A stretch of DNA of 64,000 bases, taken from positions 40,714 through 104,713 of the forward strand of contig SVRD01000006.1 of assembly GCA_015064955.1 (NCBI GenBank). Reading direction: 5' to 3'. The stretch comes from Oscillospiraceae bacterium. Its GTDB lineage: Bacteria; Bacillota; Clostridia; Oscillospirales; CAG-382. The notes below the pieces were generated by a model. The model worked only from the letters and a program-made list of their open reading frames with translations. It had not been told where the DNA came from and did no database searches. Every line of letters starts with the position of its first letter. Within the stretch, counting starts at the first letter, position 1. Positions 1-64,000 of the stretch are shown one piece after another. A program made the translations under genes and the position numbers.

Positions 1-386
1 TCGGCATCCGCGAACCCGATATTTACGGAAAATCGACGTATTCGGACCTTTGCGAAATGATATATACACACGCAAAGCAAAAGGGAATAGAAATCGAAAT
101 CTATCAGTCCAATCACGAGGGCGACTTGGTTACTGCGATCCAGAATGCCTACAACGTCTTTGACGGTATCGTGATAAATCCCGCCGCATATACGCATACA
201 AGCGTGGCGCTGTTGGACGCTATGAAGGCAGTCGGCATCAGAACTGTCGAGGTTCATATTTCCGACGTTTCCAAGCGTGAGGATTTCCGCCGGATAAGCT
301 ATGTCCGTGCCGCTTGCGAAAAAACGATTTCCGGTCACGGCTTTACGGGTTATCTCGAGGCTATCGACTATCTTCTCGGAGATTAG
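1..386 (+). CDS. aroQ: 3-dehydroquinate dehydratase type II, 5-prime truncated by window edge
   Basis: The reading frame is open from the window start (frame of 57..386). It reads GIREPDIYG...YQSNHEGDLV...INPAAYTHTSVAL, typical of type II dehydroquinase. It sits in an aro operon. Confidence 0.85.
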   Translation, partial: GIREPDIYGKSTYSDLCEMIYTHAKQKGIEIEIYQSNHEGDLVTAIQNAYNVFDGIVINPAAYTHTSVALLDAMKAVGIRTVEVHISDVSKREDFRRISYVRAACEKTISGHGFTGYLEAIDYLLGD

Positions 387-389
387 AAT

Positions 390-1595
390 ATGAATGTCAG
401 AATTTTGCCGTCGATGGCGCAGGGAATCGTAAATGCGCCGCCGTCGAAAAGTATGGCGCACCGCGCATTGATTTGCGGTGCACTAAGCGAAAAAAGTCTA
501 ATAAATAATCTTGCATATTCGGCTGATATCGAGGCAACGCTCAGCTGTCTTTCCTCGCTCGGCGCCGATATCGAAAGAAACGGCTCGTCGGTGAAGATCG
601 GCGGTCTCGATCTGATGAACGTAAAGGACGGAACGGTTCTTTATTGCAACGAAAGCGGAAGCACACTTCGGTTTATGATACCGCTTTGCTTGCTGACGGG
701 TAAAAAAATAACTCTCACTGGAGCGAAAAGACTTTTCGAGCGTCCTCTATCGGTGTATGAATCGATTTGCAGAGAGCAGGGTATTCTGTTTGAGCAAAAC
801 GATAATTCACTCACTCTCTGCGGTACTATCCAAAGCGGAAGCTACCGTGTAAGAGGTGACGTTTCGAGTCAGTTTATAACCGGTCTGCTGTATGCATTGC
901 CTTTGCTGGACGGAATCAGCATTCTCGAGGTTACCGAGCCCTTTGAAAGCTCGTCATACGTCGACCTTACGTTAAGCGCTTTGAACTCATTCGGTATCAG
1001 AATAACAAGAAACGGCAACCGATTTGTCATAATGGGCGGACAAAAATACCGCAAGTGCGAATACACCGTCGAGGGCGATTGTTCAAACGCCGCTTTTCTC
1101 GATGCGCTCTCCTTTCTCGGAGGCGATGTAAAAGTAAACGGTATTTCCGAAAAAACACTTCAGGGCGATAGGGTATATAAGGATTACTTTGAAAAAATCG
1201 CCCGTAACGAAAACGACATCGACCTTTCCGATTGTCCTGACCTCGCGCCGATACTGTTTGCCGTAGCCGCCGCAAAGGGCGGAGCGGGCTTTGTCGGTAC
1301 GGCAAGGCTTAGAATCAAAGAATCCGACCGCGCAAATGCGATGAAAGAGGAATTGGCGAAATTCGGTGTATGCGTCGATGTATGCGAAAACAGCGTTACA
1401 GTGCGTAAATCCGCTCTTTTACCGCCGAATGTGCCGCTGAACAGCCACAACGACCACCGTATCGTTATGTCGCTTGCGGTGCTGTGCAGTCTCACGGGCG
1501 GGGTTATAGAAAACGCCGAGGCTGTTGCAAAGAGCTTTCCCGATTTCTTCAGCGTTTTGGAGTCCTTAAAGGTAGGAATAGAATATGAAGCTTGA
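390..1595 (+). CDS. aroA: 3-phosphoshikimate 1-carboxyvinyltransferase (EPSP synthase)
   Basis: 401 aa. N-terminal PPSKSMAHRALI and LFCNESGSTLRF-like motifs fit class II EPSP synthase. Tightly packed after aroQ. Confidence 0.9.
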   Translation: MNVRILPSMAQGIVNAPPSKSMAHRALICGALSEKSLINNLAYSADIEATLSCLSSLGADIERNGSSVKIGGLDLMNVKDGTVLYCNESGSTLRFMIPLCLLTGKKITLTGAKRLFERPLSVYESICREQGILFEQNDNSLTLCGTIQSGSYRVRGDVSSQFITGLLYALPLLDGISILEVTEPFESSSYVDLTLSALNSFGIRITRNGNRFVIMGGQKYRKCEYTVEGDCSNAAFLDALSFLGGDVKVNGISEKTLQGDRVYKDYFEKIARNENDIDLSDCPDLAPILFAVAAAKGGAGFVGTARLRIKESDRANAMKEELAKFGVCVDVCENSVTVRKSALLPPNVPLNSHNDHRIVMSLAVLCSLTGGVIENAEAVAKSFPDFFSVLESLKVGIEYEA

Positions 1596-2448
1596 TGAAT
1601 CAAAAAAAATACTTATCGTCGGCTTGGGTCTTCTCGGCGGAAGCTATGCCCAAAGCCTCACAAGGCAGGGATACTATGTAACCGCAATAACCCGCAAGCA
1701 ATCGACGATAGATTATGCACTCGAGCATAATATGATAACCAAGGGCTCCGCATTTGTAGACCCCGAGCTGATAAAAGAGGCGGATATAATCATTTTCGCA
1801 CTTTATCCCCATATTTTTGTCGATTGGATAAAGCAATACGGCAGTCTTATTCAGCCCAAAACCGTGATAACAGACGTTACGGGTGTAAAGCAGTGCATCG
1901 TGTATGAAATACAGTCGATGCTTCCGCAGGGTGTCGAATTTATTTCGGCTCACCCGATGGCAGGCAAGGAAACCGCGGGTATCGAATATGCCGACGAATC
2001 GATTTTCAAGAACGCAAACTATATCGTCGTGCCGACAGAAAATAATTCGCTCGATACTGTCGAGCTTTGCGGTGATCTCGGCGAAACGCTCGGCTTCCGT
2101 GAAATATCGGTTCTTTCGCCCGAAAAGCACGACCGAATGATCGCGTTTCTTTCCCAGCTTACTCACTGCATCGCCGTTTCGTTGATGTGCGCCTGCGACG
2201 AGCCCGATCTCGAGCGCTACACCGGCGACTCCTTCCGCGATCTTACACGTATCGCAAATATCAACGACGAAATGTGGTCGGAACTGTTTTTGTCCAACCG
2301 CGAAACATTGCTTGACGAAATGGATAAATACCGCGAGTCCTTCGACAAGCTGTACAACACCATTAAAAACGGAGACCGCGATGAAATGCGCGAAATGATG
2401 CGCCTCTCCACCGCACGCCGCCGCAAATTCAATAAAGAAAAAAAGTAA
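1585..2448 (+). CDS. tyrA: prephenate dehydrogenase
   Basis: 287 aa. N-terminal Rossmann motif IVGLGLLGGS and an AHPMAG motif. The start overlaps the aroA stop by 11 nt. Confidence 0.8.
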   Translation: MKLDESKKILIVGLGLLGGSYAQSLTRQGYYVTAITRKQSTIDYALEHNMITKGSAFVDPELIKEADIIIFALYPHIFVDWIKQYGSLIQPKTVITDVTGVKQCIVYEIQSMLPQGVEFISAHPMAGKETAGIEYADESIFKNANYIVVPTENNSLDTVELCGDLGETLGFREISVLSPEKHDRMIAFLSQLTHCIAVSLMCACDEPDLERYTGDSFRDLTRIANINDEMWSELFLSNRETLLDEMDKYRESFDKLYNTIKNGDRDEMREMMRLSTARRRKFNKEKK

Positions 2449-2461
2449 GAGGCAAATCATT

Positions 2462-3490
2462 ATGAATATGCAATTTTTCCGCAAATTACCTATTCCCCAG
2501 CAGGTAAAGCAGGATTACCCCGTGACTCCCGAAATGGAGTCTGATAAAAACTCCCGCGATGCCGAGATCCGGTCGATATTCAAGGGTGAATCCGATAAAT
2601 TTATCCTTGTTATTGGTCCTTGCTCCGCAGACCACCGCGAGCCCGTTCTCGAATATATCTCGCGCCTCAGAACACTTCAGGATAAGGTTGACGATAAGAT
2701 TTTTATTATTCCCCGTATCTATACTAATAAACCCCGTACAACAGGCGAGGGATATAAGGGAATGCTCCATCAGCCCGACCCCGACGAAAAGCCCGATATG
2801 TACAAGGGCATCGTCGCGATACGTGAGCTCCATATGAGCGCACTGAAGGACTACGGCTTTACCTGCGCCGACGAAATGCTCTATCCCGAAAACCACCGCT
2901 ATCTTTCCGACCTTTTGGCATACGTTGCGGTAGGTGCACGCTCGGCAGAGGACCAACAGCACCGCCTCACCGCAAGCGGATTGGATTGCCCGGTCGGTAT
3001 GAAAAACCCCACCGGCGGCGACCTTACGGTTATGATGAACTCGATCCGTGCCGCTCACTCAAGCCATACCTTTATCTATCGCGGCTGGGAGGTAAAGAGC
3101 GCGGGCAATCCCTATGCCCACGCGATCCTTCGCGGTTACGTCGATTTCGCGGGTAAGAGTGTTTCCAACTACCACTACGAAGATCTTGTAAAGCTCAACG
3201 AGCTCTATCTCGCATCCGGCTTGGCAAATCCGTCCGTGATCGTAGATACAAACCACAATAACTCGGGCAAGCGCTATCTCGAGCAGATCCGTATCGCAAA
3301 CGAGATAGTGGAAAGCCGAAATTATAACTCTGATGTCAAAAAGCTTGTAAAGGGCTTGATGATCGAAAGCTATATCGAGGACGGCGCACAAAAGATCGGC
3401 GAGCATACCTTCGGGAAATCGATAACCGACCCCTGCTTGGGCTGGGAAAAGACCGAAAAGCTCGTTCTCGAATTGGCAGAAAAACTTTAA
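2462..3490 (+). CDS. aroF: 3-deoxy-7-phosphoheptulonate (DAHP) synthase, class I
   Basis: 342 aa. Contains VIGPCSADHRE and IPRIYTNKPRT motifs. Last gene of the aro block. Confidence 0.85.
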   Translation: MNMQFFRKLPIPQQVKQDYPVTPEMESDKNSRDAEIRSIFKGESDKFILVIGPCSADHREPVLEYISRLRTLQDKVDDKIFIIPRIYTNKPRTTGEGYKGMLHQPDPDEKPDMYKGIVAIRELHMSALKDYGFTCADEMLYPENHRYLSDLLAYVAVGARSAEDQQHRLTASGLDCPVGMKNPTGGDLTVMMNSIRAAHSSHTFIYRGWEVKSAGNPYAHAILRGYVDFAGKSVSNYHYEDLVKLNELYLASGLANPSVIVDTNHNNSGKRYLEQIRIANEIVESRNYNSDVKKLVKGLMIESYIEDGAQKIGEHTFGKSITDPCLGWEKTEKLVLELAEKL

Positions 3491-3494
3491 AAAC

Positions 3495-3530
3495 AAAAGA
3501 GAGAAGTGTAAAAGCTTCTCTCTTTTGCTT
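3495..3530 (+). terminator. rho-independent terminator of the aro operon
   Basis: Perfect 12-bp stem aaaagagagaag/cttctctctttt with an 8-nt loop and a T-rich tail. Confidence 0.8.
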
Positions 3531-3569
3531 CGATCGATGTTTCTTCGTTTCGGAAATATTCGTTATTAC

Positions 3570-4517
3570 TTAAAAATAATGATAAAGCAGAGATTTTCGT
3601 AAATTTTCTGTTCCGTCTGCGTATACTACCGTATACCAAACAGTAACTTGGATTATATGATCTTTTTCATCGTAATGGAAATAGCATGGCCCGTGAATAC
3701 TAAAGTCGATTACTTCCTTTACATATTCAAAATTTTTGTCGGCGTAATAATCCAAAACCACCGTTTTGGCACTTTCAAGATATTCATCGAGCGTATAATC
3801 AGGCAAATCCGGTATTTCATTGTCTTGAAAATCTTTGAATCGACAAACCGAACCGGTCGAATATTCAATCCAAACTTCACAGCTATTTATACATATTCCG
3901 TTCTCGTCATATTGCCTGAAACAGAATTGATGCCAACCTCCGCGAGTGTGAGTAAACTCTGGGTCAAGCTTAACTGTGCTCCAGTCAATATTTTTGCAAG
4001 TGTTTTCGCGAACCCAAGGTTCAGCGATCTTAAGAAGCTCTTCTTCTGTATAAGGTTCATCTCTTTTAGCGGTTCCCGGATCAGTGATAAACATGAAGTG
4101 CGGCGTTTCTGTGCCTCGTTCAAATCCGATTCTACCAAAGTCCTTAACACGATAATAATCCAGTATAAGATAGGTATGCGCATAGTGCATTGAATCTTCA
4201 TATACTGCATTTTCGAAGTTATAACCGAAATATGTTCCGCTTATAGTTTTGCCTTCCAGTTCTTCGTAATACAGAACTTCATTAAAATACCCCGGGTCGA
4301 TAACTGCGATTTCATTTATATCGTCATAATATCCGTAAGGAGGCGGGTATAGGATTTTTGCTACCACAAACTCGGGAAGATCGTTGCTTGGATAGGAAGA
4401 ATCTATGTTTGATAACTCGTCACTAACATTGGAAGATTGTATATCCGTAGTTGTATCAACCTGACACGATGACAAGATGATAATAGAAACAATCAACAAA
4501 CATATGATTTTTTTCAT
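3570..4517 (-). CDS. hypothetical lipoprotein
   Basis: 315 aa. Signal peptide MKKIICLLIVSIIILSSC has a lipobox (LSSC). The gene is AT-rich and I recognise no family. Confidence 0.6.
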   Translation of the reverse strand: MKKIICLLIVSIIILSSCQVDTTTDIQSSNVSDELSNIDSSYPSNDLPEFVVAKILYPPPYGYYDDINEIAVIDPGYFNEVLYYEELEGKTISGTYFGYNFENAVYEDSMHYAHTYLILDYYRVKDFGRIGFERGTETPHFMFITDPGTAKRDEPYTEEELLKIAEPWVRENTCKNIDWSTVKLDPEFTHTRGGWHQFCFRQYDENGICINSCEVWIEYSTGSVCRFKDFQDNEIPDLPDYTLDEYLESAKTVVLDYYADKNFEYVKEVIDFSIHGPCYFHYDEKDHIIQVTVWYTVVYADGTENLRKSLLYHYF

Positions 4518-4544
4518 TTGAGTATATCCTCCTTTTCTCTTGGG

Positions 4545-4898
4545 TTATTGAATATGTTCGTTTTCATCTTCGTATATAAGCACAGCAACATCGGCAGCGT
4601 CGGAAGCCCATGAGTTTTGCGGAATATTAAGTTCGTAAGCCCTATCGAATTTGTCATCAGGTTCTTTTTCGCGCAAACGCAAAATATGCCCTTTTTCCTG
4701 AGCATCTGAAAAATTGATTACTTCGGGAATGTCTTCACGTGATAATACAAGCTGTTCCGGCGTAGGAAGCATTTGATCAGAACTGTCAAAAACAGCACTT
4801 TCGATATCGCCAACAGCATAAACTGAATTTGTGAAAATTGAAACTAAAAAACAAAACGATAAAGTGATTGACAACACTTCTTTTTTTGCATTACACAT
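4545..4898 (-). CDS. hypothetical small secreted protein
   Basis: 117 aa. N-terminal signal peptide ends in ...SVYA/VG. GGGGAGG RBS upstream. Likely co-transcribed with the downstream lipoprotein gene. Confidence 0.5.
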   Translation of the reverse strand: MCNAKKEVLSITLSFCFLVSIFTNSVYAVGDIESAVFDSSDQMLPTPEQLVLSREDIPEVINFSDAQEKGHILRLREKEPDDKFDRAYELNIPQNSWASDAADVAVLIYEDENEHIQ

Positions 4899-5084
4899 AA
4901 ATTATAAAGCCTCCCCGTTCTATTTGTCAATTCTTAAAAATAAAGATCGCGTATTCATCGGTCACGCCTCGCTATCTTTTTGGGGGTTCATTATATATAT
5001 GTCTGAAACATGGAAAATGTCTATAAAAAAATCAAAAAAATTCAAAAAAATTTTTTCAGAGAAAATATACACCCATAAAACCGA

Positions 5085-5112
5085 TTGCATTTTATCAAAA
5101 ATCGTGTATAAT
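5085..5112 (+). promoter_or_regulatory. sigma-70-type promoter for the GH35 gene
   Basis: TTGCAT (5085-5090), 16-nt spacer, TATAAT (5107-5112). It lies 22 nt upstream of the start at 5134. Confidence 0.6.
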
Positions 5113-5133
5113 TACGGACAAGAGGTGAAGCTT

Positions 5134-6867
5134 ATGACATTTGAAATAAACGGCAATCAATTCATACGTGACGGCAAACCGATAAAAATAATGTCGGGCG
5201 CGGTGCATTATTTCCGCAACCTGCCAGATACCTGGCGCGATATCTTTAAAAAACTGCGCGCATTGGGCTGTAACTGCGTCGAAACCTACTGTGCTTGGAA
5301 TATGCACGAAAAGCAAAAGGGAGTATTCGATTTTTCGGGAATGCTCGATATAAAACGCTTCCTGACCGTTGCGCAGGAGGAAGGTCTTATGGCGATAGTC
5401 CGCCCCGGTCCCTATATCTGCTCGGAATGGGAGTTCGGCGGTCTGCCGTGGTGGATCCAGACCGAGCCCGATATCGAAATCCGTTGCTCAAACGAAACCT
5501 ATATCAAATATTTCGACCGTTACCTCGACCGCCTTTTCGACGAGATCCGTTCGCTTCTTTCGATAAACGGCGGAAATATAATAATGCTTCAATGCGAAAA
5601 CGAATACGGCTATTACGGCGACGATAAAGAATACCTCGCTTATTTAAAAGAAGGATACATAAAGCGCGGTATGAACGTGCCGCTTTTCACGTCGGACGGA
5701 ACCAACAGAGCGGAAATGCTCGATGGCTGTATAGAGGGCGGTTTGGTAACGCTGAACTTCGGTTCGGACGTCGAAAACCGTTTCCGCGACCACGATGAAA
5801 TGTATCCGGATATGCCGAAAATGTGTATGGAAATGTGGTGCGGCTGGTTCGATGCTTGGGGCGATGAATATCACCATACCACCTCGGCGTCAGACTACGC
5901 AAAGACTGTCGGCGATATGCTTGCCCGCGGAAGCTTGAATATGTATATGTTCATCGGCGGAACGAATTTCGGCTTTATGAACGGCGCAAATCATCACGAA
6001 AAATTCCTGCCCGACGTTACAAGCTACGATTACGATGCTGTTCTTACCGAATGCGGAGATATCACCGAAAAGTATCTTGCACTGCGCGAGGTATTCGCGA
6101 AATACAACGATGAACCTCTCCCCGAAATACTCCAAAACCGCGTTAAAAAGGCATACGGCAAAATAAAGCTTTGCGAGAGTGCGGGCATTTTTGCAAATCT
6201 CGAAAAGCTTGCGCGCCCCGTAAAATCAAACGTTCCGCGCTGTATGGAGCACTACGGGATCGGATACGGCTATATCGCATACCGCACAAGACTGAACAGA
6301 GATTACGAAAACGCGCTTCTTTCCTTTGAATCAATGGGCGACCGCGCGCAGATCTATATAAACGAAAGCTTTATCGGCACCGTTTATATAAACGAGAACC
6401 TTTCTATAAGCTTCAGTGCCAAAGAGGGCGACGTGCTCACCGTGCTTTGCGAGAATATGGGCAGAGCCAATTTCGGAGCAAAGATGATGCGCAAAAAGGG
6501 AATAGACGGCAGATGCCTGCTCAATAACAAGATCCACTTTAATTGGACAGTATATCCGTTGCCGATGGACAACCTTGAAAATTTAGAGTTCCAAAGCGCT
6601 CAAACAAAAGAAAACACCGCCTTCTACCGCGGATATTTAGAGGTCGATGAGCCTTGCGACAGCTTTATCAAGCTCGATAACTTCAAAAAAGGCTTCGTAA
6701 CCGTCAACGGCTTCAATATCGGCAGATATTGGGAGATAGGACCTCAGCAAACTCTCTATCTTCCCGCATCGCTGTTAAAGCACGGGAAGAACGAAATCAT
6801 CGTTTTCGCGTCCGACGGATTGAAGGGCGAGCCCGAAATTGAATTTACCGACACTCCTATAATATAA
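5134..6867 (+). CDS. beta-galactosidase, glycoside hydrolase family 35
   Basis: The tracked ORF starts at 4831. The homologous region begins at the ATG at 5134 (MTFEINGNQF), preceded by an AGAGGTGAA RBS and a promoter. Contains GAVHYFR, RPGPYICSEWEFGGLP and QCENEYG motifs. Confidence 0.9.
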   Translation: MTFEINGNQFIRDGKPIKIMSGAVHYFRNLPDTWRDIFKKLRALGCNCVETYCAWNMHEKQKGVFDFSGMLDIKRFLTVAQEEGLMAIVRPGPYICSEWEFGGLPWWIQTEPDIEIRCSNETYIKYFDRYLDRLFDEIRSLLSINGGNIIMLQCENEYGYYGDDKEYLAYLKEGYIKRGMNVPLFTSDGTNRAEMLDGCIEGGLVTLNFGSDVENRFRDHDEMYPDMPKMCMEMWCGWFDAWGDEYHHTTSASDYAKTVGDMLARGSLNMYMFIGGTNFGFMNGANHHEKFLPDVTSYDYDAVLTECGDITEKYLALREVFAKYNDEPLPEILQNRVKKAYGKIKLCESAGIFANLEKLARPVKSNVPRCMEHYGIGYGYIAYRTRLNRDYENALLSFESMGDRAQIYINESFIGTVYINENLSISFSAKEGDVLTVLCENMGRANFGAKMMRKKGIDGRCLLNNKIHFNWTVYPLPMDNLENLEFQSAQTKENTAFYRGYLEVDEPCDSFIKLDNFKKGFVTVNGFNIGRYWEIGPQQTLYLPASLLKHGKNEIIVFASDGLKGEPEIEFTDTPII

Positions 6868-6891
6868 TATTCGATCATAGAGGTAAAAATC

Positions 6892-8340
6892 ATGAAATGC
6901 AGCTTTGCTAAAATGTCAACAAAGGGTACCTTTGAGGCGGTCTGGCCATACGGTACCGATATTTACGGCAGATTTTTATATCTCGAGCAGGGAAGCGAAA
7001 GAGTGCTTATTGCGGCATTCGATTTCAATGCGACCTTTCCGCGTGAGGCTGACCGCTGGAGAAGAGAGGTTGCCGCACGCACGGGTATTCCCGAAAAATC
7101 GATCTGGTATCACGAAATACAGATCCACGCCGCACCCTGCCACGAGCAGATCGCGGGCGAGGCGATGGACAGACTTATCGATAAATCGGTCGAAACGGTT
7201 CTCGATATGATATCTCGCGCCGAGGAATGCGAGGTTTTCGCCGCCGAATGCGATATGGGTACAGAGTATTCCTTCAACCGCGAGCAGTATATCGAGGGCT
7301 TGGGCGGCGTTACCGTATGGCGCGGTATGAAGTTTGATGAAACCGGCAGACCCTACACTCAGGATCCCGATATTATGCTTCTCCGCGGTTATAAGCCGAA
7401 TCTGCCGATATTCGACAAGCCGATTTATTTCGATAACAATGTCGACCAGATGGCATATATGTTTATGTTCAAGAATATGAAGGGCGAAACCATCGGCACC
7501 GTTTCGCGCTTTGCCGCCCACCCCGACGTCGGCGTATTGTTCGAGCATAGCGAAAACCCCGAAAGATCAAAAGAGTATCATTACGATTACGACTGGACGG
7601 GTTATCTTGCCGACGATATGGCGGAAATCTACGGCGGAATCGGTATGTATATCAACGGTCCCTGCGCCGACCTTGCCACCAAAAAGGATTGTTCGCCCGG
7701 TCACGGAACCTATGAAGCATCTGCTAATGAATGCAAACGACTTGCTAAAAGCATCGGTTCTCGCATCCGCGAGGTTTTCGATAAGAAAGCGACAAAGCTT
7801 AATCCTGACGAGGTGTTCAAGACCGAAACCTTTGAAATCGTTATGCCGATGAAGGAGGATATCCCCGATAATTACGCGGATATGCCGAAATGCTGGGACC
7901 GCTTCAACGAGCTCCAAAAGGAATTCGAAGCCGCTGTTGCCGAAAACAGAAATCCGTATGAGGTCAAGCGCATTATCGACGATCTCTGGCGTGCAGGCCA
8001 TATAAATCATATGTGCAGAGGTGCTAAATACGGCTTTACCGACGAGGAATTAAAGACTCATAAGGTCACCGTGTACGTTTCGGCGCTTCGCTTCTGCGGA
8101 TACCTTTTCGTCGGTGTTCCCGGCGAGAGCCTTGTTGATATGACGTTGTGGCTTCGCTCGCGATTTACGGGTACGAAAACGATTCCCGTCGATCAATGCG
8201 GCGGTTATTATAATTACGTTGCAACACCGCGCTCTATGGTGCTCGGCGGCTATACCTATTGGTCGAGCTGGATAGCTCAGGACGCGATTCCGAAATTCAA
8301 GCGTGATCTTGCGCCCAAGCTCGATGAATTTATGAAATAA
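6892..8340 (+). CDS. hypothetical protein, possibly a ceramidase-like hydrolase fold (weak)
   Basis: 482 aa with no signal peptide. It starts 24 nt after the GH35 stop, with an AGAGGT RBS. The HAAP and FAAHPDV segments loosely recall the neutral ceramidase N-terminal domain. This was not verified. Confidence 0.45.
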   Translation: MKCSFAKMSTKGTFEAVWPYGTDIYGRFLYLEQGSERVLIAAFDFNATFPREADRWRREVAARTGIPEKSIWYHEIQIHAAPCHEQIAGEAMDRLIDKSVETVLDMISRAEECEVFAAECDMGTEYSFNREQYIEGLGGVTVWRGMKFDETGRPYTQDPDIMLLRGYKPNLPIFDKPIYFDNNVDQMAYMFMFKNMKGETIGTVSRFAAHPDVGVLFEHSENPERSKEYHYDYDWTGYLADDMAEIYGGIGMYINGPCADLATKKDCSPGHGTYEASANECKRLAKSIGSRIREVFDKKATKLNPDEVFKTETFEIVMPMKEDIPDNYADMPKCWDRFNELQKEFEAAVAENRNPYEVKRIIDDLWRAGHINHMCRGAKYGFTDEELKTHKVTVYVSALRFCGYLFVGVPGESLVDMTLWLRSRFTGTKTIPVDQCGGYYNYVATPRSMVLGGYTYWSSWIAQDAIPKFKRDLAPKLDEFMK

Positions 8341-8348
8341 TTGAAAAT

Positions 8349-8386
8349 AAAAACCGTCTCGGATATAAAAAACGAGGCGGTTTTTG
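8349..8386 (+). terminator. rho-independent terminator
   Basis: Stem aaaccgtctcg/cgaggcggttt (one G-U pair) followed by a T-run. Confidence 0.7.
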
Positions 8387-8464
8387 CTTTTGGAGGCACT
8401 ATTACCAAAAGCAGTGTGCGAAATTTGGCAATTCCTACGAAAAGCTTTTAAAGCTTGTTTTCGG

Positions 8465-8493
8465 TTGACAAATTGTTCAAAAAAATATATAAT
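8465..8493 (+). promoter_or_regulatory. consensus sigma-70 promoter of the dockerin protein gene
   Basis: TTGACA (8465-8470), 17-nt spacer, TATAAT (8488-8493). Confidence 0.7.
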
Positions 8494-8514
8494 TAACATA
8501 TTGTCATTAAAAAA

Positions 8515-8533
8515 TATGTGAAACTTTCACATA
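8515..8533 (+). promoter_or_regulatory. 19-bp palindrome TATGTGAAA-C-TTTCACATA (candidate operator)
   Basis: Perfect 9-bp arms around one central base. It lies between the -10 box and the GGAGG RBS at 8540-8544. The core reads TGTGA-N5-TCACA. Confidence 0.45.
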
Positions 8534-8549
8534 ATTCATGGAGGTCACA

Positions 8550-11500
8550 ATGAAAGTACTTAAGAAATCGTTGTGTCTGCTGATCGTGGCGGTTATGCTT
8601 CTTTCGGTAGTTATCGGCACAATGGTGTCTGCCAACGCCGCTGCGTTTACCATACAGCGTCAGTGGGACTCAAAATGGAAAACCGTTTATGTCGGCGGCA
8701 GAACAATGTATAATACCGCGTGCGGTATATTCTCGATCGTAAATGCTGTCGGTTATCTTACCGGCAACGCTCCCGATGTATATTCTGTTGCCGTTTGGGC
8801 AAACAGCATCGGCGCGTTCAATACCGCTTCCTTCGGCGGTACCGACCGCAGCACTCTTTATCCCAGAATCCAAGCTAAATACGGCTCTACATACGGATTC
8901 ACGTGCGATGTAGCGGGCGGCTCGGGCTATTGGGCAACCGCAGCAAGCACGACTCTTAAAAACCATCTTAAAAACGGCGGTGTTGCAATCGGCCACGTTC
9001 CCGGTCACTTTATTGCGATTGTAGGATATGATGCATCGACCAACAAATTCCACGTTTACGACAGTGCACCCAGCACCTCGAGAGGCACTGCTACATACGG
9101 CGCAACCGGTTTGGGCGACTGCTGGGTTACCCAGTCGAGACTTTCCACCGGCAAGCTTGACCTCGACTGGTTCTGTCTCCTTTCTGCAACCAAGGCACCT
9201 GTTAATAAGGCTTCTCTGAGAGGTCTCCTCAACGGTGGCAACAAGGTTTCGCACAAGGATTACAATACTACCACTCTTCAGGAGCTCCGTGTCGCGTATG
9301 ATGCGGCTGTCGTTGTAAGCAACAACTCCTCCGCAACACAGAGTGAGGTTGACACTGCGGCTAAAAACCTTCTCAACGCACTTTTGAATACAAGTGCAAA
9401 GAACGTTTTGTCGGTTGGCAAGAGCTATACCTCTACCGGTTGCAGCAGAACCGATGATTACTCCGACGACGGCGCTGTTCTTACCGATGGCGCAAAGGGT
9501 AAGACCGACGGCGGCACTACTCAGTATGCGGGTTTCCAGAATACTGCCGAAATCATTATCGACCTCGGTTCTGTTCAGAAGGTAGATACCTTCACAGCAT
9601 ATATGGCAGCAGGCTCTTGGGGCATCGCTGCTCCCACCTCCGCTTGTCTCGAAGCATACGTTTCTACCGACAAAAATATCTACACCAAAGCGGCAAGCAC
9701 TTCTGTTGCTATCGTTACCAACGGCACCGGTACTTACGATGAAACCTGGTCCAATTACAGAATGACTGCAACCTCCGATAAACAACATGATGCAAGATAC
9801 GTAAAGATAGTTATTAAGAACTACGATGGTTCTACCTCTCAACACATCTGGCTTGATGAAGTCGAGGTTTCCTGCTATACCGGCGCACATATCACCGATG
9901 CGATTTATATTTCGGGCATCAACTCAAAGGTTGCCGCAGGCGAAACCAAGATCTTTACCTCCGCGTTCAATAACGGCGTGATCTCCTCTTCTTATGATGC
10001 GGCAAATATCGCTTGGACTATGAACGTTGTTGCAAAGAAGAATTCCGACGGCTCTTACACAGTCAAGAGTGTAGCGGCAGGTGACGGCACCGCTGCTTCG
10101 AGCTATACTCTCGCGTCCGATGAAATTCTTATCGCGGCTCACTCTTGGGAGGATAACGTAGACGATCCCATTGGCGACAGCGCTGATAACTTCAAAAAAC
10201 TCGGCGCGTTGCAGGTTGGCGACAGCCTTTACCTCAGCGGTATCAATACCGACTATTCCTTTATCAATATCGGTGCATTCGTTTCTACCGATACAAAGAA
10301 CGGCTCGGGCACTGTCGGCGGCTCTGACGTAGAACAGCTTGTCGGCGGCAAGACCTTCTGGCTCACTCATTACAATGACAGCGTTGTTGAAGGCGCAGGC
10401 GTTATCATTACCGAATCATACTCCGGTGCGGTTTGGTGGTTGCACGTTGCGTTTGCTCCCACCTCGATCCCCAACGTATATGAGATCACCGCGATCTCCG
10501 ACGGAACCGATATTGGCGACGGCGAAGCACTTTCGATCCCCGCAGGCGGCTTTGTTTATGCGGTGAACTACGGTAACGACTATCCCTCCATCAATGCTGA
10601 CGGAAGCGGCACTGACTATACCTCCGAAAAATGTACCGCCGCTATTATCGACGCTCTTACCTGGAAGGTTGGCGACAAGCTCAAGATAAGCGGCATCGAT
10701 ACCGTGAACAAGACTATTCCCACCTCTACCGCAGGTAAAAAGTGGTATGACGATTCGTACGTTTGCACCGCAAACTACATTATGTATGATCCCAGCGCTA
10801 ACGAAAACCCCGACGTTTCTTATGACACCACAGTATATGATAATATGCTTTGGCTTACCCACTTCAACGATCTCTATAAAGAAGGCGCGGGCGCAATCGT
10901 AACCGATCCTACAATAACCGGAACCCAGTGGAACGATTACTTCGCGTTCACTCCCGTTGAAGGCACAAATATGTATGAAATTACCGCTATTTCCCGCGGT
11001 ATGCACGTTGGTACGTCTACCTTACCTGCACTTCCCGAAGGCGGCTTCATCTATTCGCTCAACCCCGGCAACGACTATCCCACACTTAACCAGACCGGAG
11101 ATACCGCCGGAAAATTCCCCGACCTTCCCGACTATACCTCCGAAAACTGCTTTACTATGGTTTCGATGGTAGAGGATTGGCAGATCGGCGACAGATTTGT
11201 GTTCGGCAACCTTGACCTCAACGGCAAAACTATTCCCACCACTACCGCTTCTAAGGAATGGTACGAGGAAGGCTATGTTTGTACCGCAACCTTCCAGAAG
11301 GTAGTTGAGGAAGAAATTCACGAGCACACTCCCGGTACCGAAGCAAGCTGTACTACCGATCAGATCTGCACCGAATGCGGCGAAGTGCTTGTCGAAGCTT
11401 TGGGACACACCCCGGGCGAAGAAGCAAACTGCACAAGATATCAGACCTGTACCGTTTGCGGCGAGATCCTTGCAAACTCCACCGGACACAAAGCAGGTGA

Positions 11501-11789
11501 GTGGGTAACTCTCGATGACGGCAGCAAGGAACAGCGTTGCACCGTTTGTAACGAGCTTCTTGATTCCGAAGCGGCTCCTGCTCCCAGCGGTTTGCTTGGC
11601 GACATTAACCTTGACGGTGCTATCGACCAGTATGACTATATTCTCGTAAAACGTCACTACTTCGAAACCCGTTATCTCACCGATGACGAAATGACCCGCG
11701 CCGACGTTAACCTCGACGGTGCGATCAATCAGTACGACTACATTTTGATCAAGCGCCACTACTTTGGCACATACGTGATTGAACAGTAA
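8550..11789 (+). CDS. secreted mosaic protein: C39-like cysteine peptidase, discoidin-like domain, three repeated modules, Cys-rich triple repeat, type I dockerin
   Basis: The likely start is the ATG at 8550 (MKVLKK), 5 nt after GGAGG; the tracked ATG at 8538 overlaps the RBS. Signal peptide ends ...SANA/AA. The NTACGIFS Cys and GHFIAIVGYD His resemble the peptidase C39_2 family. The region near WLDEVEV is F5/8-type-C-like. The C-terminal duplicated segments DINLDGAIDQYDY and DVNLDGAINQYDY form a dockerin. Confidence 0.8.
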   Translation: MKVLKKSLCLLIVAVMLLSVVIGTMVSANAAAFTIQRQWDSKWKTVYVGGRTMYNTACGIFSIVNAVGYLTGNAPDVYSVAVWANSIGAFNTASFGGTDRSTLYPRIQAKYGSTYGFTCDVAGGSGYWATAASTTLKNHLKNGGVAIGHVPGHFIAIVGYDASTNKFHVYDSAPSTSRGTATYGATGLGDCWVTQSRLSTGKLDLDWFCLLSATKAPVNKASLRGLLNGGNKVSHKDYNTTTLQELRVAYDAAVVVSNNSSATQSEVDTAAKNLLNALLNTSAKNVLSVGKSYTSTGCSRTDDYSDDGAVLTDGAKGKTDGGTTQYAGFQNTAEIIIDLGSVQKVDTFTAYMAAGSWGIAAPTSACLEAYVSTDKNIYTKAASTSVAIVTNGTGTYDETWSNYRMTATSDKQHDARYVKIVIKNYDGSTSQHIWLDEVEVSCYTGAHITDAIYISGINSKVAAGETKIFTSAFNNGVISSSYDAANIAWTMNVVAKKNSDGSYTVKSVAAGDGTAASSYTLASDEILIAAHSWEDNVDDPIGDSADNFKKLGALQVGDSLYLSGINTDYSFINIGAFVSTDTKNGSGTVGGSDVEQLVGGKTFWLTHYNDSVVEGAGVIITESYSGAVWWLHVAFAPTSIPNVYEITAISDGTDIGDGEALSIPAGGFVYAVNYGNDYPSINADGSGTDYTSEKCTAAIIDALTWKVGDKLKISGIDTVNKTIPTSTAGKKWYDDSYVCTANYIMYDPSANENPDVSYDTTVYDNMLWLTHFNDLYKEGAGAIVTDPTITGTQWNDYFAFTPVEGTNMYEITAISRGMHVGTSTLPALPEGGFIYSLNPGNDYPTLNQTGDTAGKFPDLPDYTSENCFTMVSMVEDWQIGDRFVFGNLDLNGKTIPTTTASKEWYEEGYVCTATFQKVVEEEIHEHTPGTEASCTTDQICTECGEVLVEALGHTPGEEANCTRYQTCTVCGEILANSTGHKAGEWVTLDDGSKEQRCTVCNELLDSEAAPAPSGLLGDINLDGAIDQYDYILVKRHYFETRYLTDDEMTRADVNLDGAINQYDYILIKRHYFGTYVIEQ
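10356..11294 (+). repeat. tandem coding repeat, two modules of roughly 140-150 aa inside the dockerin protein
   Basis: FWLTHYNDSVVEGAGVII...YEITAISDG...GGFVYAVNYGNDYP...YVCTANY is repeated as LWLTHFNDLYKEGAGAIV...YEITAISRG...GGFIYSLNPGNDYP...YVCTATF. A more diverged third copy lies upstream, at roughly 9900-10300. Confidence 0.75.
11316..11561 (+). repeat. three Cys-rich repeats, GH(T/K)(P/A)GxEx...C(T)xCxE(x)L
   Basis: HTPGTEASCTTDQICTECGEVL, then HTPGEEANCTRYQTCTVCGEIL, then HKAGEWVTLDDGSKEQRCTVCNELL. Confidence 0.7.
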
Positions 11790-11803
11790 AGTAGCATAAC
11801 ATT

Positions 11804-11838
11804 AAAGAAGCAAGTCGGTAACGGCTTGCTTCTTTTTA
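11804..11838 (+). terminator. rho-independent terminator
   Basis: 13-bp stem aagaagcaagtcg/cggcttgcttctt (one G-U pair), GTAA loop, T-run. Confidence 0.8.
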
Positions 11839-11882
11839 TAAGCTTATTAAGAAAAATTCTCAATAAATTTTTAAAAACCCCC

Positions 11883-11910
11883 TTTACAAAGTAAAAAAAT
11901 ATGTTATAAT
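11883..11910 (+). promoter_or_regulatory. promoter of the oxidative-stress operon
   Basis: TTTACA (11883-11888), 16-nt spacer containing an extended -10 TG, TATAAT (11905-11910). Confidence 0.6.
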
Positions 11911-11941
11911 TAAGCCAAGAACAGCGAAAGGAAAGAAATAT

Positions 11942-13732
11942 ATGAATATAACAAACGATATTAAATATATCGGCGTTAACGATAACGATATCGATCTTTT
12001 CGAGGGACAATACGTTGTTCCCAACGGTATGGCATATAATTCTTATGCTATAATCGACGAAAAGATAGCGATCATGGACACCGTTGACGCAAGATTCGGC
12101 CATGAGTGGCTCGACAATATTCAAAACGTTCTCGGCGGCAAAAAACCTGATTATATCATCATTCAGCATATGGAGCCCGACCATTCGGCGAATCTTCTGA
12201 ACTTTACAAAAGCATATCCCGATACGAAGATAGTTGCTTCTGCGAAAGCGTTTGTGATGATGAAAAACTTCTTCGGAACAGATTTTTCCGACCGTCAGAT
12301 AGTTGTAGGCGAGGGAAGTACACTTTCACTCGGTAAACACAATCTCACATTCGTAACCGCTCCGATGGTTCACTGGCCCGAGGTCATCGTTACCTATGAC
12401 AGCACCGATAAGGTTCTTTTCTCGGCAGACGGCTTCGGTAAATTCGGCGCACTCGATGTCGATGAGGATTGGGCGTGTGAGGCAAGAAGATATTATATCG
12501 GTATTGTCGGCAAATACGGCGCGCAGGTACAGTCTCTGCTTAAAAAGGCGTCTGCACTCGATATCAGCATCATTTGTCCGCTCCACGGACCTGTTCTTAC
12601 CGAAAATCTCGGTTACTATCTTAATCTCTATAATACCTGGTCGAGTTATTCTGTCGAAAGCGACGGTATCGTGATTGCATATACCTCTATATACGGCAAC
12701 ACCAAAAAAGCGGTTCTTCAGCTTGCCGAAAAGCTGAAGTCAAACGGCTGTCCAAAGGTCGTTGTTAACGATTTGGCAAGATGCGATATGGCAGAAGCCG
12801 TCGAGGACGCGTTCCGCTACGGAAAGCTCGTTCTCGCTACTACGACATATAACGCAGATATTTTCCCCTTTATGCGCACATTTATCGAACATCTTACCGA
12901 GCGCAACTACCAAAACCGCACGGTAGCTTTCATCGAAAACGGCAGTTGGGCACCGCTCGCTGCAAAGGTTATGAAGGAAATGCTTTCGGGCAGTAAGAAT
13001 ATTACCTATACCGAAAATAATGTGAAGATTCTTTCCGCACTTAACGATGAAAGCAATGCTCAGCTCAATGCACTTGCTGATGAGCTTTGTCAGGAATATC
13101 TCGCTCGTCAGGATTCTACCGCAAACAAAAACGACCTTACGGCGCTCTTCAATATCGGCTACGGCTTGTACGTTGTTACAAGCAACGACGGAAAGAAGGA
13201 TAACGGACTTATCGTGAATACGGTTTCTCAGGTAACCAATTCGCCCAATAAGATTGCCGTAACAATAAATAAAGAAAACTATTCGCACCACGTTATAAAA
13301 CAAACCGGCATTATGAACGTTAACTGCCTTTCGGTCGATGCACCCTTCAAGGTATTTGAGACATTCGGCTTCCAAAGCGGCAGAAACGTCGATAAATTCA
13401 AGGATTGCACCCCTCTCCGCTCGGATAACGGACTTGTTTTCCTGCCCAAGTATATCAATTCCTTTATGTCGCTGAAGGTTGAGCAATATGTCGACCTCGA
13501 CACCCACGGAATGTTTATCTGTACCGTAACCGAGTCGCGAGTTATAACCACAGCCGAAACAATGACGTATACCTACTATCAGAACAACGTCAAGCCCAAA
13601 CCTCAGACCGATGGCAAAAAGGGCTGGGTATGCAGAATATGCGGCTATGTATATGAGGGCGATCCACTTCCCGAAGATTTCATCTGCCCGCTGTGCAAGC
13701 ACGGTGCAAGTGATTTTGAACCTATTGAATAA
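11942..13732 (+). CDS. multidomain flavodiiron protein: metallo-beta-lactamase-like diiron, flavodoxin-like, flavin-reductase-like and rubredoxin domains
   Basis: 596 aa. Diiron motif HMEPDH. Flavodoxin-like stretch VIAYTSIYGNTKK. The flavin-reductase-like region reads GLYVVTSNDGKKDNGLIVNTVSQV. C-terminal rubredoxin reads WVCRICGYVYEG...CPLCKHG. Confidence 0.85.
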   Translation: MNITNDIKYIGVNDNDIDLFEGQYVVPNGMAYNSYAIIDEKIAIMDTVDARFGHEWLDNIQNVLGGKKPDYIIIQHMEPDHSANLLNFTKAYPDTKIVASAKAFVMMKNFFGTDFSDRQIVVGEGSTLSLGKHNLTFVTAPMVHWPEVIVTYDSTDKVLFSADGFGKFGALDVDEDWACEARRYYIGIVGKYGAQVQSLLKKASALDISIICPLHGPVLTENLGYYLNLYNTWSSYSVESDGIVIAYTSIYGNTKKAVLQLAEKLKSNGCPKVVVNDLARCDMAEAVEDAFRYGKLVLATTTYNADIFPFMRTFIEHLTERNYQNRTVAFIENGSWAPLAAKVMKEMLSGSKNITYTENNVKILSALNDESNAQLNALADELCQEYLARQDSTANKNDLTALFNIGYGLYVVTSNDGKKDNGLIVNTVSQVTNSPNKIAVTINKENYSHHVIKQTGIMNVNCLSVDAPFKVFETFGFQSGRNVDKFKDCTPLRSDNGLVFLPKYINSFMSLKVEQYVDLDTHGMFICTVTESRVITTAETMTYTYYQNNVKPKPQTDGKKGWVCRICGYVYEGDPLPEDFICPLCKHGASDFEPIE

Positions 13733-13754
13733 AGATTTTAAAGGAGTAACTGTT

Positions 13755-14135
13755 ATGAAAGAAGCAAAATTCTATGTATGTGAGACCTGCGGTAATTTAG
13801 TAGGTATGATCAACGAATCCGGCGTGAATATGGTATGCTGCGGCAAGAAAATGACTCATATCGTTCCCGGCACCGTTGAAGCGAGCAAGGAAAAGCATAT
13901 CCCCGTTGTTACCGTTAGCGAGGGTGTTGTAAACGTAAACGTTGGCTCGGTAGACCACCCTATGACCGAAGAGCATCTCATCGAATGGGTATATGTCCAA
14001 ACCGACCGCGGTGGTCAGAGAAAGTGCCTGAAGGCCGGCGACGCTCCCAACGTATCCTTTGCGTTGAAGGACGAAACTCCCGTTGCAGTTTATGCTTACT
14101 GCAATCTTCACGGTCTTTGGAAAGCAGATCTTTAA
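13755..14135 (+). CDS. dfx: desulfoferrodoxin (superoxide reductase, class I)
   Basis: The tracked ORF starts at 13611 inside the upstream gene. The real start is the ATG at 13755, after an AAGGAG RBS. N-terminal CETC...CC desulforedoxin-like site, plus EKHIPV, HPMTEEH and CNLHG ligands of the SOR centre. Confidence 0.85.
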   Translation: MKEAKFYVCETCGNLVGMINESGVNMVCCGKKMTHIVPGTVEASKEKHIPVVTVSEGVVNVNVGSVDHPMTEEHLIEWVYVQTDRGGQRKCLKAGDAPNVSFALKDETPVAVYAYCNLHGLWKADL

Positions 14136-14153
14136 TTCGGAGGTAATATAATT

Positions 14154-14312
14154 ATGAAATATGTATGTGACGTATGCGGTTGGGAATACGATATCGAAGA
14201 AGGAGCTGCCGAATACGGTATCGCGCCCGGAACAAAGCCCGAGGATCTCCCCGAAGATTTTGAATGCCCCCTCTGTGGAGTAGGTAAAGATAACTTTTCT
14301 GTTGTAGAATAA
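14154..14312 (+). CDS. rd: rubredoxin (52 aa, below the ORF-track cutoff)
   Basis: Translation reads [52 protein letters not shown]. It has two CxxCG knuckles. GGAGGT RBS at 14139-14144. Confidence 0.9.
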
Positions 14313-14331
14313 GTCTTTGGAGGTTTTGGCG

Positions 14332-14547
14332 ATGAAGGAAAACTATACTGTTTGCAACTGTATGAAGGTAAGCTACGGCGATATCGAGGACGCTTTGCAT
14401 AATCTCAAATCGTTCGGCGACGTGCTCGAAGCGTTCAAAGGCGTTCAGCTTGCTACAAAATGCTCGACAGGCTGCGGCGGCTGTCATCAAAAGGTTCTGG
14501 ATATCATTTCCGAGCTTATGATGGCTCCCTCTGCCGACAGAACATAA
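14332..14547 (+). CDS. BFD-like (2Fe-2S)-binding domain protein
   Basis: 71 aa from the ATG at 14332, with GGAGG at 14319-14323. The CNC...C(x2)C pattern (CNCMKV ... CGGCHQKV) is typical of BFD-like 2Fe-2S domains. The tracked TTG at 14317 is less likely. Confidence 0.7.
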   Translation: MKENYTVCNCMKVSYGDIEDALHNLKSFGDVLEAFKGVQLATKCSTGCGGCHQKVLDIISELMMAPSADRT

Positions 14548-14559
14548 TGCTTTAAATCG

Positions 14560-14595
14560 ACGGGCAGAGTATAACCTCTGCCCGTTCATATTTAT
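14560..14595 (+). terminator. hairpin terminator after the oxidative-stress operon
   Basis: Perfect 10-bp stem acgggcagag/ctctgcccgt with a 6-nt loop. The tail is only moderately T-rich. Confidence 0.55.
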
Positions 14596-14608
14596 AGGGT
14601 GAAATTCT

Positions 14609-15361
14609 ATGGAAATGGTACTTTTAACCGCACTCGGAGTGGGCGGAGCAACAGTTTTCGGCTCGCTTATCGGGTTTGCGTTCAAAAAAATATCGCATAA
14701 ATTCTCGGATATCATTCTCTCGTTTGCCGCCGGCGTTATGCTTGCGGCGGCAGTGCTCGGGCTCGTTATCCCATCGCTCGAATACGGCGGTAAATACGGA
14801 TTGATAATAACCGTGGCGGGTATTTTTACGGGCGCGGTTTGCTTAAACCTTATCGATAAGCTTGTTCCTCATCTCCACCGCTTTGTCGGTAATGAGGACG
14901 AAGCTCACGGAAATACCAATCTTAACAAGGTCTTGCTTTTCGTTCTGGCTATTGCGATTCATAATCTACCCGAGGGAATTGCCGCGGGCGTAGGATTCGG
15001 CTCGGGTGATAATACCCAAGCGATGATAATTGCAGGCGGTATCGCACTTCAGAATATCCCCGAGGGCATGGTAATAATCGCGCCGATGCTTTCTGCGGGC
15101 GTCACTCCGCGCAAAACCTTTGTCTGTGCGATGATGACAGGGCTTGTTGAGGTCGTCGGAACACTGCTTGGATACTTTGCGGTTAGCATTGCTTCGGCGA
15201 TATTGCCGTTCGCACTCGCCTTTGCGGGCGGTACGATGCTCTACGTTATAAGCGACGAAATGATACCCGAAACACATTCCCACGGAAATCAACGCGGAGC
15301 AACCTATTCGTTATTGCTCGGATTTTGTATAATGCTCGCAACCGACGTTTTGCTCGGGTAA
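14609..15361 (+). CDS. ZIP family metal (zinc) transporter
   Basis: 250 aa, polytopic. Contains HNLPEGIAAG and LQNIPEGM motifs as in ZupT. Confidence 0.8.
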   Translation: MEMVLLTALGVGGATVFGSLIGFAFKKISHKFSDIILSFAAGVMLAAAVLGLVIPSLEYGGKYGLIITVAGIFTGAVCLNLIDKLVPHLHRFVGNEDEAHGNTNLNKVLLFVLAIAIHNLPEGIAAGVGFGSGDNTQAMIIAGGIALQNIPEGMVIIAPMLSAGVTPRKTFVCAMMTGLVEVVGTLLGYFAVSIASAILPFALAFAGGTMLYVISDEMIPETHSHGNQRGATYSLLLGFCIMLATDVLLG

Positions 15362-15372
15362 TATCAGATAAT

Positions 15373-15406
15373 AAAAAACCGTGTATCTGCTGATACACGG
15401 TTTTTT
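15373..15406. terminator. bidirectional rho-independent terminator
   Basis: Stem ccgtgtatc/gatacacgg is flanked by an A-run and a T-run. It sits between convergent genes. Confidence 0.8.
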
Positions 15407-15408
15407 AA

Positions 15409-17205
15409 CTAATCAAGCGCGTTTATGAAGTCTTCGTTTTCGTCATAGGAATAACAACTGCGAAGTTCTTCCTTGGGGGTACCGACAATAACGGTCTTTA
15501 CAATCGAAACTGTGGAGTGATTTTCGCCGTTGCTTTGCTCTTTGTAAACCCCGATCTTGCAGTCATTGCTGATACCGTTTATCTTTTGAAGCCTATCACA
15601 GCCGTCAAAAGAACCGTAGGAAATCAATTTCACACTTTCGGGAAGGGTTATTTCGGTTATATTGCTTCCGTCAAAATAGAGATATTTAAACGCCTCACGA
15701 GCAAGCTCGTTTCTTGTGTTTTCGTCGCTTACCGCGTCCAAAAACTTAACAGCATCGTTATAGCAAGCCTCCTCATCGTAGCCGTAAACCTCAAGTATCG
15801 CAGAGAGTCTGTCCTTTTCATCGAATACAAGATACTTTTCGAGCTCGTAATAACCGATTCCGTTGCTGTCGATCTTTTCTGCGAAAAATGCTTCAAATAC
15901 CTTCGCATCGCGTTCGGGATTTGCTCCGATAGTCATTCCGAAGCGTGTTTCGGTTTTTTCGATATCCTCGGCATTCGTAATCATTTCTTTGATCGCTTTC
16001 ATCGATTCAAAGGTGAGATAACTCGGAACGTTTCTTTTGGGCTTTGCGGCATTTAGCCCCCAACAGAAATTGATTTCGACAACCGTGTCGCCGTTGGGAG
16101 CCTTTTCGGGAATGATCAAGTGGATATCTCCGGAATAATCCTTGTCAACTCTTATCTCGCTTACAACACAAGTGCCGTCGCCGTTGCTTTTGTAAACGAA
16201 ATTATAAGGCTGTTCGCCAAATGTTTCGGTTTTTACCTCTTTCCATTTCATACCGTCGGCATCCGCGGCGCAGGCAACAAGCGCTGCAATACAGAGCAAT
16301 ATGCAGATAAGATTAACGAAAAATTTGGGTTTTTTCCAATAAAGAGCGTGCTTAATACGTTTCTTTGCGTTAGAACTGCTTTCGCTGAACGCTATCGGGC
16401 TTGGGGCGGGAAAGCGTTTGTTTGAAGCAAAGGAAAGCAGTGCGAGTGTATAATTCTTTTTCATCACTTCGTCTCCTTTAGTTCGTAACACCTTTTCGTC
16501 ACAGCTCATTTCCATATCAAGACTCATAAGTCTGAATGCGATCCAACAAAGCGGATTGAACCAATGAACCGCGAGAATAAGGAATGCCATTGGCTTGATA
16601 ATATGGTCAAGCCTTCTGATGTGACAACGCTCGTGGAGAAGTATCTGCTCGAGCGTGTTTTTGTCGAGCCCGTATGGAATATATATTCTGGGCTTGAAGT
16701 AGCCGAGCGCAAAGGGTGTGCTTACCTTTTCCGACATAAAGACGTTTCCTTCATATCGTATCGCGTTCGACATCATTATTTTTAGTTTGAAATATGAAAA
16801 CAGAGTATAAATCAGTGCGACAGTCGTTCCGACAAACCATATCACCATAACAACGGTGTTGAAAATGTCAATAAAATCAGCTTTCTTGACAAATTCAATA
16901 CTCGCACCGCCGCTGACAAAGTCAGGGTCATAAACGGGAACAGAGGGTGAAGAAGTATTACCGTTGATGATAATATCTCCTCCGACGTTGGGTAAGCTCG
17001 GAGCTTTCGGAGCGACAAACGAGAAAATGCTGAATATCGCTCTGAAGCTGATCGGACAGCAAAGTCTGAATCCGACAACGATCCACAGCAGGTAAGAATA
17101 TTTCCTCGGAGCCTTGCTCAAAAGAGCGCGTAAAAGGATAACGGCAATAATTACAACGCCGCCTTTTATGCTCATTTCGAGTATAGTGTTGAAAAAATCA
17201 ACCAT
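15409..17205 (-). CDS. BlaR1/MecR1-type M56 peptidase sensor with a non-PBP extracellular domain
   Basis: 598 aa. N-terminal TM helices and the HERCHIRRLDH zinc motif. After the last TM there is a roughly 300-aa extracellular region with BspA-type LRR-like segments (ITEITLPESVKLISYGSFDGC). No penicillin-binding SxxK motif was seen. Confidence 0.75.
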   Translation of the reverse strand: MVDFFNTILEMSIKGGVVIIAVILLRALLSKAPRKYSYLLWIVVGFRLCCPISFRAIFSIFSFVAPKAPSLPNVGGDIIINGNTSSPSVPVYDPDFVSGGASIEFVKKADFIDIFNTVVMVIWFVGTTVALIYTLFSYFKLKIMMSNAIRYEGNVFMSEKVSTPFALGYFKPRIYIPYGLDKNTLEQILLHERCHIRRLDHIIKPMAFLILAVHWFNPLCWIAFRLMSLDMEMSCDEKVLRTKGDEVMKKNYTLALLSFASNKRFPAPSPIAFSESSSNAKKRIKHALYWKKPKFFVNLICILLCIAALVACAADADGMKWKEVKTETFGEQPYNFVYKSNGDGTCVVSEIRVDKDYSGDIHLIIPEKAPNGDTVVEINFCWGLNAAKPKRNVPSYLTFESMKAIKEMITNAEDIEKTETRFGMTIGANPERDAKVFEAFFAEKIDSNGIGYYELEKYLVFDEKDRLSAILEVYGYDEEACYNDAVKFLDAVSDENTRNELAREAFKYLYFDGSNITEITLPESVKLISYGSFDGCDRLQKINGISNDCKIGVYKEQSNGENHSTVSIVKTVIVGTPKEELRSCYSYDENEDFINALD

Positions 17206-17569
17206 TTTCTTCCTCTTTGTGTTCGTCGATAAGCTTCTTCAGCTCGTCTGCTTCTTTCTGTGAAAGAGTCTTTCCGCCGAGAAATGCAACCAAAAACTTA
17301 GGCAAAGAGCCCTCGAATGTATGGTCGACAAAATGCTCGCTTGCGTAGGTTTGCACCATGTCGCGCGGAATTGTTGCAGAGACTATCGTGTTTTCGTTAC
17401 GGGCGAACCCCTTTTCGCAAAGCTTTTTGAGTGTGGTATAGGTCGTGGGCTTCTTCCAACCCAGCTTATCCGCGCAAAGCTCAACAAGCTTACCCGAGGG
17501 AAGCGGTTCGTTGTCCCATATAATGCTCATAAATCTGTAATCGCTTTCGCAAAGCTTTAAGTTTTCCAT
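17198..17569 (-). CDS. BlaI/MecI/CopY family transcriptional repressor
   Basis: 123 aa winged-helix protein (SEADYRFMSIIW-like N-terminus). Its stop overlaps the M56 gene start by 8 nt. Confidence 0.85.
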   Translation of the reverse strand: MENLKLCESDYRFMSIIWDNEPLPSGKLVELCADKLGWKKPTTYTTLKKLCEKGFARNENTIVSATIPRDMVQTYASEHFVDHTFEGSLPKFLVAFLGGKTLSQKEADELKKLIDEHKEEENG

Positions 17570-17591
17570 AAAATCACCTTAACATTAAATT

Positions 17592-17689
17592 GTGTGCACA
17601 CGGGTTTGTAATAACCAACCGTCTGGCCAAAACGGTTTGTAACTACCAACCTCTGATGTTAGTCTATAACAACCAACCAAATTTGTCAA
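17592..17689 (-). promoter_or_regulatory. blaI-like promoter/operator region with a 10-bp palindrome and three direct repeats
   Basis: Minus-strand TTGACA (17689-17684), 17-nt spacer, TAGACT (17666-17661). Repeats are GGTTTGTAATAACCAACC (17603-17620), GGTTTGTAACTACCAACC (17634-17651) and AGTCTATAACAACCAACC (17661-17678). Perfect palindrome GTGTGCACAC at 17592-17601. Confidence 0.5.
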
Positions 17690-17732
17690 CCCCTTTTTTG
17701 AAAAAAGATAGAAAAATTTTAATTGGCAAAGA

Positions 17733-17761
17733 TTGACAGCCTTTTGTTACTATGTTACTAT
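17733..17761 (+). promoter_or_regulatory. promoter of the GH20 gene
   Basis: TTGACA (17733-17738), 17-nt spacer, TACTAT (17756-17761). AAGGAG RBS before the ATG at 17792. Confidence 0.55.
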
Positions 17762-17791
17762 AAATACATAAACGTATAAAGGAGAAATGTC

Positions 17792-20587
17792 ATGAAAAAA
17801 ATCATTTCTTTCCTCATGACTGCTTTGCTTATGAGTATATCCGCCATTTCGTTTATATCGGTCGAAGCTAATAGCGATTCAGCCCCTTCTGTCATTCCCG
17901 CAATCCGTGAATGGCAGGGAAGCAACGGCAGATTTGTACCGGATCAAAATACCGTTCTTGTGAATTTGCCATACTCTTCCTCGGTAGAAAAGATCAAGAC
18001 ATTCTTTTCCGAGATGGTTTCGCTTGATCTCGAAATCGATAATACCGAAAGCGGAAGCAATGAAATAGTATTTGCTCTCGATTCCTCTCTATATAAAAAG
18101 GTCGGCAACGAGGGCTATACCATCGAAGCGACCGAGTCTGCTATAAAAATCTCCGCGCCGACAGAAATCGGCTTGCTTTACGGCGGCATTTCTGTTGTTC
18201 AAAGCGTCACAGCCGACGGCTTTTTTCCTTGCGGCAGCGCAGTCGACTATCCCGCATTTCCCGTTCGTTCGGGTATGATAGACGTCGGCAGAGCCTGGAT
18301 ACCGCTCGATTATGTCAATGAAATCACTCGTTATATGGCTTACTATAAGCTTAACGAGGTCCATCTTCATATAAACGACGACGGTGAAAACGGTTATTCG
18401 GGATTCCGTCTTGAAAGCGATGTCAAAGGCCTTGCGTCCGAGGACGGCTATTATACAAAGGACGAATACCGCGCTTACCAAAAGGAAATGCTCGAATACG
18501 GTATATCGGTCGTAACCGAAATAGATACTCCGTTCCATTCAAGCTGCTATGCAAAGGCGGAAAATCCGCCCCCTTATCTCCCCGGAAATAAGCGCTGTCT
18601 CGACGTTTCAAAACCCGAAACACTCGAGTTTGTGAAAAACCTTTTTGCCGAGTATATGACGGGCGACGATCCTGTTTTTGTCGGCAAGGTCGTGCATATC
18701 GGAACCGACGAATACCCGCGCGAATACGCCGAGGAAATGCGCGCCTATACAAACGCACTTATCGAATATGTTAATTCCTTGGGCTATACCCCTCGCTTTT
18801 GGGGCGGTCTCGGACCCGACGGCTTCCAAGGCACCACCCCTATGTCCGAAAACGCCCAAATGAACTATTGGGACAACGGCATTTCGGGCTTGAAGGAAAC
18901 GCTTGACAGCAATTACGACTTTGTCAATACCGTAAATGCGATTCTTTATACCGTTCCGACAACGAACTATTCGTTCCCCGATTACTTTGATCTAAAGACA
19001 CTTTATAATATGTGGCAGGTAAATATGTTCTCGTTGGACGGGAGCGCGAAATGCGAGCCTGACGATGAACGCCTGCTCGGAGCCTGCTTTGCACTCTGGA
19101 ACGATCTTCACACCGCGTATAAGGGCGTAACCCGCTTTGATATATTCGATAGATTACGCGGAATGGTTTGCCTTATATCCGAAAAAACCTGGTGCGGTCT
19201 CGATACAGCAAGCGTCGGCTATGAAAGCTTCAAATCACGCTACGATAAGCTGTCTCTGCGCGCGGGTGATGCCGACCCGGGTCGGCATTCGCTGTCCGAT
19301 GAAGGTATCACAGTTGATTTTGAGTCCGACTTTTCGGAAATCACAAACGGCGGTAAGGTCGAAAACGGAAAATATATTCTTGACGGTGAATCATATATTT
19401 CGCTCGAGAATTTGCTTTCTGCTTCTTCCGTCGGATTCCCAAATACGCTTGAATTTGAAATTTGCCTTGATGAAGAAACAGATTTTCCGATCTTTTCGGG
19501 TGACGGCGTGCAGATTTTTGCCAATGCCGACGGAAAGGGCAATTTCGGCTTCAAGACCGAGGTTTATACATTTACTTATGATTATAAGCTTCCTATCGGC
19601 GAAAATGTTAAGATACGTTTGAGCAGCGATTTGAAAACAACCTATCTAACCGTAAACGATGCACTGTCATATTCTCCCCAAAACAGTCTTAACCCGCAAA
19701 ATACTAAGCTTTCTACTCTTACAATCCCGATAAGCGAAATCGGCAAGGGGATAAAGGGAACTATCGACAATATCAAAATCACACCTACTGCCGTAAACCC
19801 CGCGACTATTCTTGCCAACTATAATATTGCATTGAACTGCAAAACCTCGGTTTCGGGATTGGAGGTAAATGACGGCAGATTCACGTCGTCGCTTGCAGTT
19901 GACGGCGACGAAGCAACGCGCCTTTCGTTTGCAAGGGACAAGGACGAGCAATGGCTTCTTCTCGATCTCGGTGATGTTTACGATATCGCAAGAATAGAGA
20001 TAGTATTCTTCGAGCACGTTTCCGAATACGAGATTTACGTTTCGGAGGACGGCGCGCAATTTACCAAGGTTTACAGCCTTTCAAACGGAGCAGAGCAGGT
20101 AAAACAAACCGATAATATCGTTCTCGAGAATTCGGCAAAGGGACGATATATAAAATACGTTCAGCTCAAACGCTGGTATATGCCCGATTGGAATACCTAT
20201 TACAGCGGCGGCATTTCGGAGTTTCGCGCATATTCGTTCAATGAGCAAAAGTATCATACTTTACTCAAGGATGCGCTTTCTTTCCTTCAGAATACCGAAA
20301 AGAACGACCCTCGACGCGCGACAGTAAAGGAAATGATTTTCGAGCTCGAAAACCTTCTTGCCGAAAAGGACGTGTTTATAGCAAACGCAGAGTTTTATTA
20401 TAACGAACTGCAAACCGCTATGAATACACCGATCATAGAAACCGAATCCTCTGTTACGGAAGTATCGGAATCGGCAAAACCCGAAAATAACACCGGTAAT
20501 AAGTGGCTTATTGCAACTCTCGTTGCCGCGGCTGTTGCCGTTATCGGCACTGCAGTCGTTTTTATTAAAAAGAAAAGGAAAAAGTGA
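17792..20587 (+). CDS. beta-N-acetylhexosaminidase (GH20) with a discoidin-like domain and C-terminal membrane anchor
   Basis: 931 aa with a signal peptide. GH20 core has LHINDDG and HIGTDEY motifs. F5/8-type-C-like region (LAVDGDEATRLSFA...WLLLDLG). C-terminal TM helix followed by KKKRKK. Confidence 0.85.
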   Translation: MKKIISFLMTALLMSISAISFISVEANSDSAPSVIPAIREWQGSNGRFVPDQNTVLVNLPYSSSVEKIKTFFSEMVSLDLEIDNTESGSNEIVFALDSSLYKKVGNEGYTIEATESAIKISAPTEIGLLYGGISVVQSVTADGFFPCGSAVDYPAFPVRSGMIDVGRAWIPLDYVNEITRYMAYYKLNEVHLHINDDGENGYSGFRLESDVKGLASEDGYYTKDEYRAYQKEMLEYGISVVTEIDTPFHSSCYAKAENPPPYLPGNKRCLDVSKPETLEFVKNLFAEYMTGDDPVFVGKVVHIGTDEYPREYAEEMRAYTNALIEYVNSLGYTPRFWGGLGPDGFQGTTPMSENAQMNYWDNGISGLKETLDSNYDFVNTVNAILYTVPTTNYSFPDYFDLKTLYNMWQVNMFSLDGSAKCEPDDERLLGACFALWNDLHTAYKGVTRFDIFDRLRGMVCLISEKTWCGLDTASVGYESFKSRYDKLSLRAGDADPGRHSLSDEGITVDFESDFSEITNGGKVENGKYILDGESYISLENLLSASSVGFPNTLEFEICLDEETDFPIFSGDGVQIFANADGKGNFGFKTEVYTFTYDYKLPIGENVKIRLSSDLKTTYLTVNDALSYSPQNSLNPQNTKLSTLTIPISEIGKGIKGTIDNIKITPTAVNPATILANYNIALNCKTSVSGLEVNDGRFTSSLAVDGDEATRLSFARDKDEQWLLLDLGDVYDIARIEIVFFEHVSEYEIYVSEDGAQFTKVYSLSNGAEQVKQTDNIVLENSAKGRYIKYVQLKRWYMPDWNTYYSGGISEFRAYSFNEQKYHTLLKDALSFLQNTEKNDPRRATVKEMIFELENLLAEKDVFIANAEFYYNELQTAMNTPIIETESSVTEVSESAKPENNTGNKWLIATLVAAAVAVIGTAVVFIKKKRKK

Positions 20588-20973
20588 TTATGGAAAATCA
20601 TATTGCTACGGTAACCGAAGCCGTCACTGAATCAAATACCGCGATATCGGTCGGAAGCGGAAGCTTAAAGGTCTATGCAACTCCTGCGATGCTTGCGTTG
20701 ATCGAGAAAGCGGCGTGCAAGGCAATTGAAAATGCATTGAATGAAGGCGAAACAAGCGTCGGCACACTTCTTAACGTAAAGCATCTTGCCGCAACCCCTG
20801 TCGGAATGCAGGTCGAAGCAACAGCCGAGCTTTTAGAGCGCGACGGCCGCAAGCTCACGTTTGCTGTCAAGGCTTATGACGAATGCGGACTTATCGGAGA
20901 GGGAACACACGAACGCTTTATCGTATATTCCGAAAAATTCACCGAAAAGACCTATTCAAAGTTGAATAAATAA
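20584..20973 (+). CDS. hotdog-fold thioesterase family protein
   Basis: 129 aa. I recognise it as the small thioesterase-superfamily type (GSGSLKVYATPAMLALIE...). The start could instead be the ATG at 20590. Confidence 0.6.
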   Translation: MIMENHIATVTEAVTESNTAISVGSGSLKVYATPAMLALIEKAACKAIENALNEGETSVGTLLNVKHLAATPVGMQVEATAELLERDGRKLTFAVKAYDECGLIGEGTHERFIVYSEKFTEKTYSKLNK

Positions 20974-20976
20974 ATT

Positions 20977-21006
20977 AAAAAAGTGACAGTAAATGTCACT
21001 TTTTTA
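20977..21006. terminator. bidirectional terminator hairpin
   Basis: Stem aagtgaca/tgtcactt is flanked by A and T runs. It overlaps the stop of the convergent GHL10 gene. Confidence 0.7.
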
Positions 21007-22267
21007 ATTCAATACAAAAGGCTTTGTGTTCTTCTTCCGTATATTTATTGACTTCTGCCGTGAGCGGATCATAAAAGGATGAATATGTAAAAATACAGAC
21101 ACCCTCGCAATCAGAATTCTTGATCATCTGCAGTGAACGCAAGAGAATGTCCTTGTTGTCGCGCCATTCATATTTCCCACCGCTACCCGCATATTCGTCG
21201 GGCTCGCCCATTGAACCCGCTTCGCATTTTGCCGCAGAAAGCCCGATGATCATTTGTATTCTTTCGTTCTTCAAAGCGCTTATCCAGTCGGAAAGCACCT
21301 TTTCAAAGGGACAGGTCGAATTTTCAAAGCCGTAATAAAGCTGGGGCATTATATAATCAATATATCCGTCGCTCGAAAGCCACTTATATATATCAACGTA
21401 CCAGCCGTTTTCCAAAGAATAGATATTTCCCGCAGGTGCGATACCGAACTTCTTGTTTTCGTAGCAGTGCACCGCCTTATATAATGCAGTGATCGTTCGG
21501 TTTATGCTCTCACGCCTGAACTCACCCAAATCGTTGTATTCGGATTCATTAAATTCGTTTGAATCATCAAATTCAAATTCGGTCGGATAAAAGTAATCAT
21601 CGAGGTGGATACCGTCGAAATCGTATTTGTCGAGTATTTCCTTCGCTCCGTCAACGATCAAGCCTGTTGCCTCGCTGTACGATGGGTCGAGATAAAGCAA
21701 GCCGTCGCTTCCGAGCTCTATCCGCTTTCCGATACCCTCGTTATACCATTCGTAAAGTATTCCTTTGCCGTGCAGCAAAAGCTCACTTTGCTTGCAAAGC
21801 CGAAAAGGATTTATCCAGGCGTGCACCGATATCGAATGTTTTTTTGCAATCTCGAGAAAAATCCCAACCGCATCGTATTCGATATTTCCGCCGTAAGTCC
21901 CCGCGATGTATTTCGATGTCGGGTAAATCTCGCTTTCGTACATACTGTCGCCGTTTGGGCGTATCTGCAAAAACACCGTGTTAAAGCCGTCGCACACAAG
22001 GTTGTCCATCATATTTTCGATTAGATTTCGGTATTCGCCGATATCTCTCTGCTTGTTGCCGTCTCGAAATATCGGGTGCATATCAAATTGTGATATCCAG
22101 ATACCTTTTGTGAATTGTTTTCCGTTTTCAACCAAGGAAGCCGAAAGGTCAAGATAAACAACTCTGTATTCAGTTTCGTGAGCGCTTATTTGTGCTTCAG
22201 GATTTATTGATTCGGGACTGCAGGAGCATAAGAATATAAAGCTTATAATCAGTATTATTGTCTTCAT
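20996..22267 (-). CDS. glycoside hydrolase-like family 10 (GHL10) lipoprotein
   Basis: 423 aa. Lipobox IFLCSC. GIWISQFDM, NTVFLQIRPNGDSMY and HAWINPFR are typical of the GHL10/YngK family. Confidence 0.75.
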   Translation of the reverse strand: MKTIILIISFIFLCSCSPESINPEAQISAHETEYRVVYLDLSASLVENGKQFTKGIWISQFDMHPIFRDGNKQRDIGEYRNLIENMMDNLVCDGFNTVFLQIRPNGDSMYESEIYPTSKYIAGTYGGNIEYDAVGIFLEIAKKHSISVHAWINPFRLCKQSELLLHGKGILYEWYNEGIGKRIELGSDGLLYLDPSYSEATGLIVDGAKEILDKYDFDGIHLDDYFYPTEFEFDDSNEFNESEYNDLGEFRRESINRTITALYKAVHCYENKKFGIAPAGNIYSLENGWYVDIYKWLSSDGYIDYIMPQLYYGFENSTCPFEKVLSDWISALKNERIQMIIGLSAAKCEAGSMGEPDEYAGSGGKYEWRDNKDILLRSLQMIKNSDCEGVCIFTYSSFYDPLTAEVNKYTEEEHKAFCIELKK

Positions 22268-22375
22268 TGTTTTTCACCCATAACGATTCTATTACGCAGG
22301 GCGAAAAATAATGACTTATTGCAAAACGATTTTTAATATGTTATTATTAATAAACAGAAAGGGAGGCGGAGTATC

Positions 22376-23518
22376 TTGTTACCGAAAAACGCGGAATTAA
22401 TAATAAATATGTTCAACGATGCAGGATACGAAGCCTATGCCGTCGGCGGATATATGCGCGATAAGCTTCTCGGCAGGAATTCCGACGATATCGACATTAC
22501 GACAAACGCACTGCCCGAGCAAACAAAGTCGGTTTTTAGCGGTTTTAGCGTACTCGAAACGGGTATAAAACATGGCACCGTTACAATACTTATCGACCAT
22601 ACGCCGTATGAGGTAACTACTTATCGCACCGATGGCGAATATACCGATTCACGACATCCGGACAACGTGGAATTCGTGCGTGATGTAAAGACCGACCTCG
22701 CAAGACGCGATTTCACTATGAACGCGATCGCATATTCGCACCGTACCGGCTATCTCGATTTCTTCGGCGGATTCGAGGATATTAAGAAAAAGATAATACG
22801 CACCGTCGGTGACCCATACAAACGTTTTTCCGAGGACGCACTGCGAATCCTGCGAGCGCTTAGATTTTCGTCTGTACTCGGCTTTGCAATCGAGGAAAAT
22901 ACCCAAAAAGCAATATTTGATCTTGCGGATAACATTGCTCTCGTGGCCCCCGAGCGCATATTTACAGAGCTTAAAAAGCTTCTTTGCGGAGATAATGCAT
23001 ACGCGGTTTTAAAAGAGTATGCCGCGGTTTTAAACAGAGTGATCAAGCTGAACGGGGAAGTTGACAATATTTCAAAGCTCCCGAAAGATCATTCAATGCG
23101 GTTTGCTTACGTATGCGGAGCTTCGGTTGGCGAATCTCTTCGCTTTTTGCGTGCCGACAATCAAACAAAGCATATCTGCAAAATGTTGGTCGATTCCGAA
23201 CCGATTCCGAATGATATAACCGATTGCCGCATATATTGCTCGAAACTTGGCAGAGAATATTCGCGCATCGTTTTCGATTATCGCAAATCGTTGTATAATG
23301 AAGATCAATCGGGAATATGCGAATTTGTTTTGGAAAACGATAAATGCTTGTCGGTGTCCGAGCTTGATATAAACGGAAACGATCTTATGGGCATCTGCAT
23401 AAGCGGAAAGAATATCCGAGTTGTTCTTAATGAATTGTTACTTTGTGTGTTAACCGATAAAATAGAGAATAAAAAAGAATCTTTACTGCTGAAAGCGAAA
23501 GATATTGACATTCGTTGA
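22376..23518 (+). CDS. cca: CCA tRNA nucleotidyltransferase
   Basis: 380 aa with a TTG start after GGGAGG. Contains the AVGGYMRDKLLG...DDIDITT nucleotidyltransferase motif. Confidence 0.8.
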   Translation: MLPKNAELIINMFNDAGYEAYAVGGYMRDKLLGRNSDDIDITTNALPEQTKSVFSGFSVLETGIKHGTVTILIDHTPYEVTTYRTDGEYTDSRHPDNVEFVRDVKTDLARRDFTMNAIAYSHRTGYLDFFGGFEDIKKKIIRTVGDPYKRFSEDALRILRALRFSSVLGFAIEENTQKAIFDLADNIALVAPERIFTELKKLLCGDNAYAVLKEYAAVLNRVIKLNGEVDNISKLPKDHSMRFAYVCGASVGESLRFLRADNQTKHICKMLVDSEPIPNDITDCRIYCSKLGREYSRIVFDYRKSLYNEDQSGICEFVLENDKCLSVSELDINGNDLMGICISGKNIRVVLNELLLCVLTDKIENKKESLLLKAKDIDIR

Positions 23519-23532
23519 AAAAAATGATATAA
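23505..23532 (+). promoter_or_regulatory. promoter of tRNA-Thr
   Basis: TTGACA (23505-23510), 16-nt spacer with an extended -10 TG, TATAAT (23527-23532). It lies inside the 3-prime end of cca. Confidence 0.7.
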
Positions 23533-23562
23533 TCCCTCTTGCGCCTGCAAATGCGGGTGCTG

Positions 23563-23637
23563 TGCTGGTGTGGCGCAGGGGTAGCGCAATTGATTCGTAA
23601 TCAATAGGCCGAGGGTTCAAATCCCTCCACCAGCTCC
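23563..23637 (+). tRNA. tRNA-Thr (anticodon CGT)
   Basis: Manual cloverleaf: acceptor GCTGGTG/CACCAGC, D arm GCGC-AGGGGTA-GCGC, anticodon arm ATTGA-TTCGTAA-TCAAT, T arm GAGGG-TTCAAAT-CCCTC, encoded CCA. 75 nt. Confidence 0.9.
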
Positions 23638-23642
23638 ATAAC

Positions 23643-23676
23643 AAAAAAGAACCGTACTTTTGTACGGTTCTTTTTA
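23643..23676. terminator. bidirectional terminator after tRNA-Thr
   Basis: Stem aagaaccgtac/gtacggttctt with a TTTT loop, flanked by A and T runs. Confidence 0.8.
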
Positions 23677-23678
23677 AA

Positions 23679-24707
23679 TTAAACATAGCTTATAAAACGT
23701 TTGCAGCGTCTTGCAAAGAATGCCTCGATGTTGTTGTTCTTCAACGGCAAAAGTACACCGATTGCAATCAAGAGCACGATCGTCACCGCGATACTGCCCT
23801 CGGGACCAAAATCACCGCCGCTGAAAAGTGCGTTTCCGCTCAATGCGGTGTTGAAAACAGACGCGGTGCTTGAAATACCGCTCACATTACAGCCGTATAT
23901 GCACCCCTGCGCGAAATTCCATACCGTGTGAATTGCGCATATCCCCCAAATTGTGCCACGGCGGAGGAAGTATAACGCCGCGAACGCACCGAAGAGAAAG
24001 ATGTTAATTAGTGCAATCGGTCCGATTCCGTAGTTGGAAAGGTGAATGAACGCAAAGAACGCAGAGCTCGATAAAAGCGCGGTAAGCGTACTGCTGTTTG
24101 CGGAAAGCGATACGAAAAAGAAACCGCGAAGCAGTATTTCCTCACTCGCTCCCTGCACAATATATGCGGCGAAGAAGAGCAGTATCGTTTCCCAGCTTAC
24201 GTTAACGTTGAACCCCTTGAATTCGGCGTTGCCGCTTAAAAGAATAATAACGTATGCGGCGGAAAACATTATAAATCCGATAAGAATACCGCCGAGATAT
24301 TCTTTTATTGCGCCTCTTGTCGCAAATCCCATTGTAAAAAGTCTGCGTCTTTCGATACATTGGCAATAGAAGCATACAATAAAAATAATAGCAGAAGTCG
24401 AAAACAGATTTACTATCGAAAGACAGTGCGGATTGGCAGCGTTGATGCTTTTGATAGTTGTAAGCATAGCCTCTTGCAGCTGCTCAGTTGTAGCATCGGG
24501 CGAGCTGAAAAGATTCATTGTTTCGGCATCGCGCGTCATTTCATTGTATATTGGGAGCATTTGTATAAACGAGGTTGCGAACGAAGCAATAAAATATACC
24601 ATCAAGCAGGTAAACAGAACCGAAATAAACGTACGCTTTCTCGTTGTATGAGCGGTCTCGTCGATTGCAGAGGTCGAGCCGATCAATTTATTAAGCATTT
24701 TTTTCAT
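23679..24707 (-). CDS. CPBP family intramembrane glutamic endopeptidase (CAAX protease-like)
   Basis: Polytopic. Contains the EEILLRGFFF motif and FAFIHL. The likely start is the second ATG (MKKML) at 24707, after an AAGGA RBS; the tracked start is 24716. Confidence 0.75.
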   Translation of the reverse strand: MKKMLNKLIGSTSAIDETAHTTRKRTFISVLFTCLMVYFIASFATSFIQMLPIYNEMTRDAETMNLFSSPDATTEQLQEAMLTTIKSINAANPHCLSIVNLFSTSAIIFIVCFYCQCIERRRLFTMGFATRGAIKEYLGGILIGFIMFSAAYVIILLSGNAEFKGFNVNVSWETILLFFAAYIVQGASEEILLRGFFFVSLSANSSTLTALLSSSAFFAFIHLSNYGIGPIALINIFLFGAFAALYFLRRGTIWGICAIHTVWNFAQGCIYGCNVSGISSTASVFNTALSGNALFSGGDFGPEGSIAVTIVLLIAIGVLLPLKNNNIEAFFARRCKRFISYV

Positions 24708-24789
24708 CAGAATCATCCTTTTGAAAGCTTTCTGTTATTGTATCATAACAGAAATTAATAGTCAACCGAATATCTTGAATAAAAAGTAC

Positions 24790-24818
24790 TTGCAAATTCA
24801 AAAAATGTGTGATATAAT
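24790..24818 (+). promoter_or_regulatory. promoter of tRNA-Leu
   Basis: TTGCAA (24790-24795), 17-nt spacer, TATAAT (24813-24818). Confidence 0.7.
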
Positions 24819-24850
24819 ACACTTCGCGTGGTAAAAACGCATCAATAATT

Positions 24851-24937
24851 GCCGGAATGATGGAATTGGCAGACGTGCTGGACTCAAAATCCAGTGGTAG
24901 CGATACCGTGCGGGTTCGACCCCCGCTTCCGGCACCA
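24851..24937 (+). tRNA. tRNA-Leu (anticodon CAA), class II with long variable arm
   Basis: Acceptor GCCGGAA/TTCCGGC, anticodon arm CTGGA-CTCAAAA-TCCAG, variable arm GGTAGCGATACC, T arm GCGGG-TTCGACC-CCCGC, encoded CCA. 87 nt. Confidence 0.9.
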
Positions 24938-24938
24938 G

Positions 24939-24975
24939 AAAAGTCTCCAAGTTATATACTTGGAGACTTTTGCTT
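24939..24975 (+). terminator. terminator after tRNA-Leu
   Basis: Perfect 12-bp stem aaagtctccaag/cttggagacttt with a 7-nt loop. Confidence 0.8.
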
Positions 24976-25335
24976 GTTACGGGTTGGCACCAACACTCCC
25001 GAAAACGGCAGATTTTCTATGCCCCGTCTGGTTTTGGGAATTGTTCGACACTCGTTATGTTACTGTTGTGAGTGCCGTTGGTAATGTTAATTTTGATATT
25101 ATATATGTACTGGCAAAACACAATTCTCCAGAAATCCAGTTTTCCAAGTATAATAGAGTAATATTAAACTTCCGAAACTTTTTCTTCGAAAGTTTTGATG
25201 TTTTTGGGAATCATAAACGAAAACTGTATATATGCGTATTATCGATGTGTTTGATATATTGAAAAGTCAATCGATATATGTTAAACTAATGCGAAAGTAG
25301 AAGAAATGAAGTAATACCACGATAAAGGATAAGAT

Positions 25336-26376
25336 ATGAATTTTACATTTAATGATTATATACTTGATGTGGATATTGAAAAAATGAAAAGTGTTATTCT
25401 GAAAAACTACAAATGCCAATGTGCAATTTGCAAAGCTTTTAGAGAATATGCGGACACTTTAGATGAAAATATAACAGCCAAATTGATTGCCTTGGGTGTT
25501 AATATAGAACGTCCTGATGAGGTTTTTGACATAGGCGAGGATGAAAACCAAAATGTTTGCTATTCCGGGTGGTGGAATATTTACGGGAAGATTCTAACAA
25601 AATCCCAAACACCTTACCAAATATCCGACGGCTTTGAGCTAACCTTCTGTGACGATAGCCAATATGCTCCGCGGTGGTTTCAAGGTAGTGACTATTTTCA
25701 AATGCGTTTTTTAATTCGCAAAAGCCAGCTAAAAAGAATTGGGAAGAAATATCAAGTAGGCGACAAAACAGTATTTTCTTACCATATAGGCGATAATGCT
25801 TGTGCAAATATGTATAATCTTATTGGCGGAAAGATTTTCAAGATTTATTCCGATAGTATTATAAAAAACGATGCTCAAATAAAGTGCCATAATGTGGAGA
25901 TTTTCATAGAAAACGAATCCCGTTATCAAAAGCTTTCACTTTCTGTATCGCGGGATTTAGATACCTGCTTTGATGGTATAGACCGAATGGCGCTAACACT
26001 TGATAGCGTTAACATTGACTCCACCGAAGCAGAGCTATTGCTACAAGATGATATCATTTCTTGCTCGATGGGAAAAATCAAATGTATTAAAGTTTTTGAA
26101 AGTACAATCGAGGGTGAAAACGACAAGGTTGTTTATGATTCTCACATCGTCATCGAGGACGACTTAGGGAAGAAACTTATCTTTCGTGCAGAGCCCGACG
26201 GTGAAGAAGTGATGACGGTTTTCACTGACATAGATGATAATGACGTAGAAAAATATCTTCGCGTTTCGGATACTTGGTTTGTAAATGACGATTCGGCTTT
26301 TTATGAAAACAACGAGATAGACGGCGTGAAGAATTGTTACAAAACCGAAACGAAACTTAGAGTTTTTGTGATGTAG
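25336..26376 (+). CDS. hypothetical protein (island cargo 1)
   Basis: 346 aa. AAAGGATAAG RBS. Acidic, with no signal peptide, TM helix or catalytic motif that I recognise. N-terminal CQCAIC cluster. Markedly AT-rich. Confidence 0.6.
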   Translation: MNFTFNDYILDVDIEKMKSVILKNYKCQCAICKAFREYADTLDENITAKLIALGVNIERPDEVFDIGEDENQNVCYSGWWNIYGKILTKSQTPYQISDGFELTFCDDSQYAPRWFQGSDYFQMRFLIRKSQLKRIGKKYQVGDKTVFSYHIGDNACANMYNLIGGKIFKIYSDSIIKNDAQIKCHNVEIFIENESRYQKLSLSVSRDLDTCFDGIDRMALTLDSVNIDSTEAELLLQDDIISCSMGKIKCIKVFESTIEGENDKVVYDSHIVIEDDLGKKLIFRAEPDGEEVMTVFTDIDDNDVEKYLRVSDTWFVNDDSAFYENNEIDGVKNCYKTETKLRVFVM

Positions 26377-26442
26377 AGTGGAGAGATGAAGGAGATGATG
26401 GAAATTTAATAACACAAAGAATTATTAATGAGGGGGATTTTA

Positions 26443-26994
26443 ATGAAATTCGATTTTGAGAAACTATCTAAAGAAGATTCGCACAAGATAAGGCAAAACT
26501 TCATTGATATGTTTGTCGATACATCTCATGATCTTTTTGTAAAGTATATACGGGATGTTAAAGCCGATGATATTTGGGAAGGTTATGGGCATATTGCGTC
26601 GTATTTGTTTGCCTGTTTAAAAAATAGTGTAAGTCATAAGGAATATACTAGTAAGGCGTTTGAATATTTGAATGGATTGAATAACAATGATACTCTCTTT
26701 GTTATGTTTGATGTTCGTCCCGCAAAACGAATTTATCCCGATGGTTGCCGTTCGATTGCTGAGCCATACACGAAATACTTTGATTCTGATATGGTTTTGA
26801 GAATTAAGGCAGATGATTTGTATAACGTTTTAATGCATGATTATAACAGTCCTGTGGGAAATCAGATATTTGGTGAAGATGTGTATGTGTTCGAGCCATC
26901 ATTTAAATGGTATATTGCTTTTACTCATAATTCTTTCGTAGATGATCAGGGAAGCGAATGTGGTCAGTATTGCTATTCTAATATAACATTATGA
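26443..26994 (+). CDS. hypothetical protein (island cargo 2)
   Basis: 183 aa from the ATG at 26443, after a GAGGGGGA RBS; the tracked start at 26428 overlaps the RBS. Cytoplasmic, with no recognised domain. AT-rich. Confidence 0.55.
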   Translation: MKFDFEKLSKEDSHKIRQNFIDMFVDTSHDLFVKYIRDVKADDIWEGYGHIASYLFACLKNSVSHKEYTSKAFEYLNGLNNNDTLFVMFDVRPAKRIYPDGCRSIAEPYTKYFDSDMVLRIKADDLYNVLMHDYNSPVGNQIFGEDVYVFEPSFKWYIAFTHNSFVDDQGSECGQYCYSNITL

Positions 26995-27054
26995 CTACAA
27001 GCGAAAACGTTGTTTTTAATTTACAATCGAAAGATGAATGTCGGTCACCACGTA

Positions 27055-27105
27055 CTTCCGGCACCACGAAACTCCCCAAGCTATATGCATGGGGGGTTGT
27101 TTTTG
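27055..27105 (+). repeat. att-like copy A: tRNA-Leu 3-prime 12-mer plus a diverged copy of its terminator
   Basis: cttccggcacca at 27055-27066 is identical to 24926-24937. The following cgaaactccccaagctatatgcatgggggg is homologous to gaaaagtctccaagttatatacttggag and is followed by a T-run. Confidence 0.65.
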
Positions 27106-27191
27106 CGTTTATATACGAGGGACGAAGGGCGCGTGTTGAATGACAGTCCGGGGGACTGTCAGACCGCGCCACCGCTCCGACCGCAGTCGGG

Positions 27192-27217
27192 CGACCCCCG
27201 CTTCCGGCACCAGAAAA
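27192..27217 (+). repeat. att-like copy B: 26-bp perfect direct repeat of the tRNA-Leu T-loop through CCA plus 5 nt
   Basis: cgacccccgcttccggcaccagaaaa at 27192-27217 is identical to 24917-24942. Confidence 0.85.
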
Positions 27218-27247
27218 CGACAGATTTCAAGGGGAATCTGTCGTTTT
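27214..27247 (+). terminator. hairpin terminator attached to copy B
   Basis: Perfect 13-bp stem aaaacgacagatt/aatctgtcgtttt with an 8-nt loop. Confidence 0.7.
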
Positions 27248-27248
27248 C

Positions 27249-27422
27249 AGTTATATTCGCCTTCGGCGAGTTATATTGCCTTGCAGTTATATTTGGCTTG
27301 CGCCAAGCTATATTGCCCGATGGGCAGTTTTGGAGGCGAATATAATATCACTGCTAAACTAAGTGAAGCAATATCACCACGAGCAAGGCGAGTAATATCA
27401 CTCCGTCGAAGACGGAATATCC
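27249..27422 (+). repeat. two families of short direct repeats, each unit followed by a GC mini-hairpin
   Basis: AGTTATATT at 27249, 27269 and 27285, and AGCTATATT at 27306. AATATCAC at 27344, 27370 and 27394, and AATATCC at 27416. Mini-hairpins include cgcc-ttc-ggcg, ttggc-ttgc-gccaa, tgccc-gat-gggca and tccgtc-gaa-gacgga. Confidence 0.7.
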
Positions 27423-27491
27423 TTAAAGTCTTACAATTTTGCAAAAGTCCGAATTCATACTAAAAAATGCCGAGGATATCTTTTTTTGTAG

Positions 27492-27509
27492 CCGGCACCA
27501 TGAAAAGTC
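27492..27509 (+). repeat. att-like copy C: ccggcacca(t)gaaaagtc
   Basis: Matches 24929-24945 (tRNA 3-prime end plus the first 8 nt downstream) with a single 1-nt insertion. A strong terminator follows immediately. Confidence 0.55.
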
Positions 27510-27540
27510 ACTTTTGTCTACGACAAAGGTGACTTTTTTC
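27503..27540 (+). terminator. strong rho-independent terminator with no upstream gene (possibly the ancestral tRNA-Leu terminator)
   Basis: 16-bp stem aaaagtcacttttgtc/gacaaaggtgactttt (one G-U pair), 3-nt loop, T-run. Confidence 0.75.
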
Positions 27541-27609
27541 AATGATATCAGTTCTTCGCGGAATGGGTGATATTTGTCTTTGGCATATAAGAAACAGATA
27601 TTATATTTA

Positions 27610-27638
27610 TTGACACAAATTTACAAGTATGGTATAAT
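27610..27638 (+). promoter_or_regulatory. glnA promoter
   Basis: TTGACA (27610-27615), 17-nt spacer with an extended -10 TGg, TATAAT (27633-27638). AAGGAG RBS before the ATG at 27665. Confidence 0.75.
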
Positions 27639-27664
27639 TAATCATAAATATAAGGAGTGGAAAT

Positions 27665-29089
27665 ATGGCAAAGACGATTCAGGATATACTTAATATTATT
27701 AGAGAAAACGGTATCAAAATGATCGACTTCAAAATGGTCGATATCAACGGTCAGTACAGACACGTAACCATTCCTGCCGAAAACTTTTCGGAGGATACAA
27801 TGAAGAGCGGCATCGGCTTTGATGCATCGAATTACGGATACGCTGTTGTTGAAAAGAGCGATATGGTGTTTATCCCCGATCCCGACACCGCGATGATCGA
27901 CCCATTCTGCGCGATACCCACTCTTACGATGACGGGCAACGCGATGATTATAGATTCGCCCGAAAACCGCCCCCTCGCTCAATATCCGCGCAATATCGTG
28001 CTTGCGGCAGATAAATATATGAAGGATTCGGGTGTAGCGGATACTATGCTTATTCTTCCCGAATTCGAGTTCTATCTTTTCGATAACGTCGCTTGGGACG
28101 TCGCTCCCAACAGTATCGGCGTAAATCTTGATGCGGTTCAGTCCTATTGGAACACCGCAAACGAGGGAAAGGGTGTAGTTGTTCCCAAGCAAAAGGCATA
28201 TCACATCGCAAAGCCGTTCGACGTTTCCTATGAGTGCCGTAGCGAAATGTGCCTGCATATGAAGGACGCGGGAATCGATATTAATTATCATCATCCCGAG
28301 GTTGCCGCTTCGGGTCAGTTCGAAATCGAGCCTCAGCTCGGCGAAATGACAAAGATGGCAGATGCCACTATGATGATAAAATATATCATTCATAACACCG
28401 CGCTTAAATACGGCAAAACCGCAACCTTTATGCCGAAACCCATTTACGGCGAAGCAGGAAGCGGTATGCACGTACATATGCTTCTTCTTAAGGATGGACA
28501 ACCCGTATTCTCAGATGATAACGGATATTCACATCTGAGCGAGACAGCACATTACTTTATGGGCGGCTTGCTTAAGCATATCGCATCTCTTTGCGCGCTC
28601 ACTAATCCCAGCACGAACTCGTTCAAGCGTCTTGTTCCCGGTTATGAAGCGCCTGTCACGATCGGATATGCGACATCGAACAGAAGCGCTGTTATCCGCA
28701 TTCCCGCGTATGCAAAATCCCCTGAAAAGCGCCGTTTTGAGCTTCGCAATCCCGATGCAACCTGCAACCCCTATTTCTGCTATGCCGCAATACTTATGGC
28801 GGGTATCGACGGTGTAAAGAACAAGATCGATCCCCACGCAAACGGCTGGGGTCCTTATGACGTCAACCTTTATCATTTGAGCGACGAGGAAAAGGCAAAG
28901 CTTCGCCATCTTCCTACCTCGCTCGAGGAAGCTCTCGATGCACTCGAAAAGGACAACGATTATCTTACCGTAGGCGGTGTATTCCCGAAGGAGCTTATTG
29001 CAAACTTTATTAAAAATAAGCGTGCGGAATGCCGTGAGCTTGCAAATATTCCTCATCCTGCTGAATTTGATAAGTATTATAACCTTTAA
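27665..29089 (+). CDS. glnA: glutamine synthetase, type I
   Basis: 474 aa. ATP-binding signature KPIYGEAGSGMHVHM. The length and N-terminal beta-grasp region are typical. Confidence 0.9.
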   Translation: MAKTIQDILNIIRENGIKMIDFKMVDINGQYRHVTIPAENFSEDTMKSGIGFDASNYGYAVVEKSDMVFIPDPDTAMIDPFCAIPTLTMTGNAMIIDSPENRPLAQYPRNIVLAADKYMKDSGVADTMLILPEFEFYLFDNVAWDVAPNSIGVNLDAVQSYWNTANEGKGVVVPKQKAYHIAKPFDVSYECRSEMCLHMKDAGIDINYHHPEVAASGQFEIEPQLGEMTKMADATMMIKYIIHNTALKYGKTATFMPKPIYGEAGSGMHVHMLLLKDGQPVFSDDNGYSHLSETAHYFMGGLLKHIASLCALTNPSTNSFKRLVPGYEAPVTIGYATSNRSAVIRIPAYAKSPEKRRFELRNPDATCNPYFCYAAILMAGIDGVKNKIDPHANGWGPYDVNLYHLSDEEKAKLRHLPTSLEEALDALEKDNDYLTVGGVFPKELIANFIKNKRAECRELANIPHPAEFDKYYNL

Positions 29090-29096
29090 TTCAAAC

Positions 29097-29131
29097 AAAA
29101 AATCCCCCCTTGAAAAAGGGAGGATTTTTTT
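29097..29131. terminator. bidirectional terminator
   Basis: Stem aatcccccctt/aagggaggatt (one mismatch) is flanked by A and T runs. It sits between convergent genes. Confidence 0.7.
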
Positions 29132-30398
29132 AATCCTTGTAATAAGCAACCGCCAGATCAACGACAAGACCGTAGCTTTTTGTACCTGCTTGCTGACCTT
29201 GTGACTGAAGGAAGGCGTTGTTGACTGTGCCTGTCACAGTGCTCGCAACGCTGTCGCGGTATTTGTCGAAGAAGTCGGAATATGCAATAAACTCTTTGAG
29301 CAGAGCCTTCGGCATATAGTTGTAAACGATATCCTTGTGAAGCTCGTTGTTCGCTTTTGAAAGTGCCGAATTCAGATAGTTTGCCATATTTGCGTATCCC
29401 GAATAACGAATATAATCGTCGTCACTGCCGATACAAACCAAAAAAGCAACGAAATTCGCCTCGTCCTCGCGTGCGATACCGCGCTGGTGTGCCATCTCGT
29501 GAGCCATAGTGAACGGCATAAGAAAATCGGGATAATTGGTGTTTACGTTCGATTCACCCGTCATAAAGGTATATACACCCGAAATGTGAGTATAGGTCAT
29601 CGGCTCGGAGAGAGCGATTGCCTTCGGTGTCGAATCGAAGTGAGCGATATAATCGGATTCCGATGCATACTTTTCAAAAGCATCGTTTACCTTCTCGACA
29701 AGTTCTTTGTAGCTGTATGGCATAACCGAAGAGCCGTTGTCATCAAATCGTATGCTTTCGATATTGTCATAAACATTACGCGAAACTATCTTCGCCGTCG
29801 CATAGAGCTCCTCGGGCGATACAGCGTTTTGCTCGATGCCGAGATTGTCTGCAAGCTTGTAACGGTTATATGCGGGACCGAACGCAGAGAAGAACAGTGT
29901 GAGAATAACAAGAACAACGGAAAACAGCGGCCGAAGCCATCGGTAGAAGTTTTTACTGCTTTGATCGCGGTTTGTTGAGACTGATGAAGCAACAATATAT
30001 GCGATCGCTATGATCGGCAGACAAACAATAACCGATTCCGCCAATGAAAAATGAAACCAACCGGTCAGCTTTGCGAGAATCAAACGTATAAATTGCGCAG
30101 GGTATATTGTCCAGAATTCCGCAAATCCCGAGCTGAAGCGGGAAATGATATAGACAACTATCGAAGCAACAAAACAAATACAAAGAACCTTAAAAGGCGT
30201 TGTAAATAAACCGCCCTCAGCCATTCGCTTGAATGGATTTTTGCTTTTCTTTTTGTCGCTGCTTTCGCAATTTTCGCTTTCGCTTACTTCCGTATGGACA
30301 TCTTCCTGCGAAACTGAATCCTCTGCAGGAATCGTGCTTTCTTCGGTAACGAAATCGTTTTCTGCGACCTCGTTTATCTCTTTATCTCGTGACTCCAT
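29130..30398 (-). CDS. DUF3810 domain membrane zinc-metalloprotease-like protein
   Basis: 422 aa. Acidic N-terminus, TM helices, and an HEMAHQRG motif in FTMAHEMAHQRGIAREDEANF, which is typical of DUF3810. Confidence 0.7.
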   Translation of the reverse strand: MESRDKEINEVAENDFVTEESTIPAEDSVSQEDVHTEVSESENCESSDKKKSKNPFKRMAEGGLFTTPFKVLCICFVASIVVYIISRFSSGFAEFWTIYPAQFIRLILAKLTGWFHFSLAESVIVCLPIIAIAYIVASSVSTNRDQSSKNFYRWLRPLFSVVLVILTLFFSAFGPAYNRYKLADNLGIEQNAVSPEELYATAKIVSRNVYDNIESIRFDDNGSSVMPYSYKELVEKVNDAFEKYASESDYIAHFDSTPKAIALSEPMTYTHISGVYTFMTGESNVNTNYPDFLMPFTMAHEMAHQRGIAREDEANFVAFLVCIGSDDDYIRYSGYANMANYLNSALSKANNELHKDIVYNYMPKALLKEFIAYSDFFDKYRDSVASTVTGTVNNAFLQSQGQQAGTKSYGLVVDLAVAYYKD

Positions 30399-31438
30399 CC
30401 AAAATCATCTTTCTTGTTGCCAAACTGAATACCGGTGATCTCATCGTAAAGCATTTGTGAGATAGTACCGATTTCGTTGTTGTTGATAATAAGCTTCTTG
30501 CCGTTCCAATCGAGCAATCCAACAGGGGAGATTACTGCCGCAGTACCGGTACCGAACATTTCCTTGAGCTCGCCCTTCTGACCTGCTTCATAAACCTCGT
30601 CGATAGAAATTCTGCGTTCTTCAACGTTATAACCCTTTGCTTTGAGGTAGTTGATAACAGAATCTCTTGTTACACCGGGAAGAATATTACCCTCAAGCTT
30701 GGGGGTAACGACAGTGTCGCCGATAACGAAGAAGACGTTCATCGCGCCAACCTCGTCGATGTACTTGTGCTCAATACCGTCGAGCCAGAGAACCTGAGCA
30801 TAGCCGAGCTGCTCTGCCTTTTCCTGACCCTTGAGCGAGGCCGCATAGTTGCCGCCTACCTTTGCGTAGCCGGTGCCGCCCTTTACTGCGCGAACGTATT
30901 CGTCCTCAACACAGATCTTAACGGGAGCAAGTCCGCTTGCGTAGTATGCGCCAACAGGGGAGAGAATAATCATAAACTTATATGTGTGCGAGGGATGTAC
31001 GCCCAAGAAGGGATCGGTAGCGATGATAAAGGGACGAATGTAGAGCGAGGTGCCCTCTTGTGTCGGGATCCAATCCTGATCAACGAGAACCAATTCCTCG
31101 ATTGCCTGGAGAACGTCGTAGGGATCAACCTGAGGAATACACATTCTCACATTGGTGTTGTTCATTCTTTCGATATTCTTTTCGGGACGGAACATCAAAA
31201 TTCTGCCGTCTTTAGCGCGGTATGCTTTCATACCCTCGAACATTTCCTGACCGTAGTGGAATACCATCGAAGCAGGAGAAAGCGAGATTTCGCCGTAAGG
31301 AACGATTCGTGCATCGTGCCAGCCCTTTTCGGTGGAATAGTCCATAATAAACATATGGTCGGTGAATATTTTGCCGAATCCGAGTGCGCCCTCGGGCTTG
31401 GATTTCGGAGCTGTTGTAAGCGTTTTTGTAATCTGCAT
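30374..31438 (-). CDS. ilvE: branched-chain amino acid aminotransferase
   Basis: 354 aa fold-type IV aminotransferase (FGKIFTDHMF, GTSLYIRPF, GGTGYAKVGGNYA). Confidence 0.9.
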   Translation of the reverse strand: MQITKTLTTAPKSKPEGALGFGKIFTDHMFIMDYSTEKGWHDARIVPYGEISLSPASMVFHYGQEMFEGMKAYRAKDGRILMFRPEKNIERMNNTNVRMCIPQVDPYDVLQAIEELVLVDQDWIPTQEGTSLYIRPFIIATDPFLGVHPSHTYKFMIILSPVGAYYASGLAPVKICVEDEYVRAVKGGTGYAKVGGNYAASLKGQEKAEQLGYAQVLWLDGIEHKYIDEVGAMNVFFVIGDTVVTPKLEGNILPGVTRDSVINYLKAKGYNVEERRISIDEVYEAGQKGELKEMFGTGTAAVISPVGLLDWNGKKLIINNNEIGTISQMLYDEITGIQFGNKKDDFGWSHEIKR

Positions 31439-31474
31439 AGTATTAACCTCTCATTTTCTGAAAACGTACTTATG

Positions 31475-31503
31475 ATTATACAACTCCAAACACTATTTTT
31501 CAA
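31475..31503 (-). promoter_or_regulatory. ilvE promoter
   Basis: On the minus strand: TTGAAA (31503-31498), 17-nt spacer, TATAAT (31480-31475). Confidence 0.6.
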
Positions 31504-31527
31504 TAGTTTTTTCAATAAAATATATAC

Positions 31528-31556
31528 TTGACAAATAAAACAAAATGTTGTATAAT
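31528..31556 (+). promoter_or_regulatory. divergent consensus promoter upstream of the M23 peptidase gene
   Basis: TTGACA (31528-31533), 17-nt spacer, TATAAT (31551-31556). This would give a leader of about 105 nt. Confidence 0.6.
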
Positions 31557-31667
31557 CATCAAGAAAATGGCGTAGAGTGCGCACGCGTAATTGTTTTCAA
31601 ATTGTCCTTATTTTGTTAAAATTTGTGCGGTATAATTTATTTGATATTGTGCAATGGAGGTTTACTT

Positions 31668-32786
31668 TTGGCTTCTATATCCAAAACGCAAAACTTTATT
31701 ACCAAAAACAGAATAACGATTATAGCTATATTGGCATTTGTTGTCGCAATTTGCTGTATTTTGGCTTTTGCAAGCAACAAATCGGAGGATTCGGTTGTTT
31801 TTTCCGAGGCTGAGTCTTCGGTTGGAACCGAAGTAAGCAAGGAAGTTTTGTCCGAGGGCTACGGCGTTTATATCGACGAGCATTTCGTTGCTGCCGTTGA
31901 GTCCGAAGAACTTGCAAACGAGGTTCTTGAAAACGTACTTGATGCCCGTGTTACTTCTCTCGGAATCGCTTCCGAAACAGTATGCGGCTTCAATAACGAT
32001 ATCGAACTTGTAAACGGCAAGTATTCTTCCGAATCATTTGTTGACAGCGAAAAGCTTTTACAGCTTCTTGGAAAGAAAAATGTTTTCGGTGTGTCAGATA
32101 AAATCACCGATTACAATGGAAAGATTCTCCCTGTTAAGCTTGCGGTTCGCTCTGAAGTTACTTATACCGAGTTAGTTACTCTTGAATATGAAACCAAAAC
32201 AGTTTATACCGATGCTCTTCGCGATGGTGTAACAAAGGTTATATTCAAGGGATACAACGGCGAGGGCGAGGAAACCTACCGCCTTATTTCGATCGACGGC
32301 GTAGTTTCCGAAAGAGAAGTTCTCTCTGTCAACGTAATCGTAGAGCCCGCGAACGAAGTTATTCGTAAGGGCACCTCCTCCAATGGTATCGACGTTGCTT
32401 CGCTTGGAACTTTTATCAGACCTTACGATGGCGTTATCACTTCTTATGTCGGACCCAGATGGGGACGTACCCACAACGGTATCGATATCGCGGGTGACAG
32501 ATGTAAAGGCAAACCTGCTGTTGCAGCTTGCGACGGTGTTGTTGTAAGAGCGGATTGGTATGGCGGATACGGTAATTGTGTAATTATCGATCATGGCGAC
32601 GGTGTCCAAACACTTTATGCACACCTCAGCGCTTTTTCGGTTCAGGTTGGCGATGTACTTGAAGCAGGCGACGAAGTCGGTAAGATCGGTTCTACCGGTA
32701 ATTCCACAGGTCCTCACCTTCACTTCGAGGTTCACGTTGACGGCGAAATCGTTAACCCCTTGATTTTTGTAGACTACGAAGACTAA
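31668..32786 (+). CDS. M23 family peptidoglycan endopeptidase with a G5-like domain
   Basis: The likely start is the TTG at 31668 (MASISKT), 7 nt after GGAGG at 31656-31660; the tracked start at 31623 lies in promoter-like sequence. N-terminal TM anchor. M23 motifs HNGIDIAG and GPHLHFEVH. Confidence 0.8.
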   Translation: MASISKTQNFITKNRITIIAILAFVVAICCILAFASNKSEDSVVFSEAESSVGTEVSKEVLSEGYGVYIDEHFVAAVESEELANEVLENVLDARVTSLGIASETVCGFNNDIELVNGKYSSESFVDSEKLLQLLGKKNVFGVSDKITDYNGKILPVKLAVRSEVTYTELVTLEYETKTVYTDALRDGVTKVIFKGYNGEGEETYRLISIDGVVSEREVLSVNVIVEPANEVIRKGTSSNGIDVASLGTFIRPYDGVITSYVGPRWGRTHNGIDIAGDRCKGKPAVAACDGVVVRADWYGGYGNCVIIDHGDGVQTLYAHLSAFSVQVGDVLEAGDEVGKIGSTGNSTGPHLHFEVHVDGEIVNPLIFVDYED

Positions 32787-32791
32787 TTAAT

Positions 32792-32826
32792 AGGCTGTTG
32801 CAATCCCTGTGCAACAGCCTTTGTTT
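32792..32826 (+). terminator. rho-independent terminator
   Basis: Perfect 11-bp stem aggctgttgca/tgcaacagcct, followed by a T-rich tail. Confidence 0.75.
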
Positions 32827-32858
32827 ATACATAATTGCATTAATGCGCGGAGGAAAAT

Positions 32859-33890
32859 ATGGGAAAGACTTCTGTAAAAAATGATATTGTTCTTATCCGA
32901 GTTTTGAGCACAATTATGATTGTTTTGTGCCACATTGTAAAATATTATACATTCATTCCGGGACACAATATTTTAGGAACTGTATTTGATGTCGGAGTAT
33001 ATGTCTTCTTGTTCGTATCGGGATTTTTATACGGAGATAAAGAAGTGACTGATTACTCCGCATTCATTAAACGAAGGCTTTTGAAAATATGTATCCCTGC
33101 GATGATTCTTTCGATAACCTTTATTCTTGTATTGCGTTTTATTTATTCGCAGCAAATGGGATTTGGCGAAATCTTGATTTATTTATTCAATCTTCAGGGA
33201 CTAAGCTTTTTGGGGATTTTACCGGATGACGTTAAGCTTCCATGTGTAGATGGGTTGGGTCACCTTTGGTTCGTTACCGTGATCTTTATCTGTTATCTGT
33301 TGATACCACTGTTTCAAAAAACAAAAAGACTCGACTTCAAAAAACAATGCCTTTTGCTTTCAGCTCTGTTTTTGATTTCAACTGCAATAAAAATCTTTTC
33401 GAGCCTGAATTTAATATACTTTGTTGTATTCTATTTTGGTTATGCGCTTTCTGCGTGCGGTTGCTTTAGCAAAAGGAAAAGCTTTAAAAAGCATATTCCT
33501 ATATATGTAATAGGCGTGTCGATGCAGCTATTGCGAATCATAATGATGATGAGATTCGACAATACACCGTATTATTTCGCTTTTGTTTGTATCAGTCATA
33601 CTGCACTTGCTTTTATGATATTTGCTTTCTTCGCTGATATTAATTTGTTTTTTCCTCGTATGTGTGAAAGGATTGCTCAAAGTAAAATTCTAAAGCTGAT
33701 GAACTCATGTTCATATTACATATATCTGTCTCACGGTATTTTCAGTGTGGGATATCTTAATGTATATGAAAAAGAATATGCGATCTCCGTTAAAACACTG
33801 CTGTTCTTTCTACTTACTGTTGCTGTTTCGTTAATACTGTTTTATTTAGATAAGTTCATATCAAAAAATAAAAAAAACTCCGGTAATTAA
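32859..33890 (+). CDS. acyltransferase family 3 membrane protein
   Basis: 343 aa, polytopic. The N-terminus IRVLSTIMIVLCHI is typical of acyltransferase_3. AT-rich. A hairpin terminator lies at 33872-33901. Confidence 0.7.
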   Translation: MGKTSVKNDIVLIRVLSTIMIVLCHIVKYYTFIPGHNILGTVFDVGVYVFLFVSGFLYGDKEVTDYSAFIKRRLLKICIPAMILSITFILVLRFIYSQQMGFGEILIYLFNLQGLSFLGILPDDVKLPCVDGLGHLWFVTVIFICYLLIPLFQKTKRLDFKKQCLLLSALFLISTAIKIFSSLNLIYFVVFYFGYALSACGCFSKRKSFKKHIPIYVIGVSMQLLRIIMMMRFDNTPYYFAFVCISHTALAFMIFAFFADINLFFPRMCERIAQSKILKLMNSCSYYIYLSHGIFSVGYLNVYEKEYAISVKTLLFFLLTVAVSLILFYLDKFISKNKKNSGN

Positions 33891-33913
33891 CCGGAGCTTT
33901 TAATTATAAACTG

Positions 33914-34552
33914 TTATGCTACAATAGGAGCTTTGCAATCGCCTGCAACAAGAAGAATGATAAGCATTACGATTTGGATTATCGTAATAATTGCACCCTT
34001 CTTAAAGGTGGGCTTTTTGATTCTGATGTTGAGTATGTATCCGAACGCAAGGAGGATGAGTGCAATTCTGAAAAGCCAAACAGTTACGTTCGCGGGGATG
34101 AACGTAGTAAGAAGGAACAATGCTGTTATAATCATTGTGGACATCGGAATCGGAACACCGCGGAAGCTCTTTGTTGATTTACCGGGGTTTTCGTTCGCGA
34201 GCGTGTTGAAATATGCGAGTCTAATAGTTCCGCATACCACGAAGAAGCAATATACGATTACGTCGAACCAACCGTCAAATCCGAACGAAAATGCGATAAA
34301 GCAGGGCGTAACACCGAAGCTGATAACGTCACAAAGACTGTCAAGCTGAACACCGTAGAATTTTTGCTTCGCGGTGCGTTTCTTACTTGCACGTGCAATC
34401 TTACCGTCAAACATATCACAGAGAAACGCAATAAACATCATATAAACTGCGAATTTGTAATTACCGTTTGCGGCGAGCATGCAAGACGTTACTGCGGAAA
34501 TCAATCCAAATAAAGTAACCGTATTCGCTAAAGAATAAATACCAATAAACAT
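33914..34552 (-). CDS. pssA: CDP-diacylglycerol--serine O-phosphatidyltransferase
   Basis: The real start is the ATG at 34552 (MFIGIYS), after GGAGG; the tracked ORF extends to 34711 through the rsgA 3-prime end. CDP-alcohol motif DMFDGKIAR...G...DSLCD. Confidence 0.8.
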   Translation of the reverse strand: MFIGIYSLANTVTLFGLISAVTSCMLAANGNYKFAVYMMFIAFLCDMFDGKIARASKKRTAKQKFYGVQLDSLCDVISFGVTPCFIAFSFGFDGWFDVIVYCFFVVCGTIRLAYFNTLANENPGKSTKSFRGVPIPMSTMIITALFLLTTFIPANVTVWLFRIALILLAFGYILNIRIKKPTFKKGAIITIIQIVMLIILLVAGDCKAPIVA

Positions 34553-34566
34553 AATTTCCTCCAAAA

Positions 34567-35454
34567 TCATTTGTATCTGTCGATACTCTTGAGCTCGAAA
34601 TATAATTTTTTGTAGCTTTCGTGACGTGATTCGGCAATCTCGCCTTTCACAACCGCTTCCGCGATACCGCAATCGGTTTCTTTTGTGTGAGTGCAGTCTG
34701 CATAGCGGCATTTGTAGGTATGTTCAGCAAACTCTGGGAATAGGGTATGGAGCTCCTTGTGCTCTATCGTGCAGTACAGCTCGGTATTTACCGCTGTGAA
34801 GCCCGGTGTATCGGCTAAATAGGTTCCGTCTCCGAGTGAAAACAGCTCGGTGGTGCGGGTCGTGTTTTTGCCCCTTGCGATCTTTTCGGAAAGCGAACCT
34901 GTTTTGAGCCGGAGCTGCGGGTAAAGTGAATTGATCAAAGTTGATTTACCGACTCCCGAAGCACCGCATAAAACACATATCTTGCCGTGCAATAATTCCT
35001 TTGCGGCATCTACGCCTATTTTGTCTTTTGAACTTGTTTCTATGACAGAAAACGGTGTTTTTTTGTATATTTCACGTATTTCGTCACAGTCCGCCAAATC
35101 GCTTTTTGAAATGAAGATTGCGCATTGTATGTTGTTTTTTTCGGCGATGACGGTTAAAAGATCGATGTTGTAAAGATAGGGGGCAGGATCTTTTGGTGCG
35201 ACAACCATTGCGAGAAGATCAATATTCGCAACAGGAGGCCGTACCAATGAATTTGTACGCTCGCGTATAGAGGTAATAAATCCGTTGCCATCTCCGTTGT
35301 CGCGGAAAATCACCTTGTCTCCCGCAAGTATCTTTCCGTCATTCTTCCTTACGCGCGTTCCCGAACGGCAATAGATGATATTGCCGTCGGATTCAACAGC
35401 ATATCTGCCGTTCTGGCCCGAAAGAATCAGTCCCTCTTTCTCGATAATACTCAA
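34567..35454 (-). CDS. rsgA: ribosome small-subunit-dependent GTPase A
   Basis: 295 aa. Circularly permuted GTPase with GASGVGKSTLIN, DTPGF and a C-terminal zinc knuckle CRYADCTH. Confidence 0.9.
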   Translation of the reverse strand: MSIIEKEGLILSGQNGRYAVESDGNIIYCRSGTRVRKNDGKILAGDKVIFRDNGDGNGFITSIRERTNSLVRPPVANIDLLAMVVAPKDPAPYLYNIDLLTVIAEKNNIQCAIFISKSDLADCDEIREIYKKTPFSVIETSSKDKIGVDAAKELLHGKICVLCGASGVGKSTLINSLYPQLRLKTGSLSEKIARGKNTTRTTELFSLGDGTYLADTPGFTAVNTELYCTIEHKELHTLFPEFAEHTYKCRYADCTHTKETDCGIAEAVVKGEIAESRHESYKKLYFELKSIDRYK

Positions 35455-37697
35455 GGGTTTCCTCCTGTGCTGTTGTCGCCCCCGTTGGATATGGGCGAAA
35501 CGTATTGAATAACAACAAGGTCGATTCCGGATGTTGCCGATGTGATCGAGTCACCCTTGGGAATACTCTGGTAAACTATTGTGCTGACTCCGTCGTAAAC
35601 GGTTGTGGGAGTACAACCCAATTTGAGCAGTGAATCGATGAAGAGGAACATATCCTCATCAAATTCTGTGCGCGCCATATCGATATAGTCTACAACGCTT
35701 TCGTCAGCGTAATAGTAAAGGAAGTTTACGTAAAGCTGCTTATCGGGCGATGTGGCGGTCAATATAGCTTGAGCTTCTGCGGGTGTCATACCGTAGAAAT
35801 TAGGCATACCCTGCGGCTGAACAGCAATATAAATTGTGAGCTGCGTGCCCATCGGGCTGACTGTGCCTGCGGGAATACTTTGTGCGTAAACTCGGTTGTT
35901 TCCGCCTATCTGTTCGGTGTATTCGACGTTAACCGTATATCCCGAATAGGTCTGTGCAAACTTTTTCGCCTCCGCCTCGGTCATACCCGAAAGATCGGGG
36001 AGCTTGGCGGTATTTATAGCCTCGGGCTTGTTATAGATGTAAACGATAACACTGTCGCCGACCTTTACCTCGGTCCCTGCGACGGGCTCGGTCTTAATAA
36101 CCTGATTTTCGTGGAAGAAACCGTTTTCGGATTCGGTTACCTCGACAAACTCGACCTTTAATCCGAGATTGGAAAGCTTCGTTTGGACAGTGGTTCTCGG
36201 ATAGCAGGAAACGTCGGGAATAACACATTTTTCGGAACGGTTTATAATTATCTGTGTGAATGCTATCTTGTCCTTGTTTTTGTTGAAATCATTCGGGAGC
36301 TTTTTGTCGTGATTGCCTTCGGGCTCGGTTGAAATGATCTCGTTATTTTGAAGCTCGGGTCTGTATTCATAAATAATTTCGACGTTTTTGCTCGAAATAT
36401 CGAATTTGTAAGTTCCGTTTTGCAACGTGTTGATAAGATCGTTGTCGTAAATCTTACCGACAATATCGGGATACTTTACCGTTATTTCGGCACTACCGCT
36501 CGGCTCAACACCGAACATATCCGAAAGTATCGGGATTTCAAACGGAAGCATAGCCAAAAGCGTGGGAGCCAAGGAAATCAGAAGAACAAGCAGTGTGATG
36601 ATAAACGCCGACGCGACCGCTGCGATGATTGGGAACATCGTACGGTTGACTTTTTTCTTCTTCTTTTTCTTGCGTTTTTCGATCTTCTTTTCGGTTTCCT
36701 GCGGGTCCTCGGTAACAACCTTTTTCTGACCGATGGAATCTGCAATTTCCTGATCGTCGTAAGGCTCGATTTCTGCGGTAGAGATCATATCTATCGAAAC
36801 GACACTGCTCTTTCCTACACTCTCGTCCGCTGCAGTGGGGCTCATTGCGAAGATTACGTCAGGATAGCGGAGCACCCATTCGATCGCTTTTGCCATTGTA
36901 TGCGCCGACTGAAAACGCTCCGACGGCGATTTTTCCATCGCCTTCAAGATAATCTGCGATACACCGACGGGTATATCCAGAACGATGTCGCGGGGATGCA
37001 CAGGCTCATCGTTGACCTGCATCATCGCAACCTCCATCGGAGTTTCGGCAGTGAAGGGAAGTGTGCCGGTAACTGCCTCGTAAAGCATTATGCCGACAGA
37101 ATATATATCGGAATAATAATCGGTTTCCTTGCCGCAAGCCTGCTCGGGCGAGATATAATATACTGTTCCGACTGCCTTTTCGTCCTTCTGCTCGGAAAGA
37201 GAATTGGGAAGCTTTGCTATGCCGAAGTCGGTCACCTTGATGTCGCCGTTCTTCATAAGAATAACGTTTTGCGGCTTGATATCACGGTGGATAATGCCCT
37301 TGCTGTGAGCGTGCTCAAGCGCACGGAGTATCTGCAAAACGTAAATGCAAGCCTCTTTCCAGGATATCGCACCCTTGTTGTCAAGATATTCACGCAGCGT
37401 TATACCGTCGAGATACTCCATAACAATATACTTGATATCGGGGTAAATGGCTACGTCGTATACGCTTACGATGTTTTTGTTGGAAAGCATAGCGACAGCC
37501 TTGGATTCGTCAATAAAACGTGCCTCCGCCTGCTCGTTTCCGTTGTATTCGTCATTAAGGATCTTGATAGCAACGATTCGTTTCATAACAAGGTCCTGAG
37601 CCTTCAGCACGCATGCCATACCGCCCATTCCGACAAGCTCGAGTATTTTATATCTGCCGTCGAGTACCTTGCCAACAAAGCCTTCGTATTTATCCAT
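35451..37697 (-). CDS. prkC: Ser/Thr protein kinase, PrkC-type, with extracellular PASTA-like repeats
   Basis: 748 aa. Hanks kinase motifs HRDIKPQN, DFG and SPEQ. Lys-rich juxtamembrane tract, one TM helix, and repeated extracellular modules. Confidence 0.9.
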   Translation of the reverse strand: MDKYEGFVGKVLDGRYKILELVGMGGMACVLKAQDLVMKRIVAIKILNDEYNGNEQAEARFIDESKAVAMLSNKNIVSVYDVAIYPDIKYIVMEYLDGITLREYLDNKGAISWKEACIYVLQILRALEHAHSKGIIHRDIKPQNVILMKNGDIKVTDFGIAKLPNSLSEQKDEKAVGTVYYISPEQACGKETDYYSDIYSVGIMLYEAVTGTLPFTAETPMEVAMMQVNDEPVHPRDIVLDIPVGVSQIILKAMEKSPSERFQSAHTMAKAIEWVLRYPDVIFAMSPTAADESVGKSSVVSIDMISTAEIEPYDDQEIADSIGQKKVVTEDPQETEKKIEKRKKKKKKKVNRTMFPIIAAVASAFIITLLVLLISLAPTLLAMLPFEIPILSDMFGVEPSGSAEITVKYPDIVGKIYDNDLINTLQNGTYKFDISSKNVEIIYEYRPELQNNEIISTEPEGNHDKKLPNDFNKNKDKIAFTQIIINRSEKCVIPDVSCYPRTTVQTKLSNLGLKVEFVEVTESENGFFHENQVIKTEPVAGTEVKVGDSVIVYIYNKPEAINTAKLPDLSGMTEAEAKKFAQTYSGYTVNVEYTEQIGGNNRVYAQSIPAGTVSPMGTQLTIYIAVQPQGMPNFYGMTPAEAQAILTATSPDKQLYVNFLYYYADESVVDYIDMARTEFDEDMFLFIDSLLKLGCTPTTVYDGVSTIVYQSIPKGDSITSATSGIDLVVIQYVSPISNGGDNSTGGNP

Positions 37698-37729
37698 GTC
37701 GTTTTCCTTTCGATGCTGCGGCTTTTGTA

Positions 37730-38482
37730 TTATTCTCCGCCGAACAATACTGCCGTAATATTATCAAGTCCGCCGCCTTCGTTTGCCTCCTCGATCAGCC
37801 TTTCGGTTCTGACCTTATAAGAGGGCTTTTTGCTGGCGTACGAGCCCGAAATAATCTCGCCGATGCGATTATCCGAAACGTGATTTGTCAATCCGTCCGT
37901 ACATAAAAGCAGACGATGATAATTGTCTATTCTGTAAAAATCGCCGTCAACGTGCTCGTTAACGCCGAGTGCGCGCAAAATGATATTTTTGTTCGGGTGA
38001 TTTACCGCCTCTTGCAGTGTGATTTCACCCTTGTCGATAAGGTATTGAACGAACGAATGGTCCTTTGTGACCTGCTCGATACCGTTTTCTGTTTGTCTGT
38101 AAAGTCTGCTGTCGCCGACGTTAACGGCATAAGTGCCGCTGAGGCAAACCAGCGCGGCGACCAAAGTTGTTCCCATTCCCTCGAGTTCGGGATCGTTCAT
38201 CGAGCGAAGATATATAGCGCTGTTTGCTTCATCGAGAGCATCTCTCAATAGCATTTTGATCTCGGATTCGCTGTAATCGTCGGCACTTCTTTCGGTAAAG
38301 GCTCGCTTGATTACAGATGCGAATGTCTTCACACCCAATCCGCTTGCAACGTTGCCGCCCTTCGCGCCGCCCATTCCGTCACAAACTATCGCACAGAAAT
38401 ATCCGCTTTTGGAGAACACGGCAAAGCTGTCTTGATTGCATTTGCGCTTCATTCCAACATCGGTTTTTCCTCCGTATTTCAT
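37730..38482 (-). CDS. stp: PP2C-family Ser/Thr phosphatase
   Basis: 250 aa. Contains NQDSF, DGMGG and DGLTN motifs. Adjacent to prkC. Confidence 0.9.
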   Translation of the reverse strand: MKYGGKTDVGMKRKCNQDSFAVFSKSGYFCAIVCDGMGGAKGGNVASGLGVKTFASVIKRAFTERSADDYSESEIKMLLRDALDEANSAIYLRSMNDPELEGMGTTLVAALVCLSGTYAVNVGDSRLYRQTENGIEQVTKDHSFVQYLIDKGEITLQEAVNHPNKNIILRALGVNEHVDGDFYRIDNYHRLLLCTDGLTNHVSDNRIGEIISGSYASKKPSYKVRTERLIEEANEGGGLDNITAVLFGGE

Positions 38483-38500
38483 TGCCGTACCTCCTTTTGA

Positions 38501-39529
38501 TCAGTTTTTGTTATCTTCGGCGCGAAGCTGACCGCAGGACGCATTTATATCAGCACCGAGCCTTCTTCTCACCGTTACGTTTATTTTATATGTTTCTATT
38601 GTTTCTGTAAAGAGCTTTATTGCATTTTTTTCGCTTCTTACAAAGTTTTTTTCTTTGATAGGGTTCACCGGGATAAGATTAAGATGGCAAAGCATTCCCG
38701 AAAGCAGTTTGCCCAATTCCATCGCGTGCTCCTTGCTGTCGTTAACACCGGAAATCAAAGCATATTCAAACGAGATTCTTCTTCCTGTCTTATCGATATA
38801 TCTCTTGCAGGATCTTAAAAGCTCGTCGATGCTCCATTTGTTTGCAATCGGCATCGTTTGCCTGCGTATTTCATCATTAGGCGCGTGAAGAGATATCGAA
38901 AGAGTGATCGGGAGCATAAGGTCTGCGAGTTCGTCGATTTTATTTACAAGACCGCAGGTCGACAGTGAAATATGCCTCAGACCGATATTCAATCCGTCCT
39001 TGTGATTTACAAGGTTTAAAAATTTGATAACGTTATCGAAATTGTCAAGCGGCTCGCCCATTCCCATAAGAACGATATTTGAAACACGCTCGCCCAGATC
39101 ACGCTCTGCTTCGAGAATCTGCAAAAGCATTTCGGAGGGGGCTAACGACCTTACAAGTCCTGCTTTTGTGCTTGCACAGAAAGCGCAACCCATACGACAG
39201 CCGACTTGAGTTGAAATACACATAGTGTTGCCGTGGTGATATCTCATAAACACACTTTCGACGGTTTCGCCGTCGTGAAGCGAATAGAGATACTTTACCG
39301 TTCCGTCAATAGCGGATACCAGCTTTCTCTTTATTGATGCGGTAGGGATATATGCGTTTTCCGCAAGTATTTCGCGGAATTGCTTTGGCAGTGTGGAAAA
39401 CTCCGAAAAATCGCGTTTCCCCTTATATAATCCCTCGAATATTTGTTTTCCTCTGTATTTCGGTTGTCCTAGCTCGACACAAAAAGCTTCGAGCTCCTCG
39501 GGAAACATCGAAAGCAGATCAGCCTTCAT
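38501..39529 (-). CDS. rlmN: 23S rRNA (adenine2503-C2)-methyltransferase, radical SAM
   Basis: The start is taken at the ATG at 39529 (MKADLLSM), just after the rsmB stop; the tracked ORF extends to 39616. Contains the CRMGCAFC radical SAM cluster. Confidence 0.9.
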   Translation of the reverse strand: MKADLLSMFPEELEAFCVELGQPKYRGKQIFEGLYKGKRDFSEFSTLPKQFREILAENAYIPTASIKRKLVSAIDGTVKYLYSLHDGETVESVFMRYHHGNTMCISTQVGCRMGCAFCASTKAGLVRSLAPSEMLLQILEAERDLGERVSNIVLMGMGEPLDNFDNVIKFLNLVNHKDGLNIGLRHISLSTCGLVNKIDELADLMLPITLSISLHAPNDEIRRQTMPIANKWSIDELLRSCKRYIDKTGRRISFEYALISGVNDSKEHAMELGKLLSGMLCHLNLIPVNPIKEKNFVRSEKNAIKLFTETIETYKINVTVRRRLGADINASCGQLRAEDNKN

Positions 39530-39530
39530 T

Positions 39531-40775
39531 TCAAAACTCCCTGATGATTTTTGCCATATAAAAGCCTTCCTTTTCTTCACCAAACGGCAAGCAGGTCTCG
39601 TCGTGCAAAAGTGCAAACGACGGATTTGCGGTGAGAAAAGCTCTTACAGTGTCTTCGTTTTCTATTTTGTTTATCGAGCAGGTCGAATAGACCATTATAC
39701 CGCCGATCTTGAGATATTTTGCGGCATTTTCGATAATAATTCTCTGCGTGCGGTAGATGCCATCGAATTCGGACGGCGATTTGTATTTTATTTCGGGCTT
39801 ACTGCCCATAACTCCGGTTCCGGAGCAGGGAACATCGCAAATAACTCTGTCGGCAACTCCGAAAAGCTCTTTCTTCGGTGCCTTTCCGTCACACACATCG
39901 GTTTCGATAATCGTTATACCCAAAGCTTGCGCGCTTTTTTCTATCAATGGCAGCTTGTTTTTATGAATATCAAAGGAATAGATCCTGCCCTCGTTGCACA
40001 TATTGATCGCCGCACCGATGCTTTTTCCGCCGGGGCAGGCACAAACGTCGATAACCGTGTGACCTCTTTGTGCATCCAGCAGTCTGACAGCCTTTTGCGA
40101 GGCTTTGCCTTGAATATAAAAGTCGCCGTTGTTGATTATTGAAAGCGCCTTCTGCACGTCACCGCAAAGTACTGCGGTATCATCACAAACAGTTCCGTTT
40201 GTAGCGTCAGCAACCTTTTGTGCGTAGGTCTTGAGCGTATTAACTCTTAAATAAACAGGCTGTTTACCGAAAAATGCCTCGAAAATTCTGTCGCACTCCT
40301 CGGGATATTGCTCATTAATAAGATTATAAAGCTCTTTGTTGACCGAAAGCCTTATATTCGGTGAAGCCGATTCGAGCTTTTTATAAAGGCTTTCTTTGCT
40401 TCGGCAAGCATTTCTTAAAACCGCATTGGTAAAACCTGCGCGCTTGCTGCCGAAAAGCTCTTTTGAAATCTCGACCGTTTCGTCACAAACTGCACTATCG
40501 GGCACTCTGTCCATATAAAAAATCTGATAAAGCGCAGTTAGTAACAGACATTTTAAATGCTTATCCGTGGAGCTTCTGATAAGCTCATCGAGAATAAATT
40601 CAAGTGACAGCTTGCGCTCGACTGTACCGACAGCGATGCTTTCCGCAAAAGCGCGGTCGATCCCGATTAAATCATCGGGATATGATATTAGATTTGAAAA
40701 AGCACCGTCGTTAATACGCTTGACAGCGTTATATGCCGCGAGCCTTGCTTTATCACTCATTAACTTTTGTTCCAA
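39531..40775 (-). CDS. rsmB: 16S rRNA (cytosine967-C5)-methyltransferase
   Basis: 414 aa. NusB-like N-terminus, SAM motif DVCACPGGKS, and catalytic DVPCSG and TCS. The start could instead be 40760. Confidence 0.85.
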   Translation of the reverse strand: MEQKLMSDKARLAAYNAVKRINDGAFSNLISYPDDLIGIDRAFAESIAVGTVERKLSLEFILDELIRSSTDKHLKCLLLTALYQIFYMDRVPDSAVCDETVEISKELFGSKRAGFTNAVLRNACRSKESLYKKLESASPNIRLSVNKELYNLINEQYPEECDRIFEAFFGKQPVYLRVNTLKTYAQKVADATNGTVCDDTAVLCGDVQKALSIINNGDFYIQGKASQKAVRLLDAQRGHTVIDVCACPGGKSIGAAINMCNEGRIYSFDIHKNKLPLIEKSAQALGITIIETDVCDGKAPKKELFGVADRVICDVPCSGTGVMGSKPEIKYKSPSEFDGIYRTQRIIIENAAKYLKIGGIMVYSTCSINKIENEDTVRAFLTANPSFALLHDETCLPFGEEKEGFYMAKIIREF

Positions 40776-41679
40776 TCTCTATTTTGTTTCCGCGAAGGTA
40801 GCTTTCGGCGTTGCAAACACTTTTTCCCTCGGGACAAAGAACCATAATTATTACACTGCCCTCGGCACAAGCGATCTCGATTCCGCCTTTGTCGGTCGAA
40901 AGCACGGTTCCGTATTCTCCGCTTCCGTTGCCGAGAATTGCGTTTCTTACTTTAATTCTCTTTCCGCCGATAAAGAAGTATGAACCCGGAAACGGCGAAA
41001 GTCCTCTGATACGGTTTCTCACACAAACAGCAGGCTCGTTAAAGGTTAAATAAGCGTCATCGTTGCCGATTTTCGCGGCATAAGTCGCGCTTGAGTGATC
41101 CTGCTCGCATCTGGGAATACTTCCGCTTTCCGCAAGTGCGATAAATTCCTTCAAAGCCGATTTTCCGAGCTCTGCGAGCGCATCATGAAACTCGCCTGCA
41201 CACCAATCGTCTTTTATTTCTATTTCTTTTTTTAAAATGATATCGCCGGTGTCGATGCCTTCTGCCATAAACTGAAGCGTTACACCGCCGACCTTGTCAC
41301 CGTTCATAATCGCACGGTTTATCGGCGCCGCACCTCTAAGATGGGGAAGTAACGACGCGTGCACGTTTACACAAGCGATCTTGGGCATATCAAGAACGCG
41401 CTTTGAAAGTATTCTGCCGTAAGCGGTAACGACAAACAGATCCGCTTCGACACTTTCGAGCTTTTGTAAAACCTCTTCGTCCTTCAGACTTGCGGGCGAA
41501 ATCACCTCGAGCCCGTGCTCAAGTGCATATTTCTTTACGGGCGACGGGGTCATAGTATAGCCTCTGCCCTTGGGTCTGTCGGGTTGTGTAACTACAAGTG
41601 CAATATCCTGACCCGCTTCGCAAAGCGCTTCGAGCGAAGCAACTGCGAAATCGGGAGTTCCCATAAAAACAATTCTCAT
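40753..41679 (-). CDS. fmt: methionyl-tRNA formyltransferase
   Basis: 308 aa. MRIVFMGTPDFAV N-terminus and an HASLLPHLRGAAPI motif. Confidence 0.9.
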   Translation of the reverse strand: MRIVFMGTPDFAVASLEALCEAGQDIALVVTQPDRPKGRGYTMTPSPVKKYALEHGLEVISPASLKDEEVLQKLESVEADLFVVTAYGRILSKRVLDMPKIACVNVHASLLPHLRGAAPINRAIMNGDKVGGVTLQFMAEGIDTGDIILKKEIEIKDDWCAGEFHDALAELGKSALKEFIALAESGSIPRCEQDHSSATYAAKIGNDDAYLTFNEPAVCVRNRIRGLSPFPGSYFFIGGKRIKVRNAILGNGSGEYGTVLSTDKGGIEIACAEGSVIIMVLCPEGKSVCNAESYLRGNKIEIGTKVNE

Positions 41680-42149
41680 TATGCGTCCTCAATATCGTCG
41701 GGGTCGTACATTTCGATAGCCTTGTCGATGTACAAGGTTCCGTCCAAATGATCAAGCTCGTGGCAGAAGCATCTTGCCATAAGTCCGTTGCCCTCGGCTT
41801 CATATACGTTGCCGTTTCTGTCGGTCGCGCGTACCTTTACCCAAGCGGGGCGCTTTACAAGGCCGTACTTTTCGGGCACGGAAAGACAAGCCTCGATTTC
41901 CTCCTGCTTGCCCTTGGTGGCAATTATCTCGGGGTTGATCATTTCGTATTTTATGCCGTCAATTTCAACGATAACTATTCTTCTCAAAACACCAACCTGC
42001 GGCGCGGCAAGTCCGACTCCCTGCGCCTTGTCGAGTGTGTCGTGCATATCGTCGAGCAGCTGAATAATTCTCGGTGTGATTTCTTCGACGGGCCTGCACT
42101 TTTTGCGAAGTGTTTCATCGCCCTCTTTGAGTATGTTAAGAATTGCCAT
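41679..42149 (-). CDS. def: peptide deformylase
   Basis: 156 aa. Contains GVGLAAPQVG, EACLSVP and HELDH motifs. Confidence 0.9.
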   Translation of the reverse strand: MAILNILKEGDETLRKKCRPVEEITPRIIQLLDDMHDTLDKAQGVGLAAPQVGVLRRIVIVEIDGIKYEMINPEIIATKGKQEEIEACLSVPEKYGLVKRPAWVKVRATDRNGNVYEAEGNGLMARCFCHELDHLDGTLYIDKAIEMYDPDDIEDA

Positions 42150-42158
42150 AATTTGCTC

Positions 42159-44627
42159 CTAAATTATAGATGGATTTGCGTCAAGATCAAGCTTGACGTT
42201 TTTGGGAGCGGCTTGAAGCCCCTCTATCAACAAGTTGGATAAAAATTCGCGTGAGCGTGCATTGTCGTTGTATTTGACGATAATGCGCATACGGTATTTT
42301 CCCATAACCTTGTATATTCCGTTTTTGAACGGACCGAATTTATAAAGTGTTATATCCTTATAGCTTTTTTCGTATAACGAATAAAGCATGGTATCAAAAA
42401 TTTGTGCGAATTTTTCACAGTCGCTTTCGCTGACAGACGTGAATCCGAAAACCGCCATCGTGCAAAACGGAGGGAATTTGACTGCCTTTCTCAAAGCGAT
42501 CTCGCTTTCGTAAAAGCTTTCATAATCCTGCTTTGCCGCAAGGTTCAAAACCTCGTTGTCGGGGTTGTAGGTCTGCAAGATCGCCTTTCCGCGCTTGCCC
42601 GAGCGGCCTGCTCTGCCGACAAGCTGTGTTATAAGCGAAAAGGTACGTTCGCTTGCACGGAAATCGTCCATGTAAAGCGAGCTGTCAACATTTACCGCAC
42701 CCGCCAGATTGACTTCGGGGAAGTCAAAACCCTTTGAAATCATCTGAGTTCCGATAAGCACGTCGGATTGCTTGCTTGCAAATTCGTTGATAAGCTTATC
42801 GTGCGAAAACCTACCGCTCGTTGTGTCGGAATCCATTCGCGTAATTTTTAAATCGGGAAAATCACGTTCGAGTTCATCTTGAAGCTTTTGTGTGCCGAAT
42901 CCCGAGAATCCGATACTTGTGCTTCCGCAGGCGGGGCATATCTTCGGCGATTTTGCGGTGTAGCCGCAGTAATGGCAGGAAAGTCTTGCTTCACCCTTGT
43001 AAAGTCCGTTGTATTCGTGCCTTGTGAGAGAAACCGAGCAGCTCGGACAAGTAAAGACAAAGCCGCAGGATCTGCATGAGACGTGTGAGTTGAATCCTCT
43101 TCTGTTTACAAACAGCAGTCCCTGCTTGTTTTCACGCTTCGTTTCATTAAGCTCCAATGCAAGCCTTTTGCCGATAAGCTTGTCGGGATTGAGCCATACT
43201 TCATCTCTCATATCCTCGATAATAACCTCCGGAAGCTCGCTTCCGCTGTATCGCTTGTTAAGCGTAAATAGGGAATAGATACCCTTTTTCGCTTTGTAAA
43301 AGCTTTCTATCGAGGGGGTTGCAGATGCAAGAAGCATCAATGCGTTTGACTTGGTGCAACGAAATCTCGCAATATCGATTGCGTTGTATTTCGGCTGCAT
43401 TTCACTTTTATAGGTGTGTGCCTGCTCTTCGTCGATCGCGATCATGCCAAGCGAAGCAAACGGTGCAAAAACAGCGCTTCTCGTTCCGATTACAACGTCG
43501 ATCTCGCCCGCTTGTATTCTTCGGTAGGTGTCCGTTCTTTCGCCGACAGACAGCATCGAATGAATTACAGCAAGTCTGCTTCCAAATGCGGCGGCATAAG
43601 CCTTTACAGCCTGCGAAGCCAAGCCGATTTCCGGAATCAGTATAATGACTTGCTTGTTTCGCTTGATGACTTCCTTGGCGGATTCGATGATAACACGCGT
43701 TTTTCCGCTACCCGTTACCCCGAATAACAATGCCGCCTTTGCAGAATCCGATTCAATAAGAGCCTTGATTCCTTCGCAAGCCTCTTTTTGCTCGACCGAA
43801 AGGGTATATTCTCCTTCCGGCTCAATTCCGTCAAGAGAATACGCTTCTCTGAAAAAAGCTGTTTCGCGTTTTTCAACAAAGCCTTTTTTAATAAGCACGT
43901 TGGCGATAGCGGCAGAATATCCGCCGATCTCCTCAATCTCGCGCATTGTTGCAAGCGGATAATGCATCAAAAGCCCGATAAGCCCGCGTTGCTTTTCGGT
44001 TAGTCCCTCGCCCGAATCAATAAGCGATTCGGCTTCCTCGTTGCTTACAGTCAGACTGTATGTGAAAAGATTCTTTTCGTTGAACTTTTCGACAACTCTG
44101 CTCTCTCGCTTCAAAACTCCGATTCGACAGAGCGAATTGAGCAATATCTTGCATTCCTCACCGTATTCGTTAATTAACTCGCGCTCGGTCATCTGCTTTT
44201 TCAGATTGATCTCTCTGACAACGACCTCTGCGGGAGTGTTGAGCTTCGAGGTGTCGCATTCCTCTACCAAGGAATAAACAGTTTCGCTGTCGAGGTTGAC
44301 ACCGGGCGGAATAACTGCTCTGAATGCACTTCCGAACGTACAGAAAAAGCGTTCCTTCATAAAAGAACAGGTGCTTATAAGATCGTCGGGGACCTCAAAG
44401 GGATATTGCATAATGCTGTCGATAGACTTGATACGCTTGTAATCGCATTCATCGGAAAAACCGACAACCACCGCGCTTACTCGCTTGTTTGCATTTCCGA
44501 AAGGGACGACAACCACCGATCCGATACGGATATCCTTGCGGTATTCGTGCGGGACTGAATAGCTGTATGCTTTGTCTATGCTGTATGCAATGTCTGTCAG
44601 GTGAACGAAGGCATACGCTTTATCCAT
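42159..44627 (-). CDS. priA: primosomal protein N-prime (replication restart helicase)
   Basis: 822 aa. Walker A GVTGSGKT, DEEQ box, and a Cys-rich zinc region CRSCGFVFTCPSC...CHYCG. Confidence 0.9.
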   Translation of the reverse strand: MDKAYAFVHLTDIAYSIDKAYSYSVPHEYRKDIRIGSVVVVPFGNANKRVSAVVVGFSDECDYKRIKSIDSIMQYPFEVPDDLISTCSFMKERFFCTFGSAFRAVIPPGVNLDSETVYSLVEECDTSKLNTPAEVVVREINLKKQMTERELINEYGEECKILLNSLCRIGVLKRESRVVEKFNEKNLFTYSLTVSNEEAESLIDSGEGLTEKQRGLIGLLMHYPLATMREIEEIGGYSAAIANVLIKKGFVEKRETAFFREAYSLDGIEPEGEYTLSVEQKEACEGIKALIESDSAKAALLFGVTGSGKTRVIIESAKEVIKRNKQVIILIPEIGLASQAVKAYAAAFGSRLAVIHSMLSVGERTDTYRRIQAGEIDVVIGTRSAVFAPFASLGMIAIDEEQAHTYKSEMQPKYNAIDIARFRCTKSNALMLLASATPSIESFYKAKKGIYSLFTLNKRYSGSELPEVIIEDMRDEVWLNPDKLIGKRLALELNETKRENKQGLLFVNRRGFNSHVSCRSCGFVFTCPSCSVSLTRHEYNGLYKGEARLSCHYCGYTAKSPKICPACGSTSIGFSGFGTQKLQDELERDFPDLKITRMDSDTTSGRFSHDKLINEFASKQSDVLIGTQMISKGFDFPEVNLAGAVNVDSSLYMDDFRASERTFSLITQLVGRAGRSGKRGKAILQTYNPDNEVLNLAAKQDYESFYESEIALRKAVKFPPFCTMAVFGFTSVSESDCEKFAQIFDTMLYSLYEKSYKDITLYKFGPFKNGIYKVMGKYRMRIIVKYNDNARSREFLSNLLIEGLQAAPKNVKLDLDANPSII

Positions 44628-44629
44628 GC

Positions 44630-44899
44630 TTATTTATTGTCAACAATCGAATATTCGCCGTCGTAAAGCTTCATAACAGCAACCGAAACGGGTTTTTCGG
44701 TAAGGAGAAGCTCGTATTCGTTTTTGGGCTCCTTGGAGGTGATATAACGGTCGTTCTCCGTCTTGTTCATTTCTTCGTGCTCGTGAACGTCGTTTGCCTT
44801 GTCGATAAGGTGGCGGGCACACTTAGCAGTAGCGATAACGAGCTTGTAACGGTTTACCTTGTCGTTTGTAAGGTCCTGAACTGTGGGATAGAGCATCAT
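44630..44899 (-). CDS. rpoZ: DNA-directed RNA polymerase subunit omega
   Basis: 89 aa. The N-terminus contains NRYKLVIATAKCARHL, typical of omega. Confidence 0.8.
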   Translation of the reverse strand: MMLYPTVQDLTNDKVNRYKLVIATAKCARHLIDKANDVHEHEEMNKTENDRYITSKEPKNEYELLLTEKPVSVAVMKLYDGEYSIVDNK

Positions 44900-44928
44900 A
44901 ATAGAAATACCTCTTTATAGTTAGTAAA

Positions 44929-45162
44929 TTATTTTTCGATAGATCCGATGATTTCATCGGGCTCGATTGCCGAGCAAATAATATGGTCGCTGTCGGTTAT
45001 TAAAACCGATTTTGTTTTTTTGCCGCAGCTTACGTCAATAAGTCTGCCTGCATTTTTTGCGTCCTGAACAAGTCGGCGCACAGGGAGAGAATCGGGCGAA
45101 ACGACCGAGATAACGCGCTCTGCGTTAACAAAATTGCCAAAACCCGCATCAAACAGCTTCAT
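44929..45162 (-). CDS. remA: RemA/DUF370 family regulator
   Basis: 77 aa. [25 protein letters not shown] matches the DUF370/RemA family. Confidence 0.8.
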
Positions 45163-45173
45163 TTCAAAAACTC

Positions 45174-46052
45174 CTATTCGACGTTCTGTATCTGTTCGCG
45201 TATCTTTTCAACGTAGCTCTTGGCTTCGATAACAAGGCGTGCGATCTCGCCGTCGTTGCATTTGGAACCGATGGTGTTGACCTCACGGTTCATTTCCTGA
45301 ACAAGAAAATCAAGCTTGCGTCCGACGGGCACGGTTTCTTTCAGAATCGTTCTGAATTGAACGAAATGCGAATCGAGTCTGGCTAATTCCTCGCTTATAT
45401 CTGCCTTGTCAGCGAATACCGCACATTCGGTGAGAAGTCTCGATTCGTCATAGCTTGCGCCCTCGAGCAGCTCCTTAATGCGTGCTTTCATTTTTTCGTT
45501 GCTTTCCTTTACCGATTCGGGAGCACGAGCTGAAATCTTTTCACGGATTCCTTCGAGCACGACCAAATAGGATAAAAGATCTGCTTCGAGCTTTTCGCCC
45601 TCTGCTTCACGCATGGCGGTAAATCCGTCAAACGCTTTTTCCATAACAACTAAAAGCGCTTTTCCGGCAGCATCGGTGTCCTCTTCGGGACGGGTCGTTA
45701 CGAATACCTCGTTCCTGCCTGCGACCGTCTGAATGGTAACATCGCCGCCGAGCGAATAACGTTCCTTGATATCGCGTAAAAGGGAAACGTAGCTTTCGAG
45801 AAATTTTTCATTGACAGCGATTCCGTTGTCATCGCCTGCGATGTTGTCGATACTGATATAAATATCCATCTTACCGCGCGAAACGCGAGTGGATGCATAT
45901 TGCTTTACCTTGTCCTCGAGTGCGTTGTATAAACGTCCGAGCTTTATGTTGGTGTCGAGGTAGCGGCTGTTGACCGATTTGACCTCGCAAAGAATGTCGC
46001 GGCCGTCGATCACCTCGCGGTGACGTCCGTAGCCGGTCATGCTCTTTATCAT
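45174..46052 (-). CDS. yicC: YicC family stress-induced protein
   Basis: 292 aa. [11 protein letters not shown]-terminus and C-terminal REVNTIGSK. Confidence 0.85.
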
Positions 46053-46109
46053 ATAAGTCCTCCGAAAAAAATATCATATAATTATATCACGTGCATAACT
46101 TTTTGTCAA

Positions 46110-46625
46110 CTATCGCTTGCCGAAAAGCTTCGGTTTTATCCTGAAAACATAAAAATCCGCCAGCCTTTCGAGCGCGAAATCAAATACAACAAAGGTCACG
46201 TTGGACAATGCGTAGATCGCTAATCCGAAATTCAAAAATTCCTCCTCGATTCCCAATAAATTCGTGGCAACGTAAATCAAAGCAGTGAGGAAAATATTGA
46301 AGCAAATAATTCGTGCGGCGTAAGAAAGTGCCAACGGCTTTATTCTGTTCAGATAAAACTTGAGTATCGGGTAAAAACCCACAAACAAGGCAAAGACCGC
46401 CGCGGCGGTCTTATAGGGCAATAAAAGTATCGAAAGTATCGAGGCGACAGCATAAACACCCAAAGCCCAACCTTTCCCAAGCTCGATATATGCGATCATA
46501 ACGATAATACTACCGAGTGCGGCTGCGCTTAAATCAAGTGTCTGGAAAAATGAGCCTATCGCCAAAAATACGATACAGAGCGAGGCAAAAATGCCTGCAA
46601 ATGCAATTTTTCTGTTATTCTTCAT
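46110..46625 (-). CDS. hypothetical polytopic membrane protein
   Basis: 171 aa with about 5 predicted TM helices. I recognise no family. Confidence 0.55.
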   Translation of the reverse strand: MKNNRKIAFAGIFASLCIVFLAIGSFFQTLDLSAAALGSIIVMIAYIELGKGWALGVYAVASILSILLLPYKTAAAVFALFVGFYPILKFYLNRIKPLALSYAARIICFNIFLTALIYVATNLLGIEEEFLNFGLAIYALSNVTFVVFDFALERLADFYVFRIKPKLFGKR

Positions 46626-46631
46626 AGCTCA

Positions 46632-47258
46632 TCAACAGCAGGAAATGCAGTCGCCGCCCATACATTCGCAGCAGCAGTCGGCGCAAAGAAGACCGGTGCA
46701 AACGTCACAGCCCGAGCAACCGCCGGCGGTGTTCACGTTTCTGCCCGCATATGGACTTGAATAAGCACCGCTGCCCATTCTTTGCTGGAACGAGCGGTAT
46801 TCGCGGTTATAGGGATCCATTTGGCAGGCTGTGTTTATTTCGTTTCGTGCGTCCTGCAACCAGCCCTTGCGGTAAAATACAAGACTCATAAGAAAATGCC
46901 ATTCGGCGTTGCGCTCGGACATGCCGTTGAGCAATATCTCGGCTTCGTCAATGCGTCCCGAGCTGATAAGTCTGCGTATTCTTGTGAATCCGGTGTCGTT
47001 CTGGTTTGTGTTTGAGCGGTTTTGCTGTGAGTTGTTATAACCGTTCTGATTGTATCCGGCACTGCCGTTTGCTCGTTGGCTTTGTATCGTGTCGTATGCA
47101 TTGTTGATCTCCTTCATCTTTTCTGATGCGAGATCTTTAAGAGGGTTATCGGTGTAATTATCGGGATGATACTGCTTGGCGAGCTTTCTGTAAGCCTTTT
47201 TAATCTCTTCGTCAGATGCAGTTTCCGAAACACCAAGCACTTCATATGGGTTTTTCAT
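46632..47258 (-). CDS. J-domain protein with TPR-like middle region and Cys-rich tail
   Basis: The likely start is the ATG at 47258 ([10 protein letters not shown]), after an AGGAAG RBS. HPD motif in KQYHPDN. The C-terminus reads [30 protein letters not shown]. Confidence 0.75.
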
Positions 47259-48111
47259 TTTTGGACTTCCTTTCAACGATTTTCATTACCGCGTTTCTTC
47301 CGCCCAGCTCGGTAATGTTGAAGATTATTCTGTCAATTCCGTTTAACGGCTCGTGAACAGCCAACGCATAGTAATTCGAAAATGCATTCAGACTGTCGTA
47401 TAGCGTTTCCGCGATCTCTTCCTTGTGACGCATTGCTTCTTCTGCGGTTCCATAGCGCGCAAGGAACGGGTTATAATTATCGCTTGCTTCATCTTGCTCG
47501 AGGTCATCGAGCGCGTCTATAATGTAAATATATCTGCCGATATGATAACCGCAATTTTCAGCTATTAGCTTTTTGTCGTCTTCGAGTCCGAAAGAAGAAA
47601 TGCCTTTCATCATTGTGGCAAATCCGTCAGCCGCTCTGTCAATGGATTGGATTTTTTCTTTTTCTATCAGTGCGGTTGCATTCAATCCGCTTGCGACAAT
47701 ATCCGAAAGTCCCTCGAATCTGTCAGAACGCTTTCTGATGTGTGAAAATATCGGTTTGATCAATTTTTTGATAAAACGTCTAAAACCTTTTTGGTCGTTG
47801 ATATCATCAATTAGTTTGCCGTAAGTAAGCAATCCGAATGCGGAGCACACGAACTCAAAACTGCCGTCGGCACAAACGCAATTCTTCTTTTTCAGTCTGT
47901 AAGGACAGCGCTTTTTCTGAACACAGACCGATTCGTCGGTAAGTGACATTCGCAATAATGCAAGCAAAACAAAGTCGTAATTCAAAAGCCATCTTGTCAA
48001 ATGCGAGATGTTTTTGCCGCCGTATCTGCAAAGTCCGCAATATACCGATGAATAAAACTCGCTATCCTTTACGTAAAGCTCGCTCTTCACGGGACGAATG
48101 TATCCAAACAT
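47242..48111 (-). CDS. DUF5685 family protein
   Basis: 289 aa. The N-terminus [16 protein letters not shown]...YCGLC matches my memory of DUF5685. Confidence 0.6.
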
Positions 48112-48314
48112 AGCTTCTCCAAGTCATAATAATACAAATACATTATATCATTTACTTTGCAAAAACACAAGTGGATAATATAAAAAGAAACGGTGAATTT
48201 TCGGTTACGAAATCTTTTTTTGACAAAAAAGAAAAAACAAAAAAGTAAAAAACGGAATCAGCGCGTATATGTTTTTGTATCGAAAGAATGCTTCGCTTTG
48301 AGGAGATATGTTTT

Positions 48315-49313
48315 ATGATCAAAAACAGCACTCTTGCTTATGAGGATGAGTTCCTTTGCGAAAGGGCATTTCACGTAAAGGATACTGCAGGCAGACTCCG
48401 TCCGGTTACCGAATGTCCCGTGCGCACCGAATTTCAGCGCGACCGCGACCGCATTATTCACTGCAAAAGCTTTCGCAGATTAATGCATAAAATGCAGGTG
48501 TTTCTCGCACCCGAGGGCGATCATTACCGCACCCGTCTTACCCATACTCTTGAGGTTGCGCAAATAGCAAGAACGATAGCTCGCGCCCTCCATTTGAACG
48601 AGGATCTCACCGAGGCGGCGGCGCTTGGGCACGATCTCGGACATACTCCCTTTGGCCATTCGGGCGAGCGCGCGCTCGATTATCTGCTTCCCGAGGGATT
48701 TCGTCACAACGAGCAAAGCCTGCGCGTTGTCGATTATCTCGAAAACGAGGGAGAGGGGCTGAATCTTACCTTTGAGGTCAGAGATGCGATTTTGTGCCAC
48801 ACCGGCGATGAACCCGCCTCAACACTTGAGGGAAGAATAATCAAGGTGGCAGACCGCATCGCTTATATAAATCACGATATTGACGACGCGGCACGTGCGG
48901 GTATACTGAATATTTCGGACATCCCAAAGGAAATAAGCGAGCTTCTCGGAAACACTCACGGTCAAAGAATCACATCGCTTGTCAGTGCGACGATTCAAAA
49001 CGGCATTGATAATGATATCGGACTGCTCGAGCCGTACGGCGACGCTATGAATAAGCTGCGCGATTTTATGTTTGAGCGTGTATACAGAAATCAAACCGCC
49101 AAAAGCGAGGACGGCAAGGTTGTAAATATGATAACCTTCCTCTATGAGCACTTTTCTGCTCACCCCGATTCTATTCCGAAAGAATATATGAAATACGCGG
49201 AACGCGACGGCATTTCTGTCATAACTGCCGATTTTATTGCGGGTATGACTGACAGATACGCTCTCGGCTGCTTTAACGAGCTTTTTGTGCCAAAGGTTTG
49301 GCAATATAAATAG
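48315..49313 (+). CDS. dGTP triphosphohydrolase-like HD-domain protein
   Basis: Starts at the ATG at 48315, after GAGGAG. Contains HTLEVAQIAR and GHDLGHTPFGH motifs. Confidence 0.8.
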   Translation: MIKNSTLAYEDEFLCERAFHVKDTAGRLRPVTECPVRTEFQRDRDRIIHCKSFRRLMHKMQVFLAPEGDHYRTRLTHTLEVAQIARTIARALHLNEDLTEAAALGHDLGHTPFGHSGERALDYLLPEGFRHNEQSLRVVDYLENEGEGLNLTFEVRDAILCHTGDEPASTLEGRIIKVADRIAYINHDIDDAARAGILNISDIPKEISELLGNTHGQRITSLVSATIQNGIDNDIGLLEPYGDAMNKLRDFMFERVYRNQTAKSEDGKVVNMITFLYEHFSAHPDSIPKEYMKYAERDGISVITADFIAGMTDRYALGCFNELFVPKVWQYK

Positions 49314-49356
49314 ACTGATTTATAGTATATTATGTAAACTGCGAAAGGAGGACGGT

Positions 49357-51171
49357 ATGGCTTTCACACGTGAATTTCTCGAAGAATTGAAAATGAGAAA
49401 CAACATAGAAGAAGTTATCGGACGTGTAGTGCATTTGAAAAGAGCGGGAAGTAACCTTGTCGGAAATTGCCCATTCCATAGCGAAAGAACACCGTCTTTC
49501 ACGGTTTTCCCTTCGACATCGAGTTATTATTGCTTCGGATGCGGCGCAGGGGGAGACGTTGTCACCTTCGTTATGCAGACCGAAAACATCGAGTACAGAG
49601 AAGCGATCGAATTTCTTGCAAAGCGTGCGGGAATCAAGGTTGAGGATGATTATGTAAACCACAGATCGCAAGAGCCTGCAGTTAAGCGTGACAGACTTCT
49701 TGAACTGAACCGCGAAGCTGCAAGATTCTTTTATAAATCACTTTTAGATCCGATCGGCGCCAATGCAAGAGCATATCTCGAAAAGCGTCAATTCAGTTCG
49801 ACTACAGTTAAGAGATTCGGGATAGGTTACGCTCCCGATTCACTGTTCGGACAAGCTCCGCTTTGCGATCATCTCATTTCCAAAGGATTCAATGCCTTGG
49901 AAATCAAAACCGCATTTCTCGGCGGGGAGAGCAAAAAGAGCGGCAGACTTTACGATATGTTCCGAAACAGAATAATGTTTCCTGTGTTTGACGTAAACGG
50001 CGAGGTCGTTGCGTTCAGCGGCAGACGTCTGAATGAAAATGATGAACGAAAGTATGTTAATACCTCGGATACCCCAGTGTTCAAAAAGTCGAGAATACTG
50101 TTTGGATTGAACTTTGCAAAAAACAGCGAATCGGGAAAGCTTATTTTGTGTGAAGGTGCTCCCGATGCGATCGCGATGCACCAAGCGGGCTTTGATAACG
50201 CTATCGCAACACTCGGAACGGCGATAACCTCCGAGCACGCCCGCATAATCGCGCGTTATTGCAGAACGGTATATCTCGCATACGATATCGATAAAGCGGG
50301 TCGTAAGGCAACGTTAAAGGGTATTGAGCTTTTGAATCAGGTCGGTGTAGACACCAAAATATTGAACCTTGGCAGCGAAGCAAAGGACCCCGACGAATAT
50401 ATTAAAAAATTCGGTGCTGAGTCGTTCAAAGCAAAGCTTACCGGTTCTTCCGGTCAAATCGATTACAGAATCGATGAAATAATTTCACGCCACGATATCA
50501 CGGTCGCCGAGGAAAAGCTTCGCGCCGTTTCGGAGATCACCGACTTTATATCCGAGTTTTCTTCAAGACCCGAGCGTGAGGTTTACGCATCGAGAGCCGC
50601 AGAAAAGCTCGGCTTGACATTTGAATCTATTCGCACCGAGGTCGAGCGTAAGGCAAAACGGCAGGAGAGCAAGGCGAAAAAGGCTGTCGTTAATAATGCT
50701 CTGCGTGAACAAAGCGGTTTTGGTGGAGGGGCAAATGCCGATAAGCTCAGATTTTCATCCGAGGCCTCGCACGAGGAAGCGATACTCGGCTTGATACTGA
50801 TACGCTCGGATTTCGGTCCGATCGCTGTCAAAGAGCTTACCGAGGATGATTTTGCTACCGCCTTGAATAAAAAAATATTTAATCTGTTCAAGGATGATTT
50901 TTCCGAAGGACGCGAAATCGTTCTTTCGAAGGACGGCGTGCTTTCGGCAAAGGAGATCGGCGCTTTTGAAAATTGCCGTGCATCACGTCTTGCGTTGGGT
51001 GATATAACCGTTTCTGCCTTAAAATCACATATTTCGGCACTTAAATCGCTCAGAGAACGAAACGAATATGATAAAAAAATCGAAGCGGATCCCGCAAACG
51101 CATTGAATGAATACCTTAATAAGTTGAAAAAGAAAAAGTCTAACATACAGGAGGACGATAATAATGGATAA
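49357..51171 (+). CDS. dnaG: DNA primase
   Basis: Starts at the ATG at 49357, after AAAGGAGG. Zinc finger [13 protein letters not shown]...CFGCGAGG and a Toprim region EGAPDAIA...DID. Confidence 0.9.
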
Positions 51172-52267
51172 AGATTTGTCTGCCTTTACCCCCGAGCAGA
51201 TCGAAGCTGCAAAGGCTAAAGGCTCTATCAAGGTAACAGAGGTACTTGATGCTCTTTCGGATACCGACGTAAGCCTTGAAAAGTTTGAAAAAGCAATCGA
51301 AGCTCTCGAACGCAACGGAATCGAGATTTCGGGCGCGCAGATCGAGGCTGTTTTCGATATTTCAGAAGAGGATATCGATAACGAGGATTTCGAGGAAACC
51401 CCCGAGGACGTCGACAATCTTCTCACACAAGAGGGTGTTTCTACCGACGACCCCGTCAGAATGTATCTTAAAGAAATCGGCAAAGTGCCTCTTCTTTCCG
51501 CGGAAAAGGAGCTCGAGCTCGCAAACCGTATGTCACATGGCGATCTTGCCGCAAAACAGCAGCTTGTCGAAGCAAACCTTCGTCTTGTTGTAAGTATTGC
51601 AAAACGCTATGTTAACCGCGGTATGTTTTTCCTTGATCTTATTCAGGAGGGTAACCTCGGTCTAATGAAGGCTGCAGAAAAGTTCGACTACGGCAAGGGC
51701 TTTAAGTTCTCGACCTATGCGACATGGTGGATAAGACAGGCTATAACCCGCGCTATCGCAGATCAGGCAAGAACTATCAGAATTCCCGTGCATATGGTTG
51801 AAACGATCAATAAAGTTTTGCGTGTTTCGCGTCAGCTTCTTCAGGAAAAGGGAAGAGATCCGCTTGACGAGGAGATAGCAAAGGAAATGGATATGCCCGT
51901 CGATAAGGTGCGCGATATTCTGAAAATCGCACAAGAACCCGTTTCTCTTGAAATGCCTATCGGTGAAGAAGAGGATTCGCATCTCGGCGACTTTATCGCA
52001 GATGATAATACTCCCGCACCTGCGGATGCGGCATCGTATCAAATGCTCCGCGAGCATCTTTTAGAAGTTCTTCACACCCTCACCCCGCGCGAAGAAGCTG
52101 TTCTCAAGCTCCGTTTCGGTCTCGAGGACGGACGTCCCCGCACACTCGAGGAGGTGGGAAAGGTATTTGACATCACGCGTGAGCGTATCCGTCAGATAGA
52201 AGCAAAAGCGCTTCGCAAGCTTCGTCATCCGAGCAGATCCAAAAAGCTCAAGGACTATCTTGAATAG
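51164..52267 (+). CDS. rpoD: RNA polymerase primary sigma factor
   Basis: 367 aa. Region 2.4 [12 protein letters not shown] and region 4 [20 protein letters not shown]. Overlaps the dnaG stop. Confidence 0.95.
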
Positions 52268-52290
52268 GAAATATCAGAAAGGCATATACA

Positions 52291-53304
52291 ATGAAAGCAC
52301 AGCTTGAATCAATAAGAACCACCGCTGTGGCGGAAATTGCCGCGGCGGAAACCTCGCTTGAGGAAATCAGAATTAAATATCTTGGCAAAAAAGGCGCTCT
52401 TACCGCAATTTTAAGAGGTATGGGCTCGCTCACTCCCGAAGAAAGACCTGTAATCGGTGCGGTTGCCAACGAAGTCAGAAATTGTATCGAGGAAGCACTC
52501 GAGATTCGCGGTGCCGAGCTCAAAAAACAGGCTTTGGCTCGCAGTCTTGCAGAGGAAAAGCTCGACGTTACATATAACGCGGTCCCCTCTACCGCGGGCC
52601 ATATTCATCCGATCACACGCGCACTCGAGCGTATGACCGAAATTTTTATAGATATGGGATTTTCGGTTGCCGAAGGGCCCGAGGTTGAAACCGTCGGTAA
52701 CAATTTCGATGCTCTCAATGCGCCTGCCGATCACCCCTCGCGTGATTTTCAGGATACCTTTTATATCACCGAAAATACTCTTCTCCGTACCCAGACCTCA
52801 CCTGTTCAGATCCGTGCGATGCGCGGCATGACTCCTCCTATCAGAATTATTTCTCCGGGCAGAGTTTACAGAAGCGACGTAGCAGATGCTTCGCATTCGC
52901 CTATGTTCCATCAGCTCGAGGGTCTTGTTGTCGATAAGGGTATCACTATGGGCGACCTCAAGGGTATACTTTCGCAGTTCGCAAAAACAATGTTCGGACC
53001 CGAAACAAAAACCCGCTTCCGTCCCCACAATTTCCCGTTTACCGAACCCTCTGCCGAGGTTGACGTATCCTGCTTCGTTTGCGGCGGCAAGGGATGCCGT
53101 CTTTGCAAGGGCGAGGGCTGGATGGAAATTCTCGGCTCTGGTATGGTTCATCCCGAGGTTCTCAAAGCCGGCGGTATAGACCCCGAGGTTTATACAGGCT
53201 TTGCGTTCGGTATGGGTGTTGAACGTGTTGCAATGGTTATGTCCGGCATCGACGACCTTCGTTTGCTTTACGAAAACGATGCGCGCTTCCTTAAACAGTT
53301 CTGA
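52291..53304 (+). CDS. pheS: phenylalanine--tRNA ligase alpha subunit
   Basis: 337 aa with class II motifs (FRPHNFPFTEPS, GFAFGMGVERV). Confidence 0.95.
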   Translation: MKAQLESIRTTAVAEIAAAETSLEEIRIKYLGKKGALTAILRGMGSLTPEERPVIGAVANEVRNCIEEALEIRGAELKKQALARSLAEEKLDVTYNAVPSTAGHIHPITRALERMTEIFIDMGFSVAEGPEVETVGNNFDALNAPADHPSRDFQDTFYITENTLLRTQTSPVQIRAMRGMTPPIRIISPGRVYRSDVADASHSPMFHQLEGLVVDKGITMGDLKGILSQFAKTMFGPETKTRFRPHNFPFTEPSAEVDVSCFVCGGKGCRLCKGEGWMEILGSGMVHPEVLKAGGIDPEVYTGFAFGMGVERVAMVMSGIDDLRLLYENDARFLKQF

Positions 53305-53324
53305 TCTACGGGAGGTAAATTAAA

Positions 53325-55706
53325 ATGGAAGTATCACTTAATTGGCTTAAAGATTATGTAAACATACCTGAAGATATCAAAACCTTCTGCGACGCTATGA
53401 CCATGACCGGTACAAAGGTTGAGGGTTATAAGGTTCTCGGTGACGATATCTCGAATGTTGTGGTTGGTAAAATTATGTCAACCGAACCTCACCCCGATTC
53501 CGATCACTTGATCATCTGTCAAGTAAACGTCGGCAGAGAAGAAAATCTTCAGATCGTAACCGGCGCTCAGAACATCAAGGCGGGTGACGTGGTTCCCGTT
53601 TGTCTCGACGGAGCAAAGCTTCCCGGCGGCAAAACTATTAAAAACGGTAAGCTCCGCGGAGTAGTTTCACAGGGTATGCTTTGCTCGCTTTCCGAGCTTG
53701 GTCTCTCTGTAAACGATTTTCCCTATGCTATCGAGGACGGCATTTTCGTTCTCGAAGAAGAATGTGAGCTTGGCGATGATATCCGTGACGTTTGTAAAAT
53801 TAACGATACCGTTGTTGAATTCGAGCTTACCTTCAATCGCCCCGACTGCCTATCTTATATAGGCATCGCACGAGAGGCTGCCGCTACGTTCGGGGAAAAA
53901 GCAAATATTCCCACTCCGGTTGTTGCAGAGGTTGACGGTGAAATGGCAACCGACTATATTAATGTGAACGTTCACAATACCGAACTTTGCCCCCGCTATA
54001 CAGCAAGAGTTGTCAAGAACGTAAAAATCGGACCTTCTCCTCTCTGGCTCCGTGCGAAGCTTCGCGCTGCAGGTGTAAGACCTATCAATAACATCGTTGA
54101 TATTACAAACTACGTTATGCTTGAATACGGTCAGCCGATGCACGCATTCGACTATGAATATATCAAGAGCCGCGAAATCAATGTTCGTAATGCAAACGAG
54201 GGCGAGGAAATCGTTACTCTCGACGGTGTAACAAGAAAGCTCACTCCCGAAATGCTCGTTATCGCCGACGGCTCCCGCGCTGTTGCGCTTGCCGGTGTAA
54301 TGGGCGGTGAAAACAGCGAAATTACTGATAACACGACTACCGTTGTATTCGAAAGTGCGAACTTTGCGCGCGAAAGCATTCGTAAGACATCTAAAGCAGT
54401 CGGCTTGCGTACCGAAAGCTCGGCAAAGTTTGAAAAGGGCTTGCCCGCTGTTAATACCTTGCCCGCAGTTGACCGCGCTTGCGAGCTTGTAAATATACTT
54501 GATTGCGGCGATGTTGTTGAAGGAATTATTGATATCAACAACGCCGATATTTCCGAGCGTGTCGTTTCGTATGACCGCGCAAGGATCAATGCACTTCTCG
54601 GTACGAATATTTCGGATGACGAAATGGATAAGATACTTGCTTCCGTCGAGCTTGTTTCCGATGGCAAGGGCGGACTTATCGTTCCTCCTTACAGAAACGA
54701 TATCATCAATACCGCGGATATCGCCGAGGAAGTAGTCAGACTTTACGGCTTTGATAATATCGAGCCCACCATGTTCAAGGGTGCGGCAGATCTTGGCGGC
54801 AGAACCGAGCACGAAGCTTTCAGATACCGTATCGATGACGTTATGGCAGGCTTGGGTTATTGCGAAACCTGCACTTATTCCTTTGTTTCTCCCAAATCAC
54901 TCGATAGGATCAATATTCCTGCGGATAGCGAATTGCGCGACTTTATCCGTCTTATCAATCCGCTTGGCGAGGATACGTCGGTAATGCGTACCCACCCGCT
55001 TCCTTCGATGCTCGAGGTTCTCGAAAGAAACGTTAACCGCAAGGTTGAAAAGTGCCGTATGTTTGAAATTATGACGCTTTACTTCCGCGACGGCGATCTA
55101 TCCGACGAAACAAAATCGCTTTGCTTCGCATTCACTCCCGATTGCGGCGGCTTCTATGAGCTCAAGGCTGACGCCGAAGCACTTTTCGTTCGCTTGAATA
55201 TCAATGCGAGAGAATACGTTGCTATATCCGACGATCCCTCCTTCCACCCCGGAAGATGTGCGGAAATCAGAGTCGGTGGAAACGTTATCGGTAAGATAGG
55301 CGAGGTTCATCCCGTCGTTTGCGAAAACTACGATCTTCCCAGAGGAGTTTGCGCTGCGATCATTTCAACAGAGCTTCTTCTCGATTCCGTCAAGAATGAA
55401 CGCGGCTACATTCCGTTGCCCGTATATCCTGCTATGGAAAGAGATCTTGCACTCATTTGCGATAAGGATCACGAGGTCGGTAAGCTTATTTCTGATATCA
55501 AGTCCTATGCCGGAAAATCGCTCGAGGATGCATTTGTCTTCGACGTTTATCGCGGCAAGGGTGTCGAGGACGGCAAGAAGAGCGTTGCAGTGCGCTTGGT
55601 ATTCCGCCTTGCCGATAAGACTATGACCGACGAAGAAGCCGATGCAGGTGTAAAGAAGATTCTCAAGAAGCTCGATAAAGAACAGGGAATAGTTCTTCGT
55701 ACTTAA
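53325..55706 (+). CDS. pheT: phenylalanine--tRNA ligase beta subunit
   Basis: 793 aa. N-terminal tRNA-binding domain, B3/4 and B5 regions, and a C-terminal FDX-ACB-like domain. Confidence 0.95.
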   Translation: MEVSLNWLKDYVNIPEDIKTFCDAMTMTGTKVEGYKVLGDDISNVVVGKIMSTEPHPDSDHLIICQVNVGREENLQIVTGAQNIKAGDVVPVCLDGAKLPGGKTIKNGKLRGVVSQGMLCSLSELGLSVNDFPYAIEDGIFVLEEECELGDDIRDVCKINDTVVEFELTFNRPDCLSYIGIAREAAATFGEKANIPTPVVAEVDGEMATDYINVNVHNTELCPRYTARVVKNVKIGPSPLWLRAKLRAAGVRPINNIVDITNYVMLEYGQPMHAFDYEYIKSREINVRNANEGEEIVTLDGVTRKLTPEMLVIADGSRAVALAGVMGGENSEITDNTTTVVFESANFARESIRKTSKAVGLRTESSAKFEKGLPAVNTLPAVDRACELVNILDCGDVVEGIIDINNADISERVVSYDRARINALLGTNISDDEMDKILASVELVSDGKGGLIVPPYRNDIINTADIAEEVVRLYGFDNIEPTMFKGAADLGGRTEHEAFRYRIDDVMAGLGYCETCTYSFVSPKSLDRINIPADSELRDFIRLINPLGEDTSVMRTHPLPSMLEVLERNVNRKVEKCRMFEIMTLYFRDGDLSDETKSLCFAFTPDCGGFYELKADAEALFVRLNINAREYVAISDDPSFHPGRCAEIRVGGNVIGKIGEVHPVVCENYDLPRGVCAAIISTELLLDSVKNERGYIPLPVYPAMERDLALICDKDHEVGKLISDIKSYAGKSLEDAFVFDVYRGKGVEDGKKSVAVRLVFRLADKTMTDEEADAGVKKILKKLDKEQGIVLRT

Positions 55707-55719
55707 TTTCAAAAAAGAC

Positions 55720-55748
55720 TTGCAAAGAACACAAGTTTGTTGTATAAT
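55720..55748 (+). promoter_or_regulatory. promoter of ireB
   Basis: TTGCAA (55720-55725), 17-nt spacer, TATAAT (55743-55748). Confidence 0.65.
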
Positions 55749-55790
55749 AACTTATAACAATGTTTTTATCTCGATCAAGGAGGGTTGAAA

Positions 55791-56084
55791 ATGCAGGAAA
55801 AGAATCAAAAAGCGGTCGATAACAAACAAAAGACTTTGATGTTTCCTATCAAGGAGCAGCACAAGGAAGCCTTGCGCGAGAAGCTGCAAAGCGTTTATGA
55901 TTCGCTTGTAGAAAAGGGATATAACCCCATCAATCAGATCGTAGGTTATATAATTTCCGAGGATCCCACTTATATCACCAACTACAATAACTCCCGTGCG
56001 ATCATCTCCAAGATCGACCGTGATGAATTACTTCGTACTCTTATCGAAGATTTCATTAATACGGACGGTAAGAAGAAAGGTTGA
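55791..56084 (+). CDS. ireB: IreB family regulatory phosphoprotein (UPF0297)
   Basis: ATG at 55791, 7 nt after GGAGGG. YNPINQIVGYIISEDPTYIT is typical of UPF0297. Confidence 0.8.
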   Translation: MQEKNQKAVDNKQKTLMFPIKEQHKEALREKLQSVYDSLVEKGYNPINQIVGYIISEDPTYITNYNNSRAIISKIDRDELLRTLIEDFINTDGKKKG

Positions 56085-56371
56085 TTTCCCGAATGAAGAC
56101 TCTTATGTATAAAGGCAAGCCTCTTGTGCGCCAGGGCAGGTTCGTGTTTTACGGCAATCCCGATGATAAGTTTATTCTCTTTATGAATATTCTTGATGCA
56201 AAGAAGGTTGGCGACATCGAAATCGCCACAAAGGTGCTTGTTCAAATTCAAAACACCGATGACGATATTTCCTTCAACGAAAAGGTTGTCAAGCAATGCG
56301 AAAAGAAAAACTTTTACGATGCTTTCGAAATCGGTACTATCTGGCTTGAAAGAGCGCTCAAACAAAAATAA
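56081..56371 (+). CDS. hypothetical protein
   Basis: 96 aa. The TTG at 56081 overlaps the ireB stop; an alternative ATG lies at 56093. I recognise no family. Confidence 0.45.
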   Translation: MISRMKTLMYKGKPLVRQGRFVFYGNPDDKFILFMNILDAKKVGDIEIATKVLVQIQNTDDDISFNEKVVKQCEKKNFYDAFEIGTIWLERALKQK

Positions 56372-56375
56372 GTTA

Positions 56376-56406
56376 AAGAATCCACCCGCTCGGGTGGATT
56401 TTTTAT
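56376..56406 (+). terminator. rho-independent terminator
   Basis: Stem aatccaccc/gggtggatt with a 4-nt loop and a T-run. Confidence 0.8.
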
Positions 56407-56486
56407 TTACATATATATAATATTTTGTGAAAAAACGGTTGAAAAAAATAAGCCGTTATGTTAAGATAAATACTTGAGGTAATGTT

Positions 56487-57131
56487 ATGAAATACAAGTA
56501 TATTTTTTGGGATTGGAACGGAACGCTTTTCGATGATGCGAGCGCCGCGTGGCAGGCTGTCAATACAATGCTCGAAAACAGAAATCTGCCGAAAATTACG
56601 CTCGATCAATACCGCGAAACAGTTGAGGTTCCGATAGTAAAGTTTTATGAAACCGTTATGGATATGTCAAGGGAAACGCTCGATGATCTTTCTGTTGAGT
56701 TCAACTCGCTGTGGCTTTCATATCTCTGCGGTGAGCCGTTGTCTGACGGAGCGTGTGAATTGCTCGTTTTTTTAAAAGACAACGGGATTAAGAATTATAT
56801 ATACTCTTCAAGTCAGAATAAAATGATATTGCCTCATTTGGATGCCCTTGATATCACTCGGTATTTCAGTGCGGTTTTAGGGGCAAACGATTGCTACGTT
56901 GGTAGTAAGGCTGAGCGCACCCGTGATTTTATCGATTCAAACGGTTTTTCACCAAATGAGATATTATTCGTCGGCGATATGGACCACGACAGCGAAGTTG
57001 CTTCGCTTGTCGGTGCGGATTGCGTGCTCGTATCGTATGGACACCAAAGCACTAAAAAGTTAAGAAAAACAGGTAGGAGGGTTATGGCTTCGTTAAAAGA
57101 GCTTCAAATGATGCTCGAATCTGAGCTGTAA
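56487..57131 (+). CDS. HAD-superfamily hydrolase (phosphoglycolate phosphatase-like)
   Basis: 214 aa. Motif I variant FWDWNGTLFDD and motif IV VGDMDHD. Confidence 0.7.
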   Translation: MKYKYIFWDWNGTLFDDASAAWQAVNTMLENRNLPKITLDQYRETVEVPIVKFYETVMDMSRETLDDLSVEFNSLWLSYLCGEPLSDGACELLVFLKDNGIKNYIYSSSQNKMILPHLDALDITRYFSAVLGANDCYVGSKAERTRDFIDSNGFSPNEILFVGDMDHDSEVASLVGADCVLVSYGHQSTKKLRKTGRRVMASLKELQMMLESEL

Positions 57132-57141
57132 TGTGCGAAAA

Positions 57142-58626
57142 ATGAAAAAACTTGGTTTTGATTGCGAAAAATATGTCGAACTTCAGACACGTCATATTCG
57201 TGAAAGAATTGATAAATTCGGCGGAAAGCTGTATCTCGAATTCGGCGGAAAGCTTTTCGATGATTATCACGCGTCCCGCGTGCTTCCGGGCTTCAAGCCG
57301 GGAATAAAGATCGATATGCTCTCTGCACTTAAGGACGAAGCGGAAATCATTATCGTTATAAACAGTAACGATATCGAAAAGAATAAGGTTCGCGGCGATT
57401 TGGGTATCACTTACGATCAGGACGTATTGAGACTTATCGACGCATTCCGTGCTTGCGGTCTTTATGTCGGCAGTGTTGTTTTGACACAGTACAATTCACA
57501 GCCTGCCGTTGTCGCTTTTCAAAAGCGCTTGGAGCAGCTTGGCGTGATAACCTATAAGCATTATCCGATCGAAGGATATCCCTCCAATGTAAAGCACATC
57601 GTCAGCGATGAAGGATACGGCCGTAACGAATTTATAAAGACTTCAAGACGACTTGTCGTTATGACCGCCCCCGGTCCCGGAAGCGGCAAAATGGCGACTT
57701 GTCTTTCACAGCTTTACCATGAGCATAAGCAAGGTATTAAATCCGGCTATGCAAAATTTGAAACCTTCCCGATATGGAATCTCCCGCTTAACCACCCCGT
57801 TAATATTGCTTACGAGGCGGCAACTGCCGATCTTGACGACCTGAACTGTATAGACCCCTTCCATCTCGAAGCGTATGGCGTTCGTACCGTAAACTATAAC
57901 CGTGACGTTGAAATTTTCCCGGTTCTCAACGCTATGTTCCAAAGAATCTACGGCGAATCACCCTATAAATCTCCTACCGATATGGGCGTAAATATGGCGG
58001 GTAACGCGATTTGCGATGATGAAGTATGCCGCGATGCCGCTAAGCAGGAAATCATTCGCCGTTATTACGAAGCTCTTTGCCAGCAAAGAAAGGGAATGGG
58101 TGAGGGTGCTACCGTTCATAAGATCGAAATACTTATGAATCAATGCGGTATCTCGCAGGACGACCGTGCTGTTGTTCACGCGGCAAACTCACGCGCAGAA
58201 GAAACAAACGGACCTGCAGCAGCGATCGAGCTTAATGACGGCAGAATCATTACCGGAAAAACAAGCTCGTTGCTCGGTGCTTCGAGTGCCTTGCTTCTGA
58301 ATGCTCTCAAGGCATTGGCAGGTATCGAAAAAGAGGTTTACCTTATGTCTCCCGCGGTTATCGAGCCGATTCAGGAATTGAAAATTCGACATATGGGTAA
58401 TAACAACCCCCGTTTACATACCGACGAAATACTTATCGCGCTGTCTGTTTGTGCCGTGAACGATAAAAACGCAAAGGCGGCACTCGACCAGCTTAAAAAC
58501 TTAGAGGGCTGTGAAATGCACTCGTCTGTTCTGCTTTCGCAGGTTGACGAAAAGCTTTTAAAGAAGCTCGGTATCAATCTTACCTGTGAACCCGTATATC
58601 AAACAAAGAAGCTGTTCCACTCATAA
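57142..58626 (+). CDS. DUF1846 (UPF0371) domain protein
   Basis: GFDCEKYVELQTRHIRERI...LYLEFGGKLFDDYHASRVLPGF matches UPF0371. ATG at 57142; the tracked GTG is at 57133. Confidence 0.7.
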   Translation: MKKLGFDCEKYVELQTRHIRERIDKFGGKLYLEFGGKLFDDYHASRVLPGFKPGIKIDMLSALKDEAEIIIVINSNDIEKNKVRGDLGITYDQDVLRLIDAFRACGLYVGSVVLTQYNSQPAVVAFQKRLEQLGVITYKHYPIEGYPSNVKHIVSDEGYGRNEFIKTSRRLVVMTAPGPGSGKMATCLSQLYHEHKQGIKSGYAKFETFPIWNLPLNHPVNIAYEAATADLDDLNCIDPFHLEAYGVRTVNYNRDVEIFPVLNAMFQRIYGESPYKSPTDMGVNMAGNAICDDEVCRDAAKQEIIRRYYEALCQQRKGMGEGATVHKIEILMNQCGISQDDRAVVHAANSRAEETNGPAAAIELNDGRIITGKTSSLLGASSALLLNALKALAGIEKEVYLMSPAVIEPIQELKIRHMGNNNPRLHTDEILIALSVCAVNDKNAKAALDQLKNLEGCEMHSSVLLSQVDEKLLKKLGINLTCEPVYQTKKLFHS

Positions 58627-60041
58627 TGAAACTATCGAATATTTATACCACCTCAGGTATGTCAAAAAAACTGAATATTTTGGGCGATCTTCCCAATACC
58701 TCGTCACTTTATAAAAGCTTTTTCAAGGTTGCTTGGCCCGCGATGATCGAGTCGGCGTTAATGAGCCTTGTCAATATCTTTGATACCATTATGGTATCGG
58801 GAGAAGGTATCGATGCGGTTGCGGGAGTTGGTCTTACAACCCAGCCGAGAATGATTTTCTATGCCGTCTTTTTTGCGCTCAGTATAGCTGTCACAACAGT
58901 AGTTTCACGCCGTAAAGGCCAGGGCGATCAAGAGGGTGCAAATAAATCTCTTGCACAAGCTTTGGGACTTGTTGCACTGCTTGCCGTCGTTCTTTGCGGT
59001 GCTGCTGTAATAGTTGCCGAGCCGTTGTTAAAGTTTGCGGGTGCAAACGAAGAAACGATCGATTATGCGCTTGTATATTTTCGCATAACAATGATCGGCT
59101 TGATGTTCACCTCGTTTGGTATGATAATAAATGCCGCACAGCGTGCAAGCGGAAATACCAAAATTTCGATGACAACAAATATCGTTGCTAACGTAACGAA
59201 TATCATGTTCAATGCGTTGCTGATAAACGGCTTGTTCTTTTTCCCGAGGCTTGGTGTAACCGGCGCGGCGATCGCAACTCTTATAGGCAACATTGCGTCG
59301 TTTTCGATGAGCTTTTATTCAATTCTTCGCAAGGGAAGATATCTTAAGTTTGATTTCCGAGGAATGATACGCTGGAACAGCGATATTTTAAAAACGCTCG
59401 GCCGTGTATCAATGGGCGCGGGAACAGAACAGCTCTTTATGCGTATCGGCTTTTTCATTTACGCTAAGCTGGTTGCCGATCTCGGCACTGCAGAATACGG
59501 CACGCATATTATCGCTATGAATATTATCACGGTTTCGTTCGCCTGCGGCGACGGGTTAAGCGTCGCAACGAGTGCACTGATCGGACAGAATCTCGGCAAA
59601 GGACGCCCCGACCTTGCAACACTTTATGCAAAATCAGGTCAACGCATCGGCTATCTTATTTCCGCCGTTCTCGTTTTGCTTATGGTGTTTGCAGGCGGCT
59701 GGATGGTAAAGCTGTTTGCCGACCCGACCGATCAATACTATTCCTACGTTATGGAAAACGGCAAAATACTAACATATTTCATCGCTGCATGCGCACCGGG
59801 GCAGATATCTCAAGTAATCTATAACGGTGCACTTCGAGGTGCCGGCGATACAAAATACGTGGCATTCACATCTGCAATATGTATCGGTATTGTCAGACCG
59901 CTTTCGGCATATATCTTCTGCTATCCTGTCGGATGGGGATTGTTTGGTGCGTGGGTAAGCTTGTTGCTTGACCAATATATGCGTTTGGCATTCTCGATGC
60001 ACCGTTTCTTAAGCGGCGCATGGCAAAAAATCAAAGTATAG
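58626..60041 (+). CDS. MATE family efflux transporter
   Basis: 471 aa with about 12 TM helices and a typical MATE N-terminus (FKVAWPAMIESALMSLVNIFDTIMV). Confidence 0.8.
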   Translation: MKLSNIYTTSGMSKKLNILGDLPNTSSLYKSFFKVAWPAMIESALMSLVNIFDTIMVSGEGIDAVAGVGLTTQPRMIFYAVFFALSIAVTTVVSRRKGQGDQEGANKSLAQALGLVALLAVVLCGAAVIVAEPLLKFAGANEETIDYALVYFRITMIGLMFTSFGMIINAAQRASGNTKISMTTNIVANVTNIMFNALLINGLFFFPRLGVTGAAIATLIGNIASFSMSFYSILRKGRYLKFDFRGMIRWNSDILKTLGRVSMGAGTEQLFMRIGFFIYAKLVADLGTAEYGTHIIAMNIITVSFACGDGLSVATSALIGQNLGKGRPDLATLYAKSGQRIGYLISAVLVLLMVFAGGWMVKLFADPTDQYYSYVMENGKILTYFIAACAPGQISQVIYNGALRGAGDTKYVAFTSAICIGIVRPLSAYIFCYPVGWGLFGAWVSLLLDQYMRLAFSMHRFLSGAWQKIKV

Positions 60042-60051
60042 GTGAATTATT

Positions 60052-61548
60052 ATGACAGTAAAAGAGGCACTTGAACAAATATCCGCTTTTGAAAACACTT
60101 ATTCTGCACTAAATCACGCTTCGGGCATTTTATATTACGATGGCGACACCGTCGCGCCCGAGGGAAGTGTTGAAATACGCGCACTCACTCTCGGCGAGCT
60201 CTCGAGAATGAGCTATGAATTGATAACCTCCGAAAAATTCATCGATGCGTTGGAAACCTTGAATGAAAATATCGACGAACTGAGCGAAATCGATAAACGC
60301 AAGGTGAAAGAGCTTTACCGCGAATACGACAATACCCGCAAGATTCCGATGCAGGAAATGATCGATTTCCAGATCCATCTTACCGAATCGTCTGCGGTAT
60401 GGCATAAGGCGAAGGAAAATAATGATTTTGCTTCGTTTGAGCCGTATTTGCAAAAAACTTTTGATACCTTAAAAAAATTCGCGACGTATACCGATCCCGA
60501 AAAAGATCCTTATGATGTTTGCCTTGATAAATATGAACGCGGTCTCACAAAGGAAAAGTGCGATAAATTCTTCAACGCACTCCGCGAAAAGCTCGTTCCG
60601 CTTATCGAACGCATCAAGAATACAAATCAGATAGATGATTCCGTGCTTCATTTGAATTACCCGAAGTCACAGCAGGAAAAATTCACAGATTATCTTGTCG
60701 ACGTTATGGATATCGACAGAAAACATTTTACCGTCGGCGAAACTGAGCACCCCTTTACTATCAACTTTACCTCAAAGGACGTTCGTATCACTACGCATTA
60801 TTACGAGGATAACCTTGCAAGCTCGCTTTACAGCGTTGTACACGAATGCGGCCACGCACTTTATGAGCTCAATTCGATGCCCGAGCTTTTCCGCACAACT
60901 CTCGAAGGCGGCGTTTCGATGGCGATACATGAGAGTCAGTCGCGTTTCTATGAAAATATTATCGGCAGAAGCAGACCCTTCTGCGAGCTTATACTTCCGT
61001 TCCTGAAAAATGAATTTCCCGAGCAACTCGGTGATATTGACGGCGATTCTTTTTACCGTATGATAAACCGTTCTGAGCCTTCGCTCATTCGTACCGAGGC
61101 TGATGAACTCACCTATGCACTTCACGTAATGGTGCGCTACGAGCTTGAAAAGAGAATGATCTCCGGCGAGATCTGTGCAAAGGATCTTCCGTCCGAATGG
61201 CGCCGTCTCTATAAAGAATATCTCGGTGTAGATGTGCCCGACGATAAGCACGGTGTGCTTCAGGACAGTCACTGGTCCAATGCGAATATCGGCTATTTCC
61301 CGTCCTATGCACTCGGCTCAGCTTACGGCGCGCAAATGCTTAATGAAATGAAAAAGGATATTGACGTCGATGCCGTTATCAGAAGCGGAAAGCTTACCGC
61401 AATCAACGATTGGTTGCGTGAAAAGATCTGGAAATTCGGTTGTCTCTACGATCCGACAGATCTCTTCAATATGGTTTGCGGCGAATTTGAACCCGACGTC
61501 TACGTTGACTATCTCGAAAAGAAATTCACCGAGGTTTATAAGATATGA
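60052..61548 (+). CDS. carboxypeptidase M32 (Taq-type)
   Basis: 498 aa. Contains the HECGHALYE zinc motif and HESQSRFYEN. Confidence 0.85.
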   Translation: MTVKEALEQISAFENTYSALNHASGILYYDGDTVAPEGSVEIRALTLGELSRMSYELITSEKFIDALETLNENIDELSEIDKRKVKELYREYDNTRKIPMQEMIDFQIHLTESSAVWHKAKENNDFASFEPYLQKTFDTLKKFATYTDPEKDPYDVCLDKYERGLTKEKCDKFFNALREKLVPLIERIKNTNQIDDSVLHLNYPKSQQEKFTDYLVDVMDIDRKHFTVGETEHPFTINFTSKDVRITTHYYEDNLASSLYSVVHECGHALYELNSMPELFRTTLEGGVSMAIHESQSRFYENIIGRSRPFCELILPFLKNEFPEQLGDIDGDSFYRMINRSEPSLIRTEADELTYALHVMVRYELEKRMISGEICAKDLPSEWRRLYKEYLGVDVPDDKHGVLQDSHWSNANIGYFPSYALGSAYGAQMLNEMKKDIDVDAVIRSGKLTAINDWLREKIWKFGCLYDPTDLFNMVCGEFEPDVYVDYLEKKFTEVYKI

Positions 61549-61754
61549 GCTATTTGGTAGACGAATGTGTGCTCGATTCGGGTGATAAGGTTATAATCCG
61601 CTGGACAGACGGCACCGAAACAAAAGCAGTATATAAGGATACCTACGGCTATAACCATTTCTTCGATACAATTCCGCCCTCGGAAAAGGAAATCAGACTT
61701 TCCAATCACTTTATGCGCTTGAAGGGTATACACGTCAGAAAAGACGAGGAATAA
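61545..61754 (+). CDS. hypothetical small protein
   Basis: 69 aa. ATGA overlap with the M32 stop suggests translational coupling. Confidence 0.45.
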   Translation: MSYLVDECVLDSGDKVIIRWTDGTETKAVYKDTYGYNHFFDTIPPSEKEIRLSNHFMRLKGIHVRKDEE

Positions 61755-61756
61755 TT

Positions 61757-62605
61757 ATGGATTATATCGATCTGCACACTCATTCAAATTGCTCCGACGG
61801 CTCGATGACACCCACCGAACTTGTTCGCCATGCTGCAGAAAAAGGACTAAAAGCAATCGCATTGTCCGATCACGATACAGTCAGCGGAATCGACGAAGCG
61901 ATAGAAGCGGGGAAGCGCTATAACGTTGAAATAGTTCCCGCAATCGAGTTTTCGGTACAGTCGGAAACAGAAACTCACATTCTCGGCTTTTATATCGATC
62001 ATAAGAGTCCGATTCTTGTTGAGGCTCTCGGGAATATCAATAAAGTGCGCCGTCTCAGAACTTTAAATACCTGCGAAAAGCTTCAAAATCTCGGCTTCGA
62101 TATTTCGATGGAGGAAGCTTTGGCAATCGCACCGTCAGGACTTATCGGTCGCGCTCATTTTGCACGTATTCTAATGGAAAAGGGATATATTTCGAGTGTA
62201 AAAGAGGGATTTGATAAGTATCTGGCAAACGGCAGACCGGCTTACGATGGCAGTCAATACCTCACCGCAGAAAGCGCTGTAAAGCTTATCGAGGAGATTG
62301 GCGGTGTCAGCTTCGTTGCACACCCTCATCTTATCAGATTGCAGGATGCTCAGCTGCGTGAATTTTTGATCGAGCTGAAGAAATACGGCTTGTGTGGCAT
62401 AGAGGGCTATTACAACGAATATACCCCCGAGATGCAGGATTATTTTCAGTCTCTTGCTTCTGAGCTTAGACTCGAAATTTCGGGCGGTACCGATTTCCAC
62501 GCAAAAATGAAGCCTCATATTGAGATCGGAATCGGACAGGGAGATATGAAAATACCTTATTCGGTTCTCGAGAATATCAAACATATTGTAAATGCAAAAA
62601 GATGA
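61757..62605 (+). CDS. PHP domain phosphoesterase (TrpH/YciV-like)
   Basis: 282 aa. IDLHTHSNCSDG N-terminus, with SDHD and later His/Asp ligands. Confidence 0.8.
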   Translation: MDYIDLHTHSNCSDGSMTPTELVRHAAEKGLKAIALSDHDTVSGIDEAIEAGKRYNVEIVPAIEFSVQSETETHILGFYIDHKSPILVEALGNINKVRRLRTLNTCEKLQNLGFDISMEEALAIAPSGLIGRAHFARILMEKGYISSVKEGFDKYLANGRPAYDGSQYLTAESAVKLIEEIGGVSFVAHPHLIRLQDAQLREFLIELKKYGLCGIEGYYNEYTPEMQDYFQSLASELRLEISGGTDFHAKMKPHIEIGIGQGDMKIPYSVLENIKHIVNAKR

Positions 62606-63174
62606 AATTGACAGTTGATCGGATTACCGAGATTATTTACAATAAGATTCGTGGCCAATCTTCGAGCCGTCCTTTCGTTATCGCGGCGGACGGCCGTGCG
62701 GCTTCGGGAAAAACGACCTTTGCGGGTATGTTTGATTTTCCGATCATACATACCGATGACTTTTTCCGTCCGAAAAATCAAAACGGCGTAATCGAAATGT
62801 CCGAGCATATCGGAAATTTCGATATCGAGCGGTTTAGGTCGGAGGTCGTTAATAACCTTAAAAACAAAAACAGCTTCGAATACGGTGTGTTTGATTGTGC
62901 CGTAGGGAAAATCACCGACAAGGTGACAGTAACACCCGAAAAATGTATTATTATCGAGGGCGCGTACTGTTTGTGCCCTCTGCTAACCGAATATGCGGAT
63001 TTGAAGCTGTTTTTTGATATTTCGAAAGAAACTCAAAAAAATCGAATAATTTCCCGTGACGGTTTGGAAGGCTATGAACGGTTTTCAAAGCTCTGGATAC
63101 CGGCTGAGGAAAGATATTTCGAGCATTTCGCTATACAGGAATTGTGTGATTACGTAATTTGCACGGAGGATTAA
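62602..63174 (+). CDS. P-loop nucleoside/nucleotide kinase-like protein
   Basis: 190 aa. Walker A DGRAASGKTT. Uridine-kinase-like size. Overlaps the PHP gene stop by 4 nt. Confidence 0.6.
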   Translation: MKLTVDRITEIIYNKIRGQSSSRPFVIAADGRAASGKTTFAGMFDFPIIHTDDFFRPKNQNGVIEMSEHIGNFDIERFRSEVVNNLKNKNSFEYGVFDCAVGKITDKVTVTPEKCIIIEGAYCLCPLLTEYADLKLFFDISKETQKNRIISRDGLEGYERFSKLWIPAEERYFEHFAIQELCDYVICTED

Positions 63175-63177
63175 AGG

Positions 63178-64000
63178 ATGGGCAATTTTACTTATATTGA
63201 GGATAAATTTTATCTTAACGGCAACCCCATACAGCTGCTTTCGGGGTCGATTCACTATTTCCGCACAGTGCCTGAATATTGGCACGACAGATTGCAAAAG
63301 CTCAAGCAGTGCGGATTTAATACGGTAGAAACCTATATTTGCTGGAATCTTCACGAACGCAAGGAAGGCAGTTTCGATTTCTCGGGTATACTTGATCTTG
63401 CCCGCTTTATCGACACCGCAAAAGAGCTTGGCTTGCTTTGCATAATCCGCCCCGGTCCCTATATCTGCGCAGAATGGGATTACGGCGGACTTCCGTCTTG
63501 GCTGCGTACACACAAGAATATGCATATCAGATGTATGGACGAGGAATTTCTGAAATACGAAACCCGTTATCTTGAAAAAATCTTTGAAATCGTGCGTCCT
63601 CGTCTTATCACAAACGGCGGAAATATTATTATGATGCAGGTTGAAAACGAATACGGCTCATTCGGAAACGATCATGAGTATATCCGTTTTCTTGCCGATT
63701 TTTACAAAAAGAGCGGAATCGACGTTTTGCTGTTCACCTCCGACGGCCCTTCCGATTTCTTCTTCGGCGGCGGTACAATCAACGGCTTGCTCAAAACCGG
63801 AAATTTCGGTTCGGGTTATAAGGAGCATTTTGATTTTATGCGTGCTTATACCCCCGAAAAAGAACCGCTTATGTGTTCTGAATTTTGGGAGGGCTGGTTC
63901 GACACCTGGTATGATTCTCATCATCGCCGCGTGCCCGATGACGTTGCCGAAACTGTCGACGGAATCCTCGGCGCAGGCGGTAACGTGAACTTTTATATGT
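63178..64000 (+). CDS. beta-galactosidase GH35 paralog, 3-prime truncated by window end (absent from the ORF track)
   Basis: ATG at 63178, after AAAGGA. The frame is open to the window end. Translation MGNFTYIEDKFYLNGNPIQLLSGSIHYFR...RPGPYICAEWDYGGLP...QVENEYG is roughly half identical, by eye, to the GH35 at 5134. Confidence 0.85.
   Translation, partial: MGNFTYIEDKFYLNGNPIQLLSGSIHYFRTVPEYWHDRLQKLKQCGFNTVETYICWNLHERKEGSFDFSGILDLARFIDTAKELGLLCIIRPGPYICAEWDYGGLPSWLRTHKNMHIRCMDEEFLKYETRYLEKIFEIVRPRLITNGGNIIMMQVENEYGSFGNDHEYIRFLADFYKKSGIDVLLFTSDGPSDFFFGGGTINGLLKTGNFGSGYKEHFDFMRAYTPEKEPLMCSEFWEGWFDTWYDSHHRRVPDDVAETVDGILGAGGNVNFYM

Follow-up and report, generated by a model that had tools for sequence, protein, structure and literature searches.

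Cohesin–dockerin systems have mostly been studied as machines that act on plant fibre or starch. Among the systems closest to the locus reported here, R. flavefaciens RflaF_05439 joins tandem NlpC/P60-like papain-fold modules to an X-dockerin (PMC3573020), and dockerin-borne peptidases and a 'cysteine protease' are described in R. bromii (PMC4611034). In R. champanellensis, ScaK combines a GH25 lysozyme with a cohesin and ScaH combines SGNH, cohesin and dockerin; lysozyme activity of the cellulosome of this species is the subject of Moraïs et al. (2016). Peptidases of the Peptidase_C39_2 family (PF13529) are free-standing and decorated, and are set apart from transporter-fused C39 proteins (PMC10318531). 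PF13529 is counted in PhaLP as 'PET_C39', an endopeptidase class of phage lytic proteins with 260 entries (PMC8310338), and is also among the lysin domains in PMC10541714. Gram-positive autolysins and endolysins, finally, follow a catalytic–wall-binding–catalytic plan.

The gene described here, from an uncultured herbivore-gut Clostridium, lies in a 64-kb window (the whole stretch of DNA that was analysed, 64,000 nucleotides). We suggest, with a probability of about 0.5, that its product is a cohesin-docked cell-wall hydrolase equipped with a new glycan- or wall-targeting module, a reading drawn from domain context. The module family is new; the concept of a dockerin-borne enzyme is not, because dockerin-borne peptidases and lysozymes are already known. 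An earlier note on this DNA had called a peptidase an atypical dockerin passenger; however, dockerin-borne papain-fold (NlpC/P60) modules and peptidases are known in R. flavefaciens and R. bromii, and scaffoldins of R. champanellensis carry GH25 lysozyme and SGNH domains. The note had also evoked a cellulosome or amylosome, but nothing in the window or the family context ties the protein to cellulose or starch, and the partners of its modules are wall- and glycan-active domains, not cellulases or amylases.

Like RflaF_05439 and the R. bromii proteins, the window protein would be a dockerin-delivered cysteine hydrolase of the papain superfamily, of presumed function, at the cell surface; unlike them, it belongs to a C39_2-like branch and not to NlpC/P60, has a single head, and carries a long train of putative binding modules. 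The likeness to R. champanellensis ScaK and ScaH is in the presence of wall-active or esterase domains within a cohesin–dockerin system, and the module family pairs with GH25, SGNH, cohesin and dockerin. There, however, the lytic domain sits on a plant-fibre cellulosome, whereas the anchors of the module family are single-cohesin transmembrane proteins bearing the new module. With Peptidase_C39_2 the protein shares a near-threshold match, a Gln/Cys/His/Asp set, a predicted papain fold and the form of a secreted, decorated single domain, but its head falls 1 bit under the gathering threshold and no phage relatives of it were found; moreover, fusion to a discoidin domain, the new modules and a dockerin is absent from descriptions of the family in the literature consulted. 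Among related proteins, the CHAP–module–GH25 portion of P0184 matches the autolysin and endolysin plan exactly, with the module in the wall-binding position, and the window protein is alike in that its putative binding modules come after a catalytic head. It differs from autolysins and endolysins in its dockerin attachment and in a module that neither sequence comparison nor Foldseek connects with SH3b, LysM, CW_7, SLH or choline-binding repeats, and whose wall binding is putative.

A mosaic dockerin gene with its own promoter

The gene is one long open reading frame on the + strand (8538/8550..11789, the stop codon ending at 11789) and has its own promoter and ribosome-binding site (Table 1). 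The JGI gene call begins at 8538; given the positions of the promoter and of the GGAGG sequence, we dropped that codon in favour of the ATG at 8550 (MKVLKK...), the start that had first been proposed. From there the product is 1079 amino acids long, not the 1080 originally stated. A hairpin and T-run, read from the sequence at about 8352-8385, lie after the upstream gene and before the promoter. The putative signal peptide, also read directly from the sequence, ends in VSANA and is followed by AAF; then come the C39_2-like head, a FIVAR-like linker, a discoidin-like domain, modules A, B and C, three Cys/His repeats and the dockerin. The secreted, mosaic dockerin protein that the earlier note had outlined is confirmed.

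Table 1. Coordinates of the features of the mosaic gene and its product
Feature	Residues	Position in window	Strand	Basis
Sigma-70-type promoter, TTGACA-17-TATAAT		8465..8493	+	12/12 consensus matches
Shine-Dalgarno, GGAGG		8540..8544	+	5 nt upstream of ATG 8550
Sec signal peptide (putative)	1-30	8550..8639	+	n-h-c pattern by eye
Papain-fold (clan CA) C39_2-like cysteine hydrolase domain (predicted)	31-216	8640..9197	+	profile, conservation, model
Putative catalytic Gln	Q38	8661-8663	+	invariant in alignment
Putative catalytic Cys, in NTACGIFS	C58	8721-8723	+	invariant in alignment
Putative catalytic His, in GHFIAIVGYD	H153	9006-9008	+	invariant in alignment
Putative catalytic Asp	D171	9060-9062	+	at least 90% conserved
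FIVAR-like helical linker	217-285	9198..9404	+	Pfam 20.7 bits, cut-off 29.2
Discoidin (F5/8 type C, CBM32-like) domain	286-440	9405..9869	+	PF00754 sub-threshold, homologues
Module A, diverged	441-595	9870..10334	+	hhalign vs B/C family
Module B, ~150-aa module	596-746	10335..10787	+	identity to C, family alignment, AF2
Module C, second clear copy	760-918	10827..11303	+	identity to B
Three Cys/His repeats; putative zinc-stabilised spacer	926-1007	11325..11570	+	
Type I dockerin	1016-1070	11595..11759	+	PF00404 42 bits vs 22.9

The linker gave a local match to NCBIfam ZmpB over residues 217-280, and PF07554 is precomputed for the homologues P0005 and P0031. PF00754 scored 22.1 bits on residues 315-428, below its threshold of 28.2, and PF00754 or PF22633 is listed for many homologues in the same region. 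The three Cys-rich repeats that had been noticed resolve into units of 27-28 residues, two with the pattern H-x7-C-x5-C-x2-C and one with H-x15-C-x2-C; orthologues at about 65% identity are without them. In a phmmer search they matched residues 893-976 of 9qa6_A, an 'IgA protease' (E 4.5e-4). The IgA protease of Thomasclavelia ramosa has Cys/His zinc-linked 'periscope' domains, CTD2 and CTD4, which are proposed to be zinc-stabilised spacers (PMC12415215). The window protein resembles it in HxxGxE...CxxC repeats that align with those residues; in contrast to CTD2 and CTD4, it has only three short units, the third without one Cys, and its zinc is putative.

The dockerin, likewise anticipated as type I, is above the gathering score of Pfam Dockerin_1 (E 1e-10), has a duplicated Ca-binding F-hand segment (DINLDGAIDQYDY and DVNLDGAINQYDY, with DxNxDGxIDxxDY twice), and is matched by PDB dockerins at E 2e-8 to 1e-5.

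The papain-fold head and modules A, B and C

Peptidase_C39_2 aligned with residues 34-173 of the head over profile positions 4-143 of 143, at 23.0 bits (gathering score 24) and E 1.3e-4, and a precomputed PF13529 match is present in many of its homologues. In papain-fold enzymes the central helix has the catalytic Cys at its N-terminus and a beta strand starts with the His; an Asp or Asn and an oxyanion-hole Gln complete the set. In the AF2 model of the head (pLDDT 95.2), helix 28-41 begins at the Cys and strand 123-131 at the His, so the candidate dyad read from the sequence, C58 and H153, occupies the canonical positions of the predicted fold, and both residues are invariant in an alignment of 16 sequences at 53-67% identity. 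Foldseek against the PDB returned 'P210 CD lyase' (22oc, E 5.5e-6), the phytochelatin-synthase-like enzyme Alr0975 (E 3e-5) and the PCAT1 C39 domain (E 2e-4), with TM 0.52-0.54; the probability was 1.0 for the latter two, and deubiquitinases were also among the closest solved folds. PDB sequence and profile searches with the head gave chance-level matches only, and we located no description of 22oc, its best structural neighbour, in the literature. Model and clan-CA matches agree with the papain-fold, C39-like assignment made at the outset, and on this evidence the head is a predicted papain fold with a conserved Gln/Cys/His/Asp set.

Modules B and C are 44% identical over 148 residues, and their boundaries lie within about 20 nt of those given before for the two best-conserved copies. 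The third copy was recovered at profile level only. By BLAST, module A has in common with B and C just the 13-residue word VGDxLxxSGI(N/D)T, but hhalign against the B/C family gave probabilities of 96.7% (E 3.8e-10) and 96.0% (E 4e-9) over 114-115 columns; by this profile-profile comparison, and recognisably only so, A is a diverged paralogue of B and C. Its subtype, also conserved in a further 50 proteins from the set, always follows a discoidin domain and is without the C-terminal PTSTxxxWYDDxYVCTA segment. The signature read from the two clear copies, WLTH(Y/F)N..EGAG..YEI..GGF(V/I)Y..N.GNDYP..YVCTA, proved to make up the conserved core when 53 sequences of the family were aligned.

The modules had been left unassigned, and they remain so after wider searches. 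No Pfam, NCBIfam or PDB sequence matched the family, PDB sequence and profile searches with module B/C and with module A gave chance-level matches only, and the AF2 model of module B (pLDDT 97.7) had no Foldseek match in the PDB (best E 0.36, TM at most 0.28) or in BFVD. Neither sequence profiles nor the predicted fold link modules A, B and C to any known family of CBMs, wall-binding domains or enzymes, whether curated or represented by a solved structure.

Architectures of the module family and the likely substrate

The module family is genuine and mobile, and it comprises 142 clusters at 50% identity. When 64 members were scanned for architecture, discoidin and dockerin were each found in 26, SGNH and cohesin in 5 each, NAGPA and CHAP in 4 each and GH25 in 3, with single occurrences of M23, GDPD, GH20, GH3 and GHL10. 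Besides P0184, in which a dockerin follows the GH25 domain, examples are P0152 (CHAP–module–dockerin), P0202 (M23–module–Flg_new×3–dockerin), P0126 (GDPD–discoidin–A–module–dockerin) and P0121 (NAGPA–module×4). MucBP and LRR_5 were also seen with the module. No plant-polysaccharide enzyme was seen with it, and the glycosidases that co-occur (GH20, GH3, GHL10 and GH25) are not cellulases or xylanases. In P0010 and P0044 the chassis of FIVAR-like segment, discoidin, module(s) and dockerin is kept, while the head is swapped for CHAP plus an SH3-like segment; of the two, only P0044 has the Cys-repeat.

SH3_3, SLH and GBS_Bsp-like repeats are wall-associated modules, and paralogues among the best 120 matches to the head carry them in fusion: SH3_3 in about 30, SLH in 12 and GBS_Bsp-like repeats in 9. 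Together with CHAP, GH25, M23, GDPD and NAGPA, this context points to bacterial cell-wall polymers and not to cellulose or starch. We consider that the head is probably a bacterial cell-wall peptidase. The CHAP swap and the fusions of the paralogues argue for it, as do the conserved catalytic residues and modelled fold of the head, the occurrence of PF13529 in phage lysins, the company of the module with CHAP, GH25 and M23, and the precedents of dockerin-borne lysozymes and peptidases. The Cys58/His153/Asp171 triad would cleave an amide bond, with Gln38 as the likely oxyanion-hole residue, and the likeliest substrate would be found in peptidoglycan, in its peptide stem or a cross-bridge, or else would be some other peptide linked to the bacterial cell wall. 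The discoidin domain and modules A, B and C may act as targeting parts that keep the enzyme attached to a glycan or wall polymer on the surface under attack. The FIVAR-like helix would serve as a spacer, and so would the three Cys/His repeats, which probably hold zinc. Against the wall reading stand the sub-threshold C39_2 score, the nearest solved folds, among which Foldseek found no CHAP or NlpC/P60 wall hydrolase, and searches for phage or viral relatives, which found none of head or module in viral contigs (pattern and tblastn) or in 50,697 phage genomes (tblastn).

The discoidin and FIVAR-like domains and the GH35, GH20+discoidin and GHL10 genes within 12 kb of the mosaic gene would fit foraging on host or dietary glycans equally. 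It is possible, if rather unlikely in our view, that the protein is a surface-docked protease for glycoproteins or proteins such as host mucin, IgA, plant or fungal wall proteins or feed protein, with the discoidin domain and modules binding the glycans of the substrate, and that its activity nourishes the cell or opens the way for glycosidases encoded close by. Its discoidin/CBM32-like and FIVAR-like modules are of a sort typical for enzymes that act on host glycans, and the ZmpB match, the Cys/His repeats like those of the gut IgA protease, the MucBP and LRR_5 partners and a head whose nearest solved folds cleave proteins or peptides all agree with such a protease. Against it speak a CHAP domain in an otherwise identical chassis, a module placed between CHAP and GH25 and also fused to M23, and head paralogues joined to wall-associated repeats; the glycosidase genes nearby, moreover, form transcription units of their own amid housekeeping genes.

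A different question is whether the modules bind glycans at all. T, H, E, N and D positions of the family alignment are near-invariant (at least 90%) and Tyr142 is invariant, and such conserved polar residues (H, E, N, D, Y) would suit an enzyme too. The modules could then be small enzymes, or protein–protein adaptors akin to an 'X-module' element of the cohesin–dockerin complex, with specificity residing elsewhere; the lack of structural similarity to any solved CBM by Foldseek, the many stand-alone, surface-anchored copies and the presence of the module in cohesin-bearing anchors are in keeping with this. We nevertheless regard it as unlikely: tandem arrays, with as many as four copies in P0121, and a place between two catalytic domains typify binding modules and not enzymes, subtype A is without the residues conserved in B and C, as expected of diverging ligand sites, and the partners of the module are many unrelated catalytic domains. 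In the wall reading, the tandem arrays, surface-anchored copies and cohesin anchors are taken as signs of a binding role.

Finally, it is highly improbable that the head is a classical C39 maturation protease (PF03412) trimming double-glycine leaders off bacteriocins or quorum peptides, as the Pfam clan relationship of C39_2 and the match to the PCAT1 peptidase domain might suggest, since the head is stand-alone and secreted, with no ABC exporter fused or nearby, a Sec signal peptide, four glycan-type modules and a dockerin on the same protein, and since C39_2 is distinct from transporter-fused C39 (PMC10318531).

Proposed surface docking and wider significance

For the docked cell-wall hydrolase, the data show the gene, its domain order, the conserved catalytic residues, the papain fold, the dockerin, and the mobile module family with its architectures; from domain context we infer that the substrate lies in the cell wall, that the modules bind, and that a cohesin is the partner. 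After Sec secretion, the C-terminal dockerin would bind a cohesin and so park the enzyme on the surface of its producer. Pfam annotation of the window genes revealed no cohesin gene or scaffoldin within the 64 kb, which counts against the wall reading. In related genomes the partners may be single-cohesin, membrane-anchored proteins in which the new module recurs together with a discoidin domain; among related metagenomic proteins these anchors have the order signal peptide–(discoidin)–module–cohesin–stalk–TM. The module also stands alone, either as signal peptide–module–acidic stalk–TM–KKKK or as a lipoprotein Cys–stalk–module. A stand-alone 'module + dockerin' class, suspected from protein lengths, turned out to be module, acidic stalk and TM anchor.

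For the dockerin cargo and its relatives alike, bacterial wall polymers are the indicated substrate. As a tentative extension, and a doubtful one, A, B and C may represent a new fold family, made up of binding modules displayed at the surface, that marks a cohesin–dockerin system of uncultured herbivore-hindgut Clostridia for dismantling the walls of other bacteria and not plant fibre. Such a 'murein/teichoic-acid-osome' would dock C39-like, CHAP, M23, GH25, GDPD, NAGPA, SGNH and GH20 enzymes on membrane-anchored single-cohesin proteins with the same module.

Binding of the module to a defined wall polymer or glycan would make it a new family of targeting domains, useful for lysin engineering; about 140 clusters now called 'hypothetical protein' would become annotatable, and the module would mark a bacteriolytic or necromass-feeding lifestyle among gut Clostridia. 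If it binds a dietary or host glycan instead, it would be a new CBM family. Clear domain boundaries and a confident model would make experiments easy to set up. Around three stand-alone module genes the neighbourhoods were mostly housekeeping, which speaks, though not decisively, against the wall reading, and one of the three lay near SGNH, GDPD and Amidase_3+SH3 genes.

Domain architecture and the papain-fold head

The earlier note's observation, a mosaic secreted dockerin protein with a C39-like head and a repeated module, is confirmed (domain map in the table). Measured against the Pfam cut-offs, only the dockerin passes (42 bits, cut-off 22.9). C39_2 (23.0 against 24), discoidin (22.1 against 28.2) and FIVAR (20.7 against 29.2 bits) stay below theirs in this sequence, and their matches are recorded in homologues. 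From domain context, we put at about one in two the probability that the protein is a cohesin-docked papain-fold wall peptidase or amidase with new targeting modules.

The Cys/His dyad proposed for the N-terminal domain is upheld by conservation, by the placement of the residues and by structural matches. Among 16 sequences of 53-67% identity, Gln38, Cys58 and His153 never vary, and conservation of Asp171 is at least 90%. In the AlphaFold model of the head (pLDDT 95.2), the long central helix starts at Cys58 and a strand starts at His153; Asp171 comes directly after the next strand. As modelled, this is the canonical papain arrangement. All Foldseek matches in the PDB were clan-CA enzymes, led by 22oc (E 5.5e-6) and the phytochelatin-synthase-like Alr0975 (3e-5), then the PCAT1 C39 domain (2e-4, TM 0.52-0.54), deubiquitinases, GtgE, AvrRpt2 and cathepsin L. 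The closest neighbour, 22oc, entered the PDB in 2026 under the title 'P210 CD lyase', and a literature search found no function or source for it; should it prove to be the catalytic domain of a lysin, that would be directly relevant to what the head does.

In paralogues the head, at 50-79% identity, is fused to other modules: of the 120 best matches, about 30 have SH3_3, 12 SLH, 9 GBS_Bsp-like repeats and 20 InlB-B repeats, usually with a dockerin present. In two homologues, P0010 and P0044, the whole downstream chassis is intact, and CHAP plus an SH3-like segment stands in place of the head. In PhaLP, PF13529 is one of the endopeptidase classes tallied for phage lytic proteins (PMC8310338). 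Because of these wall-type fusions, the CHAP swap and the presence of PF13529 in phage lytic proteins, we suggest that the head probably cuts cell walls. The main rival, that the protein is a glycoprotein-directed protease, is about half as likely. A transporter-fused, leader-cleaving C39 peptidase is ruled out, since the head is secreted and free-standing, as the classification paper PMC10318531 reports of C39_2 members.

Features of the gene, its product (aa, numbered from MKV at ATG 8550) and its surroundings (window positions)
Feature	Position	Strand	Remark
Long ORF, single	8538/8550..11789	+	ORF scan
Promoter TTGACA-17-TATAAT, perfect match	8465-8493	+	upstream of gene
GGAGG	8540-8544	+	sequence; 5 nt ahead of ATG 8550
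Signal peptide	aa 1-30
Papain-fold head	aa 31-216
FIVAR-like helical linker	aa 217-285
Discoidin-like domain	aa 286-440
Module A	aa 441-595
Module B	aa 596-746
Module C	aa 760-918
Three Cys/His repeats	aa 926-1007 (11325-11570)
Type I dockerin	aa 1016-1070
315-aa ORF	3570-4517	-	no Pfam match
GH35 beta-galactosidase	4831-6867	+	separate unit
482-aa protein	6892-8340	+	immediately 5' of gene; no Pfam match or signal peptide
BlaR1-like M56 sensor protease and BlaI/Penicillinase_R repressor pair	15409-17569	-	between ZIP transporter and GH20 gene
GH20 hexosaminidase with discoidin domains	17792-20587	+	separate unit
GHL10 protein	20996-22267	-	separate unit
tRNA-Thr	23564-23638
tRNA-Leu	24851-24937
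346-aa ORF	25336-26376	+	no Pfam match
G5 + Peptidase_M23 protein	31623-32786	+	conventional secreted wall endopeptidase, no dockerin

The repeated module

Between modules B and C, identity is 44% across 148 aa. A HMMER search of the full library with both gave 142 clusters (50% identity level), of which 119 reached E <=1e-10. The signature singled out in the earlier note is the conserved core of the family alignment, which also contains two Cys, a candidate disulfide pair. Neither Pfam, in its local and its newer precomputed release, nor NCBIfam nor the PDB sequences gave a match to the module, and every source naming these proteins labels them 'hypothetical protein'. Module A has only a 13-residue word in common with B by BLAST; despite this, profile-profile comparison (96-97% probability, E 4e-9 to 4e-10, ~115 columns) makes it homologous to B/C. 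It is a separate subtype, downstream of the discoidin domain in ~50 proteins of the set, with different conserved residues (…IFTP.FG.IT…ANH.WT.NV…LASDEILIAAH.WE…VGD…LSGID) and without the C-terminal PTST…WYDD.YVCTA segment.

Pfam families co-occurring with the module were counted among its 64 longer members: discoidin and dockerin (26 each), SGNH, cohesin and MucBP (5 each), NAGPA and CHAP (4 each), LRR_5 and GH25 (3 each), and M23, GDPD, GH20, GH3 and GHL10 (one each). Dockerin-bearing architectures include CHAP–module–GH25–dockerin (P0184), CHAP–module–dockerin (P0152), CHAP–discoidin–A–B/C–dockerin (P0135), M23–module–Flg_new×3–dockerin (P0202), GDPD–discoidin–A–module–dockerin (P0126), SGNH…A–module×2–dockerin (P0124) and GHL10…module×2–dockerin (P0123); P0121 is NAGPA–module×4. 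No plant-fibre enzymes were seen alongside the module in these proteins. Signal peptide–(discoidin)–module–cohesin–stalk–TM proteins (P0128, P0148 and P0140) are single-cohesin anchors, with the module where classical scaffoldins have a CBM.

Short members consist of a signal peptide, the module, a stalk, a TM helix and a C-terminal KKKK or KSRK (P0129, P0134, P0145, P0146, P0162, P0163, P0171, P0174 and P0182), or of an N-terminal lipobox Cys, a stalk and the module (P0157, P0173, P0175, P0186 and P0199). The stalks are long, acidic and of Ser/Glu/Pro type, and in both forms the tether would hold the module away from the cell. Tandem arrays, tethers, inter-catalytic position and scaffoldin placement together lead us to favour a binding module, and its catalytic partners to favour bacterial wall polymers (peptidoglycan, teichoic acids or wall polysaccharides) as the target. 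The wall concerned may belong to the producer itself, in autolysis or remodelling, or to other bacteria, in scavenging or antagonism. At one locus (L030, 5909-8572), a stand-alone module gene (P0263) adjoins an SGNH esterase gene, with an Amidase_3+SH3_3 wall amidase gene beside it on the opposite strand. A GDPD gene lies 4 kb upstream. This hints weakly at wall-related surroundings; none like them were seen at two other loci.

Known cohesin-dockerin systems and the Cys/His repeats

Wall-lytic activity in cohesin-dockerin systems is, as a general idea, already known, and dockerin proteins whose cargo is not a CAZyme have been described many times. About half of the dockerin proteins of R. flavefaciens are not CAZymes; peptidases are among them, and one protein carries tandem NlpC/P60-like papain-fold modules (PMC3573020). 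In R. bromii, peptidases and a 'cysteine protease' carry dockerins (PMC4611034), and R. champanellensis has scaffoldins fused to GH25 and SGNH, with a 'lysozyme activity of the cellulosome' published for it. Given these precedents, the description of a peptidase as an atypical dockerin passenger was overstated. The earlier interpretation is partly supported: the catalytic dyad and the repeated module without a database match stand. New here are the A/B/C module superfamily and the indication that it is common to a set of wall- and glycan-active dockerin enzymes and to their membrane anchors. The finding falls short of revolutionary, but the module is a new domain family that is clean, amenable to experiment and tied to a suggestive biological theme.

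Two of the three 27-28-aa Cys/His units have His and three Cys, and one has His and two Cys. They align (E 4.5e-4) to residues 893-976 of 9qa6_A, the PDB structure of an 'IgA protease' from a gut bacterium. A 2025 PNAS paper (PMC12415215) describes Cys/His zinc-linked beta-sheet domains, CTD2 and CTD4, of the T. ramosa IgA protease as an uncharacterised metal-binding 'periscope' spacer fold, and we take the present repeats to be a spacer of this kind. The nearest, ~1000-aa orthologues lack them, so they are dispensable; ~710-aa relatives (P0011, P0025 and P0044) carry the same H…C…CxxC units.

Gene, variation and surroundings

A hairpin with a T-run after the preceding gene, upstream of the perfect promoter and GGAGG, indicates that the gene is its own transcription unit. 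Promoter and GGAGG also favour the start at ATG 8550 (MKVLKK…, 1079 aa) over ATG 8538 of the metagenome gene call (MEVTMKV…), and the 1083-aa database protein is probably 4 residues too long.

The identical protein occurs on 15 contigs (JGI/ENA metagenomes). Orthologues of 62-69% identity come from 'Eubacteriales/Clostridia bacterium' MAGs with isolate names YK and TS, which suggest yak and Tibetan sheep origin; more distant relatives come from gut MAGs of roe deer, sheep, rabbit and horse. Two related MAGs have the same flanking gene order, with flanking genes 80-88% identical (88% for the syntenic 482-aa upstream protein), whereas the dockerin gene is only 69% identical and has no Cys-rich repeats. 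Its product, a surface protein, is thus evolving much faster than its neighbours, at a chromosomal site that is itself stable. In some MAGs (L006, 1604-6236; L009, 5947-9912), a pair of paralogues of this family stands in tandem, dockerin proteins with module A and two copies of the C39-like head, which points to local gene duplication.

Elsewhere, the 64-kb window has ordinary chromosomal content, including genes for aromatic amino-acid synthesis, GH35, flavodiiron/rubredoxin, GH20, glnA, PASTA kinase, priA, dnaG/sigA and pheST, and contains neither a cohesin gene nor a second dockerin gene. GH20 and GHL10 are families also fused to the new module in other proteins. The stretch at 24-28 kb is AT-richer (GC 0.38-0.40).

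Follow-up and report, generated by a model that had tools for sequence, protein, structure and literature searches.

The interval between tRNA-Leu(CAA) and the DUF3810 gene is probably a nested stack of insertions, all of them made at the 3' end of tRNA-Leu or at a copy of that end. Each insertion would lie between short direct repeats that reproduce the final 9-12 nt of the tRNA, and would have supplied its own terminator. Partial tRNAs stacked in this way are the textbook sign of integrase activity; in the present case, however, the staircase is built from well-defined non-coding modules of 75-280 nt that recur elsewhere, and not from decayed islands. A preliminary description had read the copies as stacked att scars, the product of at least three insertions that entered the one tRNA in turn. 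Comparison with relatives argues against this, as one module (the X unit) appears to be old and conserved and another (the Gut-1 element) appears to have entered copy B. All positions (Table 1) refer to the window, which is the whole 64-kb stretch of DNA that was analyzed.

Table 1. Features of the tRNA-Leu(CAA) interval, in window coordinates.
Feature	Position	Strand	Details
Promoter-like site of tRNA-Leu	24790-24818	+	TTGCAA-17-TATAAT, with TG
tRNA-Leu(CAA), intact	24851-24937	+	50.6 bits (cmscan)
term0, current tRNA terminator	24938-24975	+	14-bp stem, -20.4 kcal/mol
Copy Z, degraded tRNA 3' copy	24979-25038	+	ACGGGTT/GGCACCA, 14 nt deleted
ORF1	25336-26376	+	346 aa, family without known function, 59 homologs; cargo gene, low GC
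ORF2	26428-26994	+	188 aa, no family match
Copy A	27055-27066	+	CTTCCGGCACCA, 12/12 match to tRNA 3' end
Terminator A	27067-27105	+	-17.9 kcal/mol; 75% similar to term0
X unit	27117-27191	+	Inverted T-loop piece, then two GC-rich hairpins
Copy B	27188-27217	+	T-stem/T-loop through CCA + 5 nt
Terminator B	27213-27248	+	-23.2 kcal/mol; part of Gut-1 element no. 1
Gut-1 element no. 1	27213-27491	+	Terminator B, forward array (27248-27318), reverse array (27340-27425), tail
Copy C	27492-27509	+	CCGGCACCA + T + GAAAAGTC
Terminator C	27503-27537	+	16-bp stem, -20.8 kcal/mol
Decayed Gut-1-like array no. 2	27540-27606	+	26.3 bits, E 0.071
glnA promoter	27610-27638	+	TTGACA-17-TATAAT, 12/12
glnA	27665-29089	+	Inside variable interval; absent from this position in L111, L113

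Copies of the tRNA-Leu 3' end

The tRNA-Leu(CAA) sequence is identical in the window and in the loci L006, L111, L112 and L113, and in L006 the upstream block, from about -76 to +6, is conserved as well. As the preliminary description had it, the intact gene is followed by displaced 3' fragments in direct orientation, with matches of 12/12 for copy A, 26/26 for copy B and 17 nt with one indel for copy C. Its total of three overlooked the degraded copy Z, the fifth occurrence of the tRNA end. The exact match of copy B starts at 27192; counted from 27188, with a gap for a TT deletion in the T-loop, 30/32 positions agree. The diverged terminator homolog described after copy A is confirmed, as the similarity runs on at 75% over 51 nt. 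In copy Z the tRNA sequence is followed by 8 A-like nt, then by a degenerate hairpin resembling terminator B, with GAAAACGGCAGATTT matching the left arm of that terminator at 14/15; the score of copy Z was reached in none of 500 shuffles, and it looks like a collapsed A-X-B or a remnant of a Gut-1 leader.

Across the 64 kb, the 9-mer CCGGCACCA is present at exactly four places, always on the + strand and within 24929-27500, and its restriction to this interval rules out a chance match as the explanation of copy C. For the 12-mer with at most one mismatch, three matches in the window compare with 0.16 expected, and three were reached in 0 of 100 shuffles. Repetition of 3' ends in one orientation is also what a tandem array of tRNA-Leu pseudogenes would give. 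However, the similarity stops abruptly at the T-loop or the acceptor and leaves the 5' two-thirds unmatched, with no homology over the whole length, and at none of the copies A, B and C did cmscan/Infernal detect a tRNA, even at E <= 1. The array is refuted by both observations and must be regarded as exceedingly improbable; the data support displaced tRNA 3' ends with sharp boundaries.

All four terminator hairpins are strong (-17.9 to -23.2 kcal/mol), in agreement with the earlier claim that each insert brings its own. Terminator C is homologous to the terminator that directly follows the equivalent of copy B in L111 (36/49 alignment columns, 73.5%). Its long stem had been described correctly, as that of a terminator with no gene to terminate; a decayed second Gut-1-like array lies behind it, in the same position as the array that follows the homologous terminator in L111.

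The X unit and copy B

The X unit is a GC-rich segment of about 75 nt. It opens with an inverted T-loop piece, GGGACGAA, with one mismatch to the reverse complement of TTCGACCC, and continues with the hairpins GGCGCG..GACAGTCC-GGG-GGACTGTC..CGCGCC and CCGAC-CGCA-GTCGG. Copy B provides the 3' strand of the closing helix. The unit is thus predicted to adopt a conserved three-helix fold, in which the inverted T-loop segment and the T-loop of copy B pair to form the closing helix, and the acceptor 3' strand and CCA are left as a tail.

Between the window and L111 the X unit is identical at 89/96 positions (92.7%), whereas identity is 46-51% for the preceding terminators, which are effectively unalignable, and about 50% for the adjacent CAAX protein. 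The equivalent of copy B is preserved at 21/21 positions in L113 and 20/21 in L111. Among the only five sequences compared, double compensatory changes occur at 8/28 consensus pairs, and covariation links the closing helix to the local T-loop; in this small sample, conservation together with compensatory changes was seen for the X unit with copy B only. Because both are conserved in distant relatives, with compensatory changes, copy B would be part of a conserved structured module and not a lineage-specific scar. The reading of copy B and the 0.13-kb segment as a scar therefore does not hold, the same unit being shared at the same tRNA by relatives with such diverged CAAX proteins. The preliminary description had named two observations that would count against it, a conserved structured RNA and an identical arrangement in all relatives; the former applies to X and copy B, and relatives do provide empty sites.

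Analogous units are found at tRNA-Lys, tRNA-Pro, tRNA-Ser(GGA), tRNA-Ser(GCT) and tRNA-Leu(CAG), and a downstream 3'-end copy of at least 14 nt follows 7 of the 36 tRNAs sampled in the clade. The analysis thus brings to light a conserved structured unit that contains a copy of the T-loop-to-CCA end of the local tRNA; about one in five of the sampled tRNAs are followed by such copies. Occupancy varies: X is absent after tRNA-Leu(CAA) in L006 and L082, and tRNA-Leu(CAG) carries 0, 1 or 2 units. The variant X2 is 96% identical between L072 (tRNA-Pro) and the provirus flanks L102-104, where it lies beside a different tRNA and the flanks are 74% identical. Homology is clear only within X families, and a three-way alignment of the GC-rich segments from different tRNAs was uninformative. 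Provirus attR sites are located upstream of X units, which are left intact, and the P arms of real phages (L094, L103) carry no X.

The Gut-1 element

The Gut-1 RNA motif (Rfam RF01706) is a structured non-coding RNA candidate proposed from covariation (Weinberg et al., 2010; PMC2864571), and its original description gives no organism or genomic context (PMC2864571). In the window, the forward array consists of four units (with the AGT-TAT-ATT bases) and the reverse array of 3-4 units, so that at least three hairpins with linkers are present; the two arrays are mutually inverted within the element, and the conserved tail ends in TTTTTGTAG(CC). The RF01706 scores of 38.7, 34.9 and 26.3 bits all lie below the gathering threshold of 50 bits, which is exceeded by comparators in L093 (59.1), L046 (53.4) and L082 (51.3). 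Since the L082 ortholog scores above the threshold and is 79% identical to the window copy, the latter would be a diverged homolog of true members. Part of the CC of copy C belongs to the conserved Gut-1 tail GTAGCC.

In the loci compared, Gut-1 always directly follows a tRNA 3' end and a hairpin. The tRNA is intact in L093 (tRNA-Arg) and L112 (tRNA-Leu), and a fragment in the window, L082, L046, L089 and L107/108. Both ends of the element are alike in the window, L082, L112 and L009, short repeats of 6-9 nt flank it, and L112 (filled) and L082 (empty) form a pair with a common downstream flank. These comparisons point to a discrete insertion of about 280 nt, with its flanking repeats, between the CCA and the tRNA terminator. 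Copy C is then probably the right-hand repeat of this insertion, that is, the displaced end of copy B joined to the former terminator. The 0.28-kb segment, previously taken for an insertion at the tRNA, thus appears to be a defined element inserted at copy B instead. For an orphan motif this provides a first organismal context, Oscillospirales of animal guts, and a first genomic one, immediately 3' of tRNA ends, indel-polymorphic and with its own terminator. The motif at the center of Gut-1 was absent from viral contigs.

The 2.1-kb block and empty sites in relatives

The GC content is 26-40% across 25000-27000 and 42-51% in the flanks, indicating foreign composition. ORF1 and ORF2 had no match in Pfam, PHROG, PADLOC or NCBIfam; ORF1 also had no match among PDB sequences, and its confident AlphaFold2 model had no Foldseek match in the PDB at E <= 0.001. 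Members of the ORF1 family occur in varying contexts, including positions beside tRNA-Ser, tRNA-Trp and an integrase fragment. The two genes do not seem to travel as a pair, as ORF2 is not homologous to the neighbors of ORF1 homologs elsewhere. The block is probably a cargo insertion bracketed by a 12-nt repeat, with copy A as the right-hand repeat and counterpart of the former tRNA 3' end that precedes X in L111 and L113. As in CIMEs, att-type repeats are present without recombination genes, with the 2.1-kb block between two copies of CTTCCGGCACCA and Gut-1 between two copies of CCGGCACCA. A link to a nearby gene for a CCA-adding enzyme was considered and is treated as coincidence, because the gene is syntenic in relatives whatever the inserts.

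The distant relatives L111 and L113 have the same flanking genes around the identical tRNA and lack ORF1, ORF2 and glnA, and thus provide syntenic empty sites. In L113 the tRNA is followed by a terminator, GAGGGTCGAAGGG, X, CGACCCCCGCTTCCGGCACCA, a terminator and then directly DUF3810; the order in L111 is the same, except that a homolog of terminator C and a Gut-1-like array come after copy B. The comparison with related genomes that the preliminary description called for yielded empty sites across relatives (L113/L111; L082 vs. L112), while within the species no empty site was found among 22 contigs. All 22, which have identical GlnA, share the same arrangement, as do 15 with identical CAAX, and for that reason there is no sign of present-day mobility. 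No close strain variants were found because the next CAAX homolog is only 52% identical. Synteny was rarely kept among 80 glnA loci from GTDB genomes, and only L006 and L082 were informative. A metagenome scan seeded with CAAX gave only four distant matches, a plasmid search gave none, and MT835815, the sole match in the phage collection, looks like bacterial DNA. Viral scans for empty-site junctions (an intact T-loop with a second terminator, or tRNA-Leu with a terminator of type B) returned nothing.

Proposed order and mechanism of insertion

From the comparison with relatives we infer three steps. The ancestral arrangement would have been the tRNA, a terminator, the inverted T-loop piece with X and copy B, terminator C and a Gut-1-like array. 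The Gut-1 element (terminator B, arrays and tail) would then have entered between the CCA of copy B and terminator C, and copy C would exist because this insertion duplicated CCGGCACCA. Finally, the low-GC block (term0, remnant Z, ORF1 and ORF2) would have entered the 3' end of the tRNA itself, displacing CTTCCGGCACCA and the old terminator, now copy A. An alternative order is possible, with Gut-1 inserting first at the tRNA and X later.

Recombinases acting in trans, for example from phages like L094, may have carried out site-specific recombination at the T-loop or 3' end of the tRNA, with X and Gut-1 as non-autonomous miniature passengers. Phage L094 carries a tyrosine integrase (Phage_integrase) gene 50 nt from an exact 27-nt fragment of the tRNA-Leu 3' end (attP), in a region with repeated GGTAGTC arm motifs, which suggests that this 3' end is a site used by integrases. 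The att-type footprint reported earlier is upheld to the extent that heterologous inserts are bracketed and a phage with a matching attP exists; the three-scar model attached to it is not. The interval indeed holds no integrase, excisionase or replication gene, and none of the inserts contains an integrase. Several observations weigh against the proposal. No recombinase was found in the window, where none of the 28 ORFs matched Phage_integrase and the L094 and L103 integrases gave no tblastn match. The lack of X in real phage P arms also counts against it. In addition, with only 6-12 nt, the flanking repeats could equally be a target duplication made by a transposase or an att core.

A more specific proposal, which we hold only as speculation, is that X units and Gut-1 are two protein-less families ("integrase MITEs") moved by a recombinase encoded elsewhere. 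Their specific targets would be tRNA T-loops or the junction of CCA and terminator, and they would carry a replacement terminator. In a bolder version the X unit would be a folded, attC-like recombination site; tRNA 3' ends of Oscillospirales could then act as platforms for cassette capture, which would account for the build-up of cargo genes, glnA included, downstream of these ends. If the modules are mobilized in trans, they would represent a miniature class of site-specific integrative elements.

Alternative explanations

Three complete, integrase-bearing elements could have entered the intact tRNA in succession and decayed to random remnants of 2.1, 0.13 and 0.28 kb. Direct 3'-end repeats with sharp boundaries and the phage attP matching tRNA-Leu are compatible with this, and stacked partial tRNAs from successive integrations have been documented (bioRxiv 10.1101/2020.12.28.424599; PMC9897764). 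However, a unit that L111 and L113 share at this tRNA, with high identity and compensatory changes, is not a random remnant; the ends of Gut-1 are constant in four loci, it sits at copy B and not at the tRNA, and no integrase fragment is left. We consider this scenario unlikely, and of the two options offered in the preliminary description, extreme decay and small integrase-less elements, the latter fits better. Even less probable are local DNA mechanics alone (unequal crossing-over, replication slippage and palindrome extension at terminator hairpins) without any mobile DNA. Such processes are suggested by near-identical tandem units with identical terminators in both copies (L053, L072-Pro, L106) and by inverted T-arm pieces right after terminators that lengthen the palindrome (L011, L089). 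Existing units may multiply by tandem duplication, but heterologous inserts cannot arise in this way, and the sequences between the copies (the two-gene block, X and Gut-1) are mutually unrelated, with no homology found; moreover, both X and Gut-1 are found again in other genomes, next to unrelated tRNAs.

It is possible, though not the reading we favor, that X and Gut-1 are not mobile and represent functional RNAs or DNA structures under host selection, which would be compatible with the nested stack. The tRNA-end copies would be kept as part of the fold. Candidates of this kind include 3'-trailer RNAs, a mimic of the tRNA 3' end and a secondary or decoy attB. The conservation of X with copy B relative to neighboring DNA and the covariation in three helices fit a host-selected structure at least as well as a passenger, and the near-perfect copy B in relatives, the covariation-based proposal of Gut-1 as a structured RNA (PMC2864571) and the proviruses that left X intact agree with it. 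Against it stand the near-identity of X2 at two different tRNAs, the variable presence of units, and the filled/empty pair of Gut-1 with its flanking repeats. Co-transcription of the tRNA and the modules is doubtful, because a terminator separates the tRNA from each module. If the modules are host RNAs, they would be a new kind of tRNA-linked structured element.

Comparison with known systems

Williams is said to have distinguished, in 2002, sublocation classes of integration within tRNA genes. Like islands and prophages that tyrosine integrases have inserted at tRNAs (Islander-type; PMC4383910), the locus combines an intact tRNA with displaced direct 3' fragments, the identity block starts in the T-loop (copy B) or the acceptor 3' strand (copies A and C), incoming DNA appears to restore the 3' end and terminator, the cargo is of foreign composition, and a matching attP exists in L094. 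Unlike such islands, neither the stack nor the window holds an integrase, two of the inserts are protein-less and 75-280 nt long, and the repeats measure only 9-12 nt. Partial tRNA copies in a row, with newer DNA pushing older DNA outward, recall the tycheposon islands of Prochlorococcus (bioRxiv 10.1101/2020.12.28.424599).

Integrase-less units flanked by att-like repeats are shared with tycheposon and CIME accretion. Tandem accretion at one tRNA is known for CIMEs and ICEs of streptococci. Those units are kilobases long and recognizably derived from integrase-bearing elements, in contrast to the present ones; here, at least one insertion seems to have entered the secondary copy B, and one unit (X) is conserved and structured.

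The short hairpin array, conserved bases and 3-nt linker are those of Gut-1 (RF01706), whereas the location within a discrete element directly after a tRNA 3' end, and the sub-threshold score of the window copy, differ from the motif as described. MITEs and REP/BIME/REPIN sequences (PMC3184786) are likewise small, hairpin-rich intergenic elements that code for no protein and are flanked by short direct repeats, and share presence/absence polymorphism and near-identical copies at different sites. They differ from the modules in that the latter strictly target tRNA T-loops and CCA ends, and unlike in MITEs, it is the local tRNA that the inverted piece of X matches. Neither a cognate transposase nor true terminal inverted repeats belonging to the elements themselves were identified here.

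Integron attC sites are imperfect palindromes with RYYYAAC/GTTRRRY boxes, used by an integron integrase together with attI. X-type units are also imperfect palindromes (75-140 nt) whose ends pair (inverted against direct T-loop) around a branched, variable center, and their structure is conserved more than their sequence. No integron integrase lies nearby, the boxes and attI appear to be lacking in X, and the resemblance is architectural only.

Whichever way the modules are maintained, they explain assembly breaks and spurious protein calls at these sites, and programs that detect islands from tRNA fragments would report false ones here. The 107-aa ORF at 27140-27463 is such a spurious "hypothetical protein".

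Copies of the tRNA-Leu 3′ end

The preliminary description had placed three same-strand copies of the tRNA-Leu(CAA) 3′ end (A, B and C) downstream of the intact gene. All three were confirmed at the positions claimed, and a fourth, degraded copy (Z) was added to them (see table). A 12-mer of the tRNA end has three matches, against 0.16 expected, and the 9-mer CCGGCACCA occurs four times in the 64 kb, every time on the + strand and confined to this 2.6 kb. The similarity of copy A runs on into a homologous terminator (75% over 51 nt), and the match of copy B, with a TT deletion in the T-loop allowed for, starts at 27188 and reaches 30/32. Copy Z is built of the tRNA 3′ region minus 14 nt internally, 8 nt that look like the beginning of terminator A, and a 14/15 match to the left arm of terminator B (terminators are named after the copies they follow); its alignment score was reached by 0/500 shuffles. 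The four terminator hairpins are strong (-17.9 to -23.2 kcal/mol). A tandem array of tRNA pseudogenes is excluded, as Infernal found no tRNA at any of the copies even at E <= 1 and the similarity to the tRNA ends abruptly at the T-loop or the acceptor.

Coordinates of tRNA genes, tRNA-end copies, inverted blocks and block genes (window positions unless marked)
Feature	Position	Strand	Remarks
tRNA-Thr(CGT)	23564-23638
tRNA-Leu(CAA)	24851-24937		intact
Copy Z	24979-25038		directly 3′ of the tRNA-Leu terminator
ORF1	25336-26376		346 aa
ORF2	26428-26994		188 aa
Copy A	27055-27066	+	12/12 match to the tRNA-Leu 3′ end
Copy B	27192-27217	+	26/26 match
Copy C	27492-27509	+	CCGGCACCA + T + GAAAAGTC
Inverted blocks	23524-23638 and 24775-24943 (L006: 633-747 and 2058-2225)		end at the tRNA 3′ ends

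The 2.1-kb block and the search for an integrase

The segment between the tRNA and copy A has a GC content of 26-40%, compared with 42-51% in its flanks, and carries ORF1 and ORF2, neither of which matched Pfam, PHROGs, PADLOC or NCBIfam. The ORF1 family comprises 59 proteins whose neighbourhoods differ: a homolog stands alone 3′ of tRNA-Ser(GCT) in locus L089, is part of a long array, all on one strand, that follows tRNA-Trp in L092, lies in an array adjoining a 97-aa integrase fragment in L091, and is flanked by unrelated genes in L086. No homology was found between ORF2 and the genes that follow ORF1 homologs elsewhere. The AlphaFold2 model of ORF1 is confident and beta-rich (pLDDT 81.6, pTM 0.79), and a Foldseek search of the PDB with this model gave no match at E <= 0.001. 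Family members share an invariant CxCxxC and WWN, and are often found within arrays of small same-strand ORFs of unknown function.

That the stack lacks an integrase held up: the Phage_integrase domain is absent from the 28 ORFs tested across the window, and tblastn of the window with two integrases from related contexts returned nothing. The rest of the window is housekeeping (aroA, DAHP synthase, rlmN, rsmB, fmt, sigma-70, pheS). Two ORFs of 294 and 315 aa, at 1600-2484 (-) and 3570-4517 (-) among aromatic amino-acid biosynthesis genes, have no Pfam match.

Comparison with related genomes

As to present-day movement, no polymorphism was seen within the species: 22/22 contigs with an identical GlnA and 15/15 with an identical CAAX protease have the same arrangement, and the next CAAX homolog is just 52% identical. 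Three more distant relatives (L111, L112 and L113) keep the order GHL10, CCA-adding enzyme, tRNA-Thr, CAAX, tRNA-Leu(CAA), with a tRNA-Leu identical to that of the window, and two of the three also keep DUF3810 and an aminotransferase. Behind the tRNA of L113 come, in order, a terminator, the T-loop region in perfect inverted form (GAGGGTCGAAGGG), GC-rich DNA with homology to window 27117-27191, the 21-mer CGACCCCCGCTTCCGGCACCA and a second terminator, which lies immediately before the end of DUF3810. L113 is the empty state for ORF1, ORF2, the Gut-1 element (the B-to-C segment of ~280 nt with its own terminator B) and glnA. L111 has the same GC-rich unit, its equivalent of copy B being followed directly by a terminator homologous to terminator C (36/49 alignment columns, 73.5%) and then by a hairpin array, a 315-aa ORF and DUF3810. 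In L112 the intact tRNA is followed by a B-type terminator, a hairpin array and a tail ending in ...TTTTATAGCC, after which come the terminator and flank that directly follow tRNA-Leu in another relative, L082. In a four-way alignment, L112 (filled) and L082 (empty) form a clean pair with a short tRNA-end repeat at both junctions. Window positions 27210-27493 and the first part of the glnA-side contig of L082, SVQU01000006, which begins exactly at the CCA, share 79% identity, about as much as glnA itself. The empty sites sought in relatives by the preliminary description are thus present in L113, L111 and the L112/L082 pair, but not within the species, where 22/22 contigs are identical.

The variable interval next to the tRNA includes glnA (27665-29089), a housekeeping gene with its own consensus promoter, which is absent at this position in L111 (2343-4001) and L113 (3517-4001) and present with extra genes in L006, from the nearest GTDB species (GlnA 95% identical). 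The neighbourhoods of glnA differ in most of 80 related genomes; in L065, tRNA-Leu(CAG) lies ~300 nt upstream of glnA. A partial copy of that tRNA (7530-7609, anticodon and variable-arm region) is located immediately 5′ of the intact gene, a 5′-side duplication in contrast to the 3′-side copies at the present locus. In L006, two separate inversions relative to the intervening CAAX gene affect tRNA-Thr and tRNA-Leu, the latter together with its promoter; the inverted blocks end at the tRNA 3′ ends, which suggests that tRNA-end copies in opposite orientation recombined. A GC-rich direct repeat of ~80 nt (GCCGTAGGGGCGATTCACGAATCGCCCGTTCTCGCC...) 3′ of glnA in L082 (2895-2975 and 3183-3262) may be another miniature repeat family.

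The X unit

Copy B and the 0.13-kb segment before it had been read as an insertion scar, a reading that does not survive the comparison with L111. This segment, the X unit (inverted T-loop piece, GC-rich core and copy B), is a conserved structured module: from the inverted piece to the CCA (27117-27212), 89/96 positions (92.7%) are identical to L111, whereas the terminators just 5′ of it are in effect unalignable (46-51% identity). Folded together with RNAalifold, five X units (window, L111, L113, L103 and L072) yield a consensus of three helices. In P1 the T-loop of the tRNA-end copy is base-paired with the inverted T-loop piece; P2, a long hairpin, reads GACAGTCC/GGACTGTC in the window and GACGTGCC/GGCACATC in L113; the short GC hairpin P3 reads CCGAC/GTCGG in the window and CCGTC/GACGG in L111. 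Double compensatory changes occur in 8/28 pairs, and P1 tracks the local tRNA sequence; with five sequences, this covariation is suggestive but not conclusive.

In related genomes, units built the same way, with a tRNA end, a terminator, an inverted T-arm piece, a structured GC-rich core and a direct T-loop-to-CCA copy, follow tRNA-Lys(TTT), Pro(CGG), Ser(GGA), Ser(GCT) and Leu(CAG), in some cases two in tandem; they also lie just outside attR of two proviruses. Among the 36 distinct tRNAs in the sample with enough downstream sequence, seven are followed within 3 kb by a copy of 14 nt or more out of their final 26 nt; in six cases the copy lies 136-315 nt downstream. One core, X2, is present both at tRNA-Pro in L072 and at another tRNA in L102-104, with 96% identity between the two; the tRNA-derived flanks share just 74%. 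At tRNA-Leu(CAG) the relatives have 0, 1 or 2 units, and after tRNA-Leu(CAA) X is absent in L006 and L082. Given the identity to L111, the fold, X2 at two tRNAs and the variable copy number, X is both conserved and structured at orthologous sites and yet discrete and portable between sites. The P arms of the real phages L094 and L103 contain no X, so that it is not simply an arm of these phages. X may be a host-selected RNA or DNA structure and/or a non-autonomous mobile element, and these readings are compatible.

The Gut-1 element

The 0.28-kb segment, previously taken as an insertion at the tRNA, proved to be the Gut-1 element, inserted at copy B. Its hairpin arrays at 27248-27318 (+) and 27340-27425 (-) match Rfam Gut-1 (RF01706) at 38.7 and 34.9 bits, both below the gathering score of 50 bits; homologous arrays exceed it in L093 (59.1), L046 (53.4) and L082 (51.3 bits), which upholds the assignment of this type of element to the family. 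The publication that described Gut-1, from human gut metagenomes, treated it as an orphan motif and named neither organism nor context (PMC2864571). Every array begins directly after a tRNA 3′ end and one hairpin, the tRNA being intact in L093 (tRNA-Arg(ACG)) and L112 (tRNA-Leu(CAA)) and a 3′ fragment in the window, L082, L046, L089 and L107/108. The right end ...ATCTTTTTTGTAGCC is common to the window, L082, L112 and L009, with a different terminator next in each. In L093 (6005-6576) and L046 (1-585, - strand), two unrelated contexts, a 23S_rRNA_IVP gene (PF05635, four-helix-bundle) directly follows the array, and array and gene together may form an extended version of this element. Terminator C had been described as having no gene to terminate. 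A weak third match (27540-27606; 26.3 bits, E 0.071) lies 3′ of it, in the position of the array behind the homologous terminator in L111, so that the remnant of an older Gut-1 element does follow this terminator.

L093 is GenBank MT835815.1, labelled "UNVERIFIED: Bacteriophage sp."; the genes around its Gut-1 match (M18 aminopeptidase, tRNA-Arg, CHAP-dockerin protein, LytTR two-component system) make this stretch look bacterial rather than viral. At a provirus end (L107 ~10100-10200, - strand coordinates; L108 13995-14112), the C-terminal coding region of an ORF assigned by eye as serine-recombinase-like runs into a tRNA-like 3′ fragment (...GTTCGAATAAGCCCTCTTCGTCTCCACCA), followed by a terminator and a Gut-1 array.

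Insertion history and mechanism

The comparison indicates that in the ancestral state the tRNA and its terminator preceded the unit of inverted T-loop piece, X and B, which was followed by terminator C and an array. The Gut-1 element (27213-27491) then inserted between the CCA of B and terminator C, duplicating CCGGCACCA to give copy C, and the block of current tRNA terminator, Z, ORF1 and ORF2 entered the 3′ end of the tRNA itself, displacing CTTCCGGCACCA and its terminator to become copy A. Of the proposed staircase of insertions at the tRNA 3′ end, the integrase-less insertion stack stands, but the order of events is unlike a simple staircase. Between the two origins offered for the segments, decay products or tiny integrase-less elements, the latter is the better option.

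The insertions may be the work of trans-supplied site-specific recombinases with a target at the T-loop or 3′ end, and the flanking repeats of 6-12 nt may be either a target duplication left by a transposase or a short att core. Integrases do use the tRNA-Leu 3′-end site: in the IMG/VR phage contig L094, where no tRNA is present, an exact 27-nt match to this end has a Phage_integrase gene 50 nt away, lysis genes on the opposite side and the motif GGTAGTC repeated on either arm. Rows of partial tRNAs from successive integrations have been documented (bioRxiv 10.1101/2020.12.28.424599; PMC9897764; Islander, PMC4383910), and the locus is a variant of known tRNA-associated insertion hot spots; what is novel is that the modules are miniature and recurrent and that Gut-1 now has a context.

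Annotation and assembly

Almost certainly spurious, yet of the type annotated as hypothetical protein, is a 107-aa ATG ORF (27140-27463) that spans the Gut-1 arrays as well as X, copy B and terminator B. The Gut-1 and tRNA-end repeats appear to break short-read assemblies, since two MAG contigs, L082 and L009 (position 1 in each), stop precisely at or within a Gut-1 element or tRNA-end copy.

Follow-up and report, generated by a model that had tools for sequence, protein, structure and literature searches.

Among described systems, those closest to the locus considered here are polyimmunity loci, which consist of tandem genes in the same orientation, separated by short spacers, with no toxin gene or cassette in between (Zhang et al. 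2012, PMC3482391). The number and type of these genes vary between strains and genomes, and the genes are marked either by adjacency to a toxin or by membership of a catalogued Imm, SUKH or SuFu family; "extended" loci hold at least four immunity genes and, in several cases, lie next to a recombinase (Zhang et al. 2012, PMC3482391). A related arrangement is found in the AID clusters of gut Bacteroidales, which, according to Ross et al. (bioRxiv 10.1101/471110), carry immunity genes against identified T6SS toxins, with protection shown experimentally. At the level of single proteins, CdiI from the CDI complex of Escherichia coli A0 34/86 (5T86, chain I) is a small, cytoplasmic protein of alpha+beta fold, and the T6SS immunity protein SciX has the same fold (bioRxiv 10.64898/2026.05.10.723254). 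Proteins of the CdiI/SciX type present a central sheet flanked by about four helices, and they inhibit, by binding to it, a cognate BECR-fold RNase toxin whose gene lies upstream.

The locus under study lies in a 64,000-nt stretch of DNA from an Oscillospiraceae bacterium (contig SVRD01000006.1), hereafter the window, to which all coordinates refer and on whose + strand all features described are located. It comprises two genes, ORF-A (25336-26376, 346 aa) and ORF-B (26443-26994, 183 aa). An alternative start of ORF-B at 26428 would give a protein of 188 aa, but the strong ribosome-binding site (RBS) GAGGGGGA located 7 nt upstream of the ATG at 26443 argues for the 183-aa form and thus for a 66-nt spacer between the genes. 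ORF-A is preceded by the RBS AAGGA and, 48 nt upstream, by a weak, putative promoter-like site (TTGAAA-17-TAAACT with TG, 25259..25287), which has 9/12 consensus matches in a consensus scan and is a pattern match only. The pair thus shares with polyimmunity loci the co-orientation and close spacing of small cytoplasmic genes and the absence of an interrupting toxin gene, and within the window no toxin gene or cassette is adjacent to either ORF. It differs from them in consisting of only two genes, below the four or more of extended loci, in lacking an adjacent recombinase, in belonging to families that are not catalogued as Imm, SUKH or SuFu, and in not being strain-variable: the arrangement is identical in 23/23 contigs of the window's species, where the pair now appears to be fixed. 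With AID clusters, the comparison is with horizontally acquired orphan immunity arrays of gut commensals, sometimes accompanied by a recombinase; the host of A and B is, in contrast, a member of the Gram-positive Clostridia.

Both ORFs are real genes, given the 59 full-length homolog clusters of ORF-A and the dN/dS of 0.20 between ORF-B and an 88%-identical homolog, a value that places ORF-B under purifying selection. Their GC content (36.7% for ORF-A, 33.9% for ORF-B) contrasts with 45.2% for the whole window and 43-48% for six flanking genes, and GC3 is 0.37 and 0.30, respectively, against 0.46-0.56 in those flanking genes. The proteins are acidic (pI 4.60 and 5.04), and their highest 19-residue Kyte-Doolittle hydropathy is so low (0.93 for A, 0.51 for B) that neither a transmembrane helix nor a signal peptide is predicted. 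Neither a Walker A nor an HExxH motif is found, nor any nuclease, ATPase, NTPase, TIR, protease or membrane effector. The initial annotation, which described a co-oriented and AT-rich gene pair with good RBSs and a gap of about 65 nt, encoding acidic cytoplasmic proteins devoid of signal peptides, transmembrane helices or known motifs, is therefore borne out in these respects. Its view that neither product has a recognisable domain needs amendment: no significant match is obtained in Pfam, NCBIfam, PADLOC or PHROGs (in PADLOC-DB v2, neither protein hits a single family at E<=1), and the Pfam Imm, SUKH and SuFu families match neither A and B nor their array partners, but ORF-A can be resolved into two domains and ORF-B assigned to a superfamily, as set out below.

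The genomic setting resembles that of tRNA-linked genomic islands, in that direct repeats of a tRNA 3' end bound a low-GC segment. The anchor is a tRNA-Leu(CAA) gene (24851..24937; ARAGORN, Rfam tRNA 50.6 bits), followed by a terminator composed of a perfect 14-bp hairpin and a T-run (24939..24971, inverted repeat I10). The repeated sequence (repeat family D1) corresponds to the last 26 nt, that is, the 3' end, of this tRNA and recurs three times downstream, each copy being followed by its own hairpin. Copy A (27046..27105, repeat families D1 and D3) joins a diverged 3' end, 69% identical to that of the tRNA over 27046-27071, to a terminator-like hairpin and forms the distal boundary of the A/B segment; between the intact tRNA and this copy, ORF-A and ORF-B are the only coding content, as had been proposed. 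Copy B (27192..27248; repeat D1, terminator scan) is an exact 26-nt copy (27192-27217) with a 16-bp hairpin terminator, and the additional, shorter copy C (27492..27537; repeat D4, inverted repeat I4) is a remnant (CCGGCACCA..., 27492-27515 proper) with its hairpin, located a short distance before the glnA promoter (27610-27638). An ORF at 24894-25262 was considered as a further gene and rejected, since it overlaps the tRNA and lacks support. The three nested remnants suggest serial decay: successive integrations at tRNA-Leu left three decayed tRNA 3' copies and no integrase. The segment has a GC content of 36.8% versus 45.2%, and this low GC indicates that the A/B pair was acquired horizontally; it came to reside at a hot spot formed by the tRNA-Leu gene. 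The repeats and composition thus uphold the earlier description of a tRNA-linked island, which differs from typical representatives in spanning only about 2.2 kb and in having, according to the ORF list for 24.9-27.7 kb, no integrase, recombinase or other mobility gene. No empty site was found when metagenomes were scanned with the 30-mer of the tRNA 3' end, and the matches listed (at least 120 loci, in unrelated Clostridia) include no close relative.

Comparison of homologs resolves ORF-A into two fused domains, both uncatalogued and named here AN (residues 1-~135, 25336..25740), with the cysteines C27-x-C29-x2-C32, and AC (residues ~138-346, 25747..26376), which is mostly beta. AN also exists as a stand-alone family of about 145 aa with the signature CxCxxC...HxC, which is found widely across Clostridia and has no entry in Pfam or NCBIfam. 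At E<1e-3, a profile search retrieves 653 representative proteins, almost all of them aligned to positions 1-125 only, which amounts to about 650 clusters counted at 50% identity; a scan with a 12-sequence subset of the AN alignment gives 80 loci in named Clostridia. In PDB sequence and profile searches the CxCxxC stretch resembles the zinc site of TGT (E 0.6), and the profiles of A, B and AN otherwise yield hits no better than chance; alignments show that the His/Cys pair of the metal motif has been lost in the ORF-A lineage. In AC, the motifs RDxDT, YDSH and ExD are invariant within the A family, and of these only 'DSH' is kept across deep relatives in a deep alignment. AC is found alone in P0214 and also within other fusions. 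The AlphaFold model of ORF-A (pLDDT 84, pTM 0.82) has no fold match in PDB or BFVD.

ORF-B carries the motif EDxYVF(D/E)xSFKWYIAFTH...C.SN and is modelled as an alpha+beta fold (pLDDT 82, pTM 0.82). It is a divergent, sub-threshold relative of the DUF4275/DUF6756 superfamily, whose C-terminal motif ...YVFD.sf.W.i.FTHE is common to the B family. Counted at E<=0.1, 12/17 members of the family match DUF4275 (PF14101; best E 2.7e-7) and 10/17 match DUF6756 (PF20541; best E 3.1e-5), and P0078 and P0081 carry precomputed DUF4275/DUF6756 domains. ORF-B of the window itself scores 13 bits (E 0.1) on DUF6756, below the Pfam gathering threshold of 27 bits, and is thus a superfamily relative rather than a member by Pfam rules. 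Since both families are uncharacterised, this membership provides ORF-B with no function, and the literature searched contains no mention of DUF4275, DUF6756 or PF14101. In a Foldseek comparison, the top match of the model, and the only one in PDB with a probability >0.3, is CdiI (5T86_I, prob 0.98, E 0.018). This structural match is weak (TM 0.41/0.57, rmsd 6.7 A, 10% identity), with no sequence relationship detected between the two proteins: as modelled, ORF-B appears to resemble CdiI in having a central sheet flanked by helices, but it is 60 residues longer, and no BECR-fold toxin is encoded near it.

The distribution of relatives shows that A and B are separate cassettes, often but not always travelling together. 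The DNA around ORF-B (26415..27007) is 89.8% identical by blastn to locus L011, where B belongs to a different array without A, and the homology extends beyond the ORF by no more than about 28 nt on the upstream side and 13 nt on the downstream side. B has thus moved on its own, as a cassette of one gene with sharply defined ends. Conversely, A is accompanied by no B in L012/L013, L014/L015, L010, L219 and L221, and it stands alone in L012 and L221. The order is A then B in the window, but B then A in L005 and L007; the two are fused as B-AN-AC in P0046, P0048 and P0083, and larger or partial fusions exist as B-AC-AN-F210 (P0094) and AC-AN-F210 (P0093). Two B paralogs occur within one array in L220, and a stand-alone AN precedes a B-like gene in L017. 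This facultative linkage, variable order and fusion fit a polyimmunity pattern rather than an obligate complex. Homologs of A lie in tight, co-oriented arrays, with spacers of 0-100 nt, in which as many as 12 small genes lacking a Pfam match follow one another at unrelated chromosomal sites (L014/L015, L010, L006, L007, L219 and L220); the arrays draw on a recurring but shuffled set of families, and their content differs strongly between genomes. In these properties they match features 2 and 3 of polyimmunity loci (PMC3482391), with which the A/B families further share shuffled content, the fusion of unrelated domains, a common occurrence in gut Firmicutes and co-residence with SUKH, SuFu and Imm32 genes.

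The evidence for this last point comes from a few neighbourhoods. In L030, AN is flanked on either side by an SMI1_KNR4/SUKH gene, and SUFU, HEAT and Fic genes are also present there; P0082, a distant member of the B family, overlaps the stop of an Imm32 (PF15566) gene by 4 nt and is translationally coupled to it. This link to canonical immunity is made at single loci, L030 being one of about 70 AN loci (1/~70) and L223 one locus. A different association is seen in L219, in which six paralogous secreted proteins alternate with cytoplasmic genes in an array flanked by a Phage_integrase fragment. The secreted proteins have in common a signal peptide, a Thr/Glu linker and an ELxPMMARxC motif, followed by hypervariable C-termini, and an A homolog occupies an 'immunity' slot of the array. 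Because they hold secreted polymorphic proteins within the arrays, in L014 a protein with the sequence ELVPMMARSC, L219 and L014 come closer to regular toxin-immunity loci. The variable C-termini in L219 measure only 60-85 aa and could act extracellularly, in which case a cytoplasmic immunity protein would be useless.

The reading that we consider to have slightly better than even chances is that A and B form an orphan two-gene cassette of the immunity type, a miniature polyimmunity locus of new families. Each protein would be a constitutively made, acidic, cytoplasmic binder, neutralising an incoming toxin from competing bacteria by occluding its active site; B would act through its modelled CdiI/SciX-like alpha+beta fold, and A would be a bivalent 'polyimmunity protein' built from two independently occurring domains, AN and AC. 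Several lines of evidence argue for this: the shuffled co-oriented arrays, the SUKH/SuFu/Imm32 links and the CdiI match of ORF-B, the foreign origin at a hot spot and the slot of the A homolog in L219, the single-gene mobility of ORF-B together with its purifying selection, and the acidic, cytoplasmic nature of two proteins without enzymatic motifs. Against it stand the lack of an adjacent toxin and of a match to a catalogued family, the poor fit to CdiI and the invariance of the pair in all contigs of the species, which is not the behaviour of a strain-variable locus. Of the three options that the initial annotation had offered (orphan immunity proteins, anti-phage or abortive-infection modules, and anti-defence genes), the first is thus favoured, and the others find no support; the neighbourhoods of homologs do include immunity genes, at single loci, and no known defence genes.

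Should the immunity reading be correct, gut Oscillospiraceae and Ruminococcaceae would hold a large uncatalogued repertoire of the immunity type, comprising AN (~650 clusters), AC, the DUF4275-like family and five or more additional families that recur in the arrays; they would be accompanied by polymorphic secreted proteins of one or more unrecognised families. It would also provide a first functional hypothesis for DUF4275/DUF6756 and extend the map of interbacterial antagonism in Gram-positive gut anaerobes, whose toxin-immunity systems are poorly charted.

The context of stand-alone AN is of another kind. These genes mostly lie among housekeeping and miscellaneous genes, such as those for GNATs and methyltransferases or, for example, after aro genes, and in some cases their synteny is conserved across species. 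Such a setting is unusual for immunity genes and counts against the immunity reading; homologs consistently located in conserved core contexts had been named at the outset as an observation that would speak against an island-borne function, and this is partly what is seen. No conserved neighbour emerges, the 420 neighbours falling into small, mostly housekeeping groups; the 148 operonic neighbours match 178 Pfam families, led by GNATs and methyltransferases, and include SUKH at one locus only. Other fusions join AN to HTH, GNAT, metallo-beta-lactamase and oxidoreductase-like domains, partners that suggest a sensor or ligand-binding role. In HTH_3 proteins of 719 aa (L080, L081), which share homology with the two HTH proteins at the head of the L010 array, AN forms the C-terminal domain. 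In addition, AN is present in three viral contigs that are almost identical to one another and, as a weak match, in two plasmids of C. botulinum.

These observations bear on an alternative in which A and B are not independent immunity proteins but parts of one multi-domain system (AN, AC and B, with or without F210), for instance a sensor or adaptor complex that depends on zinc and either controls the HTH-TPR-GNAT proteins encoded with the arrays or is controlled by them. The recurrence of the same three to four domains in every order and as single polypeptides is what such a system would produce, and the succession of AN and a B-like gene in L017, the AN fusions just described, with their relation to the L010 array heads, the TGT-like CxCxxC...H zinc motif and the core synteny in some lineages point the same way. 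Yet A without B, B without A, variable order and shuffled arrays are not what one would expect if the proteins were subunits of a complex, the AN metal motif lacks its His/Cys half in the A lineage as a result of loss, and AC offers no conserved catalytic motif beyond 'DSH', so that we regard this alternative as unlikely. Somewhat less likely again is the broader proposal that AN, AC, B and F210 constitute one undescribed cytoplasmic system of Clostridia, of a new conflict or sensing type. Its parts would be encoded as separate genes in either order or joined in one polypeptide of 500-720 aa; the system would be connected to HTH-TPR-GNAT regulators and, in certain genomes, also to the new polymorphic secreted family, and the tRNA-Leu site of the window would represent its minimal two-gene form.

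The setting itself (tRNA-linked, low in GC and without integrase) would suit a two-gene anti-phage or abortive-infection module on a defence island, as would a TIR-domain gene located 2 kb from the A homolog in L221 and the AAA_23-type ATPase that heads the L220 array; the idea is nevertheless improbable, since PADLOC yields no match, neither protein has an effector domain, no known defence genes adjoin the homologs and A and B are separable. The order of A then B with a 66-nt spacer likewise recalls a toxin followed by its immunity gene, and a toxic or enzymatic A neutralised by a CdiI-like B could be read into the many invariant charged residues of AC in the A family (RDxDT, YDSH, ExD) and into the fold match of ORF-B to an immunity protein. 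Such a toxin-immunity or toxin-antitoxin pair is very improbable: B precedes A in L005 and L007, stable fusions exist in three clusters, A has no secretion or trafficking domain and its deep AC relatives keep only 'DSH'. In its plain form, with A as toxin and B as antitoxin, the proposal was rejected, because A occurs without B and would then be lethal; moreover, co-occurrence is not obligate and no toxin domain is present, contrary to what defines type II toxin-antitoxin systems. Hardly credible, and the least probable of all, is a derivation from a phage or plasmid, with A and B as anti-defence or accessory genes of a decayed prophage or integrative element. The remnants of a tRNA attachment site and the low GC would fit this origin, but no A/B relative is found in 2.9 million IMG/VR contigs or in PLSDB plasmids, there is no significant PHROG match and no BFVD match for the A model, and homologs reside in chromosomal arrays. 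For the window, the consequence of the favoured immunity reading is modest, the pair being an accessory cassette outside core metabolism; the tRNA-Leu(CAA) gene is marked as a repeatedly used integration site.

The AT-rich gene pair beside tRNA-Leu(CAA) lies where the initial annotation had placed it, and consists of two genes on the forward strand, ORF-A (window 25336-26376, 346 aa) and ORF-B (26443-26994, 183 aa). Since the ribosome-binding site GAGGGGGA precedes the ATG at 26443, and AAGGA that of ORF-A, the 183-aa version of B and a 66-nt spacer are correct; an alternative start at 26428 gives 188 aa, and both starts are in use among public gene calls. The contrast in composition noticed by eye is borne out, with a GC content of 36.7% in A and 33.9% in B (GC3 0.37 and 0.30) against 43-48% (GC3 0.46-0.56) in six flanking genes and 45.2% in the window. 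Both products are, as described, acidic (pI 4.6 and 5.0), with no hydrophobic segment (maximum 19-residue hydropathy 0.93 in A and 0.51 in B) and neither a Walker A nor an HExxH motif. The existence of 59 full-length homolog clusters of A, together with a dN/dS of 0.20 for B measured against an 88%-identical homolog, indicates that both are real genes. A 122-aa ORF that starts inside tRNA-Leu and crosses the AT-rich spacer (24894-25262, +) is most likely spurious and has no homolog support.

The tRNA gene itself (24851-24937) is directly followed by its own hairpin, and three remnants of its 3' end, not two, are nested in 27046-27537: copy A (27046-27071) repeats the last 26 nt at 69% identity, copy B (27192-27217) repeats them exactly, and copy C (27492-27515) is shorter. 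Each has a terminator-like hairpin after it, which points to repeated rounds of integration and decay at tRNA-Leu. Repeats and composition argue for horizontal acquisition at a site that has been used repeatedly, and with it for the proposed tRNA-linked island, although no integrase is left there; a metagenome scan for an empty site with the tRNA 3' 30-mer found only unrelated Clostridia among the matches listed. The noncoding stretch between copies B and C and the glnA promoter also holds three matches to the Rfam Gut-1 RNA motif, at 27248-27318 (+), 27340-27425 (-) and 27540-27606 (+), all below threshold (38.7, 34.9 and 26.3 bits against a gathering score of 50; E 3e-5 to 0.05) and overlapping the short direct repeats D5 and D7 (TTCGCCTTCGGCGAGTTATATTGCC and TTGGCTTGCGCCAAGCTATATTGCC).

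Pfam, NCBIfam, PADLOC and PHROGs return nothing significant for either protein, so that the initial impression of two products without recognisable domains holds for direct database matches; it does not hold for the wider family of B. A profile built from the few relatives of B reaches proteins with Pfam DUF4275 and DUF6756, and when the 17 family members are scanned separately, 12 match DUF4275 (best E 2.7e-7) and 10 match DUF6756; B can therefore be regarded, from its sequence, as a divergent member of this uncharacterised superfamily. The signature EDxYVFDxSFxWxIxFTHE near the C-terminus is common to the superfamily, and no mention of either DUF was found in the literature searched. ORF-A is composite, as shown by a profile search among 1.84 billion representative proteins. 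Its N-terminal domain, AN (residues 1-125), matches 653 representatives, mostly stand-alone proteins of ~145 aa with the motifs CxCxxC...YGGxYHxCG...FPxPxxQM, and has no model in Pfam or NCBIfam, while the C-terminal domain, AC (residues ~138-346), has few matches, one of them a stand-alone 214-aa protein. In the A lineage the three N-terminal cysteines are retained and the His/Cys pair is lost. At 50% identity the stand-alone AN proteins form about 650 clusters, widespread in Clostridia.

Structure prediction followed by fold search, which the initial annotation had proposed, was informative for B only. For A, a confident model (pLDDT 84, pTM 0.82) finds no fold match in PDB or BFVD. That of B (pLDDT 82, pTM 0.82) has a single PDB match with meaningful probability, 5T86 chain I, the immunity protein CdiI from a CDI toxin complex of E. 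coli, and the match is weak (probability 0.98, E 0.018, TM 0.41/0.57). The T6SS immunity protein SciX has the same fold as this CdiI (bioRxiv 10.64898/2026.05.10.723254). The CdiI match of B is a lead, not proof.

Within the species of the window the arrangement appears fixed: all 23 contigs with an identical A protein, from MAGs named Ruminococcaceae and Oscillospiraceae, show the order Rce1-like gene, tRNA-Leu, A, B, glnA. In other genomes, A and B act as separable cassettes. B lies upstream of A at loci L005 and L007-9, and three protein clusters (P0046, P0048, P0083) consist of in-frame fusions of the two; A occurs without B at L012/13, L014/15, L010, L219 and L221, and B without A at L011, where 89.8% DNA identity to the window is limited to 26415-27007, essentially the B ORF and its ribosome-binding site. 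L220 has two B paralogs within one array, and at L017 a B-like gene comes after a stand-alone AN. Deeper relatives combine the modules with a further domain, F210, as B-AC-AN-F210 (P0094, 717 aa) or AC-AN-F210 (P0093).

Almost every A homolog whose flanking DNA is long enough lies in a co-oriented, tightly spaced run of up to 12 small genes without Pfam match, and the same families recur across these runs in shuffled combinations: proteins of 114-116, 146, 178 and 210 aa, a 170-aa family 'C', and a 100-aa zinc-ribbon domain, which P0017 also carries as a fusion to A and L005 as a fusion to an HTH protein. In anatomy the runs fit polyimmunity loci (Zhang et al. 2012, PMC3482391), which are tightly spaced, co-oriented arrays of functionally equivalent immunity genes without toxin genes, vary among genomes, sometimes adjoin recombinases and are frequent in Firmicutes; polyimmunity proteins are fusions of unrelated immunity domains (same source). 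Three loci link the new families to catalogued ones. At L030 (Ca. Mediterraneibacter), the AN gene is directly flanked on each side by a SMI1_KNR4/SUKH gene, with HEAT and Fic genes ahead and a SUFU gene after. At L223, the gene of P0082, a distant member of the B family, shares 4 nt with the end of an Imm32 (PF15566) gene; Imm32 is catalogued as an immunity protein against Ntox12, Ntox37 and Ntox7. At L219 (GCA_052832485.1, JAZMGS010000005.1), six paralogous secreted proteins (S) alternate with cytoplasmic genes (I) in the order S-I-S-I-S-I-S-I-S-I-I-I-S; a signal peptide, a Thr/Glu-rich linker and an ELxPMMARxC motif are common to the former, whose C-terminal 60-85 aa are hypervariable, the I positions hold an A homolog and the 116-aa and 178-aa families, and an integrase fragment flanks the array. 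These small secreted proteins (L219 3884-12007), a further one of which lies within the L014/15 array (L014 2446-2862), have no match in precomputed Pfam annotation and look like an undescribed polymorphic toxin or bacteriocin family.

On balance, we lean towards A and B being immunity-type toxin binders, which would together form a minimal orphan polyimmunity cassette from uncatalogued families. The tabulated homolog neighbourhoods are mixed in this respect: the SUKH/SUFU and Imm32 links are single loci, and the 80 stand-alone AN loci from named genomes (L016-L095; Clostridium, Lachnospiraceae, Oscillospiraceae, Ruminococcus, Erysipelotrichaceae and others) have no conserved neighbour. Their 148 operonic neighbours match 178 Pfam families, most often GNAT acetyltransferases (5) and methyltransferases (4), with SUKH in L030 only, and conserved synteny places AN behind aro genes (EPSP synthase, chorismate synthase) and a DUF4364 gene in several Oscillospiraceae. 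AN also occurs in fusions with HTH, TPR, GNAT-like, metallo-beta-lactamase and oxidoreductase-like modules, a pattern that would be more typical of a sensor domain, and the main rival explanation, which we consider rather unlikely, is that AN, AC, B and F210 are parts of one sensor or adaptor system. With no toxin gene beside either A or B in the window, scattered AN contexts, sensor-like fusions and a weak CdiI match, the immunity reading rests on anatomy and a few single-locus associations. No further members of these families occur elsewhere in the window.

Of the options initially offered (immunity, anti-phage, anti-defence), array anatomy and the SUKH/SUFU/Imm32 links favour the first. 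An anti-phage system finds no support, with neither PADLOC matches nor effector-type domains in A or B, and phage or plasmid cargo is improbable, with no relatives of either in IMG/VR or PLSDB. A toxin-antitoxin pair with A as toxin is ruled out because A is found without B and B-A fusions are stable. Taken by itself, the pair is no more than an accessory cassette of an ordinary kind, but it leads to a sizeable repertoire in gut Clostridia that lacks annotation.

Further observations concern the relatives. Stand-alone AN loci include L053, L089 and L091 (8001-8490); at L090 (4347-10566, Solobacterium sp. MAG), the AN gene shares a co-oriented cluster with at least 5 GNAT acetyltransferase genes, one ASCH-like and one GyrI-like gene, and a 69-aa ORF resembling Imm32; this cluster is accessory and 'resistance-like', not a toxin locus. 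The zinc-ribbon-like domain (~90 aa; CGCF[YH]C...F.P.EI..W...CP[YHF]CG.DSVIG.S.G.PIT..FL..M...WF), without Pfam or PDB match, occurs alone or fused to A, to the 'C' family or to a 528-aa HTH protein (L014 6406-6711; C-termini of L005 16-1602 and 2371-3732; L010 7158-7928; L220 8295-8636). Some arrays are headed by large HTH_3 proteins (540-720 aa; L080 6321-8480, L081 2626-4785, L010 3678-7161; protein P0182), which show weak TPR and GNAT-like signals and may regulate the arrays or act as sensors for them; these proteins end in AN in some genomes, such as the 719-aa proteins of L080/81, which are homologous to both HTH proteins heading the L010 array, and in the zinc-ribbon domain in others. 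Defence-type genes occasionally lie near A homologs: an AAA_23/SMC-like ATPase (L220 2711-3475) heads an A-containing array, and a TIR-domain protein with C-terminal TM segments (L221 13353-14237) is encoded some 2.3 kb downstream from another A homolog. Finally, an array ending in an A homolog encodes a 161-aa HExxH protein with a weak Peptidase_M6 match (L014 3158-3643; E 8e-4), and after it a lipobox-containing lipoprotein of 235 aa (L014 3665-4372), and the two could be a small metallopeptidase toxin and its inhibitor.
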